Shown: piece after piece, positions 1 through 61,838 of the stretch
Numbering within the stretch: the first letter of the stretch is position 1
How the letters are laid out: every line of letters starts with the position of its first letter
Program-made: the position numbers and the translations under genes
NCBI GenBank assembly: GCA_035624185.1
Contig: DASPRZ010000055.1
Coordinates: 1-61,838, forward strand
Reading direction: 5' to 3'
Length of the DNA stretch: 61,838 nt
Origin: Candidatus Acidiferrales bacterium
GTDB taxonomy: Archaea; Halobacteriota; Bog-38; Methanoflorentales; Methanoflorentaceae
Notes under the pieces: model-generated
Databases searched by the model: none
What the model saw: the letters and a program-made list of their open reading frames with translations, nothing else
What the model was told of the DNA's origin: nothing

Positions 1-144
1 GTGAACATGGTGCTTCAGAAGCGTGAGGGTACTCACGTGAGATTAGAAGATATCCGTATTTTATAATTGCGATAGTTCTAGTCCATAATGAGAGCTTCTG
101 CACACTTTTATCATTGTCGGTTGAGAAGCACGTAAGCGTAGAAC

Positions 145-903
145 TCAATTGAAAACTACCTCCTCTCGTATCTTCTTGAGCACTTCATTCCTTAGTTGCG
201 TAAACGCAAAGTCTGTACGATCTCTCGGCCTCGGCAGTTCGATTTTTAATATCTCTCTCACATTTTTATTTTGAACTGACATCAGAACGATCTTATCGGC
301 AAGAAACATCGCTTCATCGACACTATGTGTAACGAATAAAATCATTTTGTGCTCTACCCGCCATATTCGTAAGAATTCTTCCTGCATCTGATTTCGCGTC
401 TGAGCATCAAGAGCACCGAACGGCTCATCAGCAAGAATTATAGTGGGATCGTTCGCAAGCGCCCTGGCGATTCCAACCCTCTGCTTCATCCCCCCAGACA
501 GCTCGTTTGGGTAACTGTCTTTGAACTGCGCAAGCCCCACCAGATCGATGTACTTTTCAGCTATCTTTCGCATATCATTTTTTTTCAAGCATTTGAGCTC
601 TAATCCAAATTCTACGTTACCCATAACCGTTCTCCAGGGGAAGAGGGCGTATTCTTGAAATATCATCCCCCTGTCGCTTCCGGGACCTGTAATTACCTTG
701 TTATCCATTTTGATACTTCCACTTGTAGGCTTCTCAAGCCCGGCTATAAGCTTTAGAAGTGTTGTCTTTCCACAGCCGGAAGGCCCTATAATACAAACGA
801 ACTCACCTGCGTCGACCGTAAAGCTGACCCCATCGAGGGCAGAAAACCCGTCGTAGGTTTTGCTCACATTTTCCAAGCAGAAATACTCGCTACTTAGGTC
901 CAT
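145..903 (-). CDS. ABC transporter ATP-binding protein, NitT/TauT (nitrate/sulfonate/bicarbonate) family
   Basis: Walker [10 protein letters not shown], signature LSGGMKQR, Walker B ILADEP. Overlaps the upstream permease by 10 nt. Confidence 0.9.
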
Positions 904-1673
904 CTTAACAACCTCCTCTGCAAATACAGAATCCCTTCGCTCATGATGAAACCAATAATTCCGATCATTATAATTCCCGAGATTATTTCGGGCAGCCTCC
1001 CACCAACCTCATACATCGCCATGATGAAATATCCCAAACCAGTACCACTTCCCCCTACGAGTTCCGCTGCCACTATTGATGCCCATCCGACACCAAGGCC
1101 TACTCTCATACCAGTAATCATCGAAGGAACTATTGCCGGAAAGACAACTTTAGTTAAAATTTGTCTCTCATTTGCTCCAAGAACTTTTGCGACATCGATG
1201 AGGATGGGATCCACTGATTTTACCCCGGTGACTATGTTTAAAACAGTAGGGAAAAATACCCCAAGAGCTACAATAAATATCTGTGCGAGCAACACTGTGT
1301 TACCATATGCACTAAATAATACGTATGTCAGTGGTATCCATGCGAGCGGGGGTATCGGCCTAAATACTTCGATTAAGGTGCTTGCAAAATAGTCAAAGCG
1401 TCGGTACCAACCGATCGCTATCCCCATTGGGACAGCAATGACAAAAGCTATCAAGGCGCTTTCAAGCACTCGAGTAAGACTCGCAAGAGCGTGTTCCTGT
1501 AGTGTTTTCCCAAGCACAGGCTCGCCTTCAAAAATAAGCCTTAAAAATGTCTGGAAAGTTTCGACAGGGGTAGGTATCGACAGTAACTTAAAAATAGCTA
1601 CCACTTGCCATAAAATTAGAAAACAAATAATGGCAGCGGTACCATACATCGCCCGCGTAATTTTATCTTCCAA
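894..1673 (-). CDS. ABC transporter permease, NitT/TauT family
   Basis: Polytopic hydrophobic protein between the binding protein and the ATPase. Paralog of 17029..17838. Confidence 0.85.
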
Positions 1674-1731
1674 TTTGATACTCTCTTCACTCTATGTTAC
1701 GTCGATTTTTTGGGGCTGTATTTTACTCTAT

Positions 1732-2829
1732 CTATTTTACCCGAACGTGTAGGTCATTCTGCTTTGCTGCCATCCTCAGGAGAATATCCTGAACTGTTCC
1801 GGCACCTGGTATTGCAACATTCTTCTCGTCTAGATCCTTCAACGATTTGATGGCATCGTTGTCTTTCATCACAAGAGCAGAACCATCGACATTGGCGCCG
1901 GCAATTATAGTAATGTCGACATTATCATTTATTCTCTTCAATGTTGCAGGTCCTAATCCAAATGATCCGACATCGATCTCGCCCGTCTTGAACCCATCCA
2001 TTAACGCTACGCCATTTGCATACTGTTTTGTCACTACGTTGAGTCCGACCTCTTTGTAGTACCCCTCTTTCTCGGCTGCATAATCAGCGATGTCGTGACT
2101 GTTAGCCGTAAGAGCTCCAAACTTAATTGTTGCGTTAGTACTCGCAGGCATCCAATTCGGATTCTTTGCAAGGTTGTCTTTTACTTCTTTCACATAGTCT
2201 TGAACGACAAAACTGTCAAAGAATTGATCCTCATTTGAGTATCCTATATCTGTCACTTTTTTATTCAAGTATGACGTATTTTTCAGCTCATTATAAAAGC
2301 CCTTTACTGCACTTGCATTCGTTTCATATATATAGCGGATATTTTTTAACGAAGCATTCGCGGCTGCGGTACTTACACCAGTACGCTCCGCAATGTATTG
2401 CACAGTTTTATCGTGGTTTTTCGGATCGTTTACAAAATCTGTCCCCTTGACGTGGGCCCACACCAGCCCAAGAGTAACATTTCTATCAAGCTTCTGAAGT
2501 GAGTTAGTTGAAGCAGCAAGTATGCAGCACGGATGTTCTGGCCATATATCTTTCGAGTACGCAACTACTTTCCCGGTTCCACTTAGTACCGCGCTGGAAC
2601 TGACAGGCTCCCATATCATGAAACCATCAATATTTCCTGTCTTCAGTTGTTCAGTCATATCGCCAACTTTGAGTGATGTTTCGTACACGGTTCCTTTATT
2701 TTGTCCGCTTTGTGTCATGCATCCCGCCGCAAATACTGTGCCTATTAATGATAGTACTACTAAAATGCCCCACGCCCGTTTCATATACATAGACGACCCT
2801 TGTATCCGTTTTAGTATGACAACAATCAT
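1732..2829 (-). CDS. ABC substrate-binding protein (NMT1/SsuA-like)
   Basis: Signal-like N-terminus KRAWGILVVLSLIGTVFAAGC followed by a soluble domain. Operon position supports the call. The true start is probably an internal Met (2790 or 2784). Confidence 0.8.
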   Translation of the reverse strand: MIVVILKRIQGSSMYMKRAWGILVVLSLIGTVFAAGCMTQSGQNKGTVYETSLKVGDMTEQLKTGNIDGFMIWEPVSSSAVLSGTGKVVAYSKDIWPEHPCCILAASTNSLQKLDRNVTLGLVWAHVKGTDFVNDPKNHDKTVQYIAERTGVSTAAANASLKNIRYIYETNASAVKGFYNELKNTSYLNKKVTDIGYSNEDQFFDSFVVQDYVKEVKDNLAKNPNWMPASTNATIKFGALTANSHDIADYAAEKEGYYKEVGLNVVTKQYANGVALMDGFKTGEIDVGSFGLGPATLKRINDNVDITIIAGANVDGSALVMKDNDAIKSLKDLDEKNVAIPGAGTVQDILLRMAAKQNDLHVRVK

Positions 2830-2830
2830 T

Positions 2831-2842
2831 TAACAATTGTTA
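2831..2842. promoter_or_regulatory. TAACAATTGTTA palindrome next to a TATA-like TTTATATA in the ABC operon promoter
   Basis: Perfect 12-bp palindrome with the same core as the sites at 54537, 54606 and 34367. Confidence 0.45.
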
Positions 2843-3003
2843 TATAAATTTTATTACAAATTTTATTGTACTGTAGAATTGTTTATCCTAAAGTGACTAT
2901 TATCTACCTGAATTTTGTCTATTTGTCATAATAAGCAAAAGTCACTAGCGAGAGGTCTCCTCCCGTTTTAGATCGGTAATATCTCGTAAAAGGTAGTTTG
3001 CGA

Positions 3004-4602
3004 TCACCATTCAGTAATCATACGAACCGTTGTAAAAACTGGCCCCCGTAGATCTATTTTCTTATTTTGACTTGTGATGTAGCGCTTTGCGATAGGATCG
3101 ATTCTGATATTGATATCACTGGGAGATCGAGATATCCTTATCCTAACCTCAAGTTCCTTCCTGCCCTCTTTTAAGGCTCTCTCAATTTCATGTGCTGCTT
3201 CTGCAGCGAAAGCAGCAATGTAAGTAATACCGGTTGAAATGCCAGAGGAGATTGTCGCGCCAATGACGTTGTTATCAGTCACGAAAATCTCATTCAAAAA
3301 AGCAGGGCCGCAAAGTTTTGTGTTCTCTTCGGGTTCAATAACTGAAACTTTTACAAACTCACCCAGCATTTCACCCTCCCACGCAACAAACTCAACGGGG
3401 CTCGGATCTTTGCCATGGATCTTGCAGATATCTACTATCGCATTTTGTACTTCTTTCCCCTGATCCGTAAGCGGCTTCAATCTAATTGAGATAAGATTGC
3501 GGATTTCTTCATCACTTAAGGTAAATTTTTCATAAAATTGTGGGTAGACGAGCTCTCTTATATCTCCATAGTCGTAAACGATCATGGCTATCCTTTCAAC
3601 ACCCGGTCCGCAGTTTAATACGGGAACGTCTATGCCGTAGTTTGCGAGTGTTACAGGACTGTACAGTCCAAAGTCAGATACCTCGAGCCATCCGTCACTC
3701 TCACTTGTCCCGAGGTCGAAGTCAGGATGATACGCATATGCTTCATAATGCTTACCTGGAGCATAATATGTGTCTGTTCCTGTTTCAATCCTGTCAAATT
3801 TAAACTCCTCGAACCCAAGTGGATTTAATAGCTCCGTTGTAATCCACTTCCCAACGTCTATGGAAACATCTTCATCCATCACAACGCAGGACGCTGAGTT
3901 ATGAACTTTAAGGTGTGTGGCATCTTCGCGCTGCTCTCTCCGAAAACGAAGACCGATTGAAAAGAGTTTGACGGGGAGTGATTTATAATGTTGCACAGCA
4001 CTTAGCGTGTCAAACCACGCTGACGTCATATGCGATCGGAGGGTGAGATTTGAGGGCAATGGTTTGAGCTTCTTGAATTCTGGAAGCGTTTTTTCAAATA
4101 CCTCAATCGCACGTGCATCGTCAATGTTCAAAACCCTCGCGATTTCTCTTACAAGCTCATCTGCTTCGACCTCACCCGTTTTCAACTTATGGAGCGTCTC
4201 TTGCAGTTCTAGTACTTTCTTCTCCGGTAGTTCGATTCCAAGTGACCGTATTTTGGCTTGCTTCTGAGCGCTCAGTCCCACGTCTGGTCTCGGGAGTGCG
4301 GCGAGGTAGTAGCACCTATCAAGAATAGCGTACCCTGTTGGCCCCCATTGTTTCATCACATCTTCTGCGGGAAAAATCGTCTCATTTATGACTTCATCAA
4401 ACCCCATTTCAAATAGTCGTTCTCTAAGCCTCCCTATAAGGTCATTTACCCTATGGCTTTTCCCGCGCACCCCTTTGGGGAGGATCCTCGACATGTTATA
4501 AGCGCTACCGTCATTTAGTAATTCTCCGCCATATTTCCATGCACTTTCAAAGTCTTTTTGCTCCTTGATCTTCAATAATTCATCTATGGGTATTCTCTTC
4601 AA
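3004..4602 (-). CDS. sepS: O-phosphoserine--tRNA(Cys) ligase (SepRS)
   Basis: Matches remembered SepRS blocks: DRCYYLAALPRPDVGL, LTLRSHMTSAWF, FRREQREDATHL, HNSASCVV, VYSPVTLANYGIDVPVLNCGPGVERIAMI, YPQFY. Confidence 0.93.
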   Translation of the reverse strand: MKRIPIDELLKIKEQKDFESAWKYGGELLNDGSAYNMSRILPKGVRGKSHRVNDLIGRLRERLFEMGFDEVINETIFPAEDVMKQWGPTGYAILDRCYYLAALPRPDVGLSAQKQAKIRSLGIELPEKKVLELQETLHKLKTGEVEADELVREIARVLNIDDARAIEVFEKTLPEFKKLKPLPSNLTLRSHMTSAWFDTLSAVQHYKSLPVKLFSIGLRFRREQREDATHLKVHNSASCVVMDEDVSIDVGKWITTELLNPLGFEEFKFDRIETGTDTYYAPGKHYEAYAYHPDFDLGTSESDGWLEVSDFGLYSPVTLANYGIDVPVLNCGPGVERIAMIVYDYGDIRELVYPQFYEKFTLSDEEIRNLISIRLKPLTDQGKEVQNAIVDICKIHGKDPSPVEFVAWEGEMLGEFVKVSVIEPEENTKLCGPAFLNEIFVTDNNVIGATISSGISTGITYIAAFAAEAAHEIERALKEGRKELEVRIRISRSPSDINIRIDPIAKRYITSQNKKIDLRGPVFTTVRMITEW

Positions 4603-4806
4603 AACAGACGCCTCCGGGCCGAATATAAAAAATGATCAAAATAGGATGATATTGAAATGCTACATCTACAACGTACTTGACACTTTCCTCTTTACTTCTA
4701 GTGCTTACAGTTTTTTGTAAAATCTATGTCAACCTATATCAAATTATTCACGAAATTTTCAAGCCAGATAGAAAGTTATAAAGTTTATTTATAATAGTCA
4801 TCTGCT

Positions 4807-5844
4807 CTAACTTCCAATAAATCTTGAATACACGGATTTAGCTCTGTCTATATCACGTGTGCCCTTTATTATTGCGCGGCCATCTCGGAATAACGTAATT
4901 TCATAATTCGTTTCACTATCTTTAAAAATTAGCACATATTCATTACATTTGACGTCTCCTATTTTATCAAGCCTGTGAGTCATCTGCTCGAGTTTGATAT
5001 TGCTCTCTCTGCGAGGGACAATCTGTATGGCATCACGACCACATAAAGCGGTTATCAAGTCTTCTTTTTTAGCTTCAAGGAATTCGAACTCGAATTTCGA
5101 ACAGCATTTACAAGTAGGATTTTTTGGAACTGTTATTTTCTGTTGCTCCTGATTCCAAGCATCGTAGACGATCAGATTTGAACAAATATCAGTCGTGGCT
5201 CCAAGTAATATTTTTATAGATTCTGTTGAAGCGATTCCGGCCATAATAGAAGGGATTGTATTTAGGACTCCTGCCACGTCACAAGTCTGAAGTGCGCCTG
5301 AAGGAGGTACGTTCGGCAGGAAGCACCTGAAACAAGGAGTAGTGCCGGGCAAGATCACCATTACCATGCCATACGTTCCCACTGCTCCGCAGTAGACCCA
5401 CGGGATACCATACTTTACGCAAACGTCGTTTATTAAAAATCGCGTCTCCATATTGTCTGTTCCGTCTAATACTAAGTCTGAACTTCTGAGCAGATCCTCA
5501 GCATTCGTAGCATTGAGGTCTTTTACTATGGAGTTCAAATGCACCTCAGAATTTATTCTTTTTAATTTTTTAACGACTGCTAGAGCCTTTGGCACCTGTA
5601 GATCATCTTCGTCAAATATAATCTGCCTTTGGAGATTCGTCAATTCAACAAAGTCTCTATCTATGATGTTAAAATTACCAATGCCGGCTCTCACCAACAG
5701 GTTCGAAATATTAGTCCCAGTGGCGCCACATCCTACCACAGATATCTTGCTGACGCTCAACCTTAGTTGTCCTTCGATACCAATTTCAGGGAGTATAACC
5801 TGTCTCGCGTACCTTGGAAGTTTGTCTTCAGAGTTCACTTGCAT
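4807..5844 (-). CDS. ThiF/MoeB/HesA-type E1-like adenylyltransferase with a non-rhodanese C-terminal domain
   Basis: Nucleotide loop VVGCGATGTN and two CxxC pairs (CFRC, CKCC). The ~100-aa C-terminal domain (ITLFRDGRAIIKG) is paralogous to ORF 38473..38769. Confidence 0.85.
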   Translation of the reverse strand: MQVNSEDKLPRYARQVILPEIGIEGQLRLSVSKISVVGCGATGTNISNLLVRAGIGNFNIIDRDFVELTNLQRQIIFDEDDLQVPKALAVVKKLKRINSEVHLNSIVKDLNATNAEDLLRSSDLVLDGTDNMETRFLINDVCVKYGIPWVYCGAVGTYGMVMVILPGTTPCFRCFLPNVPPSGALQTCDVAGVLNTIPSIMAGIASTESIKILLGATTDICSNLIVYDAWNQEQQKITVPKNPTCKCCSKFEFEFLEAKKEDLITALCGRDAIQIVPRRESNIKLEQMTHRLDKIGDVKCNEYVLIFKDSETNYEITLFRDGRAIIKGTRDIDRAKSVYSRFIGS

Positions 5845-6437
5845 ATTAATTTAAACTAATGACGATATATTATGGACTTTTTGTCTAACTTTTACCTAAA
5901 TAAAAAGGTTTAAGTCAGGTATATTCGAGGAGAAGCACTTGTGCGATATTGATTTTGCTATAACCTAACGGTCTTCGCAACGACTCACGGGATCAAGCAG
6001 TTTCTGTGAGGGGTAAATGGTATAATTAATTTATGGGTTCCATAATATTTTAAAGGATGCTATGCGATTTTACTGTAATCCTTTGCCTCACTATAATCAT
6101 CTTTCGATCGCAAAGTATGAAATTAATTACATAACATAGGTTACTAAAAACAATACTGAGTAATAGCTTTGTTGAATACGCGCGTTTGTAGGAGAAATCA
6201 GGCTTGTGCGGATAAAGTAGCTCGGCTTTTGGACGTAATCTACAAAGCCAGTAGTGCTAAATGTGTTAAGAAAGAGACCATTTTTGTAACGATCAATGGA
6301 TATTTGTATTGTTTCGTGCTATTAGTCATTATGTTAATGTACTGTAGTTAAAAAAAGAGAGCGAGAAAGCGAATTAAAAGAAAATTCATCGTGTTTCACT
6401 CCATCTAACTAGATTAAGTTGGTTGCTGCAACAGCGA

Positions 6438-6486
6438 GAGAGTTAGAACTTATTGCATTCTCGTTTCCACCTCGGTTCTAACTCTC
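6438..6486 (-). terminator. Hairpin with a 12-bp perfect stem (GAGAGTTAGAAC / GTTCTAACTCTC) downstream of ORF 6513..6794
   Basis: Inverted repeat read directly from the sequence, with a 25-nt loop. Terminator function is inferred. Confidence 0.3.
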
Positions 6487-6512
6487 ACGCGTACAATGTT
6501 ACGATTTGGATG

Positions 6513-6794
6513 CTACATCAGTTGTTCGCGGTCTAAATTCTCTATGTACTTAACACCATACGGGGTAATTTTTATAGCTGTTACCGGGTGATCTTTTGTG
6601 CCCCTCACATTGACGTATCCCTTATCTTTGAAGTAATCAGCGAATCTAAGGAGTTCATCATCGCTGTATCCTAAATCGTTCGCAAGCGAATTGATGCCCG
6701 ATACCCATTTATCCGGAACCCTATGTGCATAGTTGTAAACTTTACAAAGAAATGCATCTCGTCGTTCTTCTTCAGTTTCGTTCAAAATTGTCAC
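6513..6794 (-). CDS. hypothetical small protein
   Basis: 93-aa ORF with a GAAGGTG-like RBS context. No recognised motif. Confidence 0.4.
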   Translation of the reverse strand: MTILNETEEERRDAFLCKVYNYAHRVPDKWVSGINSLANDLGYSDDELLRFADYFKDKGYVNVRGTKDHPVTAIKITPYGVKYIENLDREQLM

Positions 6795-7622
6795 CTTCTG
6801 TTTCTGATATACCTTCTATATCGTTCGTACCGCTTCAAAGTCTTTGTCTTATTTGCTGATCATGCGTTGCATGGATAACTATCACGATTGCGAATGCATT
6901 TGTATGCTTAGGCAACATCGTCTTGTGGTCCAAGGATTATGATTCTGTTAACGTTCGATGTTTCAGAAAAAGAAACAAAATGGTTCATTTTAGTAGTTAC
7001 TAAATTTTAGGTAGCAGTGAAACGTATTTATAATCTTTACCCTTTTGCGCTATCGATGGCATTTAACTTCTTGGGTGGCAAATGTTACTATATTACAAAA
7101 TAAGTTCCAAGTTTTTGGAAACGGTAACCGTAAAGTTATTACAAGTACCAGCACACTGTGTGCCAAATTGGAGGCTTATGAGTGGAGTCGGACAGATATT
7201 TGTCGCGCTGCATGTGGATTCGTAATCGTCCGCTTCGTTGACATTCGTAGTGTCGACACACTCTTTACATGCCCGGCGCATAATAAACTTTGTATCGCAA
7301 CTACATTTGTTTACACTCGGTGTTACTCTCAAATTGTGCGATATTGTCACCATGGATAACGCACGACGTACATAATAGCCCACCTTGTGTTTAGTCCTTT
7401 CAGACGGTGGCTCTTGAGCCTGTAACGATATCGTTTGGCAACGTGCCGTCGATGGATCTATTTTTCTTATGTGTAGAGACAATCCTTGACGCCAACCCAA
7501 GGTATAACAGTGGGCACCGCTATTGATTCTGTTGTAACGTTTACGGAGCAGCGTAGGTGGGGTTGCTTGTAAAAAATTGCATATTTGATTTGATGACATG
7601 CGATATACTGACATCAATGAAA

Positions 7623-7639
7623 TTTACGCTAACCGTAAA
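7623..7639. promoter_or_regulatory. TTTAC-N7-GTAAA operator-like palindrome (TTTACGCTAACCGTAAA)
   Basis: Exact member of the 5-site set, 54 nt upstream of the micro-ORF start. Followed by hairpin 7642..7666. Confidence 0.55.
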
Positions 7640-7692
7640 GCATGTAGCCTTCTGAAAAGGCTGCATATTAAAACTCGAGGAGGTGAAAACAA

Positions 7693-7806
7693 GTGGTCTT
7701 AGCAATATTGTTGTTAGTCGCATTGGCGGTTGGGGCAGTCGGCCTTGTAGCCACGGCATTCTTCCCATTGTTATCGCCGGTGATTGCCTTACTTACTCTA
7801 GCATAA
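7693..7806 (+). CDS. 37-aa hydrophobic micro-protein (MVLAILLLVALAVGAVGLVATAFFPLLSPVIALLTLA)
   Basis: GTG start 6 nt after GGAGGTGA. Paralog at 57830..57940 has identical RBS spacing. Differences between the copies are mostly third-codon-position in this frame. Absent from the ORF track (<60 aa); track ORF 7683..7865 is a different frame. Confidence 0.55.
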   Translation: MVLAILLLVALAVGAVGLVATAFFPLLSPVIALLTLA

Positions 7807-7811
7807 CTATT

Positions 7812-7936
7812 GGGGTGCAGTGGGATACTGCAGGTAAAGAGCATGGTAGCTGTGTCGGTGAATGAAATTGTCTCTAGAAGTTAAACGCTAAAATATATAC
7901 AGCTGTTAAAAATAGTAGCAAATCTCACTGTTACCC
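7812..7936 (+). ncRNA. Conserved ~125-nt element downstream of the micro-ORF (candidate structured RNA or antisense RNA locus)
   Basis: About 80-85% identical by eye to 57966..58095. The ends GGGGTGCAGTG and CACTGTTACCC can pair in both copies. No conserved ORF. Confidence 0.3.
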
Positions 7937-8381
7937 TTTTATCTTTTTCTCTCTCAATATAGTTTTTATTTATATTTGTTCTCTATAACCTCAGAATGAA
8001 AAGCAGCAGTCAAGCATCTCTATGCATTTAAAGAAGACTGGGCTGAGCTGTGCCTGACGATCTACATTCCTCTATGGGCTGGATATTCTGAGGGATAAAC
8101 ACGCGAAGTAAAAAAAGAGCGTGGCCAATCTAATGCAGTTTCCGTCAAAGGCGATTGTACTTTAAGTAGGGTAAACCTGAGCGATAAAAATCAATATATT
8201 CCAAGCAGCTCGATTGAGAGTAAAGACTCAAACGAAATAAGTTAAACGAGGATTGGAAAATCTCTAAGGTCATTGCGTATCTGCACCTCGTGCGTATCGG
8301 GTGTGACGTGACGGACTATATGCTTTAACATGCTGGCAAACTTTCGTCTGCGTCACGCCGGTCGATACCGGTACCCCAACT

Positions 8382-10775
8382 TCATTTTACCTTGTACTGT
8401 TTCAGTCGCAATGAATTGGCGACCACTGACACGGAACTGAGCGCCATTGCCCCCGCGGCAAATTCGGGCCGGAGGAATCCCAGTGCAGCAATGGGGATCC
8501 CTACTGTATTGTAGACGAGTGCCCACCCGAAATTCTGCCGTATTGTATTCATGGTCTTCTTAGAAAGCCTGATGCTCGCGATGACATCACGTAGATCATC
8601 CTTTATGAGTGTGATGTCTGACGCTTCTATGGCAACGTCCGTTCCGGTTCCCATGGCAATTCCTATGTCTGCCTGCGCTAACGCTGCCGCATCGTTGATG
8701 CCGTCGCCCACCATCGCCACCGAATGCCCCCCCTCCCGAAAGAGTTCGATTTCGGCTGATTTGCCCGGTGGAAGGACGTTGGAACGCACCGTGTTAATTC
8801 CTATCTGTCGCGCGATGGCAAGGGCGGCTGTGCGATTGTCGCCTGTGAGCATCGCCGTATTAATCCCCATATCCTGCAATGCCGCGATCACCCCCGCCGC
8901 CTCTTCTCGCACCGTGTCAGCAAGGGCGATGGCCCCTTCCAGTTTGTTATTCACCGCCAGCAGCATGACGGTTTTCCCATCAGCTTCCAGTTCCCGGACC
9001 TTCAGTTCGAGGCTAACGTGCACCCCGTGAGCGCTCATAAGCTCTCTATTGCCGAGGAGGACCTCCGTGCCATCGAGGGAGGCTATGATTCCCTGCCCCA
9101 CCACTGCTTTAAACTCTCGGGGCTCACCGAGTTGTACCCCCCGTTCATACGCGTGGTGAACCACTGCCAAAGCAAGAGGGTGCTCGGATCCCCGCTCTGC
9201 ACTCGCGGCAAGGCGGAGAATGTCCGCTTCTGAAAAGGATTCATTCCCCACGATATCAGTTACCACTAATTCACCCTTGGTGAGAGTCCCGGTCTTGTCA
9301 AACACTATTGTGTCAATGTGCTCGGCGTTCTCGAGGTACTCGCCGCCCTTTATGAGGATGCCGTTTTCTGCGCCCAGGCCGGTCCCGACCATGACAGCGG
9401 TCGGCGTCGCAAGTCCCAAGGCACATGGACACGCGATGACGAGCACGGCAACCGTTCTCAGGAGCATAAGGTTGAACGGAAGGCCTACAATGCTCCATAG
9501 CACAAAGGTGAACAGTGCTGCCGCGATCACGCCGGGGACAAAGTAATTTGAGGCCCTATCGGCGAACCGCTGTATGGGCGCTTTCGACGTTTGCGCCATA
9601 TCGACCAGTCGAATGATCTGTGATAACGCTGTTTCCGCTCCCACTTTCGTTGCCTGCACCTTCAACAGCCCCTCCTGGTTGATCGTCGCCCCAATTACTT
9701 CATCACTTGGTTGTTTATCGACCGGAATGGGTTCACCCGTGAGCATAGCTTCGTCAATCGCAGAATGTCCCTCAACAATGACGCCATCGACGGGTATCTT
9801 CTCACCGGGCCGTATGAGGAGGGTATCCCCTACTCGGACATCATCTGTGGGTATTTGATTTTCTCCTCCGTCCCGCACCACTGTCGCATATTCTGCTTTT
9901 AACTTCAGGAGCTTTCGAATCGCCTCAGAGGTTCCACCTTTCGCCCGCGCTTCAAGGTAACGGCCGAACAACACAAACGCGAAGATAAAGACAGACGTGT
10001 CATAATACGTGTCACCGTGAATGACAAAGGTTGCTGCAACGCTGTACGCGTAGGCGGCTATGGTCCCCAATGAGATGAGGACGTCCATGTTTGCCCCTTT
10101 ATGGATAAGCGAGATGATCGCCCGCTTGTAGAAGCCATAGCCGATGATGATCATGACCGGGGTGGTCACCGCAAACTGGAACACGCTGTCCATGAGGATC
10201 ATCGGGATAAACGGAAGATAGGGTGCAAGCATCGCGAGCAAGAGCGGTATCCCAAAAATGAGGGTGAAAATAAGCTGATTGCGGTAGCCCGTAATCTCAC
10301 GTTCTCGAAACGCCTTCTCTCTATCTAAACGGACCGTTTCGGCTTCGACATCCGGAACTTCCACCACGTCATAGCCCGTGTCTCGTATCGTTTGAATAAT
10401 CGTATCTACGGTCACGACTGATGGATCGCGTTCGATTACCGCTTTGGCCGTCACCGGGTTAATGCTCACGTCGATGACGCCGGGCACTCCTTTCAGGGCA
10501 TTTTCGATTGCCGTAATGCAGGCAACGCACGTGATGCCCGCGATGTCAAGTTCCGTCCTTTCGATATCGACATCATACCCCACATCCCGAACCGCCTGTG
10601 CGAGTTGCTTTGGGGCTATTTTATCCGGATCGTAAGCCACAGTTGCCTGTGCTAATGCGAAGTTGATTGTCGCGTGTGTTACGCCCTCTTGATCTAACAG
10701 CTGCTTCTCGATCGTGAGCGCGCACATCGTGCAGGTCATGCCGAGGACTTTAAACGTGATGGTAGTTTCTGCCAT
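8382..10775 (-). CDS. copA: Cu(I)-exporting P1B-type ATPase CopA
   Basis: Two N-terminal HMA domains (GMTCTMC, GITCVAC), CPC motif [25 protein letters not shown]. Confidence 0.95.
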
Positions 10776-10936
10776 TCGAAAGCCTAGTTAGTTTAGTAAC
10801 GCATTTATTTATGCTAAATCATGATAGATAACGATTTGAAGCTACCGTCATCAACATTTTTTACCTTAATTACCTACTTCGGCACTCCGCTGGCGCTGTT
10901 CAGCTCCGTCTCGATCTGATACGCGCTCCAGTCACT

Positions 10937-11122
10937 TCACACTTGCCAGAATGCCACTACTCTTTCGACGTTTATGTAATCTCTACGGTTATCGTGCTCA
11001 AGAATTATCACGCCGTCAGCGCTTCCAACCACTTTCCCTTTAAGAGTTTCATTCGGTCTTCCCCCGAAATATACCTCAATCTCCTTGCCGTAGAAATGCT
11101 CGGAAACAGTTTTGTCCAGCAC
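10937..11122 (-). CDS. 61-aa conserved small protein upstream of copA (Sm-like/beta-barrel-like, function unknown)
   Basis: GTG start 7 nt after AGGAGGTG; the track's longer start is unlikely. 61-aa paralog at 51068..51253 sits upstream of the copA pseudogene. Confidence 0.65.
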   Translation of the reverse strand: MLDKTVSEHFYGKEIEVYFGGRPNETLKGKVVGSADGVIILEHDNRRDYINVERVVAFWQV

Positions 11123-11322
11123 GGGGCAGCACCTCCTCATAAAATTACCAATAATTTCTTGTTAACTGCACATGTGGTATTAGCTTTTCTTGTGCTCGTG
11201 AAAGACAGCGGTTCGGAGCACGAGGATGGTGTCAGTATACAAGGGGATTAAATGTTGATTACTCTCACTTAATTGGGTGCAGATAGCGATACAAACGAAG
11301 TGAAATTGAAAGAGGTATTAAA

Positions 11323-11574
11323 ATGACTGAGAAAATAAACGTGGAGGGGCTTCAATTAAGAATTTTGCAACTTGAGGGGGAACTGGAAACCATACATGAG
11401 CGGATAAGTCAAAGGGGACTTAAGGAAATTTTCGAAACGACGCTCGAAGTCGAGGATAGTGACCGGCTCACAGGACAAGTTGTCGCCACGGTCGACGCAT
11501 GGAGAACCTGCCTGCTTCAGTTTAGAATAAAGTTATCGAAGCTGCAAAAAGAGGCAGAATCGGAATTCTTCTAA
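11323..11574 (+). CDS. hypothetical coiled-coil-like small protein
   Basis: 83-aa ORF with an AGAGGT RBS. A decayed copy of its 3' end lies at ~25850..25940. Confidence 0.45.
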   Translation: MTEKINVEGLQLRILQLEGELETIHERISQRGLKEIFETTLEVEDSDRLTGQVVATVDAWRTCLLQFRIKLSKLQKEAESEFF

Positions 11575-11725
11575 GTTTGGATCTGCATGTACCACCATAG
11601 CAGTGACGCTCAGAAAGAGTTTAATGTCATGGTGTAGCGTGAACGCTTTCCACCGTGACATAGCTGCCAGAGTTCACGCAACTCCTGAACGCAGCACAGA
11701 TATTGGTAGTTCCTTTGTTATCTGC

Positions 11726-12067
11726 CTATGACTGCACTTGTAGGCGTCGCATCCTCAGCTTCTGTGCTCTGTTTCCATAGATCGCGTTGCACCGGATTGC
11801 TGCGTCCCATGCATCTGTTTCTGTGAAATAGGCTTTTAAAAACTTCTCACAGTAGAATATGGGAACATCATTGCATGTTATGTGCGCGAAATTATCGCTG
11901 CTCAGTAATTCTAATTCGCACCTGCCACACGTAGTGTCTTGGACCCGTTTGATGAGTATACCGAACAGCTCATTAAAATCATCAGTTCGGGTCTCTTGTG
12001 GTGGATAGTTATCCATTGCTATTGTCCGCAGTTTTGGTCCCTGTTTGATGTGGTCACTCATTGTCAT
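11726..12067 (-). CDS. hypothetical Cys-containing protein
   Basis: 113-aa ORF. A decayed copy of its 3' end lies at ~23390..23470. Confidence 0.4.
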   Translation of the reverse strand: MTMSDHIKQGPKLRTIAMDNYPPQETRTDDFNELFGILIKRVQDTTCGRCELELLSSDNFAHITCNDVPIFYCEKFLKAYFTETDAWDAAIRCNAIYGNRAQKLRMRRLQVQS

Positions 12068-12195
12068 TGCTCTTCATTGTCAATAAAAGAGCGCCAGCAG
12101 GTTAAGCAGACATTGCGCCCGGTCCGACTTCTTCAAGCGCAACATCAGCACTCCCAGGAGGGTTAAATGGGATAAGCTTAAGCGTGTGCTGGATT

Positions 12196-12247
12196 ATACC
12201 ACCACACTGAGAACGCGGATGTCGGATGATACCACCACACTGAGAAC
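12196..12247. repeat. Direct repeat ATACCACCACACTGAGAAC x2 (33-bp period)
   Basis: Two exact 19-bp copies at 12196..12214 and 12229..12247, upstream of ORF 11726..12067. Confidence 0.85.
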
Positions 12248-12316
12248 ATCGTGGGTAACCTTGGAATGATGTTAGAATTGATTCCATCTACTGGTATCTG
12301 CTTGTTAAAACCTATG

Positions 12317-12517
12317 TCAACAAAGACCCCTCCCTGCAGAGTCATACGCATGATTCACATTCCTAAATTCAAGTCCGACTTTCTCGCCAGCTCCCAGAGA
12401 TGTCGTCAGTAGAACTGTGGCCACTGATGTTGCTGAAAGAACTGACATGACGCTCATCAAGAGTCCCGATTTATGCTTCGAGGTTGTTGGTTTGGGTATT
12501 TTGGTTTTGGCAAACAT
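12317..12517 (-). CDS. hypothetical small membrane/secreted protein
   Basis: 66 aa with one hydrophobic segment. Divergent from the BlaI-like gene and shares the operator-bearing intergenic region. Confidence 0.35.
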   Translation of the reverse strand: MFAKTKIPKPTTSKHKSGLLMSVMSVLSATSVATVLLTTSLGAGEKVGLEFRNVNHAYDSAGRGLC

Positions 12518-12558
12518 TGGTTTACACCAACTGTAAATTATATCACTCGCATATAAAC

Positions 12559-12575
12559 TTTACGTTTAGTGTAAA
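12559..12575. promoter_or_regulatory. TTTAC-N7-GTAAA operator-like palindrome
   Basis: TTTACGTTTAGTGTAAA in the divergent promoter region. Confidence 0.55.
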
Positions 12576-12624
12576 TATAGTCTACATGGTAAAGTGGCGT
12601 TGCGAAATATTGAAATAGAATAAC

Positions 12625-12641
12625 TTTACAATATATGTAAA
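12625..12641. promoter_or_regulatory. TTTAC-N7-GTAAA operator-like palindrome (extended ACTTTACAatataTGTAAAGT)
   Basis: Ends 10 nt before the ATG of the BlaI-like gene. Longest perfect palindrome of the set. Confidence 0.6.
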
Positions 12642-12650
12642 GTGTAAAAG

Positions 12651-13016
12651 ATGGTAAAACTCGAGCGTATTAGCCTCCGAAATGAAGGGCTTAAAAAGTT
12701 CTTCAGCTCTAACGAAGTCAGGATACTGGAGTTGCTCTGGAAGAAGCAACCACTAACCTCAGCGCAGATACAAAGGGAATGTGAGGATCTTTCCCTCGCC
12801 TGTGTAGCGGGTACCCTTGACAGACTAGTGAAGAGTGGTTTCGTGGAAAGAAAAGTCGACGAGAGCGAAACAAGAGTGCGCTACATCTACTCCCCGACGT
12901 GCACCCAGGATGAACTCGGCGTGAGGATATCAGAGCACGTAGTCGACTGCCTCATCGACACTTTTGGCACTGCTGTTGTGAGCAGCATCGGAAAAGCTCG
13001 GGGGAAACGCAGCTGA
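12651..13016 (+). CDS. BlaI/MecI/CopY-family winged-helix transcriptional repressor
   Basis: 121 aa. The N-terminal pattern FSSNEVRILELLWKKQPLTSAQI is typical of the penicillinase-repressor family. Followed by an M56-type protease gene. Confidence 0.85.
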   Translation: MVKLERISLRNEGLKKFFSSNEVRILELLWKKQPLTSAQIQRECEDLSLACVAGTLDRLVKSGFVERKVDESETRVRYIYSPTCTQDELGVRISEHVVDCLIDTFGTAVVSSIGKARGKRS

Positions 13017-13153
13017 CTGCGCTGGATTGCTTCTTACGTTGTCTCACCCAACTTAACATACTGCTCCCATTTTCTCTCATCATAGCCTCATCGCTCTCTC
13101 TTTTCGTCCTCTTTTTCAAACTGAGGAAATATGAATTCCTCCTCGGGGGCCAG

Positions 13154-13684
13154 ATGGCAGTTACGGTGTCAATAGTGTTTGGTCTAATTTCAATGACGTG
13201 CCCTATGTATCAGTGGATATGGATTTATTCTGGGAGCGTCTCTTCAGGTATACTTGCGCTTACGCTGGTCAGGTACTGGGTGGCAAAAGAAGCTCGCAAG
13301 AACACAGTACCCCTCACCTCTTATGTCTTGCCGCTGGAAAAAGAATTTGGGGTACCGGTGCGGGTAATTGACACTCAGAAGATGCGGGCATTTGTCCACG
13401 GGGAGGCTGCCTATCTCTCGGTGGGGCTCCTAGAACATCTTAATTGGGATGAAGTGAGGGCTGTGGTGGCGCACGAAGTGTACCATTTAAAGCACAGCCC
13501 AGACAAGTTAATCTCTTCATTGCTGGCGCTGACTTCCTTAACCTTTAAGCCATATGATGACGAGCATCTGGCTGATAAGTACGCGGCAAAGGTCGCAGGA
13601 GAAGATAACCTTGCGAGGGCCCTCGAGAAACTGGAAATAGCAGGTAATGTACAGCGGATTAAAGATATTTTCAAAAGCAATTGA
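13154..13684 (+). CDS. M56 (BlaR1-like)/M48 zinc metalloprotease, short membrane-anchored form
   Basis: Two N-terminal hydrophobic segments and the motif VAHEVYHLKHSPD (HExxHxxxxD). The frame stays open and hydrophobic upstream to ~12914 without an ATG/GTG/TTG, so the start is uncertain. Confidence 0.75.
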   Translation: MAVTVSIVFGLISMTCPMYQWIWIYSGSVSSGILALTLVRYWVAKEARKNTVPLTSYVLPLEKEFGVPVRVIDTQKMRAFVHGEAAYLSVGLLEHLNWDEVRAVVAHEVYHLKHSPDKLISSLLALTSLTFKPYDDEHLADKYAAKVAGEDNLARALEKLEIAGNVQRIKDIFKSN

Positions 13685-13826
13685 TGTGTGACTTTACGCT
13701 CTCGATTGGGATTGAGATTTGTAACCATCCATTGACGCACGTCAGGACCGAATTCACGCCTAACTAAAAGGTGCCAGCGCGTGTTGAATTTGCCCAGATG
13801 AAACGTAATATATAGTTATTAATGAC

Positions 13827-13843
13827 TTTACACTAACCGTAAA
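13827..13843. promoter_or_regulatory. TTTAC-N7-GTAAA operator-like palindrome (TTTACACTAACCGTAAA)
   Basis: Upstream of the Cys-pair peptide gene. Its core is nearly identical to site 7623. Confidence 0.55.
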
Positions 13844-13863
13844 TTATATATTCTGTCACTGAC

Positions 13864-13880
13864 TTTACAGTCATTGTAAA
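13864..13880. promoter_or_regulatory. TTTAC-N7-GTAAA operator-like palindrome (TTTACAGTCATTGTAAA)
   Basis: Second site upstream of 13942. Followed by hairpin 13881..13907, which begins ATGTAG. Confidence 0.55.
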
Positions 13881-13941
13881 TATGTAGACTTGTCCGAAGA
13901 CTACATATTACAAACTCCTACAAACTCTAAGAGGTGAAAAC

Positions 13942-14202
13942 ATGAAAAACAGAGTAAAAATGTTCCTTACAGCATTTCTCGTCTTGAGTGTGTTTGGCAT
14001 AATGATAGCACAGACAGCAAGCGCTGCTGTCCCGCCAGCAAGCACTTCGGCGGCCTGCTGTCCCGGTGGCCCATGCTGTCCCGGTGGCGCTTGTTGCGGT
14101 GTAAAGGTAACGAGTTCTATTGCCGCCCCAACAATCATTTCGACGCTCTGCTGTCCCGGTGGCCCATGCTGTCCCGGTGGCGCCTGTTGCCACGTAAAGT
14201 AA
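13942..14202 (+). CDS. secreted peptide with two CCPGGPCCPGGACC repeats (12 Cys in six vicinal pairs)
   Basis: GAGGTGA RBS. Signal peptide MKNRVKMFLTAFLVLSVFGIMIAQTASA. 93-bp internal duplication (14055.. and 14148..). Confidence 0.7.
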   Translation: MKNRVKMFLTAFLVLSVFGIMIAQTASAAVPPASTSAACCPGGPCCPGGACCGVKVTSSIAAPTIISTLCCPGGPCCPGGACCHVK

Positions 14203-14324
14203 ACGAGCACCATAGCGGGTTGTAAAACAGTTGAACCCACTTGTTGTGCATCGTACTTTTTCTTTTTTTAGCGTTAGGGAAACCTTAAGTAGTCGTAAAC
14301 TTCGAGACCGCATTTAGTGTTAGC

Positions 14325-14660
14325 GTGATGCCAACATTGATAGCGTGGACACGGTCTACAACAGTAAGCGATAAGATCCAGAGGCGGGCAACGGAAGGTT
14401 ACGTGCTCAGTGCACTCCATGATATCCTTCAAGAAGGTGTGAAAGGCGAAACGTCCCGTCGTGTCATGCGCGAGAAATTTGATGAAGAGCTATATCGTCG
14501 GAGGAACCTGGTAGAAACGGTGTTCTCTGTGTGACAGAGAAGCGGGTATTCGGTGAGGTGAATCACAGCAAGAGTGACCGGTTGGGGAGCAAGGAGAGCC
14601 GGTTGAGAGATGTCTGCTCTGTTATACTCTCTACTGGTATTGTAGAAAGGTTATGGTAGT
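14325..14660 (+). pseudogene. IS5/IS4-type DDE transposase C-terminal remnant (frameshifted)
   Basis: YRRRNLVETVFSV, then after a shift TEKRVFGEVNHSKSDRLGSKESRL. No N-terminal catalytic part is present. Confidence 0.55.
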
Positions 14661-14825
14661 TGTTGTGAAGGATTTCTACAGAGCCACCAACTCTTCTATA
14701 TCTTTACAATCTCTTACCCCGTTTTCCTCGGCATCGATAAAAGTAGACGCCCATAAAGAGCGGCCAACAGTTTTAAACTTGTAGTATTTAATGCCCATTA
14801 AAACTGTAAAGGAGGTGATAGCACC

Positions 14826-15047
14826 ATGATGAAAGTTCCTATGAACCAAGATACGAAGACGATGTGCGTCTGCCCGAGCTGTCCCACATTTATGGGAAAC
14901 AATCTCATGACTGGGGTGTTTTGCTCGACAGGTGAGACTGACAAAATGCAACACATGAAGGGATGTAATTGCCCGGGATGTAAAGTGCATGATATGTACG
15001 AGCTCAATGGAGGCAAACACACGTGTGGGTGTTGCTGGTGCGGCTGA
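14826..15047 (+). CDS. DUF2769-like Cys-rich small protein
   Basis: AGGAGGTGA RBS. Motifs CVCPSCPTF, FCSTGE and CNCPGCKVH match the remembered family pattern. Confidence 0.75.
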   Translation: MMKVPMNQDTKTMCVCPSCPTFMGNNLMTGVFCSTGETDKMQHMKGCNCPGCKVHDMYELNGGKHTCGCCWCG

Positions 15048-15119
15048 CGAACGTCAAGTGTATGCTTCCAACGAGCTCAATGGAGCATAGACTTATACGA
15101 TGAACGCCCATAACTGCAA

Positions 15120-15188
15120 GCCAGTAAGAGGAGTCGAACCGGGATACTCGCTCTTCAGGGGGCTGCTTAGCCATCTCATCCTGCTGGC
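15120..15188 (-). pseudogene. degenerate tRNA-Cys-like copy (anticodon position reads GAA; D, anticodon and T stems broken)
   Basis: Aligns over its full length with the tRNA at 30782..30852. About 115 bp of upstream sequence (to ~15305) is also homologous to 30853..30975. Confidence 0.6.
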
Positions 15189-15576
15189 ATCTTTTCACTA
15201 TCAATACGTCTCCTTCTATGTCCGGTACATAATAATACGTCTTATTACGACAAAATTTGTTTACAACTCGCTATTATCTTCAATTCATGCGGTGTCGTAC
15301 AGCACTTGATAATGTACGGTACGTTATAACCTGTTTTTTGTTTGGCTCTACGCGGGAAGAGGCTCTTGCGCTTTTACTGATGTCGCTTAACAATCTACCA
15401 TAGGTTGGTCTTATTATTGGTTGATCTACTTTCTTATGTATAGTCAAGGATTGCCGCTACGCCAAAGTATAACAGTGGGCATGGCTATAGATCCTGTTAT
15501 GACTCTGTTATGGAGGCAAGCGTAGATGTTTCTAGTAAATGAGGTCGCATTTATTGATGGCGTAAGGATCAATGAG

Positions 15577-15685
15577 AGTTCAATCCTTGTTCTAATGAAT
15601 ACTGCTTGTAAATTCATTGTTACTCGCATCCCCATCGGTAGTGAAAGTTCCAATCCTTGTTCTGGTGGATGCTGCTTTTAAATTC
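15577..15685. repeat. Imperfect tandem duplication (~69-bp period, 2 copies) containing AATCCTTGTTCT
   Basis: AGTTCAATCCTTGTTCTAATGAATACTGCTTGTAAATTC versus AGTTCCAATCCTTGTTCTGGTGGATGCTGCTTTTAAATTC. Confidence 0.6.
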
Positions 15686-15989
15686 GGTTTTTTAACGTGA
15701 TAGGCTTCGTAGATCAAGTGCTTCTTGTAGAAATAGTCGGGTTTGCGTAGAAAAAATGGCCCTGTTCTTAGACTTAATGTACAAAGCCATTTGTTTGGAT
15801 TTTTGTTAAAAAAGTCCAACGTGTTCAAAAATCGGCTTTTTCTTATTTAACAAAACCGCTCCAAGGAACAAATGACCGGGACTGGGATGAATGACATCAT
15901 CAAAGTGCTCAGATAACTTCGGCAACAAATGCTAAAGACAATAACTTCAAGTTGTATCTATGCAATTTATTCTGAATAAACTTGCTTGA

Positions 15990-16135
15990 ATGGCAGAAAC
16001 CACTATCACGTTTAAAGTCCTCGGCATGACCTGCACGATGTGCACGCTCACGATTGAGAAGCAGCTGTCAGACCAAGTGGGAGTAACACACGCGACGGTC
16101 AGTTTGCATTAGCGCAAGCTATTGATTACGCAACA
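15990..16135 (+). pseudogene. copA 5' remnant (first HMA domain only)
   Basis: [26 protein letters not shown]... is nearly identical to the copA N-terminus, then a stop/frameshift. Its upstream ~70 bp also resembles the copA promoter region. Confidence 0.8.
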
Positions 16136-16218
16136 CAGCCTAATGTTACATAAAAATAGGGTGTGTATCAAAACCTTTAAAATGTTGTATAATCGGGTCA
16201 ACGAAAATTTTAAAAATC

Positions 16219-17016
16219 CTAAACGTTCACATCAGGTGCTTGTGGTGTGCCGGATTTCAAGCCAAATTCCTGATAGATGCGGTCCCTTATCAAGCCGAAA
16301 TCTCTGCCGGTTCTTCCGCGAGGTCTCTTAAGCGATACAGTGAGTATTGTACTTATACGCCCCGGAGGGGGGGTCATGATAACTATCCTGTCTGCTAGAG
16401 AGATCGCCTCGTCGATATTATGGGTAACGAATATGAACGTTCGTTTCTTTTCTTGCCACAGACTTACGACCTCTTCCTGCATTTTCATGCGGGTTATTGG
16501 ATCCAGCGCTGCGAAAGGCTCGTCCATGAAGAGTACATCCGGGTCTACAGCCATAGCTCTAGCGATCGCAACCCGCTGCTTCATCCCGCCCGAGAGTTTT
16601 GGTGGGTGGCAATTGGCGAATTTCTCAAGCCCTACCAGTTGGATATATTTCTGGGCTATTGCTTCTCGTTCTTTTGTAGGGATTCCTTTCGCTTCAAGAC
16701 CATACTCGACGTTTTCCTGGACAGTTCTCCATGGAAATAAACTATATTCTTGGAAGATGGTGATAAATTTTGGATTGGTGTCTTTCACTACTTGGCCGTC
16801 GATTGTGATCTCTCCTCTGGACGGCTGCTCAAAGCCAGCAATCAAGTTAATCAAAGTAGTTTTACCACAGCCGCTTGGTCCTACTAGGCACAAAAACTCG
16901 CCTTCCATGATGTCTAGATTAATACCTATAAGGGCAGTTTGAGCTGTCCCATTACCATTTGTATAATTTTTTTCTACTCGATGAACCCGGATCTTTATAG
17001 TTGACATAATGATCAC
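16219..17016 (-). CDS. ABC transporter ATP-binding protein, NitT/TauT family
   Basis: [23 protein letters not shown]. Last gene of the cooS-led gene string. Confidence 0.9.
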   Translation of the reverse strand: MIIMSTIKIRVHRVEKNYTNGNGTAQTALIGINLDIMEGEFLCLVGPSGCGKTTLINLIAGFEQPSRGEITIDGQVVKDTNPKFITIFQEYSLFPWRTVQENVEYGLEAKGIPTKEREAIAQKYIQLVGLEKFANCHPPKLSGGMKQRVAIARAMAVDPDVLFMDEPFAALDPITRMKMQEEVVSLWQEKKRTFIFVTHNIDEAISLADRIVIMTPPPGRISTILTVSLKRPRGRTGRDFGLIRDRIYQEFGLKSGTPQAPDVNV

Positions 17017-17028
17017 TGAATTGAAGCT

Positions 17029-17838
17029 TTAATTAACGATCCCCCACTGTTTTTTCACATATCTTTCAGCCGCACCGACTACTCGATCGATGAGTAATCC
17101 CATAATGCCTATAAAGACGATGCCTACTAAGACTAGGTCAGTACGTAAATAGTTCCTGCTATCGACGATCAGGTAGCCGAGCCCAGAACGAACTCCCATC
17201 ATTTCACCCGCCACTAGGAATACCCAAGCCGAGCCGATGGCTACATGCAACCCCATGGTAATATGTGGGAATGCGGCGGGAATCACTACTTTGATCAGGA
17301 TGTCCCTCTTGCTTGAACCAAAGTTTTGGGCCACCTTCAGGTATACCGGATCCACATTGTGCACCGCTGATATCGTCGAGAGCAAGATGGGATAAAACGC
17401 GGCAAGGAATATGATGACTATTGCCGGCAGGTCGCCGATGCCGAACCACAAACCTATGAAAGGAAGCCAAGCGATCGGGGAGATGGGCCGTAAGACCTGT
17501 ACTAACGGATCCAGCGCGGTCCATACCCTGTTATACCATCCAAGAACCAGCCCTAAGGGAATCGCAATTAAAGCTGCTGTAAGGAATCCTGATAAAAATC
17601 GAAAAAGACTGGTTCCTAGGTCCGACCAGAGCGTGTATCCTAAAGATAATTCCAGGACACCATTAATCACTTGATGGGGGGACGGAAAAAGATAATCAGC
17701 ATAAAGGCCAGATGAGGCTACAAGTTGCCAGACCATCAGAAGAACTGCAAACGTGGCCATGGGGAGGAGGATCCTTTCAAGACGCCTCATTCGTTCCACC
17801 CCCACCCTTTTGATAAGCCCTGGAAACAAAGGAGTCAT
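17029..17838 (-). CDS. ABC transporter permease, NitT/TauT family
   Basis: Polytopic membrane protein. The likely true start is Met17 (17790), which gives a 14-nt overlap with the binding-protein gene. Confidence 0.85.
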   Translation of the reverse strand: MTPLFPGLIKRVGVERMRRLERILLPMATFAVLLMVWQLVASSGLYADYLFPSPHQVINGVLELSLGYTLWSDLGTSLFRFLSGFLTAALIAIPLGLVLGWYNRVWTALDPLVQVLRPISPIAWLPFIGLWFGIGDLPAIVIIFLAAFYPILLSTISAVHNVDPVYLKVAQNFGSSKRDILIKVVIPAAFPHITMGLHVAIGSAWVFLVAGEMMGVRSGLGYLIVDSRNYLRTDLVLVGIVFIGIMGLLIDRVVGAAERYVKKQWGIVN

Positions 17839-18778
17839 CCAATAACTTATCCATGCTTAACGGGGCTTTAATGAGCTTGAGCTCGACCATGTATTTTTGT
17901 AGCGTATCCAGATCTTCTCGCGTCGGCTTCAGGTCGGAGAACTTTATTCCCCACTCGAATGATTTTTCCCAGACCTTATCGTCCATTTTCATATACTGTT
18001 TGCCAATACCGATGGCTCCGGTACGATTATTATCGATGAATTGCCCTGCATGGACAATGCTATCGATGAATTCCTGCGTGGCATCGGGATATTTTTCTTT
18101 AAAGTCCTTATTCAGAACGTAGCCGCAGCAGCACTCATCTGGCAATACGTCCTGTCCCTTGAACAGTAACTTCCCATAGCCCCCGACCACCGCCTGAGCA
18201 CCAAAATTCTCAGCCACAATATAGCCCTTGATATCCCCATTGGCCAGAGCTGCTGGCATGTCAGGAGGCGGCATCTCGATCCACTGGACATCATCAAGGG
18301 TCATGCCACTATCTTTTAGGGCTTGGAACAGCAGTATATAGTGAACTGACATGCGGTCCGGAATCGCTACCCTCTTACCCTTTAGGTCTTTAATTGTGTT
18401 AATGTCGTTCGCGACCACCATGGCGTTGCCGTCACGATGGCTTAAAGCCATTACCTGAAGGTTCACCCCTTTTTCCATGCTCCCGATAGCGAGCGGAAGC
18501 AATATGGAAGCGCCTTGGATGTGGCCAGAGTTGAGGGCTTCCGACAGCTCGGGCCATGAGCTAAACCTGACCAACTCAAGGTTAAAATTTTTATATTTGC
18601 CTTGGTAAAGCTTGTCGGCCACAACCACGCCAAGCGAATGCGTTATAGGTAGATAGCCTACCTTCAAAGTCGGCTTTTCCGGGCTCTTACCAGCAAACAT
18701 ATCTTTATTCACTATGTATCCTGCTACTAAAGACGATAGAATGATCAAAACAGTTGTTAGTGTCAGTATTTTCTTCAT
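17777..18778 (-). CDS. ABC substrate-binding protein (NMT1/SsuA-like)
   Basis: N-terminal membrane anchor/signal MKKILTLTTVLIILSSLVAG followed by a soluble domain. Lies 13 nt downstream of cooS. Confidence 0.8.
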   Translation of the reverse strand: MKKILTLTTVLIILSSLVAGYIVNKDMFAGKSPEKPTLKVGYLPITHSLGVVVADKLYQGKYKNFNLELVRFSSWPELSEALNSGHIQGASILLPLAIGSMEKGVNLQVMALSHRDGNAMVVANDINTIKDLKGKRVAIPDRMSVHYILLFQALKDSGMTLDDVQWIEMPPPDMPAALANGDIKGYIVAENFGAQAVVGGYGKLLFKGQDVLPDECCCGYVLNKDFKEKYPDATQEFIDSIVHAGQFIDNNRTGAIGIGKQYMKMDDKVWEKSFEWGIKFSDLKPTREDLDTLQKYMVELKLIKAPLSMDKLLDDSFVSRAYQKGGGGTNEAS

Positions 18779-18791
18779 TGTTCATCCTCCC

Positions 18792-20762
18792 CTAGGTCCA
18801 CCCTAGTGCTTTGCGCTTCTGTCGTAAATGAGCCATGATTGTCTTTACGGCGATTTCTGGGTCCGTTCTAGTGTAAACTTTTGCCCCTACTTTTTCGTTC
18901 AGCCCGCTATCATTAAAGAAATCAATGATCGGATTTTTATCAGCACCCATCCATCTCAATTGCCCGGACTGGTCTTTCTGTTCAGGTAATATCACGGGAA
19001 GCGGTGCTGGAAATCCTATAAGGTTTGAAATGCCGTGGCACAGAAATGTCGCCCCCTGTCCCACGGACTTTTCATTTCCGGGTTCGGGGCCGACGAACAT
19101 AAATGGCATCTCTTTTAAAGACGATTTTGCGGCGCCGGCGATCTCGATGAAAAGGCGCAAGCTCCTGATATTGTCTACGCAGCTGCCGACTGCAAAAACG
19201 GGAGGTATTCCTAAGTCCTCGCAAATCTCTCGCAGGCCATGCGAAGCGAACTGGGAAAATTCGGGAGCACACAATCCTGCATTCAATAAAGCATGTGAGC
19301 AGCAGCCCGTAGTGGTGAGCAACACTCCTTCTTTGATCAATCCCGTGGCTATGTTGACATGGTTGCTTTCATATGACACCTTGGGAGTATTGCAGCCCAC
19401 GATAGTGGCAATACCAGTGATAGTGTCGTTCTTAAGCAGCCGCAACAATTTATATTTACCGCCGAATTTTTTCAAGATGCCTTCGATGCTCCAGCCTACC
19501 ATCGCCGACGTCACGTGCTTGGGAATGTACATTTTTGAGTGGTCACGCCTTGCGAACGCCTCGATGGCTTTTTTGACCACGAGCATTGCATCCCCGTTCA
19601 AGGTATCGAGCCTCTCGGGGTCGAACGGTATATGCACAGCCCCAGGTATACGGTTAGAATTGCAGGTCGTGATGACTTCAGTTCCAAAACAGTCAGCTAC
19701 GATCTTCATTCCGGGTATGACGCATTGCATATCCACGATGACCGCGTCCACGGCCCCGGTTCCTAAGACGAGCTCTTGGCCCATGATGTTAGTGACCGCT
19801 GGGATCCCATAACGGGCGAGTAGTTCAGTCCCTGTGCAGCACAGTCCGCCGATCACAATGCCTTTAGCTCCGTGATCCTTCAACAGCTGTTGGACCTCTG
19901 GAGTGATTATTTTTTCAATGATCTTCTCCGCCATTACCGGCGAGTGGCCGTGTATCAGGATGTTGACGTGATTCTCCTTCAGTATTCCGTAGTTTACGAT
20001 GGTAGTTTTAGGCTTTGGAACATCATACAAGATCTCGGTAGATAGGGACGCGGCGAAAAGAGTACCATAGCAGTAAGCGAGAGCAGATCTTAGCTCTTGT
20101 ATAGCCAAAGCGTTCCAATCAGAGCAGCCGCCTAGCGTTGTCATGTGGAGAGATTCCATCGTCTCATATGAAGCCGACCTTGGAAGTATCCCCAATTTTT
20201 TCCAAGCATTTTTGCGCTCCAGTGGAGCATATGCTTCCAGCATGCGCATAGGCTCGTCCGTCAAACGTCCAAGGTCCTCAAGCAGGACATGCGCGACATC
20301 TTTTGCCACTTCCTGAAAAGTCCTGTCTTTGGCGTTGATTTTTAATTTTTTCGCCAGCTCCATGATGCGTTTTTTACCCTTCAGCTCAATATCGGCTTTT
20401 CTATCCGAGGCGGCGATGACCGCCATAATGACCTCATGTGCATGCCTACCGTGTGCCGCCATGCCAGATGCTAGAGCACGCAATAGATTGGCAATGACAA
20501 TCGTCTCCATGTCCCTCCCGCAGATGCCTAGCTGGCTTTTCGGGCTTATACGGCACGGACCCCATTGGCACATCCGGCAGCAGCTTCCTCTGAGACCAAA
20601 GCCGCATTGAGGCTGCTGGGCCTCAAAGCGATCGAAAATCGTTTCCACTCCTTGTTCTTCTAGGTATCCTATGAGCTCTTTCGTCGCCGGATTAGGGGTC
20701 ATATTTTTAACATCCTCTTTTCCTGGTGCTAGAGCATTTATTGATGAATAAAAATACTTCAT
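18792..20762 (-). CDS. cooS: anaerobic Ni-dependent carbon-monoxide dehydrogenase catalytic subunit CooS
   Basis: N-terminal CGFGLRGSCCRMCQWGPCR cluster motif. Sequence contexts of all C-cluster ligands are present (HGH, CCTG, MQC, GCN, GCC, GSCVDN). Confidence 0.92.
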   Translation of the reverse strand: MKYFYSSINALAPGKEDVKNMTPNPATKELIGYLEEQGVETIFDRFEAQQPQCGFGLRGSCCRMCQWGPCRISPKSQLGICGRDMETIVIANLLRALASGMAAHGRHAHEVIMAVIAASDRKADIELKGKKRIMELAKKLKINAKDRTFQEVAKDVAHVLLEDLGRLTDEPMRMLEAYAPLERKNAWKKLGILPRSASYETMESLHMTTLGGCSDWNALAIQELRSALAYCYGTLFAASLSTEILYDVPKPKTTIVNYGILKENHVNILIHGHSPVMAEKIIEKIITPEVQQLLKDHGAKGIVIGGLCCTGTELLARYGIPAVTNIMGQELVLGTGAVDAVIVDMQCVIPGMKIVADCFGTEVITTCNSNRIPGAVHIPFDPERLDTLNGDAMLVVKKAIEAFARRDHSKMYIPKHVTSAMVGWSIEGILKKFGGKYKLLRLLKNDTITGIATIVGCNTPKVSYESNHVNIATGLIKEGVLLTTTGCCSHALLNAGLCAPEFSQFASHGLREICEDLGIPPVFAVGSCVDNIRSLRLFIEIAGAAKSSLKEMPFMFVGPEPGNEKSVGQGATFLCHGISNLIGFPAPLPVILPEQKDQSGQLRWMGADKNPIIDFFNDSGLNEKVGAKVYTRTDPEIAVKTIMAHLRQKRKALGWT

Positions 20763-21200
20763 TTTTGATAATTGTTAAATTAATTGTGCAGAAGTATTTA
20801 TTCTCGGTTCTTGACAAATTTTGCCATAGACTCTAGTGGATGTTGCATATTTTGGACCACGATGCTTTGTGCAGACGGTAGCGTTTGCCAGTTGGCACTC
20901 CGTGTGGAGCAAACAGCATGATCCCTTTGTCGTTGCGCCTACTTTCGGGACGCAAAAGAGCCCGTGGAAAATTTAATGAAAAGCGGTACCAAACGAAAGT
21001 GGATGTCGTGTTAGAAGCTCTTCAACAGCAAGTTTATGCATCGTTGCAGCTGTTGCAGCCTCATCGCCATCCCTCTCTGCCTGCACATGTGACGGCATCA
21101 GTCGTATTATGCTTAACATACGTTATGAACGCGCACATGATTGGTGTGATATTTCACGGATGCAGCGATGCGGGCGTGCCACCAGCACCTATTATCCTCT

Positions 21201-21773
21201 CTAAAGCATCTCCAGTGCCTCTTCTGCTGCTTCCCGAACAAATTTATCGTCATCCTTCAGCACCTTTTCGAGGACTGGTATCGCTCGTGAGTCACCTATT
21301 CTCCCGAGGGCGAGGGCTGCTTCATCTCGGACATTTGACGTGACGTCGAGCAACACCTCGCTAATTGGTTCGACTGCTTTTGGATCTCCTATCTTTCCCA
21401 AAGCGGTGACCACTTCTCTCGGCACAGCGCAGCGCTCTTCCCTGAGAATCTGGATGAGTGATAAAGCTGCCCGTGCATCTCCTATCTCACCAAGGGCATA
21501 CGCGACGGCCCATTCAACACGCTTGTCTTCATCTTTTAAAACCTGAATAAGTGGATCTACTGCTCGAGCGTCTCGTATCCTTCCAAGTGCTACTGCTGCT
21601 CGCTCTCGAACGCTCCACCTTTTATCTTTTAACGCAAGAATAAGGGCATCTACAGTAGACTCCCCGAGCTTTACAAGGGATTCAAGTGCTTCTTTTTGTG
21701 TTAACGGCTCTCTCTTTTCCCCTAGTGCCTCGATTAAACCGTATATATCTCGTCCATCTTTACTTGATTTCAT
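21201..21773 (-). CDS. HEAT/PBS-lyase-like repeat protein
   Basis: Five or six repeats of the type VRxxAAxALGxIGDxRAVxPLIxxLKD. Confidence 0.8.
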   Translation of the reverse strand: MKSSKDGRDIYGLIEALGEKREPLTQKEALESLVKLGESTVDALILALKDKRWSVRERAAVALGRIRDARAVDPLIQVLKDEDKRVEWAVAYALGEIGDARAALSLIQILREERCAVPREVVTALGKIGDPKAVEPISEVLLDVTSNVRDEAALALGRIGDSRAIPVLEKVLKDDDKFVREAAEEALEML

Positions 21774-22132
21774 CCTTCACCCTCCTTGCTGAACATGTTG
21801 CAGTGATCAATAAATAAAAACATTCCTCAAGATGCTTTGTTCTTGGTTCTGTGAATATTACTCTCGTCGGCTACAGGATTAGGCACCATATCGCATAACT
21901 CACCCTCTTCTTAGTGGGGGATCTTAAGTTTAAGATAGTGCTGAGGTACGAGCGCCGCATCTGCTGCCAGAGTCTAAGTGAGGGGTATGAGTTAGGATAA
22001 AGAGGGGACTAACAGCATTTATTTCAGTAGACTCATCACGATTAAAGGTACCCAGTCTCATGAGTGAGCGAGTGCACGAAAGATCAAAGGCCTGAGAGGG
22101 CGAAGATAAATATTGAAACATATAAGAATTTT

Positions 22133-22831
22133 GAGGATGTCAACTTAAGAGTATAATAGTGTGAACACTCTTCTGTTTGAGGTGAAAAAGACATGTTCAC
22201 ACAGTTAACAGAACTCCTTGAAGCTCATAACGTTTTCGTTCGGGAACGGAAGCCCACTTCACTCCGTGCCATGGGAATCGCGCTGCTGTACTTCGGTCTG
22301 TCGTGCCGGCAGACGGCAGAGGCACTCTCGTTCTCCGACGAGGCTTCCCATGAAGCGGTGCGGCAGTGGTACCATCGGGCTCAGAAGCTGCTCTGTGATC
22401 CGTCGAAGCGGTACAGGCCGACGATAGCGATCGACGAGACGAAGTTCAAGGTGGAAAAACGGTGGTACTTTCTCTGGGCGGTCGATACGGAGAGGAGAGA
22501 GCTGCTTTGCGTCGAAATCACGCCGACGAGGGGTGGTCACGATGCCTCCCGGTTTATACGACGGGTGCTGAAAACGTGCACGAACACGCCGACGGTGCTG
22601 GTGGACGGTGGCCCGTGGTATCCAAGGGCTTTAACACGACTGAGAGTACCGTGGGAATGGGTCACGTTCGGGAAACGGAACGTAGTGGAGCAATGGTTTA
22701 GCATCTTCAAACAGCGAGTGAAGCGGTTTTATCGGCGGTGGCCGCATAATGCGCGGGCGGAGACGGCGACATCGTGGTGTGAGGCATTTGTAGCACTGTA
22801 TAATCTCAAGAGGGCTTAAGTTGACATCCTC
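22133..22831 (+). mobile_element. IS6-family-like insertion sequence (699 bp)
   Basis: 17-bp perfect terminal inverted repeats GAGGATGTCAACTTAAG. 8-bp direct target duplication AGAATTTT (22125..22132 and 22832..22839). Single transposase ORF. Confidence 0.85.
22193..22819 (+). CDS. DDE transposase (IS6-like)
   Basis: 208 aa with IAIDETKFKV, VLVDGGPWY and VVEQWFSIFKQRVKRF. The stop codon lies inside the right IR. Confidence 0.85.
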   Translation: MFTQLTELLEAHNVFVRERKPTSLRAMGIALLYFGLSCRQTAEALSFSDEASHEAVRQWYHRAQKLLCDPSKRYRPTIAIDETKFKVEKRWYFLWAVDTERRELLCVEITPTRGGHDASRFIRRVLKTCTNTPTVLVDGGPWYPRALTRLRVPWEWVTFGKRNVVEQWFSIFKQRVKRFYRRWPHNARAETATSWCEAFVALYNLKRA

Positions 22832-22960
22832 AGAATTTTAGACCTTACTAGCGGGATGAAAACAGCGTATTTTTATCCACAAGTAAAAGCAAAGGTCTCG
22901 TAAATTAGCGTTTTCTAAACCGTATTGCCTGGGTACAGGCGTTCTCACGCATGACTCTCT
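22832..22960. repeat. ~130-bp dispersed repeat, copy a (interrupted at its left end by the IS)
   Basis: About 80% identical by eye to 26171..26295. Both begin AGAATTTTAGACCTTACTAG. Confidence 0.7.
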
Positions 22961-23489
22961 TAATAATTCGTGTTTTTAACGTGATAGTTTTTGTAGGAAA
23001 AAGTCGGGTTTGCGTAGGAAAAATGCCCCACCTTAAACTTAATGTATAAAGCTATTTATTTGAGAATTTGTTAAAAAAAGTCTAACTCAAAGACTGGAAC
23101 TAGTAATGGGTATAACAATGCGGAATTCTAGCCTGCAGTATCTTGCTCTAGCCCGCAGTGCATGTATTACCCCCCATGAAAATTTGCCAATTACTTTGGG
23201 CACTTGCACATGTGGCATTAGCTCCTCTAAACTTGCGAAAAACAGCGGTTCATAACGTGAAGTATCCTTGCAGTAATTATGCTGAGAGTGAGTTTAATGT
23301 CAAAGTGCAGCGTGAATGTTTTCCAGTATGACACGATTGAAAATTCACGCAATTCCCGTATATAGCGTAAATATCGGTGGTTTCCTTTGTGTCCACCTAT
23401 GAATGAATAAGTGTCGTGTCAGGCCTCCCCACATCTGTGCTCTCTTCCATTTTTGATATTTAAGCCAACTGTCTTGTTGTACCAGCTAT

Positions 23490-25571
23490 TTAAATCTTCA
23501 AAAACCGTGAATTGATCGCCACGATCACCGTGCTGACGGACATCAATATTGCACCAGCTGCGGGGGACAACAAGATGCCAGAGGGGTAGAGGATCCCGGC
23601 TGCCAGCGGGATAGCGAAAGTGTTATACCCCGTCGCCCACGAAAGGTTCTGCATCATCTTCCTGTACGTCGCACGGGAGAGCCCCACGATTGCCACCGCA
23701 TCGAGGGGATTGCTCCTTACGAGGATGATATCTCCCGTCTCCACCGCAACGTCGGTACCTGCACCAATGGCAATCCCGACGTCCGCCTGGGCCAAGGCCG
23801 GCGCATCATTCACTCCATCACCCGTCATGGCAACGACTAAGCCCCTCGACTGGACCTCTCTTACCTTCGCTACTTTTTCCTGCGGGAGCACTTCTGCGAG
23901 GTACTCATCAAGCCCGATTTCCTCTGCCACCCACTGTGCCACTTGACGGTTGTCGCCAGTGAGCATCATTGTGCGAATGCCCATCTCCTTAAGGGCGGCA
24001 ATCGCATGCTTCGACTCAGGCCTGATGATATCGGCAAGAGCGATTGCGCCAGCTACTGCGCCATTAACCATCACGAATACCACCGTTTTTCCCTGAGAAT
24101 AAAAGTGTTCAACGCGTTCGTCAGCAACGCCTAGGTTCTTCTCTTTCAGGTACCCGGGGCTTACTACCCACACCTCTGTGCCGTTTACCCTCCCCTTAAC
24201 TCCCTTTCCTGGAAGCGCCTTAAACGCCTCAACTTGAAGCGGCGTGCTGGCTGATGCCACCACTGCTTGTGCAATGGGATGTTCAGAATGACCCTCGACG
24301 GCTGCAGCATAGTTCAAGAGCGTTTGCGTATCTAGTGTTGGATCGTCAGTAAAAGTAATGACGTCAGTCACGCCAAACCGTCCCTTGGTAAGGGTGCCCG
24401 TCTTGTCAAAGATGATCGCTTGGATATTCCTCGCACGCTCGAAGGCGCAACGGTTCCGTATTAGCAGGCCATTTTGAGCCCCAAGCGCAGTCGAAACCGC
24501 AACGACTAATGGGATGGCAAGACCAAGGGCGTGAGGACACGCGATGACCATCACCGTCACCGCCCGCTCAAGGCCGAAGTCGACGCTTCGGTTGATGAGC
24601 ACTTGCCATATGAAAAATGTAATGCCCCCTCCTGCAAGGGCGATGATAACGAGCGCAAGAGCCGCTCGGTCTGCCAAATCCTGTGTCCGTGACTTGCTCT
24701 CTTGAGCCTTCTTCACAAGTTCGATCACCTGCGAAAGGAACGAATCTTTGCCCGTCTTTCTTATTGCAATCGTCACTGACCCGTCACCGTTGATCGCGCC
24801 ACCGATGACCATTGTGCCGGGCTTTTTAAACACGGGTTTCGACTCGCCAGTAAGCAAAGATTCATTCACTGAGGTTTCGCCCTCGACGACCTCACCGTCA
24901 GCAGGAACCTTCTCGCCTGGTTTTACTAGAACGCGATCTCCCTCCACCAGCGTGTCTATAGGGGTGTCCTGCACACTCCCATCAGGCATAAGCTTGTGAG
25001 CTTCTGACGGCATCAACCGTGCCAAATCTTCGAGCGCTCGTGATGCCCCCATGACCGAACGCATCTCAATCCAATGGCCTAAGAGCATGATGTCGATCAA
25101 CGTCGTGAGCTCCCAGAAAAGGACGCTACCACGCAATCCAAACACAATCGCAGTGCTATAGAGGTACGCGGTCGTGATTGCGACGGCGACAAGCGTCATC
25201 ATGCCCGGCAAACGTGCCTTGATCTCACTGACGATGCCCTTCAGGAACGGATATCCGCCGTAGAAATACACAAAAGAGGCTAACACAAAGAGCAGATATT
25301 GATCACCCGGGAAGCTAAGGACCGCGCTAATACCGACGAGCTCTTGAATCGACGGGGAGAGGATGATGATCGGGATAGTGATGATGAGAGATACCCAGAA
25401 GCGCCTCCTAAAGTCAGCGACGCTGTGGCCGAGATGGTGGGGTACTCCCCGCCATTCAGCAGGGGGATGAACGGGATGCTCATAGACATGCTCTTGTTCT
25501 GCAGCGTCATGAGATATGGGAGCGTGCATTTCATCGTAACCCTCGTCTCCTTCATGACCGTTGTGATTCAT
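23490..25571 (-). CDS. copB: P1B-3-type copper ATPase CopB (His-rich N-terminus, CPH motif)
   Basis: N-terminus MNHNGHEGDEGYDEMHAPISHD..., IACPHALGLAIP, DKTGTLT, GDGVNDAPAL. Confidence 0.92.
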   Translation of the reverse strand: MNHNGHEGDEGYDEMHAPISHDAAEQEHVYEHPVHPPAEWRGVPHHLGHSVADFRRRFWVSLIITIPIIILSPSIQELVGISAVLSFPGDQYLLFVLASFVYFYGGYPFLKGIVSEIKARLPGMMTLVAVAITTAYLYSTAIVFGLRGSVLFWELTTLIDIMLLGHWIEMRSVMGASRALEDLARLMPSEAHKLMPDGSVQDTPIDTLVEGDRVLVKPGEKVPADGEVVEGETSVNESLLTGESKPVFKKPGTMVIGGAINGDGSVTIAIRKTGKDSFLSQVIELVKKAQESKSRTQDLADRAALALVIIALAGGGITFFIWQVLINRSVDFGLERAVTVMVIACPHALGLAIPLVVAVSTALGAQNGLLIRNRCAFERARNIQAIIFDKTGTLTKGRFGVTDVITFTDDPTLDTQTLLNYAAAVEGHSEHPIAQAVVASASTPLQVEAFKALPGKGVKGRVNGTEVWVVSPGYLKEKNLGVADERVEHFYSQGKTVVFVMVNGAVAGAIALADIIRPESKHAIAALKEMGIRTMMLTGDNRQVAQWVAEEIGLDEYLAEVLPQEKVAKVREVQSRGLVVAMTGDGVNDAPALAQADVGIAIGAGTDVAVETGDIILVRSNPLDAVAIVGLSRATYRKMMQNLSWATGYNTFAIPLAAGILYPSGILLSPAAGAILMSVSTVIVAINSRFLKI

Positions 25572-25989
25572 ATCTCCTCCACATAGTCATCGTTTGTGTC
25601 TACTCAATACAGCACAAACTCTTATGACAAAGTTTTCCCTGTTTTGTAGGGCCACCCTTCTCTTTGGCTGTATATGGCGTTTCGTGATGCTTTGTCTCTT
25701 TGGTATTTGTGATTGTGAAAGGGTCAACATGATCAAATCGGGATAGATATTCGGAAGGATACAACTTGTCCTCGGGCGCAACAACCTCAATATGACTTCG
25801 ACTTACTTAAGATTTAAAGAAGTTAATCTGTTACAAATCTATACTTAAATTGAAACTCCAATTTATAATGAGGTTATCGCGACTGCAAAAAGAGGTAGAA
25901 AAAGGAGATTTCTAGGCTCGGATCTATGTACTCGTGTTGTACGTCACACAGGTTGAGTTAGCTCGAAGGCAACAGGCGCATTTTTCTAG

Positions 25990-26165
25990 AGCTTATCACA
26001 ATCAAATTATTTTTAAATCTTTAAAAAATACAAACTGATTGCTGCTCTCCATACGCACAGACAACAATATTGGCCCAGCTGCCCGGGTTAACAGTATAAT
26101 CTACTGGTAGAGGATCTCGGCGGTGGACCGGAAAGCGTAGGTGTTGCACCCTGTCGCAAACTAGA
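25990..26165 (-). pseudogene. remnant of a copB-like 3' end
   Basis: 26050..26160 aligns with 23521..23640, and the downstream flank aligns with 23461..23520. Confidence 0.55.
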
Positions 26166-26170
26166 CTATA

Positions 26171-26295
26171 AGAATTTTAGACCTTACTAGAGGAATGAAA
26201 GCAGGAATTTGCCTACGAGTAAAATAACAGCCTCGTAAATTAGCGTTTTCTAAGCCTTATTGGCTAAATACAGGCGTTCTTACGCAGGATCCTCT
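26171..26295. repeat. ~130-bp dispersed repeat, copy b (uninterrupted; carries the empty IS target AGAATTTT)
   Basis: See 22832..22960. Confidence 0.7.
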
Positions 26296-26333
26296 TGAGG
26301 TACTAGTAACTACAGGTGTGCTCCTAAAACACC

Positions 26334-27194
26334 TTACACAAGAGGGCGTGGCTGCTCATCATCAGGCACAACAGGGAGGTCTGTTGTATTTATCAGAATC
26401 GGGCTCGAAACCTCTTTTGCTCTTTCCAGCAAAAGTTCTTTTCCTCTCTGAGTCATTGCAAAAAGTGGCACCGCGGTACCCACTTGCGCTAGCGCCTTGC
26501 CTTTTACAGCCACTCGTATGCTAAGTGAGGCGCAGCCAGTGGTGATATCAACAACATCTACAAACTTGGCTGCCGCATCTTTGTCTATCCCTGTCATATG
26601 CACGCCGATAATGGTTACCTCTGTGTTGGTGTTTGCTTCAACTTCACGACATTTTGTCGCGTCCTCAACAGTAGTTACAGTAACAGCGACTCTCTTATTT
26701 CCTAGTTCAACAGCCTTAATAACCCCGAGAGGTTGGTTTATAAGTGCTTGTTTACTGTCAAGGGTCACCCCTCCTTTGTCTTCGACTCGTTTTACTAGGT
26801 TCGGGATTACTGTGGTCTCTATCACTCCTGAAATTCTGGCTCCAATTCCTTGAGCTAAAGCTGGATTCGACGTAATAACGGTTCCTACACCTTCACACAC
26901 AGTAACGCTGGCATCTAGCATACCCCGCCGTAGTCCACTCATCATCACCTCAGAAGCACCAAACCCGACAAAGACTTGCATTTCAATCGATCTGTCTTCT
27001 GTGCACATTCCAAAATCTTTAATTCTGAATTCAATATTCTTTCTTATTGATTCAGGCGTTATTTCGCTAATTCCTCTGGCCTTCGCGAATATAGGGCACC
27101 AGTTGATTAGAGGCTCACCAACTTCTACAACGTTACCATCTTCGATTACTATGTAAGTCTTTCCAAGGGCCTCTACCACATGTTTTTCTGTCAT
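26334..27194 (-). CDS. conserved archaeal Cys-containing protein of unknown function (possibly DUF2099/methanogenesis-marker-8-like; from memory, unverified)
   Basis: 286-aa ORF with coherent composition and no strong competing ORF. The family assignment is uncertain. Confidence 0.6.
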   Translation of the reverse strand: MTEKHVVEALGKTYIVIEDGNVVEVGEPLINWCPIFAKARGISEITPESIRKNIEFRIKDFGMCTEDRSIEMQVFVGFGASEVMMSGLRRGMLDASVTVCEGVGTVITSNPALAQGIGARISGVIETTVIPNLVKRVEDKGGVTLDSKQALINQPLGVIKAVELGNKRVAVTVTTVEDATKCREVEANTNTEVTIIGVHMTGIDKDAAAKFVDVVDITTGCASLSIRVAVKGKALAQVGTAVPLFAMTQRGKELLLERAKEVSSPILINTTDLPVVPDDEQPRPLV

Positions 27195-27646
27195 TTATTG
27201 CCTCATTGCAACAATCACTTGTTCTAACTTCAAATTTCCATGGATTAATGCAATATTTGTCACAATCTTAGCAGTAAATTTTCTATTTGCAACAGCAACA
27301 TTTTCACGTCTTTTTGACAAAATTGTTGAGTTATTACGCTGTATCGAAGCTGAAAAAATACTTTAAACTATCTCTAGGATAAACAAAGCGCTCTAACGCA
27401 AATTATTGTAAGCGTTTGTGATTGTTCGCACAGACAAAAAATGAAGAATAAATAAAGCCAATACGTCACGTATTAAAAATTTGATGAAATATTCCCGTCG
27501 TGAATACAAAAACAATATAGCATGTGTTTATAAGCGTTATGTTATGGTTTATCTATTATACGAATAGGATAGAAATTTAAATAATCAGACGATTTGTTTA
27601 TACGTTGCATTCAGCCAGCTAAGCGGGACAATAACATACAGATTCA

Positions 27647-28870
27647 TTATTTAAATTCACCAAAACATTCTAAGACCCATCGGTAGTTTTTGTCCGGATC
27701 GATGCGCTCCCATTTGACTGTATCTATAACGTCTCTACTTAATTCATCTATGTCTATTCGAGACTCAGCGGTTAGCACTGATGTTAAGTCTGCGTTTGTG
27801 CTCGGATGTTTGGGCGCTGCTTTACAAGATGTTTGCCCTCCTGCAGTCGATAATTTATACGTGCCAATAGACCGTGCAATGCGCATGATATCGGTTTTGT
27901 CCATGCCTACAAGTGGTCTAAACACGGGAACCCCGGCTGCATCATTTATTGCAAGCAGATTTGGCGTTGTTTGGCTTGCGACTTGTCCGATACTTTCGCC
28001 GGTAACAATCCCGTGTGCCCCTCCTTCTCGTGCAAGTTCCGTTGCTGACCTATACATCATACGTTTGCACAATAGACATGTTAGTCTTCGATTTGATTGC
28101 GTAGCCTTATGTAGAGTTTTTTCGTGCGTAATACGCACCATGTGCAGTGGTCTTCCTGCCCACACTGCAAGAGCTTTGATACAATCAACTGCTCTTTTTC
28201 TAGCTGTATCCCCCATGTACGATCCGCAATCGTAAAATAGTGGGATTATTTCGCAACCTCGTTTCATCATCATCCACGAAGCGACTGGAGAGTCTATGCC
28301 GCCTGAAATTAACGCTACTATCTTACCCTGTGTTCCTAGCGGCATGCCCCCGACTCCGCGAATAACTTCGGTATACAAATATGACTTTTGATCTCGTATC
28401 TCAATAAATAGTTCAACATTTGGATTGGTCAAATTGACAGACGCCTTTGTTGTATCGGCTATCGCATTTCCTACGATGACACCAACATCCCGACTTGAAT
28501 ATTCGTGTCCCCCCATTCTCCGGACTCTTAATGCAAAGGAGCTCTCTCTCGAAACAAGCGGAACAAGGATTTTAACAGCAAGCAACTCAATATCTCCAAG
28601 ATCGGCACTTGTGGTATATGCGGGGCTTGTTGAAACCACTCCAAATACCTTCGCTGCGATATTTGCGGCTTTTGCATCATTGGTAATTATAAAAATTCTC
28701 CCGAAATCCCGTTTTATCGTTTCGAAGGATATCTCGGCAAACTCCAACATAGTTTTCAAATTTTTAACAAGTGTTTGCTCACATCTTCTCCTTACCTCAT
28801 CGCTTTTAATCCCGATCTCGCCATATCTTACTAAAACCGAGTCCATACTTTTTAAGTCTCTGTCATTCAT
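27647..28870 (-). CDS. thiI: tRNA 4-thiouridine synthase ThiI (THUMP + PP-loop, no rhodanese domain)
   Basis: PP-loop ALISGGIDSPVASW. CxxC (CLLC), as in methanogen-type ThiI. Confidence 0.9.
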   Translation of the reverse strand: MNDRDLKSMDSVLVRYGEIGIKSDEVRRRCEQTLVKNLKTMLEFAEISFETIKRDFGRIFIITNDAKAANIAAKVFGVVSTSPAYTTSADLGDIELLAVKILVPLVSRESSFALRVRRMGGHEYSSRDVGVIVGNAIADTTKASVNLTNPNVELFIEIRDQKSYLYTEVIRGVGGMPLGTQGKIVALISGGIDSPVASWMMMKRGCEIIPLFYDCGSYMGDTARKRAVDCIKALAVWAGRPLHMVRITHEKTLHKATQSNRRLTCLLCKRMMYRSATELAREGGAHGIVTGESIGQVASQTTPNLLAINDAAGVPVFRPLVGMDKTDIMRIARSIGTYKLSTAGGQTSCKAAPKHPSTNADLTSVLTAESRIDIDELSRDVIDTVKWERIDPDKNYRWVLECFGEFK

Positions 28871-29341
28871 TATTGTGCTTTTAATGTTTTATCTCTATGC
28901 GTATTCAATAACCTATATTAGAGCTCACAGTTGGGGATTTTTTACTTAAATGATATTATTAATATGCATCTAGGTAAATTCTATCAAAATGCTATGATTT
29001 AATAACACGGTCCCTTTACTTAGTTTTAGTTCAATACTAAAAAGTATTTAATTTTCACGCATATGAAAAGGTTTTAACATACAGTGGAGAAGAACTCAAA
29101 AAACTACGCGTTTTTATATTAAGTGCCAATCATGTATAGAGTAAATTGATTTTGAAAGTCCTTCACCAAGTGCCGTGAAATTGTTTATCCATCAAACAAT
29201 AGAAAAGCTTCACACGCAGCTTCACCATCTTTAGAAATTATATAAAATTCCTCTGTGGCCTGAGATCAGATCGATAGTTGTAATGATTGCCCTACTAGAA
29301 TTCAGGAAGCCTCAGATACGCGTCTGGATTTGTGTGACCAT

Positions 29342-29677
29342 TCATAAATGGGTGATTATTACGCTACTTGATATTAACATCAACAGAACGAAGATGCTTA
29401 ATACGATATAATTTCTGTCTCGCTCTCCTACGAAACTAACTAAAACTGTCAGCAGCCACATAACGGGAGAAATTATGAGTAAAATAATTCCAAAGTTCAT
29501 AATCGCGAGAGGATTGCCCATTTTTATGCCAGAGAAAAGTTGTGCAGGTACTAGAGTCAAATCTGTCACAGTTTCCGGCTGTAGCGCAAGGACAACAACC
29601 CCAAACGAACTAATGACTATGCTTGTACAGATGCCTGAGATTATTACCCGATTCAGATTTGTCTCCATTCGTGTCAT
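29342..29677 (-). CDS. small membrane protein (DUF1634-like) downstream of TauE
   Basis: 111 aa with 3 hydrophobic segments. This is the usual partner position next to TauE/SafE genes. Confidence 0.6.
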   Translation of the reverse strand: MTRMETNLNRVIISGICTSIVISSFGVVVLALQPETVTDLTLVPAQLFSGIKMGNPLAIMNFGIILLIISPVMWLLTVLVSFVGERDRNYIVLSIFVLLMLISSSVIITHL

Positions 29678-29692
29678 AATTGACCTGAAGTA

Positions 29693-30523
29693 TTAACCAA
29701 AAAGTTTCGCTACAATTAAAAATGCAACAACGACTAAAACTACCGCAAATCCGGTATTTAACGCCTCACTTTTAAGTCTCCCTTGCACTTTTGGGCCTAT
29801 AATGGCCCCGAGGAAAATTCCCTCTAGTACAGTAACAGCAAGCAACGGATGGATATACCCGTATGAGTAATAAATAGCAGCACTTGTAGCTGCAGTTATC
29901 CCAATTATGAATGCACTCGTAGTAGTCGCTACCTTTACAGGTACATTCATAAAAAGATTCATTACTGGCACATTAACGATTCCGCCACCCACCCCTAGCA
30001 GTCCAGCGGCATTTCCCGATAAAAATCCTCCAACAAATCCTAAAAGCGGGTGCTTTACACGATAATTGACTTTTTGTTTTATCTCATCATCATAATAGCT
30101 GCTATTCAGCTTAAAGGGGTCAGCATCATTGTCATATAGCTTTACGGACGGTACTTTTTTACGTCGCATAATCATAAAATAAGCTGTTACAATAAGGGCG
30201 ATAGCAAAAATTTCACTTAAAAGTGTACGATCCATCCTTAGCGCGATTAACGCTCCTGTAGTGCCCCCAACAGTTGATGTAGCTGCAAACCACAGCGCGA
30301 GTCTTACGTTCGTTTTTCTTTCTTTAATATAAGCAGAGGATGCCGTGGCAGACACAGTTATGGCGTCCACGAGACTTGTAGCGATTGCAACCTTTATCGG
30401 AACCCCAATGACGAAAGTTAGAAAAGGTACTAACATAACTCCCGCACCTATACCGAGCATCGATACGATTATCCCCGCGAGGATAGAGAAAAGAAATATT
30501 ACACACAGAGCAAGAAAATCCAT
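29693..30523 (-). CDS. TauE/SafE-family sulfite/organosulfonate exporter-like membrane protein
   Basis: 276 aa with ~8 TM segments and internally duplicated G-rich helices typical of the family. Confidence 0.8.
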   Translation of the reverse strand: MDFLALCVIFLFSILAGIIVSMLGIGAGVMLVPFLTFVIGVPIKVAIATSLVDAITVSATASSAYIKERKTNVRLALWFAATSTVGGTTGALIALRMDRTLLSEIFAIALIVTAYFMIMRRKKVPSVKLYDNDADPFKLNSSYYDDEIKQKVNYRVKHPLLGFVGGFLSGNAAGLLGVGGGIVNVPVMNLFMNVPVKVATTTSAFIIGITAATSAAIYYSYGYIHPLLAVTVLEGIFLGAIIGPKVQGRLKSEALNTGFAVVLVVVAFLIVAKLFG

Positions 30524-30737
30524 ATCGGCATCCCTGTTTCACGTACCCTTCACATAGGGCATATGCTACGCTTTTCCATGGATGCGATATATTATTTGTG
30601 TTGTCTCTTCGACAAATTGATAGTGCACAGGAGGCTCTATACTTACCCACAAAGCGAAAAGAAGATGATCAATAATTGAACGATTGATGGTTCGTCCTTC
30701 CATCTACCCTAAATGTATAACGGTATTAGTTACGATC

Positions 30738-30782
30738 ACAGAATTTATAAGAACAGAATTTATAAGAACAGAATTTATAAGA
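30738..30782. repeat. Perfect tandem repeat ACAGAATTTATAAGA x3 abutting the tRNA-Cys 3' end
   Basis: Read directly from the sequence. Each unit contains a TATA-like TTTATAA. Confidence 0.95.
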
Positions 30783-30852
30783 GCCAGCCCCCGGAGTCGG
30801 ACCGGGATATGCCGCTCTGCAGGCGGCTGCGTAGCCATTCCGCCAGACTGGC
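30782..30852 (-). tRNA. tRNA-Cys (GCA)
   Basis: Hand-folded cloverleaf with a 7-bp acceptor stem (one G-U), 3-bp D stem, 5-bp anticodon stem, loop CUGCAGA (G37), 5-bp T stem and discriminator U73. CCA is not encoded. The T-loop reads UCCGACU (C at position 55). Confidence 0.9.
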
Positions 30853-31068
30853 ATTGTTAGTGCTGTCAATACTCTATTGACATTAATATATTTGCACGTA
30901 GTGCATAATAACACTTTTTATTGCGACAAAATTTGGTTCAGCTCTTCTTATTGCTCGCACGTGCTGCACAACAAAATTGTAACGATCTGATCTGATTTTT
31001 TGTGTGCTTTATGCCAGTTGACATATGGGGGTGTGAGCTAACAGTAAGATGTAATATTCACAAAAGAG

Positions 31069-31818
31069 TTACTCTATTCGTTCCCTATGTGAATAGACAG
31101 AGAATTGCTCAACACCTGCAAAACAAACTAACGTGACACCAGTTTGAAGCGCCGATTCTATTCCGGTATTTATCGGCGCAGCTTTAGATACAATTAGTGG
31201 TATACCAGCACGAGCCGCTTTTAGGACCATGCCTGCAGGCTGTCTGCCTGATGATAATAAAAACGTGTAAGAGAAGTCGTTTCCTGCGAAAGCACCGATT
31301 ACTTTATCAACCGCACTATGCCTTCCAACATCAACTGCTTGAGCCTGCAACTCTCCTTTTCTGCTGAAGAGCGCTGCAGTATGGACACCATGGGTTTTCT
31401 GCCGCGTATACGTATTTAGGAACTGCAAACTCTCTTTTATAATCTGTTTGCCAAAACGTGCATCGGAAACGACTCTTATGTCCTCGTTTGTCCACCACTT
31501 AACGCCAATGCAACCAGAGGATCTAATTTCGTGCCAGAGTTCTACCTGATCAAAAGAAGAGACCTTCGAGTACGCCTCCATTTTGTTTTCGTCGATTACC
31601 ACTTCTTGGATATCATAGAAGTTAGTAACCACCCCTTCCGATAGCAAATAGCCGATGCAAAGCTCTCTAAGCATATCTGGAGACGCTACGAGCGTAGCAA
31701 TCCGTATGTCATTTACAAACAAGGTAATGCTGTCTTCTACAGCAACATCATCATAGTCCGAATACTCGGCGCCGTCGTATCGTATGTTTGTCCGCGAGAA
31801 AGCTTTGATATAGTCCAT
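31069..31818 (-). CDS. fdhD: FdhD-family sulfurtransferase (formate dehydrogenase accessory protein)
   Basis: HGVHTAALF, GRHSAVDKVIG, SGRQPAGMVLKAARAGIPLIVSKAAP. Confidence 0.85.
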   Translation of the reverse strand: MDYIKAFSRTNIRYDGAEYSDYDDVAVEDSITLFVNDIRIATLVASPDMLRELCIGYLLSEGVVTNFYDIQEVVIDENKMEAYSKVSSFDQVELWHEIRSSGCIGVKWWTNEDIRVVSDARFGKQIIKESLQFLNTYTRQKTHGVHTAALFSRKGELQAQAVDVGRHSAVDKVIGAFAGNDFSYTFLLSSGRQPAGMVLKAARAGIPLIVSKAAPINTGIESALQTGVTLVCFAGVEQFSVYSHRERIE

Positions 31819-32155
31819 ACTTAGCTATTATCTTATAATCTAAAATATATTTGCTAGCTGCTAATCTCAACGTCGTCTTACCTTCAAAAAATTTAGGCGT
31901 ATCATTTTTCTTTTAATTTTGATATAAGCTGTGAATTATCAGTTGCGTCTTAAAGGAGACTTAGTACTCTTGTAGCAGCCCCAAAGGCAGTGAAATGGCT
32001 TTCAATGAGATGGCAGTTGACATAAAATTCATCGTCGAAGATGCCTTTATTGATTAGCTCCCTTTTATTAGAAAGCGCACTACATACGATCTTCAAGAAA
32101 GACTGAGTTCACTAAGCTGAATGTTGCGCTGACTGATATACTAACGGTGATATGA

Positions 32156-32565
32156 ATGAAGTTATTGATGTTCGATACGAACGAGTTCTGGTATAAAACG
32201 TTTGGCAAAACCCTCGATCACGTCGATACCGTAGACACGGAAGATCTGTAGAGGACGCACTGGTCATCTTTATAAATGTTGAGAAAGAGGACGAGGCTCA
32301 ACGAGATAAGGTCGTTAAAAAAGCTGTTGAAAATATCTCCTGGCTGGCGAAAAAAACGAGTAGAAACAGAGTGGTTCTGCACTCCTTTGCCCACCTCTCA
32401 GACAGTAAGTTGAGCGTTATGTTCGCCGAAGAGGTATTTCGGCTGATCATGGAGAAGCTCAACGCAAAAGGGCTTGAAACCAACATGACCACATTCGGCT
32501 ATTTCCTCGAATTTAAGATTCATGTAAGAGGGGAATCCTTAGCTAAGGTATGGAAATCCATTTGA
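32156..32565 (+). pseudogene. frameshifted paralog of the free-standing ThrRS-editing-domain protein
   Basis: MKLLMFDTNEFWYKTF...DTEDL stops at 32249. The other frame (open from 32197) then continues ...EDALVIFINVEKED...VVLHSFAHLSDS...FGYFLEFKIHVRG. This aligns with 40430..40972. Confidence 0.7.
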
Positions 32566-32625
32566 TTTAAAGACATCCTATCGAACAAAAGGTGTACGAC
32601 TCTGATGCCTCGCGCATAGGCCTTT

Positions 32626-33348
32626 TTATGGTTTCGGCTTTGAAAAGACAAACCCATAATGATAAGGCCTGAGATCGTGCGCGCTCACGAAGGTAAATCC
32701 TACATCGAGTGTACACTCACAGACCTGGTCCGGCTTCGGCCGGATTTCCATCGGCGGACCTCGCGGGGTGCTGCTATCATACTTCCAATGAATGATACCT
32801 ACTCTCCCTCCTGGCGTTAAAATACGATAGGCTTCTCTAAGGATGCGCTTGGGCCTCTCATCGTGCAGTATATTAAAAAGCATTACGTAATCAACGCTCG
32901 CATCAGCAAGCCCCGTACCGTCAGCGATAAAGTCGCGGTGCACTGCTACCACGTTGGTAAGCCCACTGCTCTGCGCGTGTTTTTTTACGGCATTGACCAT
33001 CCCTAGTTCTATGTCGACTGCATGTATCTTACCGGAAATCATCTTCGCTGCAGGAATAGTGAACGTACCGTAGCCGCACCCAAACTCAGCCGCGTCGATG
33101 ACTGTTGGAGTAACTCCAAGAGCACTAAGAATTTCAAATGGCTTGAAAAAACTCTCCCATAGCTCTTCAGAAGGCATACCGCTCTCTCTTACTTTCATAA
33201 TGACTGTCCGATGTTTACAAAAGCAACTATTAAGTTGGTCTGCCTTAATCCTGACCTCGTTATAACCGTAGCTATGTGTTCCTACAGACAGGATACACTC
33301 TCTATTCCTCGGCTTGTAACCTAACGAACGTTGATAATGCTGCCGCAC
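32626..33348 (-). CDS. class I SAM-dependent methyltransferase
   Basis: Motif I AAEFGCGYGTFT. The likely true start is Met51 (33198). Confidence 0.8.
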   Translation of the reverse strand: MRQHYQRSLGYKPRNRECILSVGTHSYGYNEVRIKADQLNSCFCKHRTVIMKVRESGMPSEELWESFFKPFEILSALGVTPTVIDAAEFGCGYGTFTIPAAKMISGKIHAVDIELGMVNAVKKHAQSSGLTNVVAVHRDFIADGTGLADASVDYVMLFNILHDERPKRILREAYRILTPGGRVGIIHWKYDSSTPRGPPMEIRPKPDQVCECTLDVGFTFVSAHDLRPYHYGFVFSKPKP

Positions 33349-33384
33349 GACTTGCTGTGGCAGTGCGTAGCTTGTCTATGTTAG

Positions 33385-33576
33385 TTAATCTGAGAGCTCC
33401 TCAAGGTCTTCCGACTGACAGGAGGGACACATTACGTTCTCACCTATCCCCTTGAACTTCTTCCCACAGCTGTTACAGCGGTAGTTCTTGGGCCACACGA
33501 TCTCTTCATCTCCGAATGGGCCACCCACTGAACACATAGCTCTATGCCTCCATGTTAGTATATATCTTGAGCTCAT
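33385..33576 (-). CDS. small zinc-ribbon protein
   Basis: CNSC...CPSC pair. The start is possibly the internal Met. Confidence 0.45.
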   Translation of the reverse strand: MSSRYILTWRHRAMCSVGGPFGDEEIVWPKNYRCNSCGKKFKGIGENVMCPSCQSEDLEELSD

Positions 33577-33639
33577 AAATACTTATTTCAATCTTTTTTA
33601 GCATTTTAGTGGCGCCCTATCTGATTTCGTCATCGAATA

Positions 33640-34330
33640 GATTTTAAAGACATTTTTGTGTAAGTCAAAGCCACTCTGTCTCACAGCTGCGACATCTCAT
33701 AAGTCTCTATGAGGTATCAGGTCACACCCGGTGCATGGCACACACATTGTCTGTGCTACGTCACATCTCAGACCGTACCGATCTAGTATCTCCGCGCTCT
33801 TTTTCAGCTAGTCATAGGAGTCGTTCTGCATCAGGCCGTTTAATGCCGACTTGAGCCCTCAACGGATGCTCAACAGCAGCTCTAAGGATGGGAATCACCC
33901 CAATTTTGGCAAGTTCGGCCATGCCATCTATCACGATCTTATCACTCTCTCCAAGACCTATGATGATGTTCGAAAACACTTTGTTTCTGCCGAATACCTG
34001 CACTGCATCTTTAAGCGCATCGATGATGAAATTCGAGGAGAGACTAGAGCACATCTTCTCAAAGAGGTCGCGGTCCATGGTCTCAACGTTGTACTTGATC
34101 TCGTCAGCATCGGCGTCTTTTAAAATCCTATTAAATCAGCAGTAGGGTACACGGACACGCCAATAGAGGGGTTGTATTTTTTTAACCTCTTGGCATTGAA
34201 CCTTAGGAAAAATGACGTCAACCCGCATCAGGGGCCGAGGCGGGTGTGGTGACTCGGCCGAGCAATTTTTCATCTATGTCTGCCCCGCCCACGGCAATTA
34301 AAAGAGCTTTAATCTCCGCATATTTGTGCA
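33640..34330 (-). pseudogene. multiply disrupted radical-SAM-like (BioB/HydE-type barrel, C-terminal half) gene remnant
   Basis: Pieces lie in three frames: ...SIGVSVYPTADLIGF / KDADADEIKYNVETMDRD...IIIGLGESDK... / LKKSAEILDRYGLRCD...CVPCTGC. No CxxxCxxC N-terminus in any frame. Confidence 0.45.
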
Positions 34331-34366
34331 TAGTTTGACCCCTAGCCAGCTTATTCTTTATATGTA

Positions 34367-34376
34367 TTAATTTCAA
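34367..34376. promoter_or_regulatory. AACAATTGTT palindrome upstream of the radical-SAM remnant
   Basis: Same core as the sites at 54537, 54606 and 2831. Confidence 0.35.
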
Positions 34377-35050
34377 CAATTGTTAATTTAAGCCCTCTCA
34401 ACTAGGCAACTTTTTCCGTGATGTTATACATATGAAGAGCTATGTTTGTTCCCAGCGAATTGAAGACGCTGTTGAAACTTATGTCATCACCAATGTTGGC
34501 AATACTTGGATAAAGGGATTGATGATCACAACTGGTTCAAACGGTTTGAATTCATACAAGAAAAGGAGAGTCCTAAGCGCCCGGTTTTGCTTGGAAATGG
34601 AACTGTGTCCTTTGACGAAAAATGGATCGAAGATGCCTACACGATGAGCGCCCCTATATCTCTTTGCTAACGTTTGCCATGAAAGAGAACATATTGGCGT
34701 ACCCGGTACATCTAGGGATGTTCTGTATTGCAGGTAAAATACAATCAAGCGCACTGCCTCGTACCTCTGATCGAGAAATTCTTTAGGACGGTTTCTATTT
34801 TTTGAGCTATTGTGCGAAAATAGAGGTCGTTGTAAAAATTCGTTTGGGCTCCGCCGGAGTACTCTCCGTATGATTTGTCACCATTGTCATTATACCAAAA
34901 TAATTATATCAAATATTCCTATAATATAATAATAATAGATAAATTATTCAGAAAAAGTCCTATAAAATCCTTAAAAGGAAACTATATCGAAACTTTTTGT
35001 ATAAGTAAAGTCAAGCTTTAGTGTAAGCTCAAAAATATTGGGGAATCATC

Positions 35051-36082
35051 ATGAAGTACGAGGATCTCGTTGATCGAGTAAAGAGCGTGATACGGCCGGT
35101 GGAAGGGGCATGCGGGATCTGTCATGCTGTGGCAGAGGAGATCTGTAACCTGGGCGGAAAGGTTGTGGCGCATGAACGACCGGATGGGATCTTGGCAAGG
35201 GTAATAGATGATCAAGGCACGGTTCTCGGTGAAGGGTCCGGGGTGGTCTGGCCTCCAGCAGTGCTCTCAGCCGAGATCGATGCAGGGCTTTTTCCTCCGG
35301 AGATCGCAGAGGCCCTCACAAGAGGGGGTACTAGCACCCAGGAAGATATGGCGCGTGTCGCTGACCTGCACGGATTCGGGCGGGTACTGACCCCGGCAGC
35401 TGTTGCCCTCATGACAATCACAGAGATGGGCGGGCGGACCATCATCCGAAGAGAGGGGCTTGGAGTTATCGCGAGATTCTTTGACGCCACCGGCGAAGTA
35501 ATATCAACATCGCCCCCGTCTTATTGCCCTACGTGTGCAGTCGTGATCGGGGCGGCGAGAACACCATTTCTCGCAGAAAAAGTAAAAAACGCATTGAGGA
35601 CCGCAGAGAATCCCGGGAAACTGAAGTACGAGCGTGGGATTGAAAATCGTTATATCGTGAAGGGCGGTAGCGTTCGTGTAACCCTTGCTCAGAACGACGA
35701 GGTTCTTGCAAACCGTGTGATCGGATGCTGCATGGCGTACGGAACCGTAAAGGCCGAGATCGTCGCCGGACTCATTCCAGAAGCAAACGCGAGTCTCTTC
35801 AAGGCGTATTGTAATATGTGTCCATACAAGCACTGTTGGCTTGAGAAGTCCATGGGCGCGACGGGAAATCTCTTGCTCCACCGGTTGACCGAGATCGGGA
35901 CAGAGATCGAGATCACCGCTCAAGAAGGGATTGTTGCCCGTATACCAGGTCCAGAAGGCCAGGTGATCCAAGGGCGTGGCACCCTCTGCTCGCTTTCTGC
36001 ACTCACTAACATGCTCCTGCGAAGTGATGCGCAAAAAATTTTGAAACCCTCACCAGTGAAACGATGGGAGGAAAGAGCGTAG
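35051..36082 (+). CDS. GC-rich orphan protein with four ~80-aa internal repeats
   Basis: Repeat cores GILARVIDDQGTVLGEG, GVIARFFDATGEVISTS, EVLANRVIGCCMAYG and GIVARIPGPEGQVIQGRG, each followed by a Cys- or Ser-containing helix. The many antisense ORFs here are GC artefacts. Confidence 0.7.
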   Translation: MKYEDLVDRVKSVIRPVEGACGICHAVAEEICNLGGKVVAHERPDGILARVIDDQGTVLGEGSGVVWPPAVLSAEIDAGLFPPEIAEALTRGGTSTQEDMARVADLHGFGRVLTPAAVALMTITEMGGRTIIRREGLGVIARFFDATGEVISTSPPSYCPTCAVVIGAARTPFLAEKVKNALRTAENPGKLKYERGIENRYIVKGGSVRVTLAQNDEVLANRVIGCCMAYGTVKAEIVAGLIPEANASLFKAYCNMCPYKHCWLEKSMGATGNLLLHRLTEIGTEIEITAQEGIVARIPGPEGQVIQGRGTLCSLSALTNMLLRSDAQKILKPSPVKRWEERA

Positions 36083-36270
36083 AGTTCTATCGGGGTGCGA
36101 AATCTCTCTGACTCTAACTCTTCACTCTCAGAAGGTGGCGATGACGAGTCGTCTACCATCCGGAGTTGGCGGGAGGGCATTGCATTATTAGTTAATGAGG
36201 CGCAAGATCCTCTCGATTCATCCACCTGATCGTCACGCGTTAATTAGATAGATTGACGTCCTCCTTCTTT

Positions 36271-36528
36271 TTACCACGTTATCTCAATTGCTTCTTCAAG
36301 CGGCAGTGCAGGGGCGATATGGGCCACGCCCAAGGAGCTGAATGGTCCCGTAATCTTGAGCAATGTTTCTTCATCAGGCGCGTCGAAGATTGCAACAGAC
36401 ATGTGCCTGCCAATAAGAACGTAACGGCCTATCACTTTCACCTTTTCGGGATACTTGAAGTGCTTCCACAATTCTCGCACCCGAGTGGTGTGATCGGGAT
36501 CGAATTTGAACCACAGAACGAAAAGCAT
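36271..36528 (-). CDS. DUF3303-like small protein
   Basis: 85 aa. Close paralog at 51815..52072, with homologous downstream flank. Confidence 0.6.
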   Translation of the reverse strand: MLFVLWFKFDPDHTTRVRELWKHFKYPEKVKVIGRYVLIGRHMSVAIFDAPDEETLLKITGPFSSLGVAHIAPALPLEEAIEITW

Positions 36529-36979
36529 TCTCTCTCATTCTCCCATAATTAGTTAATTTAGTTATGCCCGGTTGAGCACTTCTGCTCTTGATCTCAAGAT
36601 GCCCCGATGTCAGATGTTATTTATCTCGCACATCAGGCCTTCTCGGAATAGAGCATTAAAAATAAATGGTAATCTCGAACGATAACGCTTTCACCCTTTT
36701 TTCGAGTGTGAGGTTTATCAGCATTGAACATGCCACTGCCGTATTACGACGTGTTAAATATCAGAGTAAAATGACAAAATAAATTAAATCCTTATAAGTG
36801 CTTTTCGCTTGGTCTTATAATCCAGCTCGTCGGAGGTTTTGTGGTGTTTTTACTTTTGATGTTGTAAGCTCCGCACTATTGCCAAGACATATGGCAAAAT
36901 AACAGCTCGGACATTTATCATCCTTACGCAAATTTCTCCCTACATGCTATTGATAGATGGTTCCAGATAGGAAAACACG

Positions 36980-38224
36980 TTAAAAAAAAGTAGTCGCTAG
37001 CTGATTTACCGATTCCACTAACACATCGACCTCCTCAATCGTATTGTAAGGTCCAAACGATGCTCTTACTGTCCCTTGCACGTCTAAGAACTGTAGCGCG
37101 GGCATAGCGCAGTGATATCCGCTTCTTGTACATATTTTATTCGTCTCATCGAGGATCAAGCTGACGTCGTGTGGGTTTAGTTCCCCGACGTTAAACGAGA
37201 CTAATCCAGCCCTATCAGGTGGACCATAAACCTTAACCCCTTGTATATCTGATAAGTCTTTTGCAGCAAGCCTAGAGATCATGTTCACGTGATTATGTAT
37301 GTTCATAAGCCCGAGATCTTGAACGTACTCAACTGATCGTCCTAACCCGATGACTCCTGGAATGTTGGGGGTTCCTGCTTCGAATCGGTTAGGTGGTTCA
37401 AGGAGTTCATATTCACAGCCCCTTACAGATTCTACAGCCCCCCCTCCAAGCACTGATGGAGCTAAACTCGCGGGATCGTCTGCAATGAGTACCCCCGTTC
37501 CCTGGGGTCCAAGAAGTCCTTTATGTCCTGGCATAGCGAGAAAGTCGCATCCGATCTCTCGGAAAGAGAGTTCTGAGTGCCCTGCCGACTGTGCCGCGTC
37601 AATGAGTACTTTAACATCATTTTTGTGCCCTATCTTCACTATCTTCATGATATCTTGTACTGATCCAAAAACATTTGAAATGTGAGAAATCGCTATGAGT
37701 TTCGTCCTCTCTGTAATTGCATCTTCAATGTTTTTGGGGTCAATAATTCCCTCACGATCAGACTCAATCAAATCAAGTTTAACGCCGTATTTTCTCAGCG
37801 CGATCCAAGGGAGGTAGTTCGAATGATGCTCAATAACAGATGTTATAATCCTGTCTCCAGAGAACCATTCCAGACCATTTGCCACAATATTTATGCCTTC
37901 AGTAGTATTTTTGGTAAAAATAACTTTTTCAGCTTTAGCATTAAAGAAATTTGCGACTACCTCACGAGCTATTTCAAATTGTTCTGTTGTTTTCCGCGCT
38001 AGTCTATGTGCTCCCCTTCCATAGTTAGCAGCATAGGTAAAAAAGAACTCATTCATAGCTTCTACAGATTGTCTCGGCGTCTGACTTGTTGCCGCATTAT
38101 CGAGGTAGATTACCTCGTTGAGAACCGGGAAGTCTCTCCTGATGGAATAAATGTCATACATATATTTTTCGTATAATCTGTCTTCAGAGTTGAAGTTTAG
38201 ATCGTAATTGCTTCTTTGTGCCAA
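36980..38224 (-). CDS. class II (SufS/CsdA-like) cysteine desulfurase
   Basis: PLP-Lys context PGHKGLLGP. Catalytic Cys context RSGYHCAMP. Confidence 0.88.
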   Translation of the reverse strand: MAQRSNYDLNFNSEDRLYEKYMYDIYSIRRDFPVLNEVIYLDNAATSQTPRQSVEAMNEFFFTYAANYGRGAHRLARKTTEQFEIAREVVANFFNAKAEKVIFTKNTTEGINIVANGLEWFSGDRIITSVIEHHSNYLPWIALRKYGVKLDLIESDREGIIDPKNIEDAITERTKLIAISHISNVFGSVQDIMKIVKIGHKNDVKVLIDAAQSAGHSELSFREIGCDFLAMPGHKGLLGPQGTGVLIADDPASLAPSVLGGGAVESVRGCEYELLEPPNRFEAGTPNIPGVIGLGRSVEYVQDLGLMNIHNHVNMISRLAAKDLSDIQGVKVYGPPDRAGLVSFNVGELNPHDVSLILDETNKICTRSGYHCAMPALQFLDVQGTVRASFGPYNTIEEVDVLVESVNQLATTFF

Positions 38225-38472
38225 TACAGTCTAAATCGATTTGTCTTTAAACAGCCCAGATGCACAAAGGTAGTCTCGCTAGACTTTTATAAGTATCTGT
38301 TTTTGGCGCAATATATATTTTAGACGCCGTAGATCTATGCTGAATTTGAACTCTGTCTGAGATGAAAAAACTTTATGAAAAGCAGTTTTTGCTCAAGGAT
38401 GGCAGTATCTTTAAGTTTATAGCACTCTAAGTTTACAAGGGCATAAAATCTCACGGAGCTACTGAAATAACT

Positions 38473-38769
38473 ATGGCCGAGAAAAAGTATAATGCAAAAG
38501 CTGTGAGACCTTGCAAGGGTGGAGGCATCCTCGTAGAGGGTGACTTTGGTAGGCCGCTTTCTATGCAAGTGCTATGCGAAATGTTGAAAGAGATGGGAAG
38601 ATGCTCCGAGAAATTAGGAGTTGCGAGGATTTTTTATGAAGAATGCGGAATCACGTTGTACAAAAACGGCAGGGTTGATGTTCACCGTGTCGACTCCGAA
38701 GAAAGGGCGATCGAGCTTTTGGATGAGATAAAAATGATCGTTGATAAGGCGTTTATCCGCGACTCGTGA
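38473..38769 (+). CDS. stand-alone paralog of the E1-like enzyme's C-terminal domain
   Basis: Aligns with residues ~265-345 of ORF 4807..5844 (RPCKGG vs ALCGRD; ITLYKNGRVDV vs ITLFRDGRAII; ERAIELL vs DRAKSVY). Confidence 0.6.
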   Translation: MAEKKYNAKAVRPCKGGGILVEGDFGRPLSMQVLCEMLKEMGRCSEKLGVARIFYEECGITLYKNGRVDVHRVDSEERAIELLDEIKMIVDKAFIRDS

Positions 38770-38773
38770 AACA

Positions 38774-39163
38774 CTACGCGGCTTCTTTCGTTTTTCCCTT
38801 CATTTTGGCCTTGTAGTCCTCAATTGCTGCGTGCAACGCATCTGCAGCCAAATTCGAGCAGTGCATTTTTATTGGTGGTAGCCCTTCGAGGCTCTCAGCC
38901 ACATCATTCCTTGTAATCTTCAACGCTTCTTCTATAGTCTTTCCCCGTGCAAGATCAGTTATCATGCTGCTCGTAGCGATTGCTGCACCGCAGCCAAATG
39001 TTTTAAACTTTATGTCAACGATGATATTATTTTCAACTTTTATCATGATTTGCATCAAATCTCCGCACACGGGATTTCCCACGGTTCCAACCCCGCTCGG
39101 GTTTTCTATTTCCCCCATGTTATGGGGATTCATAAAGTGCAGCATTACTTTGTCGCTATACAT
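38774..39163 (-). CDS. iscU: IscU/NifU-like Fe-S scaffold
   Basis: GNPVCGD, FGCGAAIA, HCSNLA. Confidence 0.92.
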   Translation of the reverse strand: MYSDKVMLHFMNPHNMGEIENPSGVGTVGNPVCGDLMQIMIKVENNIIVDIKFKTFGCGAAIATSSMITDLARGKTIEEALKITRNDVAESLEGLPPIKMHCSNLAADALHAAIEDYKAKMKGKTKEAA

Positions 39164-39178
39164 TGTTCCTCCAGTTAT

Positions 39179-40375
39179 TCACTCAGGTTTTCCGTAACCT
39201 GCGTCATTACATTTATAAAGCGGTGACATAAGTCGTAGCCTATGTACCACATCGGGAAGCACTTCTAGGACATAATTTATGTCATCTTCTGTGTTATCTC
39301 TCCCAAGTGTTAGCCTCAAAGAACCGTGCGCATCTACAGGATCCAATCCAATTGCAAGGAGAACGTGTGAAGGTTCAAGCTTCTTTGAGGAGCACGCAGA
39401 TCCAGTCGAGGCTGCTATGCCTTTTGCACTGAGACTCAAGACTAACGACTCGCCTTCGATAAAACTGAAACTGAAGTTAGCATTATTAGGGAGTCTTCTC
39501 TCTCTTCCGCCATTTAACCGCACGTGCTCCATAGTGCTCAGAACCGTGTCTATTAGTTTGTCTCTCAGTTTCTTGATTCGTTCATTGTCGTAGAAGTCTT
39601 CTATTGTTAGCTTTATAGCTTCTGCGAATCCAATGATTCCTGAAACGTTTTCGGTTCCACTCCGTAAACCTTTTTCATGTCCCCCCCCAAACAGTAATGG
39701 TTGTAACTTGGTCCCTTTGCGCACGTAGAGACATCCAACACCCTTTGGTCCATAGATTTTGTGTGATGACATCGAAAGCATGTCTACATTCAAGGTATCT
39801 ACATCAACAGGGATTTTCCCGACACTTTGCACTGCATCAGTGTGCAAGTGAACATTATGCGCTTTCGCTATCTCCCCGATCTCTGAAATCGGCTGAATCG
39901 ACCCTATTTCATTATTTGCATGCATAATCGAAATTAACACAGTGTTATCTTTTATCGCAGTTTCAACATCACCCAGATTGACTATGCCATCACGGTTGAC
40001 AGGAACGTACGTGACCTCATGTCCGTCCTTTTCTATGTTCTTGCACGTCTCAAGGATGGCAGGGTGTTCTATTGCGGAAGTGATAATATGGCTTCTTTTT
40101 TTAAGCAAGCCGCGTAACGCCATATTGTCGGATTCGGTTCCACCAGACGTGAAAATGATGTCAGTAGCATTGGCCCCAATTGTACGTGCAATGGTTTCCC
40201 GTGCTTCTTCAATAGCACGCCTTGCTTCAAGCCCATAGGCGTGTAGGCTCGAAGGGTTCCCAAACTTCTCAAAAAAATAGGGCATCATCACATCGAGAAC
40301 TTCCCGGCGCATCGGAGTCGTAGCGGAATGATCGAGATAAATCATGTCACCATCTCGCTGTTCAATTCGTACCAT
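39179..40375 (-). CDS. iscS: class I cysteine desulfurase IscS/NifS
   Basis: SSHKIYGPKG (PLP Lys) and GSACSS (catalytic Cys loop). Confidence 0.92.
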   Translation of the reverse strand: MVRIEQRDGDMIYLDHSATTPMRREVLDVMMPYFFEKFGNPSSLHAYGLEARRAIEEARETIARTIGANATDIIFTSGGTESDNMALRGLLKKRSHIITSAIEHPAILETCKNIEKDGHEVTYVPVNRDGIVNLGDVETAIKDNTVLISIMHANNEIGSIQPISEIGEIAKAHNVHLHTDAVQSVGKIPVDVDTLNVDMLSMSSHKIYGPKGVGCLYVRKGTKLQPLLFGGGHEKGLRSGTENVSGIIGFAEAIKLTIEDFYDNERIKKLRDKLIDTVLSTMEHVRLNGGRERRLPNNANFSFSFIEGESLVLSLSAKGIAASTGSACSSKKLEPSHVLLAIGLDPVDAHGSLRLTLGRDNTEDDINYVLEVLPDVVHRLRLMSPLYKCNDAGYGKPE

Positions 40376-40429
40376 GTAAATGTACCTAACATTATTTTAA
40401 TCCAGTTAAAGTTACCTACAAAAAATCTG

Positions 40430-40972
40430 TCAAATTTTCTGCAAATCGTGGAGACTTCTCTGTAATTCCGCTACATCATGTAGCTTTATAGGATTCGTAC
40501 AGTACGGGCATATAAAGTCGCATTCTGTCTTTCCGTATGGGCAAATAATCTTTGATAACACTGCCATCGGGTGGCCTTTGCTTTTCACGTCAAACTCTTT
40601 GTTCCAGCCAAAGGGGGCCCTTTTCACATCAAACCCTTCATGTTTCAAGGAATTTTCAAGCAAATTCAAGATCAACAAGGCAACTTCGGGAGAACCAAGC
40701 GTGCTGGTGAGGTGGGCGAACGGAAATATCATAATTTTGTTTTCCTTAAGCTTTCCCATAACATCAACTATGCCTTTTTTGGCAGCATCGACTATGCCTT
40801 CTGGGTTGATTTCATCGAGCTTTTCAACGCATGAGAATACCACGAGACAATCTTCCATGGCGTCACTTTTTGCTTCGATTTTTTCAGCCATTTTAGTCTT
40901 TTTAGTGACCTTATAGTTGATCCTATCTGCATGAATTAAAAGAAGTCTAATATACCTCCCTCCGTCGAACAA
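40430..40972 (-). CDS. free-standing archaeal ThrRS-editing-domain (tRNA-Thr_ED, DTD-like) protein with C-terminal Cys4 zinc ribbon
   Basis: IMIFPFAHLTSTLGSPEVA...KRAPFGWNKEFDVKSKGHPMA matches the archaeal ThrRS N-terminal editing-domain pattern. The tail reads CPYGKTECDFICPYC. Confidence 0.8.
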   Translation of the reverse strand: MFDGGRYIRLLLIHADRINYKVTKKTKMAEKIEAKSDAMEDCLVVFSCVEKLDEINPEGIVDAAKKGIVDVMGKLKENKIMIFPFAHLTSTLGSPEVALLILNLLENSLKHEGFDVKRAPFGWNKEFDVKSKGHPMAVLSKIICPYGKTECDFICPYCTNPIKLHDVAELQRSLHDLQKI

Positions 40973-41219
40973 TTTAAATCACATGCTTTAGGTGAGCTGC
41001 GCGCTTAGCATGAAAAGTTTTGTCTACTTACTCCCTTTTAAAGGTTAACCTTTATTATACAATTAGTTTTGGTTTACGGACATATTTTGTCCGTTTGTAA
41101 ATGTTAAATACACTTATATGCTTAATTATCATACGGATATTATAATATGGACCAATTTGATAATCGGCTCTAAGAAAGTCTCTTGATTTATGTATACTAA
41201 ACATAATTAAGGTGCAAAT

Positions 41220-41393
41220 ATGGATGAACGAATTAATAATTTATTTGAAGCTTTATTCGCATTGACAGATTTACGAGTATTGTTCAGGGAAACAGCACCG
41301 TTACACAAGTTTAGCGAAGAGCAAAAGGATAACGCGAGAGATATTCTTAACCGCGCAAAAGATGCCCTAAATAAGCTCGAGGAGGCGCTTTAA
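41220..41393 (+). CDS. 57-aa helical protein translationally coupled to SepCysS (candidate SepCysSn / truncated SepCysE-like helper)
   Basis: AAGGTG RBS. ORF MDERINNLFEALFALTDLRVLFRETAPLHKFSEEQKDNARDILNRAKDALNKLEEAL. Its stop lies 2 nt before the SepCysS ATG. Not in the ORF track (<60 aa). Confidence 0.5.
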   Translation: MDERINNLFEALFALTDLRVLFRETAPLHKFSEEQKDNARDILNRAKDALNKLEEAL

Positions 41394-41395
41394 AA

Positions 41396-42568
41396 ATGAA
41401 GATAGCAGATAGCATACCTGTTCGTGAAGTCGAAGAGACGTATGTTAACATACATCCGATCCAGGCGGCAGGGCGTTTGACCGCAGAGGCTATGAAAGCA
41501 TTAATTGCATTTGGTGACGGATATTCTACGTGCGATCAGTGCAGAAAACCATTCAGACTTGACAAGATTACAAAACCTCCCATTGCGGAGTTTCACGATA
41601 ACTTGGCGAAATTCGTCAATATGGACCATGCACGGGTTACGCCAGGTGCGCGAAGAGCGTTTCAAGCGGTGTGTCAATCACTCGCGGAAAAAGGAGATTC
41701 AATAATAGTAACGGCCGTTGCGCATTATACTGAATTCTTAGCAGTAGAGAGTGCCAAGGCAGTAGTGAAGGAAGTCCCATTGGACAATAAAAATATTATA
41801 ACTGGCGATGCAGTAGCTCAAAAAATAGAGGATGTCACTCGAGAGTCTGGTAAACCACCTGTACTCGTTTTGCTAGATGCTTTTGACTATTCATTTGCCA
41901 ATGAACATGATGTTAAAGGAGCTGTTAAGTCTGCCCACCAGTATGATGTACCTCTATTGTACAATGGAGCATACACTGTAGGTGTGAAGCCGGTCGATGG
42001 AAAAGCGTTGGGAGCCGATTTCGTAGTAGGTTCTGGACACAAATCGATGGCTTCTCCAGCGCCGAGCGGAGTTTTGGCCACAACAGACGAATATGCGAGC
42101 AAGGTACTTCGAACAACACAGATGATGGGTGACGTGACGAGCAGAAAATTTGGTATAAAAGAAGTCGAAATGCTCGGCTGCACACTCATGGGCGGTAACA
42201 TACTCGGTATGATGGCATCATTTCCCACTTTAAAACAGCGTATTAGCGAGTGGGATGAATACGTGAAGAAATCAAACTACGTCATAGATGCAATTTTGAG
42301 TATAAAAGGAAACAGAAGCCTAAGTGAATATCCCCGCAAACATACACTTACAAAAGTAGACACTACTGATAGCTTTGACGTTGTTGCACGAACACATAAA
42401 AGGCGCGGTTTCTTTTTTAGTGATGAATTAAAAGAACGGGGAATTGTGGGCGAATTTGCAGGAGCAACGCGCACTTGGAAATTAAACACCTACGGTTTAA
42501 GCTGGGATCAGACGAAATATGTAGCGGACGCATTTAAAGAAATAGCGAATAAATACAGTCTGTCGTAA
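41396..42568 (+). CDS. pscS: Sep-tRNA:Cys-tRNA synthase (SepCysS)
   Basis: Blocks match remembered SepCysS: FGDGYSTCDQC, GSGHKSMASPAPSGVLA, EVEMLGCT, KRRGFFFSDELKERGI. Confidence 0.93.
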   Translation: MKIADSIPVREVEETYVNIHPIQAAGRLTAEAMKALIAFGDGYSTCDQCRKPFRLDKITKPPIAEFHDNLAKFVNMDHARVTPGARRAFQAVCQSLAEKGDSIIVTAVAHYTEFLAVESAKAVVKEVPLDNKNIITGDAVAQKIEDVTRESGKPPVLVLLDAFDYSFANEHDVKGAVKSAHQYDVPLLYNGAYTVGVKPVDGKALGADFVVGSGHKSMASPAPSGVLATTDEYASKVLRTTQMMGDVTSRKFGIKEVEMLGCTLMGGNILGMMASFPTLKQRISEWDEYVKKSNYVIDAILSIKGNRSLSEYPRKHTLTKVDTTDSFDVVARTHKRRGFFFSDELKERGIVGEFAGATRTWKLNTYGLSWDQTKYVADAFKEIANKYSLS

Positions 42569-42622
42569 ATATATGGACTATGAATATAACAAATAAAAAT
42601 AAATATAGACCACTCATAAAAT

Positions 42623-43009
42623 ATGAAGACAAATGAAATGCAATCGAATATGAGACCCCGATGTGAAATTATTGTGCAGTACGTCCTTCCAGCAATAAGG
42701 GCTGAGATGGCTATACAGATGCAAAAACAGGGGATAAGTCAAATTAACATAGCGAAAGCACTTGGAGTAACTCCTGCAGCGGTAAATCAGTATTTGAGGA
42801 GTAAGAGGGGAGCGGCAGAACAGGACAATGAAATTTTAAAGATCATCGATGAGTTCATTGAGGAGTATAAAACTAATCCAGACGCGCTTGGCGAACACTT
42901 ATGTGAAGTCTGTAACAGAATCAAACTGTTATTAGATAGACCTAAGAATACGCCTACGAATACGGAATCAGAGCACGACTATCACTGCTACAACTTTTGC
43001 TGCTCCTGA
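42623..43009 (+). CDS. HTH transcriptional regulator with conserved Cys residues (paralog of 54180..54506)
   Basis: The shared pattern is CEI-x4-VLP-x-IRAE, then an HTH (ALGVTPAAVNQYL), then CxxC (CEVC). Confidence 0.7.
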   Translation: MKTNEMQSNMRPRCEIIVQYVLPAIRAEMAIQMQKQGISQINIAKALGVTPAAVNQYLRSKRGAAEQDNEILKIIDEFIEEYKTNPDALGEHLCEVCNRIKLLLDRPKNTPTNTESEHDYHCYNFCCS

Positions 43010-43048
43010 TTGGGGTGGATAATATAGTTGGTTGTAACGCTCTTGAAA

Positions 43049-43306
43049 TTAACCGGCTAGCCTATAGAGACTTTTCCGAGCATCTTTTATATAAAAGATT
43101 TTAAGTATAATTCCTTCAGCCTTTAGCCTGTTAATGGCATATCTAACTGTTCTGTAAGGCAAGTAAGTCTCTCTTTCGATCTCACTCAAGGTCATGGTAC
43201 CATTTCTTTCAAGAGTTTTAAACACAAGCTTTACGCTGGGGGGAAGCTCTCTTACTCTATCGAAAATGTTCAAATCATTATGGTCTATTTCGATAAGACT
43301 GCTCAC
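43049..43306 (-). CDS. small winged-helix DNA-binding protein
   Basis: 85 aa. The LSEIERETYLPYRTVRYAINRLKAEGI pattern resembles MarR/TrmB-type wHTH domains. Confidence 0.65.
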   Translation of the reverse strand: MSSLIEIDHNDLNIFDRVRELPPSVKLVFKTLERNGTMTLSEIERETYLPYRTVRYAINRLKAEGIILKIFYIKDARKSLYRLAG

Positions 43307-43322
43307 TTAAATCACCATGTTT

Positions 43323-43361
43323 ATTAACGCCGTTAACATATAAAAAATTAACGGCGTTAAT
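43323..43361. other. Perfect 14-bp-stem inverted repeat ATTAACGCCGTTAA / TTAACGGCGTTAAT
   Basis: Read directly from the sequence, with an 11-nt A-rich loop. Possibly a relic bidirectional terminator. Confidence 0.5.
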
Positions 43362-43380
43362 CAAACTACTTTAAAATCAT

Positions 43381-43560
43381 ATTTCTAAATCTCAAGCATC
43401 TTATTGAAAGACAGTCTTGTCTACACTTTTGTCTTCAGCGATCATAATTTTGCATCCACATTTTAAAGCGATTTAACGATCTTAAACGGTGGTAAGTTTC
43501 ATATGTGGACATACTGCTAATTCTAATTATGAATAACTCCTCATCTGGGTTTTCTTTTCG
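43381..43560 (-). pseudogene. nadA 3' remnant
   Basis: Nucleotide alignment with 53285..53470. The translation retains KENPDEE..F and CPHMKLTT but carries several stops. Confidence 0.7.
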
Positions 43561-43735
43561 CAGATTTTTCAAGGTCGATGAAACTCAGCAAAGGTAGATG
43601 ACGAGAGAGGAGGACTCTATTGCGCAAGTGAGAGCTGCGAGTCGACAGATGTGTGTGCGTTCCACTATGTTAATCCTGCATTTGTCTCGGTAGCGACAAG
43701 ACCAGAAATGATCCTAGGGAGATGGGTGGAGATCT

Positions 43736-44245
43736 TTGATAACAAGGTTTAATTTTTTTCTTAAACCGAAACCTCTCTTACAACGAACGTTTATTATGCA
43801 TGATATAGCAACATATGAAGCAGAAATTACTGAAGAAGTGGAAGAAGAGAAGATGCAGGATGTTGACGTTGAGCTTCACAACATGAGGCAATTGCTACAA
43901 GAGAGTAGCAACATTGCTGAGAGACTCGCGGCGCTATCGAAAGAGCGCAGGAGCTTGAACCCCCTTCCTGGCTCGCTGCGGAAACGTCGAATGCGTTGCG
44001 GGAAGCAGAGCTGCCGCTGTAAGGCGGGCTATTTGCACGGCCCTTACTACTATTTTGAGCCCTCTCGACAACACGGGAAGTGGCACTATGTCTCCAAAGT
44101 GCGGCTTGCAGAGGTGAAACGGGGCATCTCCGATTGGAAGAAACAGCAGGACATCGATAAGGCGATGCAAACGCTTGAAGAGCAGCTTGAAACAGTGCTT
44201 AAAGAGATACAGCGCGGGGTCGCCTCACTTATGCCTGATCGGTAA
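43736..44245 (+). CDS. hypothetical protein with CGKQSCRCKAGYLHGPYYYF motif (resembles the family I recall as DUF6788; unverified)
   Basis: ORF of 169 aa with a likely start at Met21 (43796). A decayed paralog lies at 48840..49223. Confidence 0.6.
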   Translation: MITRFNFFLKPKPLLQRTFIMHDIATYEAEITEEVEEEKMQDVDVELHNMRQLLQESSNIAERLAALSKERRSLNPLPGSLRKRRMRCGKQSCRCKAGYLHGPYYYFEPSRQHGKWHYVSKVRLAEVKRGISDWKKQQDIDKAMQTLEEQLETVLKEIQRGVASLMPDR

Positions 44246-44368
44246 AGGATCTGCGAGAGATATAAACGCAGTTGACATCGTGTGCCTCGCTGTTATAATT
44301 ATAGGGTAAAGCGGAGCAGAAGTAAGTAAAACAAGCAAATAATACAGTGGTGAGTTTTGCCAGAGGAA

Positions 44369-44935
44369 TTAATAAAGAGTGAAATAACTGTAACAGTTCG
44401 AGGGAACATACAGCTCACAATAACTCGAAAGAGGGCTTAAAGCGACATAACACCCCCACCAGACATGCGGGATGAGACGATATCTCACCCGATCCATATA
44501 GACGCTATGGCCTTTGAGCCTCTTCTGCAGCATACGTCCCTCCTGCATCGCCCGTCTCGCGAATACATCCTTGAGGAATAGCCTTAGGAGTACTCCGCTC
44601 CACGATCCTAGCAGAAAGGTAGATCCTACACAAAAGAGGATCACGCTCATATACAGGGGGGCGGACGTAGTGTTATGGTCCTGTCAATACCGTCGTATAT
44701 CCTCAATCTTCCTTAATGCCACTACTGACGACAGGTACTCATTCTCTCGATAAACGAGATATATGAGGTAAAATGAGGATAGGAGGATAATTACTCCTGC
44801 TAGGTGGAGCCATGTGGGCATCCATGAACAGCGAAATCTGAAGGCATCGAGTGGCATAGAAACCCACCAGGCACCAAAGGAGACGGCCAGCAGGCCTGTT
44901 ATAAATATTTTTGCACCAATAACGCTCGTATCCAC
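44369..44935 (-). pseudogene. disrupted isoprenylcysteine carboxyl methyltransferase (ICMT)-family membrane methyltransferase
   Basis: The C-terminal half carries LGSW...EGRML...YRLIPHVW. The expected TGPYxYVRHPLY block at ~44650..44690 has an in-frame TAA and a shift in a C-run. Confidence 0.65.
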
Positions 44936-45816
44936 GCATATACTGATGTGCAGTCTAGGGCGGATTTATGTATAGCTCATGTGTAAATTTTGGCGAAAAT
45001 AAAACTATGTGTGCTTCACAATTAGCTTCTTGACTCATTTTGCTGCTTTTTTTCTTGGAGCTTCAAGAGAGAACAAGCGATAACTATTACGACTTCCGTT
45101 CTAGTTTCTCTATGCGCTCTCCCATCGGGCCCTTACACGCTCTGAACTCTTCACAACATTTCTCCAACTTATTTATACGCTTCTTTAAATCGTTTATTTC
45201 GCTCTCATAATCCATTATTAAACCTCGTTACCTATGAAGCTGTTTGCTGGTTTTTAACGGCTGCCCTCTTTGTGTTCTCGTTCACACTTTCGACGAACTG
45301 ACTCTAGAATGATGGTAAATATGCTGTGAGGGCGACATCGAGCACCGTTTTACATTACCTCATCTAAATAACGCACCATTTGCTAATACTGATAAAAAGG
45401 GCTGCTTATTCAACCAATATCTCTTTAGATATATTTGCATATTTTGATACTGTCAAATATTGACCCTCTTTCCATAAAGTATGTCTTCGAAGGACGAATC
45501 TTGTCAAAATCGCAACCTTATTGAAAAATTCAATCTTTTTATTGATCTTAAAAAAATCGAACATCTGTCCTTTTGTTCACCACCAAAACCTTTTGTTTAC
45601 TAACAATAAATCGACAGATTTATAGCAGTTAAGCACGACTACGACGACAGATTTGCAGGAGTTTTTTCAGAAGAGCACGTCAGTCGAGGGCTCCCACTTG
45701 TGATTGATTAAGTTTTTAATGGAATGATGTGACGTGTTGAGTCATCACCAATTGCCTTTTCCCTACTCTGTAATTAGTCGAAAAATTTATATCTGAGAGT
45801 AGGATATGTCCGATTA

Positions 45817-46698
45817 TCATGTCTCATATTCACTTACCAGAACGAAGTTTTTGATTCTTGGAGTGATGAACCTGACAAACAAGTAAAAAAAGAAGACGAT
45901 GGTTGTTATAAAGAAGCTCACTGGGTACGGCTCAAAAAAACCAATAAAGAGCCCTAACCACGTTGCTATCAGAGCAATGACTGTAGAAATAATTATGACT
46001 CGCCCCGGTCGTTTTGCCAATAGCTGAGCCGTCGCAGCTGGCGTGACCATCAATGAGAAAATGAGGAGGACACCAACTACTTGAACCGCAAACGACGTTG
46101 CTACCGCGACTAGGAGCATGAAAATTATGCCGAGCAAAACCACGGGCAATCCTTTTGCTTCCGCCACATCTTCATCGAGCGATGCAAACAACAGAGGTCG
46201 ATAAACAAACGAAATGAAAACGATAACTATCACGCCGGCAATAAGTGTTAAAAGGACATTGCTGAAACTGACGCCTAATATTTCTCCAAATAAGATGGAG
46301 TACGCTTCAGTTGCATAGCCGGTGTAGAGGCTGAGGAACAACACACCTAGGCCAAGCATGAGTGCGAGGACTATTCCGATTTCGACGTCGCGATTAGCTG
46401 CACGTCGGCCAAGCATAGCTATCCCAAGTCCGCCCACGCTTGTGAAGAGGAGAAGACCGTAAACTGGGCTGACCCCGACTAATACGGCCGCCGCTGCCCC
46501 AGAGAAACCGATGTGGGAGAGCGCATGCGCTGCGAATGAAGAACGGCGCAACACTACGAAGTAGCCAACAATGCCCGCTATGATTGCGACTACTGTTCCT
46601 GCCTCGAAGGCGTGCTGCATGAACTGGTACTGAAACATCTGTTGCAGGTCGATCAATGGATTAATGCTGAAAGTCATTCTGTTCGACATCCGTGGCAA
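45817..46698 (-). CDS. metal (Zn/Mn/Fe) ABC transporter permease, ABC-3 family
   Basis: Polytopic membrane protein in an operon with a TroA/ZnuA-like binding protein and an ATPase. Confidence 0.85.
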   Translation of the reverse strand: MPRMSNRMTFSINPLIDLQQMFQYQFMQHAFEAGTVVAIIAGIVGYFVVLRRSSFAAHALSHIGFSGAAAAVLVGVSPVYGLLLFTSVGGLGIAMLGRRAANRDVEIGIVLALMLGLGVLFLSLYTGYATEAYSILFGEILGVSFSNVLLTLIAGVIVIVFISFVYRPLLFASLDEDVAEAKGLPVVLLGIIFMLLVAVATSFAVQVVGVLLIFSLMVTPAATAQLLAKRPGRVIIISTVIALIATWLGLFIGFFEPYPVSFFITTIVFFFYLFVRFITPRIKNFVLVSEYET

Positions 46699-47471
46699 TC
46701 TTCAATGCCTACAACTGCAATGTTACCCCTAGAGTCTTGAAGAACCTCAACTTGAACCCCGAACAAAGCCGAGAGACTTGCTGATGTCAGGACCTCTTTC
46801 GGCGTCCCGGTCGCCACCTTGCCGTTAGCGATGTAAATCACTTTATCGAGATACGGCAAAAGAGGGTTGATGTTATGGGCTATCAGAAGTACGGTCACGT
46901 TGCGCGATCGAACTACACTGTTTATAAGCTGAAGCAACTCTCTTTCGCGCCTCATGTCAAGATTCGATAAAGGTTCATCGAGCAAAAGGAGAGTAGGTTT
47001 GCTTACCAGCGCTTCTGCCAGAAATATCCTCTGCAGTTCTCCGCCCGACAATACGCCGAGAGACCGGTGGGCAAAGTCTGTAGCTCCAACGTCTTCCAGC
47101 ACGTCAAGAGCAGCTTTGCGGTCTTCGTGGGAAAACAGGCCCAGACCCCATTTTTTGCCGGAGAATCCCAGTCGCACAAGTTCAAGGGATTCAACATTTG
47201 CGTCACTGTCGAATATGTGACGCTGAGGTACGTAAGAAATCTGTGGATTGCCACGTTTGGGCGCTGCACCGAATATCTTGATCGTCCCGCTGACGGGTTG
47301 CTGCAAACCAAGTAGCAAACGAAACAGAGTCGTCTTGCCTGCTCCGTTAGGGCCGATAACCGCTACAAACTCGCCTCGATTGATTGAGAGACTGGCGTCT
47401 CGCCAAACTATTTTGCCTGGATATCCGGCCACTAGATTCTTGGACGTGATGATCTCGTACTGTGTACTCAT
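46674..47471 (-). CDS. metal ABC transporter ATP-binding protein (ZnuC/TroB-like)
   Basis: GPNGAGKTT, LSGGELQR, LLLDEP. Confidence 0.88.
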   Translation of the reverse strand: MSTQYEIITSKNLVAGYPGKIVWRDASLSINRGEFVAVIGPNGAGKTTLFRLLLGLQQPVSGTIKIFGAAPKRGNPQISYVPQRHIFDSDANVESLELVRLGFSGKKWGLGLFSHEDRKAALDVLEDVGATDFAHRSLGVLSGGELQRIFLAEALVSKPTLLLLDEPLSNLDMRRERELLQLINSVVRSRNVTVLLIAHNINPLLPYLDKVIYIANGKVATGTPKEVLTSASLSALFGVQVEVLQDSRGNIAVVGIEDCHGCRTE

Positions 47472-47474
47472 TCG

Positions 47475-48410
47475 TTATTTCAAAAGGGCTTCTTGGTTAA
47501 GTGCATTCTGAAGAATGATTAGCTGCGCATTCATCCAGTCTTGGAACGAGACATCTGGTGGTTGGATAGTCTCCGTCACTGGAACGATCGGAATGTTATG
47601 TTGAGAGGCCAATGTTTTGATGCTCTGAGTGAGCGGCGTCACCGTTTGCTCATTGTAGACCAGCACTTTAACAGTTCCGTTCGTAATAAGCTGATCGAAC
47701 TGCACGACGCTCTGCGCTGGGGGGTCATTTCCTTCGGCGACAGCTTCCATGAATGCAGGAGGAGACAAAAGGTCAAGACCAGTGGCGTTCGCCAGATACA
47801 CGAAGATGCTCTCTGTCGATGCTACTTTCGCGCCTCCAAACTGTTGCTTTATCGCAGCGATACGCTCGTTGTATGCCGCAAGCGATGCGTTCAACTTATC
47901 ATACTGCTGTGCATAGTATGAAGCTTGAGAGGGATCTATCGAAACAAGATCCTGATACATAGCCTTCACTGTTTCATTCACATAAGTAGGACTGTACCAG
48001 AAGTGAGGATTGGCACCTTCCGTCTGGTTTATGAGTTTCTGTACGTTTAAGACTTCTCGATTTGGACTACTGCTTGCATCTATAAGCTTTTGAGCCCAAG
48101 TGTCATATCCGGCTCCGTTAATAATTACGAGCTGGGCATCCGCTATTGATCTGGCGTCAGCGGTATTGCTTTCGTATTCGTGAGGGTCAACATTGGGGTC
48201 TGTAACGATACTCGTCACACTAACCCGTGTTCCGCCAAGCTGAGTTATCAGACTGCCCCAGAAATTTTCGGCGGCAACTACGTGTATCACTCCACTAGAA
48301 CTTGTGGAGCTGGAAGTTGTATGGTTTAAGAGATAAAAACCTGCGAAGGCTCCGGAGACAATTAACAGAACCAAAACGGTTGCAATAATTACATAATTAG
48401 TTCTCTTCAT
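47475..48410 (-). CDS. metal ABC transporter substrate-binding protein (TroA/ZnuA cluster-9 family)
   Basis: N-terminal anchor followed by a Ser/Thr linker. DPHEYE and NPHFWYSP motifs are typical of the family. Confidence 0.85.
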   Translation of the reverse strand: MKRTNYVIIATVLVLLIVSGAFAGFYLLNHTTSSSTSSSGVIHVVAAENFWGSLITQLGGTRVSVTSIVTDPNVDPHEYESNTADARSIADAQLVIINGAGYDTWAQKLIDASSSPNREVLNVQKLINQTEGANPHFWYSPTYVNETVKAMYQDLVSIDPSQASYYAQQYDKLNASLAAYNERIAAIKQQFGGAKVASTESIFVYLANATGLDLLSPPAFMEAVAEGNDPPAQSVVQFDQLITNGTVKVLVYNEQTVTPLTQSIKTLASQHNIPIVPVTETIQPPDVSFQDWMNAQLIILQNALNQEALLK

Positions 48411-48453
48411 TGTCTTACCTTCTTGTATGTGTATTGTAATCAGCTACGTCTCT

Positions 48454-48497
48454 GCCGGCTAAGGGCAGGCCGGCTAAGGGCAGGCCGGCTAAGGGCA
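48454..48497. repeat. Tandem repeat GCCGGCTAAGGGCAG x3 just upstream of the metal ABC operon
   Basis: Read directly from the sequence. It generates the low-complexity track ORF 48423..48668. Confidence 0.9.
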
Positions 48498-48839
48498 CGT
48501 TTAGCTGAAATATCGCAAACGACTGCTGCCACCATCGCCGCAGTCGCGAGCCGTTGCGTTGTTATGGTTTGGTGGTGCGTAATAATGAGGGTGATCGAAA
48601 TGAGCACGACTGCCAGCACCTACCAAGAGATTATCCACTGGATCGAAAAGACGCCATTTGACAAATGAATATGCGCCATCGACAATTCCCCACGTGATTT
48701 AGTGTAGTACAGTACACAACACCACCCTACATGTGCATGCATCCTACTCTACATATATAAATACATTTGGATCCATTAGGATAGGAATAAGAGCCTTACG
48801 CGAAATAGCCAGCGCGCCGCTTGTACGAGCAATTTGACT

Positions 48840-49223
48840 TCCTCCCGTAGCGCTTTCAGAGCTTTGTCAAGCCGTGCTGCACACGCTTGAAGGATTTCAT
48901 CGATTTCGCGCTGCTTTTTCCATCTGCGATGCCCTGCCGCACTTCACTGAGCCATTCGTTGGGTACGCAGCGCCACTTCCCATGCTGCCGCGAGAGCTTA
49001 AAATAGTAGTTGGGGCCGTGCAGCGGCTCTCCGTCGCAGCACTATAGACGCAGCATTGTTTGCGATATTTCAGGTGGAGCTTCCGTTTGCCGCTGGGGTG
49101 CATAAGAACTTCACTCAACTCATCGGCATTCTCACAGATCCATCTATTGGGTCGTTGATTGCGTTTATTGTCCATATCTTGAGTGTCTCCATCGGCAACG
49201 GATAGGGGATGATAGGGCCACAC
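48840..49223 (-). pseudogene. frameshifted paralog of ORF 43736..44245
   Basis: Pieces HGPNYYFKLSRQHGKW and DWKKQREIDEILQ.. (after a shift) parallel HGPYYYFEPSRQHGKW and DWKKQQDIDKAMQ. Confidence 0.55.
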
Positions 49224-49839
49224 ACCTTCGTCAACGCCAGCGAGGTAATCAGCGCATATTACCTCTTTACTTTTGCGACCCGCCGATTTGAGCTCTTCAC
49301 ATCAGGGCTGTATCTGTGTTTGGTGGATTGCTCGTCGGGAACGTACTATCAGCACGCACCATTCTAATTTCAGGAATACAAGGGAGCACACTGAGGGGAA
49401 CTGAACTATTCATGTACTTGCTCCAAACCCCTATATTGAGTCTATTCGTCGCCGAGTCGAAGCGATTGTGACGGGATCTATCGGTATAATGTTTGGGCAA
49501 GGTATGGAAAGACCTAATCGTTGAAGTGGCCGTGACTTAAATGAAGTGGCAATAAATCGTGCTTGCAGTACTTCTCATCGGAGCTGTTGCATTGCGTTCC
49601 CTCTGTGAATGGCCACTCGCATCAGCATGGAGGACATTGAGAACTGCCTGACTAATACCTCAGAGGGAAAGCAAGGGCACCTTCTATCCTGATCCATTAA
49701 ACATTAACCGAACCTCAACCGTCATTTACCACATCTGTCATAATTAACTGCACCTCGTGCTTGTAGAATATGGTATCACGCACAGACTATCTGCCTGAAC
49801 ATGATAACAAACTTCGCCATACTCTCGGTTGCCGATATT

Positions 49840-50938
49840 TTACTTCACCTTATACCTCTTCAATCGCAACGAATTGGCGACAACAGATACGGAACTAAGA
49901 GCCATAGCTCCTGCGGCAAATTCGGGACGGAGAAGTCCTAATGCCGCAACAGGGATTCCGACGGTGTTATAGATAAGCGCCCACCCGAAATTTTGCCGAA
50001 TTGTATTCATAGTCTTTTTCGAAAGCTTTATACTTGCCACTACGTCCCTTAAGTCACCCTTTACAAGTGTTATGTCGGACGCCTCTATTGCAATATCAGT
50101 ACCAGTCCCGATTGCTATCCCAATATCAGCTTGAGTTAACGCTGGGGCGTCGTTCATTCCATCGCCCACCATGGCCACTATGCGGCCTCCTTCTCGTAAT
50201 AGCCTCACTTCGGGATTTGTCTTGTGGAAGAACTTCCGAGAACACCTTGTCTATTTTCACTTGTCTCGCAGTGGCATTAGCTGTCATCTGGTTATCGCCC
50301 GTTATCATTGCTGTTTTGATCTCCATGTCTCGCAATTCCGTGATAACGCCCGACGCCTCCTCTCGTACTGTGTCAGCGAGCGCTATGGCCCCTTCCAATA
50401 CATTGTTGACCGCTAGCAGCATGACAGTTTTTCCTAGCTGATTCCGATATCCGATAATCTCCTGTTCTCTAAGTGTCCTCTCTCGGTCAACTCTCGCCGC
50501 TTTGGCTTCGACGGGCGGAACTTCCGACACGTCGTAACCAGTATTTTGAATGGTTTGTATAATGGTATTAATGGTCGCTATGGATGGATCATAGTCGATC
50601 ACCGCCTTGGCGGTGACTGGATTAATGCTTGCATCAATAACTCCAGGCACTTCTTTAAGGGTATTTTCGATTGCAGTAGTGCACGCAACGCATATAATGC
50701 CCGTGATATCAAACTCAGTTCTCTCTATATCGACATCGTACCCGGAGTCTCGTATTGCCTGCGCGAGTTGTTTGGACGCTATTTTATCCGGCTTATACGT
50801 TACCGTGGCCCACGCTAAAGCAAAGTTGACAGTCGCATGTGTCACTCCCTCTAGGTTCGAGAGTTGTTTCTCGATAGTGAGGGCGCACATCGTGCACGTC
50901 ATTCCAAGGATCTTAAACGTGACGGTAGTTTCTGTCAT
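49840..50938 (-). pseudogene. copA pseudogene (internal ~1.3-kb deletion plus frameshift)
   Basis: Both HMA domains run up to GYRNQL and then jump directly to [11 protein letters not shown], so the TM/actuator/phosphorylation region is missing. A frameshift lies near 50208. The flanks are also homologous to the copA locus. Confidence 0.85.
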
Positions 50939-51067
50939 TCGAAAGCCTAATAAAGCGTCTCTCCATAATAGATTGTAACGGATATCAATTTACAGGGGTC
51001 ATCATAAGTTTATTGCCGTAGTTATAATGGGAACGGTGGCACCTCTCGTTTATGGTAAGGGCTCTTG

Positions 51068-51253
51068 TTATATTTGCCAGAAGGCTGCTACTCTATCAGC
51101 ATTTACGTAGTCTCTACGGTTATCGTGCTCAAGAATTATCACGCCGTCTGCACTCCCAACTACTTTCCCTTTGAGGGTTTCATTTGGCCTCCCCCCAAAG
51201 TATACCTCTATCTCTTTGTCGTAGAAGTGCTCGGAAACAGTTTTATCCATCAT
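51068..51253 (-). CDS. 61-aa paralog of the copA-upstream small protein
   Basis: AGGAGGTGA RBS. About 85% identical to 10937..11122. Confidence 0.6.
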   Translation of the reverse strand: MMDKTVSEHFYDKEIEVYFGGRPNETLKGKVVGSADGVIILEHDNRRDYVNADRVAAFWQI

Positions 51254-51814
51254 AGTGTATCACCTCCTGGAAAAATTGCCATTAACTTTTTTTTGAATTG
51301 CATATTTGTTAATAGTTTCCTTGTGCAGTCGAAAAACTGCCAATTGAGGAACATGTGAGTGTAGACACCATACGGTATATATATTAAACTTAAGCCGTCA
51401 CTCAGATAAACTCGTACATTGAAGGAGCGCGTTATGATCTAAAGATGGCAAGGGAAAGGCCGAACTGCATTGCTAGTTTTTACCTAGGTGCACGTAGATA
51501 CGCGCTGGAATCCTTGGCATCAATACAAGTCAACCTGCTGTTCAAGAACGGCGATCTGCTGGAACTGTATGCCGAAAATAAACAAGCTGAAATGGCCGCG
51601 GATGCTTCGTTGACATTTTTTCAACTGTTTAATAAATAAGAACGTGCTTTCGTGTTATCAGTGTAATATTATTATTCGCAGGAGCTCACCGATTTCTGCG
51701 TCTTCATGTTCACATGCCCTACCATGACAAATCATTTAATACCGTATATTTACTTGATTCTCTTCCTCCATTTATTCTTCAAATGGTAAATTGTTTAGGA
51801 TGATGTACTCTCTC

Positions 51815-52072
51815 TCACCACGTCACTTGAATCGCTTCTTCGAGCGGCATAGCAGGTGCGATATGAGCCACGCCCAAGGATCTGAATGGTCCCGTAATCT
51901 TGAGCAGTGTTTCTTCATCAGGCGCGTCGAAGATTGCGACAGACATATGTCTGCCGATAAGAACGTAACGTCCTATCACGTTCACATTTTCGGGATACCT
52001 GAAGTGCTTCCACAATTCGACCACCCGATTGGCATGATCGGGATCAAATTTGTACCATAAAACGAACAACAT
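51815..52072 (-). CDS. DUF3303-like small protein (paralog of 36271..36528)
   Basis: 85 aa, about 85% identical. Confidence 0.6.
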   Translation of the reverse strand: MLFVLWYKFDPDHANRVVELWKHFRYPENVNVIGRYVLIGRHMSVAIFDAPDEETLLKITGPFRSLGVAHIAPAMPLEEAIQVTW

Positions 52073-52422
52073 TCTTCCTCACTTTCCAATAATTGATTAA
52101 TTTAGGGACGCTCGAACAGAGCTTGCCTGTTCTTGACTTCAAGAAAAGAAAATCTTATGTTAAGGTGCCATTTGTCATGGCACTTTCTCTTCTTGAGGTA
52201 GAACATTAAAGAAAATGACCAGTTTGGCAATAACACTTTCACCCTTTTTTCTGGTTCCAGCTTTATCAGTGTGCGGCTGCCTCTATTGTGAGTAGTTACT
52301 GCCGCAATAGAAATGAAAAACAAATAAACAATATTTTAGTGCTTTTACTCTAAAACGGAAAGATGCTCATATTACTATTAACCTGATTTGATACTTTCAA
52401 TTTCTCAAAACTACTTAAAGTA

Positions 52423-52890
52423 ATGCACAATATTGCTTCTAACAAAGAATTTAATATTATAAATAACATAATATATAAAATAAAAAACAATTTGTCACGG
52501 AATAAACTGATTAACCTCGAATTGATGGGAAAAGCGTTTCGAGTGCAAATTTTGCAAATTGTTATGACAACTCCTAAAATTCTTATACTCGATGCCAATG
52601 ATCGTACGATCTACACTATCGCGATGCAACAACTGAGACGTATCGATCGCGAAATATGCAGACAGAAACAAAGTTTTCGAAATAAGCATAAAACGCATGT
52701 AAAGTCGATGCTGCATTTTATTCTGCCAGACATTCATGAAGTTGAGATTCGGGCCAAAGAGATCAAAGACAAAAATCTAAGACTCGAGCTTCGAGAAGAA
52801 ATAGTCGAGCGGAAGAGGAAATACTACGAACTGTATGATGAAGTACAGGATACGATTTTTTTGAACCGAGGTTTTTGTGGTCATCACTAA
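52423..52890 (+). CDS. hypothetical protein (AT-rich region)
   Basis: ORF only, with no recognised motif. Confidence 0.3.
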   Translation: MHNIASNKEFNIINNIIYKIKNNLSRNKLINLELMGKAFRVQILQIVMTTPKILILDANDRTIYTIAMQQLRRIDREICRQKQSFRNKHKTHVKSMLHFILPDIHEVEIRAKEIKDKNLRLELREEIVERKRKYYELYDEVQDTIFLNRGFCGHH

Positions 52891-53094
52891 CGCAGAGAAA
52901 ACCTCCATTTAAGGTCAGGACGTTTCGAGGATCATGTTCAAGTCGTGCGGAGTTAATTCCCTCAAGCTAAACGAAACTACCCCCCAACCCTGTCACGCGG
53001 ACAGTAAACCGCAACCCCCTATATGCCCGAAACTTGCTTTTTGCAGCGAGGCTAGAGAGTGCTTTCACGTGATTGTGTTTGTTCTTGAGATTAA

Positions 53095-53205
53095 GGCTTG
53101 GTGCCATCTCTTTCACGAGTTTTATCCACGAGCTCTACACTCAGGGCAAGCTCTCTTACTCTCCCAAAAATGTTCAAATAACTTTAATTTGTTTCGATAA
53201 GACTA
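53095..53205 (-). pseudogene. remnant of the small wHTH gene (N-terminal ~37 codons)
   Basis: SSLIETN*SYLNIFGRVRELALSVELV parallels MSSLIEIDHNDLNIFDRVRELPPSVKLV of 43049..43306. Confidence 0.55.
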
Positions 53206-53232
53206 CTCGGTTGCGTAACGATAATTATTGAC

Positions 53233-53272
53233 GGAGTTAGTGTGTCACTTAAGGAGTTAGTGTGTCACTTAA
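53233..53272. repeat. Tandem repeat GGAGTTAGTGTGTCACTTAA x2 just downstream of nadA
   Basis: Two exact 20-bp copies. Confidence 0.9.
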
Positions 53273-53284
53273 GTTATCATATCT

Positions 53285-54190
53285 CTAAATCTCAAGCATC
53301 TTATCAAGAGCCTTTTTTGCCTGCACTCTCACGTCTTCAGCGACGGTTATTTTATACTCCATATTATTAAGTGCATCAACAACTTTCTGAAGGGTCGTAA
53401 GTTTCATGTTTGGACATACTGCATGCTCTGAGGGAGAATAAAACTCTTTGTCTGGGTTTTCTTTTTGTAGTCTGTAAAGTAGCCCAACTTCTGTTCCTAT
53501 GAGCATCCTCTTTGCATTACTAATTTTCGCGTGTCGTAGCATCCCTCCAGTGCCATACACGTAATCAGCAACTTCAATGACCTCTGGCCGGCACTCAGGG
53601 TGCACCACTACTTCAATATCAGGAATCTCGTGCTTTTTCATAAGGATATCACCGAGGGTAATGTTCTCATGCGTAGGGCAGAAGCCGTTCCAAGCTATAA
53701 TCTCCTTATCAGTCTTGGACTGCACGAAGTATGCGAGGTTTATGTCTGGCACAAATATGACTTGGTCGCTATCAACCGAGTTTATCACGTTTATTACGTT
53801 TGCTGACGTGCAACAAATATCGCTTTTAGCCTTGACGTCAGCCGGCGTATTTACGTAGCACACCACTGTTGCTTGGGGATGTTCCCGCCTTAATGCCTGA
53901 ACATCCGCGGCAGTTATCATGTGAGACATTGGGCACGTAGCGTTCTTCACTGGTAGGAGCACGGTCTTCTCAGGAGACAAAATATACGCACTCTCTGCCA
54001 TAAAGTCGACCCCGCAAAATACGACGATGTCACAATCTATCTGAGAGGCAATTCGAGAGAGCTCAAATGAGTCTCCAACATAATCGGCCGCTTCTTGTAT
54101 TTCTCCTATTTGGTAATTATGGGCAAGAATTATAGCGTTTTGATCATTTTTTAATTCTTTTAAACGGTTGCCCATGTTTTCACTTGTCAA
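53285..54190 (-). CDS. nadA: quinolinate synthase NadA
   Basis: ILAHNYQ, ATCPMSHM, VVHPECRPEV, AVCPNMKLTT. Confidence 0.92.
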   Translation of the reverse strand: MTSENMGNRLKELKNDQNAIILAHNYQIGEIQEAADYVGDSFELSRIASQIDCDIVVFCGVDFMAESAYILSPEKTVLLPVKNATCPMSHMITAADVQALRREHPQATVVCYVNTPADVKAKSDICCTSANVINVINSVDSDQVIFVPDINLAYFVQSKTDKEIIAWNGFCPTHENITLGDILMKKHEIPDIEVVVHPECRPEVIEVADYVYGTGGMLRHAKISNAKRMLIGTEVGLLYRLQKENPDKEFYSPSEHAVCPNMKLTTLQKVVDALNNMEYKITVAEDVRVQAKKALDKMLEI

Positions 54191-54506
54191 GTGGTTTGCA
54201 GACGCCCCCTTCTCCCTTTATGATGCGGCAAATTTCACAGATTTTTTCACTAATGTCAACATCCTTGTTCTCAATAATATCTCGAGATAAAGTTTTGATT
54301 GAACCTTGGACTTCATCGCTTATAGGGATAGCGCTCCCGCGTTTGCTATTCACATAATAGCTCACTGCCGATTGCGTTATTCCCAGGCATCCTGAGACCT
54401 CCTTTTGAGGGAGACCTAGTTTCACGAGTTCTTTTGCGATTTCAGCGCGGATTTTTGGAAGAACATACCAGACAGCTATCTCACAAGGCGACTTTTGTTC
54501 TTTCAT
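54180..54506 (-). CDS. HTH transcriptional regulator with conserved Cys residues (paralog of 42623..43009)
   Basis: PCEIAVWYVLPKIRAE, HTH CLGITQSAVSYYV, CEIC. Overlaps the nadA start by 11 nt. Confidence 0.7.
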   Translation of the reverse strand: MKEQKSPCEIAVWYVLPKIRAEIAKELVKLGLPQKEVSGCLGITQSAVSYYVNSKRGSAIPISDEVQGSIKTLSRDIIENKDVDISEKICEICRIIKGEGGVCKPLDK

Positions 54507-54536
54507 TGTCTATAAAAGTAAGTATGGCTAGAGTTA

Positions 54537-54552
54537 TATAACAATTGTTATA
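54537..54552. promoter_or_regulatory. Perfect 16-bp palindrome TATAACAATTGTTATA (site 1)
   Basis: Lies in the divergent regulator-nadA / metY intergenic region. Confidence 0.6.
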
Positions 54553-54605
54553 ATAATAGGAGCAGTTTCTGTCACTTCCCAAAGATTTAAGAGCGACATT
54601 TTAAG

Positions 54606-54621
54606 TATAACAATTGTTATA
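54606..54621. promoter_or_regulatory. Perfect 16-bp palindrome TATAACAATTGTTATA (site 2)
   Basis: Identical to site 1. Ends 30 nt upstream of the metY ATG. Confidence 0.6.
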
Positions 54622-54651
54622 TTTGAATTGTAAATTGATACAGGTGAAATC

Positions 54652-55920
54652 ATGCCAGGACAAGGAACGAAAGCTCTACATGGGGGACAAATACCAGACC
54701 CCTCAACAAAGGCACGAGCGGTACCGATTTACCAAACGACGTCGTTTGTATTTGACAGCACGGAACACGCTGCGAATCTATTTGCCTTGAAAGAACTCGG
54801 CAATATTTACTCGAGGATCATGAACCCGACGTGTGACGTTCTCGAGCAGAGAATAGCGCAGCTTGAAGGGGGCAAGGCAAGTCTTGCGGTTGCAAGTGGC
54901 CAATCAGCTACCACATTGTCACTTCTGAACATTGCGAGGCCAGGGGATGAGATTGTATCTTCGTCGCTGCTTTATGGTGGGACGTACACGCTATTTTCCT
55001 CAACTCTTGCAAAAATGGGCATTAAAATACATCTGATAGATTCACGGAATCCTGAGAATTTCAACAGCTACGTCAACAACAAGACGAAAGCATTTTTCGG
55101 CGAGACCATTGGCAATCCGAGCTTAGATGTACTAGACATTGAAACGGTGGCTAGCATAGCGCATGATAACGGGGTGCCGCTTATCGTTGACAACACTGCC
55201 GCGTCTCCTATTTTAAGCAGACCGATAGAGCTTGGGGCGGACATAGTTGTGCACAGTCTCACTAAATTCCTCGGTGGGCACGGAACATCCATTGGCGGTA
55301 TCATCGTAGATGGTGGAAATTTTGATTGGACCAACGGAAAATTCCCTGATTTTACCGAACCTGATCCGACGTATAACGGCATTAAATATTCAGAAGCGTT
55401 TGGGGACCTAGCATTTATCGTGAAGGCACGAGTTCATCTGCTTCGAGATATTGGCCCAGCACTAAGTCCATTTAACGCTTTTCTCACCCTCCAAGGAGTT
55501 GAAACACTCCACTTGCGGATGGAAAAACACTCTTCCAACGCACTCGAAGTAGCAAAGTTCCTTCAAGGGCACGATAAAGTTTCGTGGGTGAGCTATCCAG
55601 GGCTTGAAGGGCATCCCTCTTATGAGCTATCCAAGAAATATTTGTCAAAAGGGGCAAGTGCCTTGGTAGGATTCGGGGTGAAAGGTGGATACGAGGCAGC
55701 AGTAAAAGTTATTGAAAGTGTAAAGCTCTTCAGCCATCTCGTTAACATTGGAGATTCGAAATCTTTAATTGTACATCCAGCGAGTACTACCCACCAACAG
55801 CTGAGTGGTGAGGAGAAAATAAGCGCAGGGGTAACTGATGATTTCATACGGTTATCAATCGGAATAGAAGATGTTGAGGATATCCTAGAGGACTTGAACC
55901 AAGCGTTATCATGCGTGTAA
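54652..55920 (+). CDS. metY: O-acetylhomoserine (thiol)-lyase / sulfhydrylase
   Basis: PLP fold type [12 protein letters not shown] Lys context and C-terminal IRLSIGIED. Confidence 0.9.
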
Positions 55921-57002
55921 TAGAACATGTTGTGAGCACCGAATATTACACATTCGAAGAACTTGAGTTAGACTGTAAGCGAACGCTTTCACCGGTAACA
56001 ATTGCCTACGAGACGTACGGGGACCTCAATTCCGCAAAGGACAATGCCATCCTTGTGCAGCACGCCCTTTCAGGAGACGCCCACGCGACATTTACAAATG
56101 AACGGGGAGAGAAAGGGTGGTGGTATGACTTCATAGGCCCGGGTAAAGCAATCAATACTGAAGAATATTTTGTAATTTGCTCTAACTTCATAGGTGGCTG
56201 TGGCGGGTCAACTGGTCCGAGTAGCCTTGATCCTGAAACAGGAAGGCCTTACGGGCTTCGTTTTCCTGTCATTACTACTGGCGACATGGTTAGAGCTCAA
56301 AAATGCCTCATAGACCATCTCGGTATCGAGCGGCTCCTGAACGTTATTGGCGGCTCAATTGGGGGGATGCAAGCTCTACAATGGGTGGTCGACTATCCTG
56401 AAAATGTAACTTCAGCAATAATTATTGCTTCAACTAACAGGCTTTCAGCTCAGAGTATTGCGTTTAATGTGGTTGGACGTCAGGCAATTATGTCTGATCC
56501 TTATTGGTTGGGTGGAGATTATTACGATGTCGCAGTTCCCAGTAATGGTCTCTCATTGGCGCGAATGATAGGACATATTACTTACTTAAGCGAGGAGAAA
56601 ATGCACGAAAAGTTTGGCCGCGAGCTGAAAGGAGCGCCTATCTATAAGTATGGCTTTTCAGAAGAATTTCAAGTCGAGAGTTATCTCCATTATAAAGGCA
56701 ACCACTTTGTAGGACGTTTTGACGCGAACTCGTACCTTTACATAACAAAAGCGATGGATTACTTCGATATTTCTGATTTTTCATCTGTACAGTCAAAAAT
56801 GCTTGTCATATCATTTTCATCTGACTGGTTATTCCCGCCTGCGCAATCAAAAGCAATTGTAAGGGCACTACGGAGGAAAGGAGTCGATGTATCTTATTGC
56901 GAAGTGCAATCATTACATGGCCACGATGCGTTTTTACTCGAAGTGCCCCCGCTGACGGAATTAATCTCTAGCTTTTTGAACAACGTTTTCAATGGAAGTT
57001 GA
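55911..57002 (+). CDS. metX: homoserine O-acetyltransferase
   Basis: HALSGDAH, nucleophile elbow [14 protein letters not shown]. Confidence 0.9.
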
Positions 57003-57005
57003 GAT

Positions 57006-57602
57006 ATGCAGAGATTTGATCACGAGATTATCATAAGTGTCATAGAAAATGGATCCCGAGTACTCGATTTGGGCTGTGGAAATGGAGAATTCCTGAGTAA
57101 GCTAAAACAGAGACGCAACATCGATGCAAGGGGGGTAGAGCTTGATGATCGTTGCGTAACTGAATGCATACACAAAGGTCTCACGGTATTCCAAGGTGAC
57201 ATTGACGAAGGGCTTGGGGGTTATGATGATAAGTCCTTCGATTACGTGGTACTAAACCAGACTATTCAAGTCGTACATAAACCAACACTTGTCATAGAAG
57301 AGATGCTCCGCGTTGGAAAAAGGGCAATTGTGAGCTTTCCCAACTTTGGGTATTTCCGCATACGGTGGTATCTACTCACAAAGGGGCGGATGCCAAAGGT
57401 TGATTTTTTGCCCTGCGACTGGTATAACACACCCAACATTCATCTGCTTACCATTAATGACTTTATAACATTTTGTGGCGTGATGAACGTAACGATAGAG
57501 CGATTTATCGGTTTAAAAAGCAATTCCACAGGCAAAACATCGAGGCATTTTCAAAATCTATTATCTCAAATAGGTATATTTGTGATTAAATCCCATGAAT
57601 GA
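57006..57602 (+). CDS. metW: methionine biosynthesis protein MetW
   Basis: VLDLGCGNGEFL, RGVELD. Located directly after metX. Confidence 0.85.
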   Translation: MQRFDHEIIISVIENGSRVLDLGCGNGEFLSKLKQRRNIDARGVELDDRCVTECIHKGLTVFQGDIDEGLGGYDDKSFDYVVLNQTIQVVHKPTLVIEEMLRVGKRAIVSFPNFGYFRIRWYLLTKGRMPKVDFLPCDWYNTPNIHLLTINDFITFCGVMNVTIERFIGLKSNSTGKTSRHFQNLLSQIGIFVIKSHE

Positions 57603-57829
57603 CGCTTTTTTAGTTTTGTTCAAAAATTTTCTGTGACAAAGCTTTTTATGATTTACAGGTTAAGGTAATACATAGTGTTCAAACGCTGTGAACATGCATC
57701 GACCCGGTGAAACGCCTGTAATGTTGTGTTTCGCATCGTGCGCTATACCCGGTGCAGTGTATGTAGGAACAATACATCAGTTCTATCTTCATGTTTGAAC
57801 TGACATAGTAAAAGAGGAGGTGAAGGAAC

Positions 57830-57940
57830 ATGTTGCTATTCTTACTATTAGGAGCAATAGCAGTCGCGGCACTTGGCCTCGTAGGCACCGCGTTCTGCCC
57901 ATTGTTAGCGCCGCTGATTGCCGTGCTTACTCTGGCGTGA
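57830..57940 (+). CDS. 36-aa hydrophobic micro-protein (MLLFLLLGAIAVAALGLVGTAFCPLLAPLIAVLTLA), paralog of 7693..7806
   Basis: ATG 6 nt after GGAGGTGA. The C-terminal 20 aa are nearly identical to the paralog. The track ORF 57820..58005 is another frame. Confidence 0.55.
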   Translation: MLLFLLLGAIAVAALGLVGTAFCPLLAPLIAVLTLA

Positions 57941-57965
57941 AAAAGATATTAACATTAATTTTATT

Positions 57966-58095
57966 GGGGTACAGTGAAATACTGCGAGTAATGAGAGCAT
58001 GGTAGCCGGGTTGCACGAATAAAGTGGTCTCTAGAAGTTAAACGCTAAAATTTGGATAGCTGTTTAAAAATCGTAGCAGATTTCACTGTTACCCC
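57966..58095 (+). ncRNA. Second copy of the conserved micro-ORF-downstream element
   Basis: Aligns with 7812..7936. The ends GGGGTACAGTG and CACTGTTACCCC can pair. Confidence 0.3.
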
Positions 58096-58525
58096 GTTTA
58101 TCTCCTTCAATTTTCAAGATGGCTTTTATATTGTACTTGTTTTCAATAACTCAAGAGTGGACATTTTCAATAAGCTTTCCTTTGATAAGAACACGATGAT
58201 GCCTCTATGTACTTCTTTTTAATGAATGCAAAAACCGTTATAATGCCGTGATTGAATTTCGAAGCTACATTAAAACTGAGTGCTGAATACTTACATAGCC
58301 AGATACAAAAAAGTTGCAAAGTCTGCATTTGTGCATCTTAGGAAATAAAAATAGAGTAATCACGAGAGAGTTATCTGGTTAAAACCCGGGAAACGTTCAA
58401 TTTTATCTCACAACGTTGAAAGCAGACCATATAAAGAGCGCGTCTCAGTTCTCAATGCGGTCCGCACATACTGGGCACTCGTGTTATCGGAAAGCTCATT
58501 ATCTTGCACCATACTAATAACCCGT

Positions 58526-59111
58526 GTGAAAACACCATCTTCTCCCTATTGCCCATAATGTGGAACGTGGAATCCTCCCAGTGCTCAATTTTGTATGCGC
58601 TGCGGAACGCCATTAGACAGTCCATCTACAGATCCGACAACCATGGATTAACAGTTTCTCGGGCTCACCATATCAAGGAGTAGCGGTTTGGTTTGTGGCG
58701 TTGTTCATTGATAAGCTCATCATCTCTCTCATCAGCTTCTCTCCTGTGTTTGCAGGCGCAGTTCCCCTCATATTTAGTGCGACGGCTAGTGAACGTTCAC
58801 TACCACCCGTATTTTGGGTGCTCCTCGCGTTCAACGTGGTGGTTACGTTTATGTACTTCACGTCTCTCGAGGGGTGATCTGGCCAAACTATTGGTAAAAA
58901 AGCAGTATATATAAGAGTCGTACAGATGGGCAACTGGCATGGGGATGGAGAGCGGGCGTGTATCGGCTACACACAAGCTGCAAGGCGCACCATCCTTCGC
59001 CTCCTCGATGGACAGTTGTGCTACCTCCTTGGAGCACTACTCATCAGGTCACCGGGCAAAAAACAGTGTCTTGGTGATATAGTCGCACAAACAGTTGTTG
59101 TACGCGAATGA
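58526..59111 (+). pseudogene. disrupted zinc-ribbon + RDD-family membrane protein
   Basis: YCP*CGTWNPPSAQFCMRCGTPLD (in-frame TAA), then a frame change, then ...MYFTSLEG*SGQTIGKK...KKQCLGDIVAQTVVV (in-frame TGA at 58875). Confidence 0.65.
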
Positions 59112-59287
59112 TGTACCCACCTCCTATTCGTAATGCATGTTAGTCTAGCGATTTTTAAAGGTAAACATGTTGCGAATCTTCATTCAGATGCAGGGTGATG
59201 CAAATGACGGTAAAAAAAGTTATATACTGTTCATTAATTTTCACCATGCAGTTTGAAGACAAATTAGTACCAAACTAAATATTAATC

Positions 59288-60148
59288 ATGAATAGATATG
59301 TATTCGCAATTTTACTTTTAATAGCAGTAAGTAGGCCAGTGGGCTGGACTACATTTCCTGCATTTTTTTTAATGGGGTCTGTATCTTCAGGTGTTACGAC
59401 AATAACTCCTTTATTCATTTTACAAGTCTTGCTATTATCATTTCCGTTTTGTATTGCTGGTTACGGTTTGAATGATATTTATGATTATGAGTCAGATAAG
59501 CTAAATCCTAGAAAAGGACTTATAGAAGGAATTAAATTAGAACCAGAATATCATTCTTTTGTCAAAAATGTTTCATTTTTTGTTATTTTACTTTTGCTTT
59601 TAACGTCTTTTTTAACTTTAAGCCTTAGTAACATTTTTGGAATGACGTTATTAGGATTTTTAGGTTATTTTTATTCTGCTCCACCTCTACGATTTAAAGA
59701 AAAACCGCCCCTAGATTCTTTCGTTAATGGAATAATATATTTTTTTGCACCTTTTTTACTTGGATTTAGTTTTAGCAGTTCTATTTTTTTTAATGCTGGA
59801 ACGAATGTTTTGATAGGCGTTTGTCTAATGACTGCTATGGTTATGGGATTTCATGCTTATAGCACAATAATGGATTATAGTATCGATAAGAAAATAGGTG
59901 TTAAAACCTTTGCCACTATTTTTGGCAAAAGAAGTGCTTCATTTTTTGCTTTGCTTGTGTCTATTTTAACTTTATTTTTTGCTAACGCTTCGATATTGTT
60001 TAAACCAGTCACGTATTATTTTTTTGGATTTTGTAGTTTATTGTTTGTTATCACATTGGTATTTCCTTCCGAGAAGTTGGCGAGAAGGGGTTTTTATTTG
60101 CTTTGGGCTGGATTTGTTTTTTGGCCGATAATTTGGTTGTTGACTTGA
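59288..60148 (+). CDS. UbiA-family prenyltransferase (lycopene-elongase/LyeJ-like or related)
   Basis: NDIYDYESD (NDxxDxxxD) and a second Asp-rich motif MDYSIDKK, with 8-9 TM segments. The gene is visibly more AT-rich than its neighbours. Confidence 0.8.
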   Translation: MNRYVFAILLLIAVSRPVGWTTFPAFFLMGSVSSGVTTITPLFILQVLLLSFPFCIAGYGLNDIYDYESDKLNPRKGLIEGIKLEPEYHSFVKNVSFFVILLLLLTSFLTLSLSNIFGMTLLGFLGYFYSAPPLRFKEKPPLDSFVNGIIYFFAPFLLGFSFSSSIFFNAGTNVLIGVCLMTAMVMGFHAYSTIMDYSIDKKIGVKTFATIFGKRSASFFALLVSILTLFFANASILFKPVTYYFFGFCSLLFVITLVFPSEKLARRGFYLLWAGFVFWPIIWLLT

Positions 60149-60325
60149 GCGCTTCTTACATTGTGCAAAGCAACAAGAGAAGCCCCCCCACATTGAAATC
60201 TCATCGCGCGCAGTGTGTGACGCCGGTTCACAGAACTGTTTTTTAATATTTTACTATCACGCAAACTTTGTGTAGTGATTAGCGCAGAATTTTGCGCCAC
60301 ATCGAAGGTGAAATTCACATCCGAA

Positions 60326-60378
60326 GAGGCACTGCAAAAAAGGTGATTTAGACGATAGAGGCAAAATCGGTCGTGAAT
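60326..60378. repeat. Left copy of a perfect 53-bp inverted repeat
   Basis: GAGGCACTGCAAAAAAGGTGATTTAGACGATAGAGGCAAAATCGGTCGTGAAT is the exact reverse complement of 61304..61356. Confidence 0.97.
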
Positions 60379-60424
60379 CGTCAGAAATTTTAGATAGTTA
60401 AAAAAGTTAAAATATCTACTTTCA

Positions 60425-61309
60425 TCAGTCAACCTCTTCTGTGTCGCACGGCCTACTACGGCTTGCGACGGCCCTGAGGACGGATGAAAGATGTGCTTTG
60501 GATTTCTTTAATCGATATGAGAGTGTGGCGATGGCTATAAAGGGGAACATGACAGAGATCCCGATTACCGCATACTCAATGTGTCCAATTACGTGGGACA
60601 GAATTCCGTACTTGACAATTCCCATTATTGCGTACGCTATTACAGGAGCTAAGTAATAGAGGTCAACCTCTATTTCGTATGGTTTATTAAGAGAGTATAT
60701 TCGAAATATGAGTGTTGCAGCAAATGCCACAAAAAACCAACCTAAGAAATTGGATATCGGTACGCCAAAATATGCGCCGCCCTCTGGCCAAACCCACGCT
60801 CCAAATCCCACATATATCGGATCTAGAATCAAATCAAGGTTCATAGCCAAAAAACCATCGAGAGTTGACAAAAGAAGCACGTACGCAAAAGAGTGAACAT
60901 TGAGTGTTTTTTTTAAAGAAAAGAAGTTTGCCGGATCTATAATATTCGTTATACTGTAGGCAAGCATGATTATTATTGTCCACAACAACAAAATACTAAA
61001 TGGAACCCGCCCAAACACTTTGTAACCTAGAAATGAAGCAGTATAATAATATCGCTGACCATATATCCACCCATATGTAGTGCCAAGCAGTTCTGAAAGA
61101 CCACCGGCAGCGAATGCGATTCCAAGAAGAAGGAAGACCCTGAATTTCAAAACTGTGGATGCATAAAATATAGTAAAAATGAGCAGTGTAAGGAGTATAT
61201 ACCCAAATTGCTCAGCAAATGTCATTTGAAACTGAAAATGCGTGGGCAAAAAAGCCGCAATTTCGCTAAGGGTTAATACTATGAGGGCTAGAGCAGTTAA
61301 ACCATTCAC
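60425..61309 (-). CDS. carotenoid-biosynthesis-type membrane protein (DUF422/CruF-like)
   Basis: Polytopic 294-aa protein with WVWPEGGAYFGVPISNFLGW. Adjacent to a UbiA prenyltransferase, as in C50-carotenoid loci. The GTG start lies inside the right IR. Confidence 0.6.
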   Translation of the reverse strand: MNGLTALALIVLTLSEIAAFLPTHFQFQMTFAEQFGYILLTLLIFTIFYASTVLKFRVFLLLGIAFAAGGLSELLGTTYGWIYGQRYYYTASFLGYKVFGRVPFSILLLWTIIIMLAYSITNIIDPANFFSLKKTLNVHSFAYVLLLSTLDGFLAMNLDLILDPIYVGFGAWVWPEGGAYFGVPISNFLGWFFVAFAATLIFRIYSLNKPYEIEVDLYYLAPVIAYAIMGIVKYGILSHVIGHIEYAVIGISVMFPFIAIATLSYRLKKSKAHLSSVLRAVASRSRPCDTEEVD

Positions 61310-61356
61310 GACCGATTTTGCCTCTATCGTCTAAATCACCTTTTTTGCAGTGCCTC
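61304..61356. repeat. Right copy of the perfect 53-bp inverted repeat
   Basis: See 60326..60378. Confidence 0.97.
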
Positions 61357-61638
61357 ATTCTGGCGTGATATTATTTAAGTTGTGCCTCAGAATGCTGTCC
61401 GTTGACATTTATGCTGCGCTGTTGTCACAAGAGATGCGTCATTGCCTTCTTTATTGGATATCTTCTGAAGGGGGTTTCGATAACTTTATAAATTCTTTGA
61501 CTCAATTACTCTGGGGGCACGTTCATTCCATTCCAAAATTTGATAGAGTTTTATCTTCGGTTTTTATAGATGCATGGCAAGTAACCAACAGAATGGCAAT
61601 CTTCCCGGTTTAAAGCAGTAGAAGCACAGCGTGATGAC

Positions 61639-61838
61639 ATGGTATCGATAGCGCGAAAAAATTTATTCCAGGATAAAAGACGTTTTTTGATTACCATAAG
61701 CGGTATAGGTGCATCATTAACGCTGGTTTTCCTAACTATGGGCGTATTAGTTGGGGCTGTTAATAATAGCGTCATCATCGTAGATCATACCCACGCAGAT
61801 ATATGGGTGACACAAAAAGGAGTCAGCGATCTTCTCGG
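61639..61838 (+). CDS. ABC transporter permease, FtsX/MacB-like (5' part, truncated by window end)
   Basis: MVSIARKNLFQDKRRFLITISGIGASLTLVF... is the typical N-terminus of the family. The ORF stays open to the end of the window. Confidence 0.6.
   Translation, partial: MVSIARKNLFQDKRRFLITISGIGASLTLVFLTMGVLVGAVNNSVIIVDHTHADIWVTQKGVSDLL

Follow-up and report, generated by a model that had tools for sequence, protein, structure and literature searches.

Twin palindromes between metY and a small helix-turn-helix gene point to an undescribed archaeal sulfur regulator

Two identical copies of a perfect 16-base palindrome, TATAACAATTGTTATA, lie in the short gap between a metY-metX-metW operon and a divergent gene pair encoding a 108-aa helix-turn-helix (HTH) protein and a quinolinate synthase (NadA). 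They are very probably the binding sites of that adjacent HTH protein, hereafter the regulator. We believe, with a probability of about 70%, that the two copies, termed O1 and O2, are high-affinity operators through which the regulator represses both metYXW and its own regulator-nadA unit, with DNA binding switched by cysteines. Taken together, the data point to an undescribed sulfur regulator, a putative operator-repressor pair that would join a new sensor architecture to a new and widely conserved regulon. That the protein binds these sites, which way it acts, and what it senses are inferences that we draw from sequence features, from conservation, and from the association of the site with the protein.

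The window is the whole 61,838-nucleotide stretch of DNA that was analyzed. Within it, TATAACAATTGTTATA occupies positions 54537 to 54552 (O1) and again 54606 to 54621 (O2), 69 bp apart from center to center, as an earlier note on this DNA had read from the sequence. The gap that holds both copies is 145 bp long (54507 to 54651) and is bordered by the ATG of the regulator gene at 54506 on the minus strand and by the ATG of metY at 54652. Each palindrome sits exactly 30 nt upstream of its own flanking start codon. Since a spacing of 69 bp corresponds to about 6.6 helical turns, looping between O1 and O2 is not expected. When up to three mismatches were allowed, the window contained five copies of the palindrome versus 0.49 expected, and not one of 100 shuffles gave five. 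The 10-bp core, AACAATTGTT, occurs four times (2832 to 2841, 34375 to 34384, 54540 to 54549, and 54609 to 54618) against an expectation of 0.12, which bears out the earlier estimate of four copies where chance would give fewer than one. We also scanned the entire assembly (131 contigs, 2.16 Mb, 43% G+C) for the 16-mer. The only perfect copies were O1 and O2, and the only copy with one mismatch was at 2829 to 2844. Five two-mismatch matches (C55:885, C80:1355, C89:32433, C93:3750, and C131:12348) were rejected since they fall within coding regions.

The genes on either side of the gap are as follows. The regulator gene (54180 to 54506, minus strand) encodes an N-terminal helix carrying C8, an HTH at residues 34 to 53, and then the pattern C90-x2-C93-x8-C102. 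It is abutted on the same strand by nadA (53285 to 54190; PF02445 NadA, Pfam E value of 8e-117), whose likely ATG at 54175 lies 4 nt past the regulator stop codon. On the plus strand, the metYXW operon (54652 to 57602; Pfam and NCBIfam profile matches) comprises metY, encoding O-acetylhomoserine sulfhydrylase (54652 to 55920; TIGR01326, 673 bits), metX, encoding homoserine O-acetyltransferase (55911 to 57002; NF001209, 497 bits), and the gene for MetW (57006 to 57602; PF07021).

Comparative data support the reading as an operator, in that the site travels with the protein across several archaeal orders. A scan of species-representative genomes retrieved loci of the regulator family from Methanocella, Methanobacterium, Methanosarcinales, Methanotrichaceae, Methanophagales, and Altiarchaeota, and the closest loci in that scan came from peat or fen metagenome-assembled genomes labeled only Halobacteriota or Methanomicrobia archaeon. 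For comparison, we took the surroundings of 80 orthologues in other species, 448 kb in all. In this set, TAAC-N4-GTTA occurred 150 times, compared to 6.4 times in dinucleotide shuffles (maximum of 10), and the controls gave 7 for the reversed pattern and 2 and 3 for the N5 and N6 spacings. By a crude open reading frame call, 134 of the 150 sites were intergenic. The consensus across lineages was (A/T)A-TATAAC-AATT-GTTATA-T(A), and tandem pairs of sites offset by 14 bp were found in 20 cases. An exact site was located at most 160 nt upstream of the regulator gene in 37 of 79 loci, typically downstream of the TATA box and ahead of the start codon; in the Methanocella-like, Methanosarcinales, and Altiarchaeota loci, it was 4 to 30 nt upstream of the regulator start codon, just past the TATA box. 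Autoregulation is not a feature of all members, given that many Methanobacterium orthologues carry no site in front of their own gene.

To score sites independently of the window, a position matrix was trained only on loci L042 to L101, none of which belongs to the window's genome family. Applied to the whole assembly, it placed three window sites at ranks 1 to 3: O1 and O2 at 25.9, the maximum possible, and the one-mismatch site at 2829 to 2844, termed O3, at 23.9. The next score, 20.5, was a match in a coding region. Because a matrix built on distant lineages ranks the window sites first, the motif does not behave as a common promoter feature. The earlier note had held open that the palindrome might be nothing but an AT-rich feature shared by promoters throughout the genome; the genome-wide scan, with only three strong sites, supports a specific operator.

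Closer to home, metWXY and regulator-nadA were divergent neighbors wherever the locus was recovered in the window's genome family, and the gap between metY and the regulator gene carried one or two copies of the palindrome in these loci. The other genus of the family has two copies 14 to 25 bp apart, not 69. When 11 gaps, drawn from both genera, were aligned (alignment A3), the metY-proximal palindrome, O2 in the window, proved invariant and its flanks divergent; O1 is conserved in genus g1. The 14-mer ATAACAATTGTTAT was present at the locus in 10 of 10 scanned family genomes, which contained few other near-matches to it, and further family genomes also have exact copies there. Throughout this assembly, the loose motif TAAC-N4-GTTA was barely enriched, with 48 observed versus about 35 expected (26 to 42 in shuffles), implying that the regulon in this genome is small and that a presence/absence profile of the loose motif is uninformative. 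Counts of the loose motif in 41 relatives were likewise close to those of the reversed-pattern control. A large regulon in this genome was rejected on the count of 48 against 26 to 42 in shuffles, and the predicted regulon within the window's genome family is very small.

O3 (2829 to 2844; TTTAACAATTGTTATA) belongs to the promoter of an SsuA/TauA-like ABC transporter operon (145 to 2784, minus strand), assigned from profile matches that fall below the curated NCBIfam cutoffs. The operon encodes a substrate-binding lipoprotein (1732 to 2784, minus strand; SsuA-family, SaoX, and taurine-binding models, all below cutoff) and, by profile match, a TauC-like permease (894 to 1673, minus strand) and a TauB-like ATPase (145 to 903, minus strand). 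SepRS is encoded just upstream of this operon. Read on the minus strand, the transporter promoter is TTTATATAACAATTGTTAAATG, in which a canonical archaeal TATA box, TTTATATA (2851 to 2844), overlaps the 5' half of O3. The probable start of the lipoprotein (MKRAWGILVV...AAGC) is about 45 nt beyond the TATA/O3 region. O3 is kept upstream of the orthologous binding-protein gene in genome G001. A copy of the core had been reported at this operon before, and it does lie within O3, the site that overlaps the TATA box.

Two other sites named at that time were only partly borne out. The core near a radical-SAM gene is present; its coordinates are 34375 to 34384, 8 bp off from the 34367 to 34376 first given. 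It is part of a weak candidate site (34372 to 34387; TTCAACAATTGTTAAT, matrix score of 11.9) that precedes a minus-strand LipS2/BioB-like radical-SAM gene, which is intact in relatives and degraded to a pseudogene here. Genome G002 has TAACCATTGTTA at the orthologous position and genome G003 a degenerate version, so the site is only semiconserved. The string ATAATTGTTAAATTAATTGT ahead of cooS is indeed found at 20768 to 20787, but it amounts to a half-site with a matrix score of 6.0 of 25.9, and the region has no alignable counterpart in four congeners. On these two grounds, cooS was rejected as a target.

The gap itself may hold more than O1 and O2. While inspecting it by eye, we noted two tentative weak partners, neither of which is scored by the position matrix: O1' (54523 to 54538; TATGGCTAGAGTTATA, 11 of 16 positions), which is shifted by 14 bp relative to O1 in the direction of the regulator gene, and O2' (54620 to 54635; TATTTGAATTGTAAAT, 10 of 16 positions), 14 bp from O2 towards metY. 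Their offset equals the modal tandem spacing in other lineages (the 20 cases above), and the CA-TT core of O2' is kept across the window's genome family in alignment A3. Between O1 and O2 is a conserved nonpalindromic block (54563 to 54589, minus strand), T-AA---TTT-GGA---G-C-A-AA, which corresponds to invariant columns 66 to 92 of the alignment and has no Rfam match. A known RNA element was rejected for the region, as an Rfam scan of 54300 to 54850 returned only chance-level matches (E values of at least 0.95, far below gathering scores). Bacterial-type promoter and terminator scans were set aside as uninformative for archaeal DNA, and a 21-codon minus-strand open reading frame over O1 was discarded; it is without an ATG in G003.

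The regulator belongs to a protein family, widespread in methanogens, that has no Pfam or NCBIfam model of its own. Against HTH_3 (PF01381), the regulator scored 18.1 bits, which is below the cutoff of 23, and it had no NCBIfam match. A precomputed PF01381 match is recorded for several homologues and absent from others, and public records name family members no more specifically than "transcriptional regulator" or "predicted transcriptional regulator." An exhaustive profile search recovered 2,678 cluster representatives at an E value of ≤1e-3 and 1,240 at ≤1e-10. A six-frame search of 251 genomes sampled from the phylum, representing 96 genera, found the family in 196 genomes and 79 genera. 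An AlphaFold model of the regulator (pLDDT of 84) has five helices, with the HTH formed by residues 34 to 41 and 45 to 53. A PDB profile search and Foldseek found nothing related beyond generic HTH proteins and no solved structure of the family: the best PDB sequence match was a lambda repressor-like protein (E value of 1.3e-7 over 52 residues), and Foldseek hits to XRE, Cro, and Aca proteins were weak (best E value of 0.29, TM scores of 0.27 to 0.41). Across 92 diverse members, the first helix contributes three near-invariant residues (E9, P17, and R20), and eight more (Q34, L41, T44, A47, S49, Y51, K55, and R56) are in or just after the HTH. T44, A47, S49, K55, and R56, in or just after the second HTH helix, are each at least 90% conserved, and Y51 is invariant, a degree of conservation that matches the invariant half-site of the DNA.

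A paralogue of the regulator is encoded in the same window (42623 to 43009, plus strand; 128 aa), downstream of SepCysSn-SepCysS. It scored 23.7 bits against PF01381, marginally over the cutoff. The earlier note had described a common pattern in the two proteins and had both of them acting through the palindrome. The pattern holds, in that both have C-E-I, LP-x-IRAE, an HTH, and CxxC and are 41% identical. We considered whether the paralogue could read the operator, or whether the two could do so interchangeably. The common HTH fits such a scheme, as does the finding that, in relatives, the two genes are only about 2 kb apart in one sulfur-gene neighborhood. We nevertheless regard it as unlikely, since the sites track orthologues of the 108-aa protein: the proteins of the distant loci are nearer to it (47 to 56% identity) than to the paralogue (32 to 43%), and the site is at their own promoters. 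G031, which encodes a single member of the family, still carries the site upstream of that gene. The paralogue also departs from the family at near-invariant recognition-helix positions (Q45 to P and S49 to N), and the SepCysS promoter has no strong site (best matrix score of 4.8). The 108-aa regulator is thus our preferred ligand of O1 and O2.

What the regulator may control elsewhere was read from the genes directly downstream of the sites. In other lineages, these encode a cysteine-synthase-type (cysK-like) PALP enzyme, often behind tandem sites, and further MetY, cysteinyl-tRNA synthetase (cysS), a NifU-like protein, YcaO, and a dinitrogenase-cofactor-family protein. A stand-alone ThrRS editing-domain protein (tRNA-Thr_ED) is also encoded downstream of sites; in the window, it adjoins SepCysS. 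The complete genome of Methanobacterium sp. MBAC-LM contains 13 perfect copies of TATAAC-N4-GTTATA, 8 of them in a 22-kb stretch around the regulator gene. Neighbors of the sites in this genome include cysK-like, metY, PdxS, NMT1-like binding-protein, ThiS-like, EamA-type, and nitrogenase-like genes. Another neighbor encodes an HcyBio protein into which a ferredoxin domain is inserted; the domain criterion given in PMC12068725 places it in the MMP16/CoM-synthase type. The common theme of the predicted targets is sulfur incorporation and trafficking, in agreement with metYXW and the SsuA-like transporter of the window. Linkage to nadA is confined to the window's genome family and a few Methanocellales-like loci, and in most lineages the genes downstream of the operator are sulfur genes. 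The regulon first proposed for this operator, covering methionine, sulfur uptake, and NAD, is therefore upheld in part: sites do precede methionine, cysteine, and sulfur-uptake genes, and the regulator is joined to nadA by adjacency and fusion, but neither the paralogue nor cooS is retained.

The arrangement of the sites suggests how the regulator might work. The centers of the TATAAC and GTTATA half-sites are 10 bp apart, or one helical turn, and the three strong sites of the genome are all in promoters. A symmetric HTH dimer could therefore be accommodated with one recognition helix per TATAAC half-site. Each operator would overlap the TATA-like element of one of the divergent promoters, possibly with a weak partner 14 bp nearer the gene. 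Bound protein would then exclude TBP/TFB or RNA polymerase and so repress metYXW; occupancy of O1 would repress the regulator-nadA operon, amounting to negative autoregulation; and O3 would repress the SsuA/TauA-like importer in the same way. DNA binding would be switched most probably by C8, C90, C93, and C102, with sulfide, cysteine, or Fe-S sufficiency as the likely signal, sensed via an Fe-S cluster, a bound metal, or thiol/persulfide chemistry. In replete cells, the protein would bind and repress, and under limitation, it would release its sites. Orthologues would use the same operator before genes for cysteine, methionine, coenzyme M (CoM), and Fe-S or sulfur trafficking.

The direction of control has a rival reading. 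As read from the sequence, the gap has only two suitably spaced TATA-like elements, TTTTAAGTATAA on the metY side and TATTATTATAA on the regulator side, and the palindromes supply part of each. Both are poor matches to TTTATATA, and this would suit a protein that, on the same sites, acts as an activator or dual regulator and recruits TBP/TFB to a weak TATA box when sulfur is limiting. TrmBL1 and similar archaeal regulators activate or repress according to where the site lies. Against this, the transporter and Methanocella-type promoters have a good TATA box upstream of or overlapping the site, and the site reaches the expected start, which is the classical position of a repressor; in the Methanocella-type promoters, it occupies the stretch from the TATA box to the start codon. 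As read from the sequence, sites over or just past TATA boxes suggest repression and autoregulation, and we consider an activator improbable. That the palindromes are mere basal promoter architecture (back-to-back TATA-like elements) or belong to an unrelated factor, with the HTH gene a bystander, is very unlikely: their outer bases are TATA-like and they are always in promoters, but the inner AAC-N4-GTT, its mostly AATT center, and the strict N4 spacing are conserved where the basal machinery needs none of these, the motif is rare genome-wide and clusters around the regulator gene (the 8 of 13 copies in Methanobacterium), and the palindrome would form only a weak RNA hairpin (−2.2 kcal/mol).

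The cysteines of the repressor that we favor suggest the nature of its signal. C8, C90, and C93 are invariant in the close homologue set. Among the 92 diverse sequences, C8 and C90 occur together in 56 and are jointly missing from 35; only 1 sequence has one without the other. This covariation suggests that the N-terminal helix is linked to the C-terminal CxxC, either through a shared ligand set or through a disulfide. C93 is present in 83% of the same sequences, and a second cysteine module, C102-x2-H...CxxC, is present in 71 to 88%. The window regulator and its counterparts in the window's genome family are short forms that keep C8, C90, C93, and C102 and are without the His and the terminal CxxC. 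In the AlphaFold model, the region after the HTH is about 50 residues in two helices, which leaves little room for a metabolite pocket.

Gene fusions offer a second line of evidence on the signal. The regulator gene and nadA are adjacent throughout the window's genome family, and three species of the sister genus have an in-frame regulator-NadA fusion, a 405-aa protein. NadA is a [4Fe-4S] enzyme. A second kind of fusion, in one representative of the regulator family, joins the protein to a cysteine desulfurase of the NifS/IscS type (TIGR03402, 527 bits). Together, the covariation of the cysteines and the NadA and NifS fusions favor sensing of sulfide, cysteine, or Fe-S sufficiency, and suggest Fe-S, thiol, or sulfur sensing through the conserved cysteines. 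The Fe-S version of this has roughly a one-in-three chance. Alternatively, the cysteines could be structural zinc ligands, and a partner protein such as NadA could be the real sensor. More broadly, and only tentatively, the family may be a general sulfur-assimilation regulator of methanogens and their relatives, in charge of cysteine, methionine, CoM, Fe-S, and sulfur-carrier genes, with a Cys3(+1) site bridging the N-terminal helix and the C-terminal CxxC that reads sulfide or Fe-S directly, and with NadA or the NifS-type desulfurase as cosensors in some lineages.

Among known regulators, SurR of Pyrococcus furiosus, the archaeal sulfur-response regulator with a CxxC redox switch, is one functional parallel, along with CymR and IscR. 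Both systems are archaeal, with binding that is cysteine switched (as proposed here for the window regulator), sulfur-related targets together with the regulator's own gene, and a short AAC/GTT palindrome in promoters. However, SurR is ArsR-like, has two winged helices, and is about 230 aa long, and the window protein is a 108-aa XRE-like HTH protein. The SurR motif is GTT-N3-AAC, unlike TAAC-N4-GTTA; SurR targets hydrogenase and S0 reduction, whereas the window-type operator would serve sulfur assimilation; and the CxxC of ArsR/SurR-type redox regulators is N-terminal, whereas that of the window regulator (C90 and C93) is C-terminal. No ArsR-type HTH_5 or HTH_20 match was found among the window proteins.

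The bacterial Rrf2 proteins CymR and IscR, which regulate cysteine metabolism and Fe-S assembly, are small dimers that repress cysteine, methionine, or Fe-S genes, as the regulator is proposed to do. The IscR cluster is held by three cysteines and one further ligand, and the enzyme partner of CymR, CysK, recalls the NadA and NifS fusions of the regulator family. These proteins differ in having a winged helix in place of an XRE-like HTH followed by two C-terminal helices and in the spacing of their cysteines, and the regulator family is archaeal. Neither the regulator nor the paralogue had an Rrf2 match in Pfam or NCBIfam. With the XRE/Cro-C1 proteins (PF01381), the regulator has in common the HTH core and a palindromic operator whose half-sites are spaced by one helical turn, but, unlike them, it also has an extended N-terminal helix that is conserved (PCE-x4-W-x2-LP-x-IR-x-E) and a C-terminal module with cysteines. 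The bacterial NAD regulators NadR, NiaR, and NrtR are transcription factors joined genetically or physically to NAD-synthesis functions, much like the regulator-nadA operon and fusion; they have no sequence relation to the regulator, and its operator is mostly before sulfur genes. Judged by sequence, the family belongs with neither SurR, CymR, nor IscR, and only loosely with XRE.

Full-text searches yielded no named methanogen sulfur regulator, operator, or regulon and no characterized member of the family, an absence that is not proof that none exists; the methanogen paper PMC12068725 names no sulfur regulator. Transcriptional control of sulfur assimilation in methanogens has been little characterized, whether for cysteine (SepRS/SepCysS or CysK), homocysteine (MetY or COG1900 enzymes), CoM, or Fe-S supply. 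The pair described here is a concrete candidate for such control, with a 16-bp operator and its consensus, a small protein, a predicted regulon, and defined cysteine positions. The known Fe-S and thiol-switch regulators would gain a new kind of sensor, in which an XRE-like HTH is combined with a split cysteine site, and about 2,700 sequence clusters now labeled only "transcriptional regulator" would be better annotated.

Three sister-genus species (loci L034, L035, and L036, with the regulator from position 3001 onwards) encode the regulator and NadA in a single 405-aa reading frame. Where the two genes are unfused, as in the window (junction at 54173-54190) and the other relatives that we checked, nadA starts just a few nucleotides from the regulator stop codon. 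A second kind of fusion was found in P0121, a 506-aa family sequence from the representative search, in which a regulator-family member shares one chain with a cysteine desulfurase of the NifS/IscS type (527 bits to TIGR03402). P0121 lacks the C8/C90 pair.

Within the metY-regulator gap, a nonpalindromic block with the pattern T-AA---TTT-GGA---G-C-A-AA (54563-54589) is kept in both genera and lies between an operator and the regulator gene. Searching this block against Rfam gave no match, and no conserved open reading frame was found in it. At Methanocella-type regulator promoters, we observed a second palindrome, TTAACGNCGTTAA, with N3 spacing, which sits just 5' of the TATA box and approximately 45 to 60 nucleotides upstream of the regulator start (loci L037, L038, L040, L042, and L053). 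The TAAC-N3-GTTA form was counted 31 times in the 80 loci around regulator orthologues.

Upstream of the SepCysSn-SepCysS-paralogue genes, the block CATATTTTGTCCNTTTNTNAANGTTNAATA (41077-41112) is conserved in both genera and, in the genus of the window, is part of an inverted repeat, ACGGACA-N5-TGTCCGT. This block may be the promoter, or it may serve as an operator for a different factor, perhaps the paralogue itself. In relatives (loci L021, L023, and L024), the order is metWXY, regulator-nadA, paralogue-SepCysS, and the two paralogues lie approximately 2 kb apart, whereas approximately 11 kb separates them in the window (42623-54506). This implies that extra DNA was inserted or rearranged in the window.

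The LipS2/BioB-like radical-SAM gene on the minus strand (33812-34332) is broken into short open reading frames and is thus a pseudogene; in the related genomes G002 and G003, it is whole (329 to 330 aa). At the transporter promoter, a degenerate element, ATAAACAATTCTAC (2871-2886, minus strand), lies 42 bp upstream of the operator and is kept in the orthologous promoter of a further relative, G001. Elsewhere in the assembly that holds the window (G000), the matrix scored an intergenic site, TATAACAATAGTTCTA (contig C63, 13852-13867), at 17.3. A gene for a NifB-like radical-SAM protein of 310 aa begins 68 nucleotides downstream of this site and is possibly a fourth target. Such a candidate would fit the Methanobacterium targets, which include nitrogenase-like and NifX-like proteins.

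Follow-up and report, generated by a model that had tools for sequence, protein, structure and literature searches.

An exact inverted repeat that encloses a single gene in an archaeal genome raises the question of whether the gene is being flipped between two orientations, or whether the repeat came about and is kept in some other way. The repeat considered here lies near one end of a 61,838-nucleotide stretch of DNA (henceforth the window), which is the whole of contig C47 of G000, a 131-contig MAG of 72% completeness. Positions 60326-60378 of the window are the exact reverse complement of positions 61304-61356 (53/53), and if one mismatch is allowed the match grows to 56 nt (60326-60381 and 61301-61356); 919-925 bp separate the two arms. 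No such match arose in any of 100 dinucleotide-preserving shuffles. Within the 2.16-Mb assembly the 53-mer has two copies only, both at this locus, and among exact inverted repeats whose arms lie within 20 kb of each other only one is longer than this pair. A genome-wide scan for comparable repeats recovered a heterogeneous handful and no repeat family. A first-pass annotation of the window had described the exact repeat, had placed the GTG start (61309-61307) and 47 nt of the leader of the enclosed gene inside the right arm, and had the gene converging on a neighboring UbiA-type gene in its present orientation; comparison of the two sequences and the strands of the open reading frames (minus and plus, respectively) agree with it on all these points. 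Its suggestion that the genome be searched for further copies of the 53-mer led to none beyond the two arms.

The features of the locus, from the UbiA gene outward, are the following (coordinates in the window, strand, description):

59288..60148, plus strand: gene for a UbiA-family (LyeJ-like) prenyltransferase (PF01040, Pfam E = 2.2e-17)
60149..60325, plus strand: 3' flank of the UbiA gene and decayed remnant of the spacer between UbiA and the enclosed gene; 60315-60325 are the outer 11 nt, now eroded, of an arm that was originally 65 nt long
60326..60378, plus strand: distal arm, a relic copy of the leader and GTG AAT
60379..60424, minus strand: segment x1, the 3' flank belonging to the CruF-like gene
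60425..61309, minus strand: CruF-like gene, coding for a membrane protein of 294 aa (PF04240 Caroten_synth, Pfam E = 4.5e-28)
61304..61356, minus strand: proximal arm, the 47-nt working 5' leader, with the Shine-Dalgarno-like box AAGGTGAT, followed by codons 1 and 2 of the CruF-like gene (GTG AAT)
61357-61368, minus strand: eroded outer 12 nt of the proximal arm
61369-61379, minus strand: TATA-like box CTTAAATAATA, outside the duplicated segment, presumed to be the present promoter of the CruF-like gene

The arms thus differ in their contexts. The proximal arm sequence is kept as the leader of the gene in all relatives, including those that have no repeat, and the flank at 61357..61379 is 89% conserved between the clades described below. 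The distal arm lies downstream of UbiA and runs in the same direction; its GTG enters a dead-end frame of five codons (GTG AAT CGT CAG AAA TTT TAG). On the strand of the CruF-like gene, x1 carries a run of six Ts ahead of the distal arm that is a likely archaeal termination signal, and a terminator-like hairpin with another run of six Ts is found at 60224-60248, after UbiA and before the distal arm; hence the distal arm is probably situated between two terminators. With respect to function, the enclosed gene's product belongs to the Pfam family PF04240 and only to that: it scores 68.9 bits against the NCBIfam equivalog TIGR03460 (cut-off 154.7) and 43.2 bits against NF041333 (cut-off 300), and so does not reach the equivalog cut-offs for CruF proper (bisanhydrobacterioruberin hydratase). 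The UbiA-family protein likewise falls far under the NCBIfam equivalog cut-offs. As regards the leader itself, the AAGGTGAT box is 25 nt upstream of the GTG (61310-61340, minus strand), which is too distant for normal coupling, and in the window as in G001, G002, G003 and G005 an in-frame ATA follows the box at 7 nt. Translation may accordingly begin elsewhere than at the called start, or the leader may have another role.

The relatives available for comparison are uncultured "Methanomicrobia / Halobacteriota archaeon" MAGs and contigs from peat or soil metagenomes. G003, a closed genome of 2.74 Mb from another species of the genus, has the repeat at the same site with arms of 65 nt (64/65 identical). 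Around these two genomes the repeat-bearing records fall into two main groups: 1) clade A, in which the arms measure 53 nt and are of the window's type (L023, L042, L043, L045, L025 and L028); 2) clade B, with 65-nt arms (L046, L047, L051, L052, L026, L027 and L048). One further record, L050, has arms matching at 63 of 65 positions. In all, the repeat is present in more than 12 independent assemblies from different samples, including MEGAHIT, long-read and JGI assemblies. Its occurrence in these and in a closed relative genome excludes an assembly artefact, which the first-pass annotation had allowed for. The members of a third group, clade C (G001, L024 and L044), are without the distal arm and have an intact proximal leader; they are missing about 210 bp between UbiA and the gene, the distal arm included. 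In L049 the distal arm has suffered a 14-nt deletion and five substitutions. Since clade C is sister to this decayed-arm record in the gene tree, the distal arm was lost secondarily in clade C, with the gene remaining intact. These comparisons indicate that the distal arm, deleted in the one lineage and decaying in the other, is dispensable.

Two side observations concern individual records. In L050 gene calling at the UbiA neighbor (3752-4350) yields no more than fragments of 65 aa and 74 aa, and this neighbor is probably a pseudogene, next to an intact CruF-like gene and 65-nt repeat. The window and L042, independent contigs that both carry this exact CruF-like gene, stop at the same point (61838 in the window), 66 codons into an FtsX/MacB-type permease gene, which hints at strain variation or an assembly-breaking repeat there.

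The orientation of the gene is not the same throughout the genus. In two sister species, represented by the closed genome G002 and by G005, the orthologue is co-directional with, and downstream of, the orthologous UbiA gene, and no inverted repeat was found at the orthologous locus of either; in G002 the locus reads as a same-strand run UbiA-UbiA-gene-UbiA. The UbiA neighbor shows 81% nucleotide identity between the window and G002, the CruF-like orthologue in G002 and G005 shows 71% protein identity, and orthology is supported by a protein tree in which the UbiA-adjacent genes of the window, G001, G002, G003 and G005 form one clade (100/100) with the paralogues apart. In G000, G001, G003 and all metagenome relatives the gene converges on UbiA, and all records checked in which the orthologue is close (88-100% amino-acid identity) display the order permease on the minus strand, gene on the plus strand and UbiA on the minus strand, with one record having an aminotransferase in place of the permease. 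The first-pass annotation had predicted that inversion would place the gene co-directionally behind UbiA, and this very arrangement exists in G002 and G005. It had also called for a comparison of orientation among relatives: the repeat-bearing records that were checked all show one orientation, and it is the repeat-less G002 and G005 that show the opposite one. Its proposal of a very recent inversion or gene-conversion event is right as to the inversion and, as set out below, the gene conversion, and wrong as to the date, since the repeat is older than a radiation across which gene divergence reaches about 10%. The comparison of orthologous loci thus indicates that the inversion of the cassette is a real evolutionary event to which the repeat is tied.

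No outgroup with a UbiA-adjacent orthologue was found outside the genus. The CruF-like paralogues on contig C125 of the same assembly have no adjacent UbiA gene and so give no polarity. Beyond the 3' flank of the G002 gene there is a different UbiA paralogue instead of the permease, and the wider neighborhood is rearranged. The spacer between UbiA and the gene in G002 (L040 7062-7695) contains about 630 bp that neither G003 nor the window possesses; in G005 this DNA is shorter.

What lies outside the two arms identifies the older copy. In a blastn comparison, the distal arm of G003 and the next 77 nt on its outer side align, inverted, with the leader of the G002 gene and the sequence upstream of it (126 nt, 71% identity, E = 4e-10). 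When the distal flank alone is compared with the upstream region of G002 and G005, shuffle tests give p<=0.001-0.003 for G003; the same test on the window's distal flank is weaker, with p ranging from 0.007 to 0.25 across scoring schemes and outgroups. The proximal flank has no homology signal with that region (p 0.2-0.9 by shuffles). As the flank of the UbiA-side arm, unlike the proximal flank, is homologous to the G002/G005 upstream region, we interpret the UbiA-side arm as the ancestral leader, which stayed where it was. From the stop codon to the distal arm there are 42-46 nt, and these align in register with the 3' flank of the gene in G002 and G005 (p 0.015-0.04). Hence the present order is UbiA, old spacer, leader copy, an inverted block made up of 3' flank, gene and leader, and then the permease side. 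Two further resemblances were considered and set aside. A motif common by eye to the proximal flank and the G002 upstream region, AGCATAA-N5-CTGAAC, would have meant that the duplication once included the promoter, and had p 0.3-0.9; a 58% similarity between the two flanks in clade A is not significant either (p 0.3-0.5 by shuffles).

We then compared the arms with their surroundings between the window (clade A) and G003 (clade B). The identities by segment are as follows:

CruF-like gene: 91%
third codon positions of the gene: 82%
3' flank x1: 72%
relic spacer, 60149..60325: 67%
proximal arm: 48/53 (91%)
distal arm: 48/53 (91%)

Within the window the arms are identical at 53/53 positions, and likewise within G003. 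Clades A and B differ at 5 of the 53 arm positions, and at each of these the state of a given genome is present in both of its arms. Further paired changes are seen at one site in L026/L027 and two sites in L049, and outgroup comparison places one on the stem of the non-A lineages, so that paired changes have occurred on at least four branches. This concerted evolution of the arms, while the neighboring non-coding DNA is only 67-72% conserved, points to gene conversion: arms within a genome are more alike than orthologous arms, and the flanks diverge. On the clade A branch four changes are packed into 12 nt of a leader that is conserved elsewhere, a cluster that would fit a single conversion tract in which mutations of the relic were copied into the working leader. 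Three substitutions and one indel have accumulated in clade A over the outermost 12 nt of the 65-nt arm. Where the side of a within-genome arm difference can be judged, it is always the distal arm that has changed, with two exceptions in the proximal arm, namely an extra A in L045 and one substitution in L026/L027.

Taken together, the repeat is probably the scar of an ancient inversion of a single gene, whose arms have since been homogenized by gene conversion, and there is probably no dedicated switch. From parsimony and the relic flank we infer that the co-directional state is ancestral. The ancestor would have had UbiA, then a spacer and then the CruF-like gene behind its leader of about 65 nt, all in one direction, as is still the case in G002 and G005. 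A segment of about 1 kb, consisting of the gene with its leader and about 40-46 nt of its 3' flank, would then have flipped, with 65 nt, from the downstream edge of the old TATA region to codon 2, being duplicated in inverted form at both ends. One copy of the leader would have stayed by UbiA with its old upstream DNA to become the distal arm, and the other would have moved with the gene to become the proximal arm, the gene now being read from a new TATA-like box on the side of the ABC permease. Staggered breaks followed by fill-in and rejoining would yield the product observed; the same product could also result from an inverted duplication followed by a deletion, or from a duplication followed by later recombination. 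Since then the distal arm would have had no evident function of its own, and occasional gene conversion with the constrained proximal arm would keep it nearly identical. Where conversion fails, the distal arm would erode from its outer edge (as in the window), decay (as in L049) or be deleted (as in clade C). It counts against this model that the TATA-like box stands at just the right distance from the arm, which would be a coincidence under pure break-and-join, and that perfect arms in several lineages would also be expected if the repeat had a selected function.

The main alternative is that recombination between the arms, either homologous or by a recombinase encoded elsewhere, still inverts the cassette in populations, the homologous variant assuming a possibly polyploid archaeon. 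The gene would then alternate between reading from its own permease-side promoter and lying downstream of UbiA with the permease-side promoter directed antisense into it. Arms that are perfect or nearly so in several diverged lineages would be expected of such a system, as would the recombination between arms evident from the paired changes on at least four branches; moreover, leader and gene are intact in either orientation, both arrangements are found among species, several tyrosine recombinases are encoded on other contigs of the genome, and a few archaeal invertons are known (bioRxiv 10.1101/2023.03.11.532203). Nevertheless, the cassette is oriented alike in 18 of the 18 distinct repeat-bearing records checked, which come from at least five diverged lineages and from a number of samples and assemblers, and contigs assembled at k=141 as well as long-read contigs pass straight through both arms. 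The near-identical long-read haplotype contigs L051 and L052, from one sample, are collinear, and exact-protein look-ups and metagenome scans retrieved no assembly with the opposite orientation. The Logan contig L048 ends inside both arms, as expected of a k=31 graph at any repeat, and is no evidence of flipping. There is no adjacent recombinase: none was found within 8 kb on either side in the closed genome G003 or at the G002 locus, a search for tyrosine recombinases (PF00589) had no match on contig C47, and one for serine recombinases (PF00239) had none in the 72% complete assembly. The first-pass annotation had noted that no recombinase gene was visible, and this holds for the whole 61.8-kb contig. 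Further, the arm is deleted or decaying in two lineages with an intact gene, the old promoter region by the distal arm is not conserved (67%), and homogenization needs conversion merely above the mutation rate, many orders of magnitude slower than phase variation. Active flipping of this kind is therefore rather unlikely, and the recombination-driven orientation switch that had been proposed finds no support in the absence of a nearby recombinase, in the single orientation of the records and in the loss or decay of one arm. We regard as quite unlikely, too, a switch without a dedicated recombinase, in which host homologous recombination on the 53-65-bp arms would flip what would be a lipid- or carotenoid-modifying gene between expression from its own promoter and a position downstream of UbiA with antisense repression, selection for the flip keeping the arms perfect. 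Rare flips as such are likely, given that the paired changes show the arms to recombine.

A different class of explanation would place the function of the repeat in RNA: the 5' leader and start codon could pair with the complementary 3' UTR in a stem of 53-65 bp, or a read-through RNA from UbiA could interact with the leader, and either variant would act as a control on translation, stability or processing. The arm has its outer end near the expected transcript start from the TATA-like box and covers the start codon with its inner end, and the paired changes resemble compensatory ones. However, of 17 distinct single-arm substitutions no more than six would leave a G-U wobble in the mRNA, and the other 11 disrupt pairing; G-U-compatible transitions are about half, equal to chance. 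There are also three single-arm indels, one of them 14 nt long, and the arm is lost altogether in clade C. The T6 run after the stop of the gene and the hairpin with its T6 run after UbiA both precede the distal arm, and no Rfam family matches at the arms, a scan of the whole window having returned only a CRISPR repeat at 15647-15683. We consider either RNA-level variant very improbable, and gene conversion at the DNA level is the simpler account. Perfect arms around a single gene near a contig end might finally suggest the terminal inverted repeat of a mobile or foldback cassette, or an assembly artefact. Against mobility stand the confinement of the 53-mer to two copies in the genome, outer flanks without a target-site duplication or any common direct repeat, the lack of a transposase, the cargo being the CruF-like gene, a fixed locus with the same flanks in all relatives, and the fact that one arm is the gene's own leader, present in repeat-less relatives; against an artefact stands the recovery of the repeat in the closed genome and in many independent assemblies. 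There is hardly any chance that the repeat is either of these, and the foldback-type mobile cassette that the first-pass annotation had entertained can be rejected.

The closest parallels to an inversion scar come from Drosophila, in which 17 of 29 inversions have inverted duplications of unique sequence at their breakpoints, from 46 bp to 1.9 kb in length (Ranz et al. 2007; PMC1885836). As in those cases, a sequence that was ancestrally unique is now present once at each end of the inverted segment and in inverted orientation, the ancestral flank still adjoins one copy, the orthologues differ in orientation, only one of the two breakpoints is duplicated, the length of about 65 bp is within the reported range, and no repeat family is involved. 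The locus differs from the Drosophila cases in that it belongs to an archaeon and a single gene of about 1 kb, not a chromosomal block, is inverted. Its duplicates are also more alike, at 94-100% compared with about 88% in Drosophila, because they are being homogenized. Classical end joining is not known in archaea of this kind.

In their evolution the arms behave like plastid inverted repeats or the arms of palindromes, which are more alike within than between genomes, have freely diverging flanks and erode at their edges; unlike these they are very short (53-65 bp) and comprise one functional and one relic copy. Invertons such as fimS, hin, the Bacteroides promoters and the archaeal candidates from PhaVa resemble the locus in having inverted arms of comparable length around about 1 kb, and flipping would here likewise uncouple the gene from its promoter. 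Unlike them, this locus has no cognate recombinase, either nearby or dedicated to it, and no second orientation in any assembly; no other locus shares its arms as a recombinase-type site, and one of them is dispensable in relatives.

Read as an inversion scar, the locus is a neat but ordinary piece of genome evolution. It would offer a clean and dated archaeal example of how a single gene is removed from an operon-like arrangement with a short inverted duplicate of its leader left behind, and of gene conversion holding an apparently functionless relic at 94-100% identity as its surroundings decay to about 70%. The relic copy may serve as a reservoir of mutations for the working leader. For inverton finders that operate without reads the locus carries a warning, in that a perfect inverted repeat around a gene need not be a switch. 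Were reads to show both orientations, it would be one of very few archaeal invertible cassettes.

The surroundings of the locus have themselves been remodeled. Positions 58526-59205 of the window contain no long open reading frame and are 84% identical to G003 DNA that carries an intact gene for a zinc-ribbon/RDD membrane protein (L041 15407-15994, Pfam RDD); the window segment looks like a pseudogene of this gene. About 5.4 kb that separate UbiA from the RDD gene in G003 (L041 9864-15311), and that code for a GT2 glycosyltransferase, two methyltransferases and an alpha/beta hydrolase, are absent from the window at 59205-59288. In G002 the neighborhood is rearranged again, with the GT2 block on the other side. 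The UbiA gene (59288-60148) has a GC content of 28-31%, as against 38-45% in its neighbors. UbiA identity is 99% in the comparison of the window with L025 and 83% in that with G003, the corresponding values for the CruF-like gene being 95% and 91%; the divergence of UbiA is thus out of step with that of the adjacent gene, which suggests recombinational exchange or faster evolution.

Other exact inverted pairs in the same genome include the following: 1) a 39-nt pair on the window's own contig (10722-10760 and 16005-16043), 5.2 kb apart, which corresponds to the 5' end of an HMA/copA-type gene and is another inverted 5'-end stub; 2) a 52-nt pair on C107 (9236-9287/10427-10478) that contains GGAGGTGA plus ATG; 3) a 120-nt pair on C33 (11596-11715/15837-15956); 4) a 43-nt pair on C28 (20503-20545/21189-21231) around 643 bp. 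The last of these has a tyrosine recombinase gene (C28:25460-25930) at a distance of about 4 kb, which makes that pair a better inverton candidate than the 53-bp repeat.
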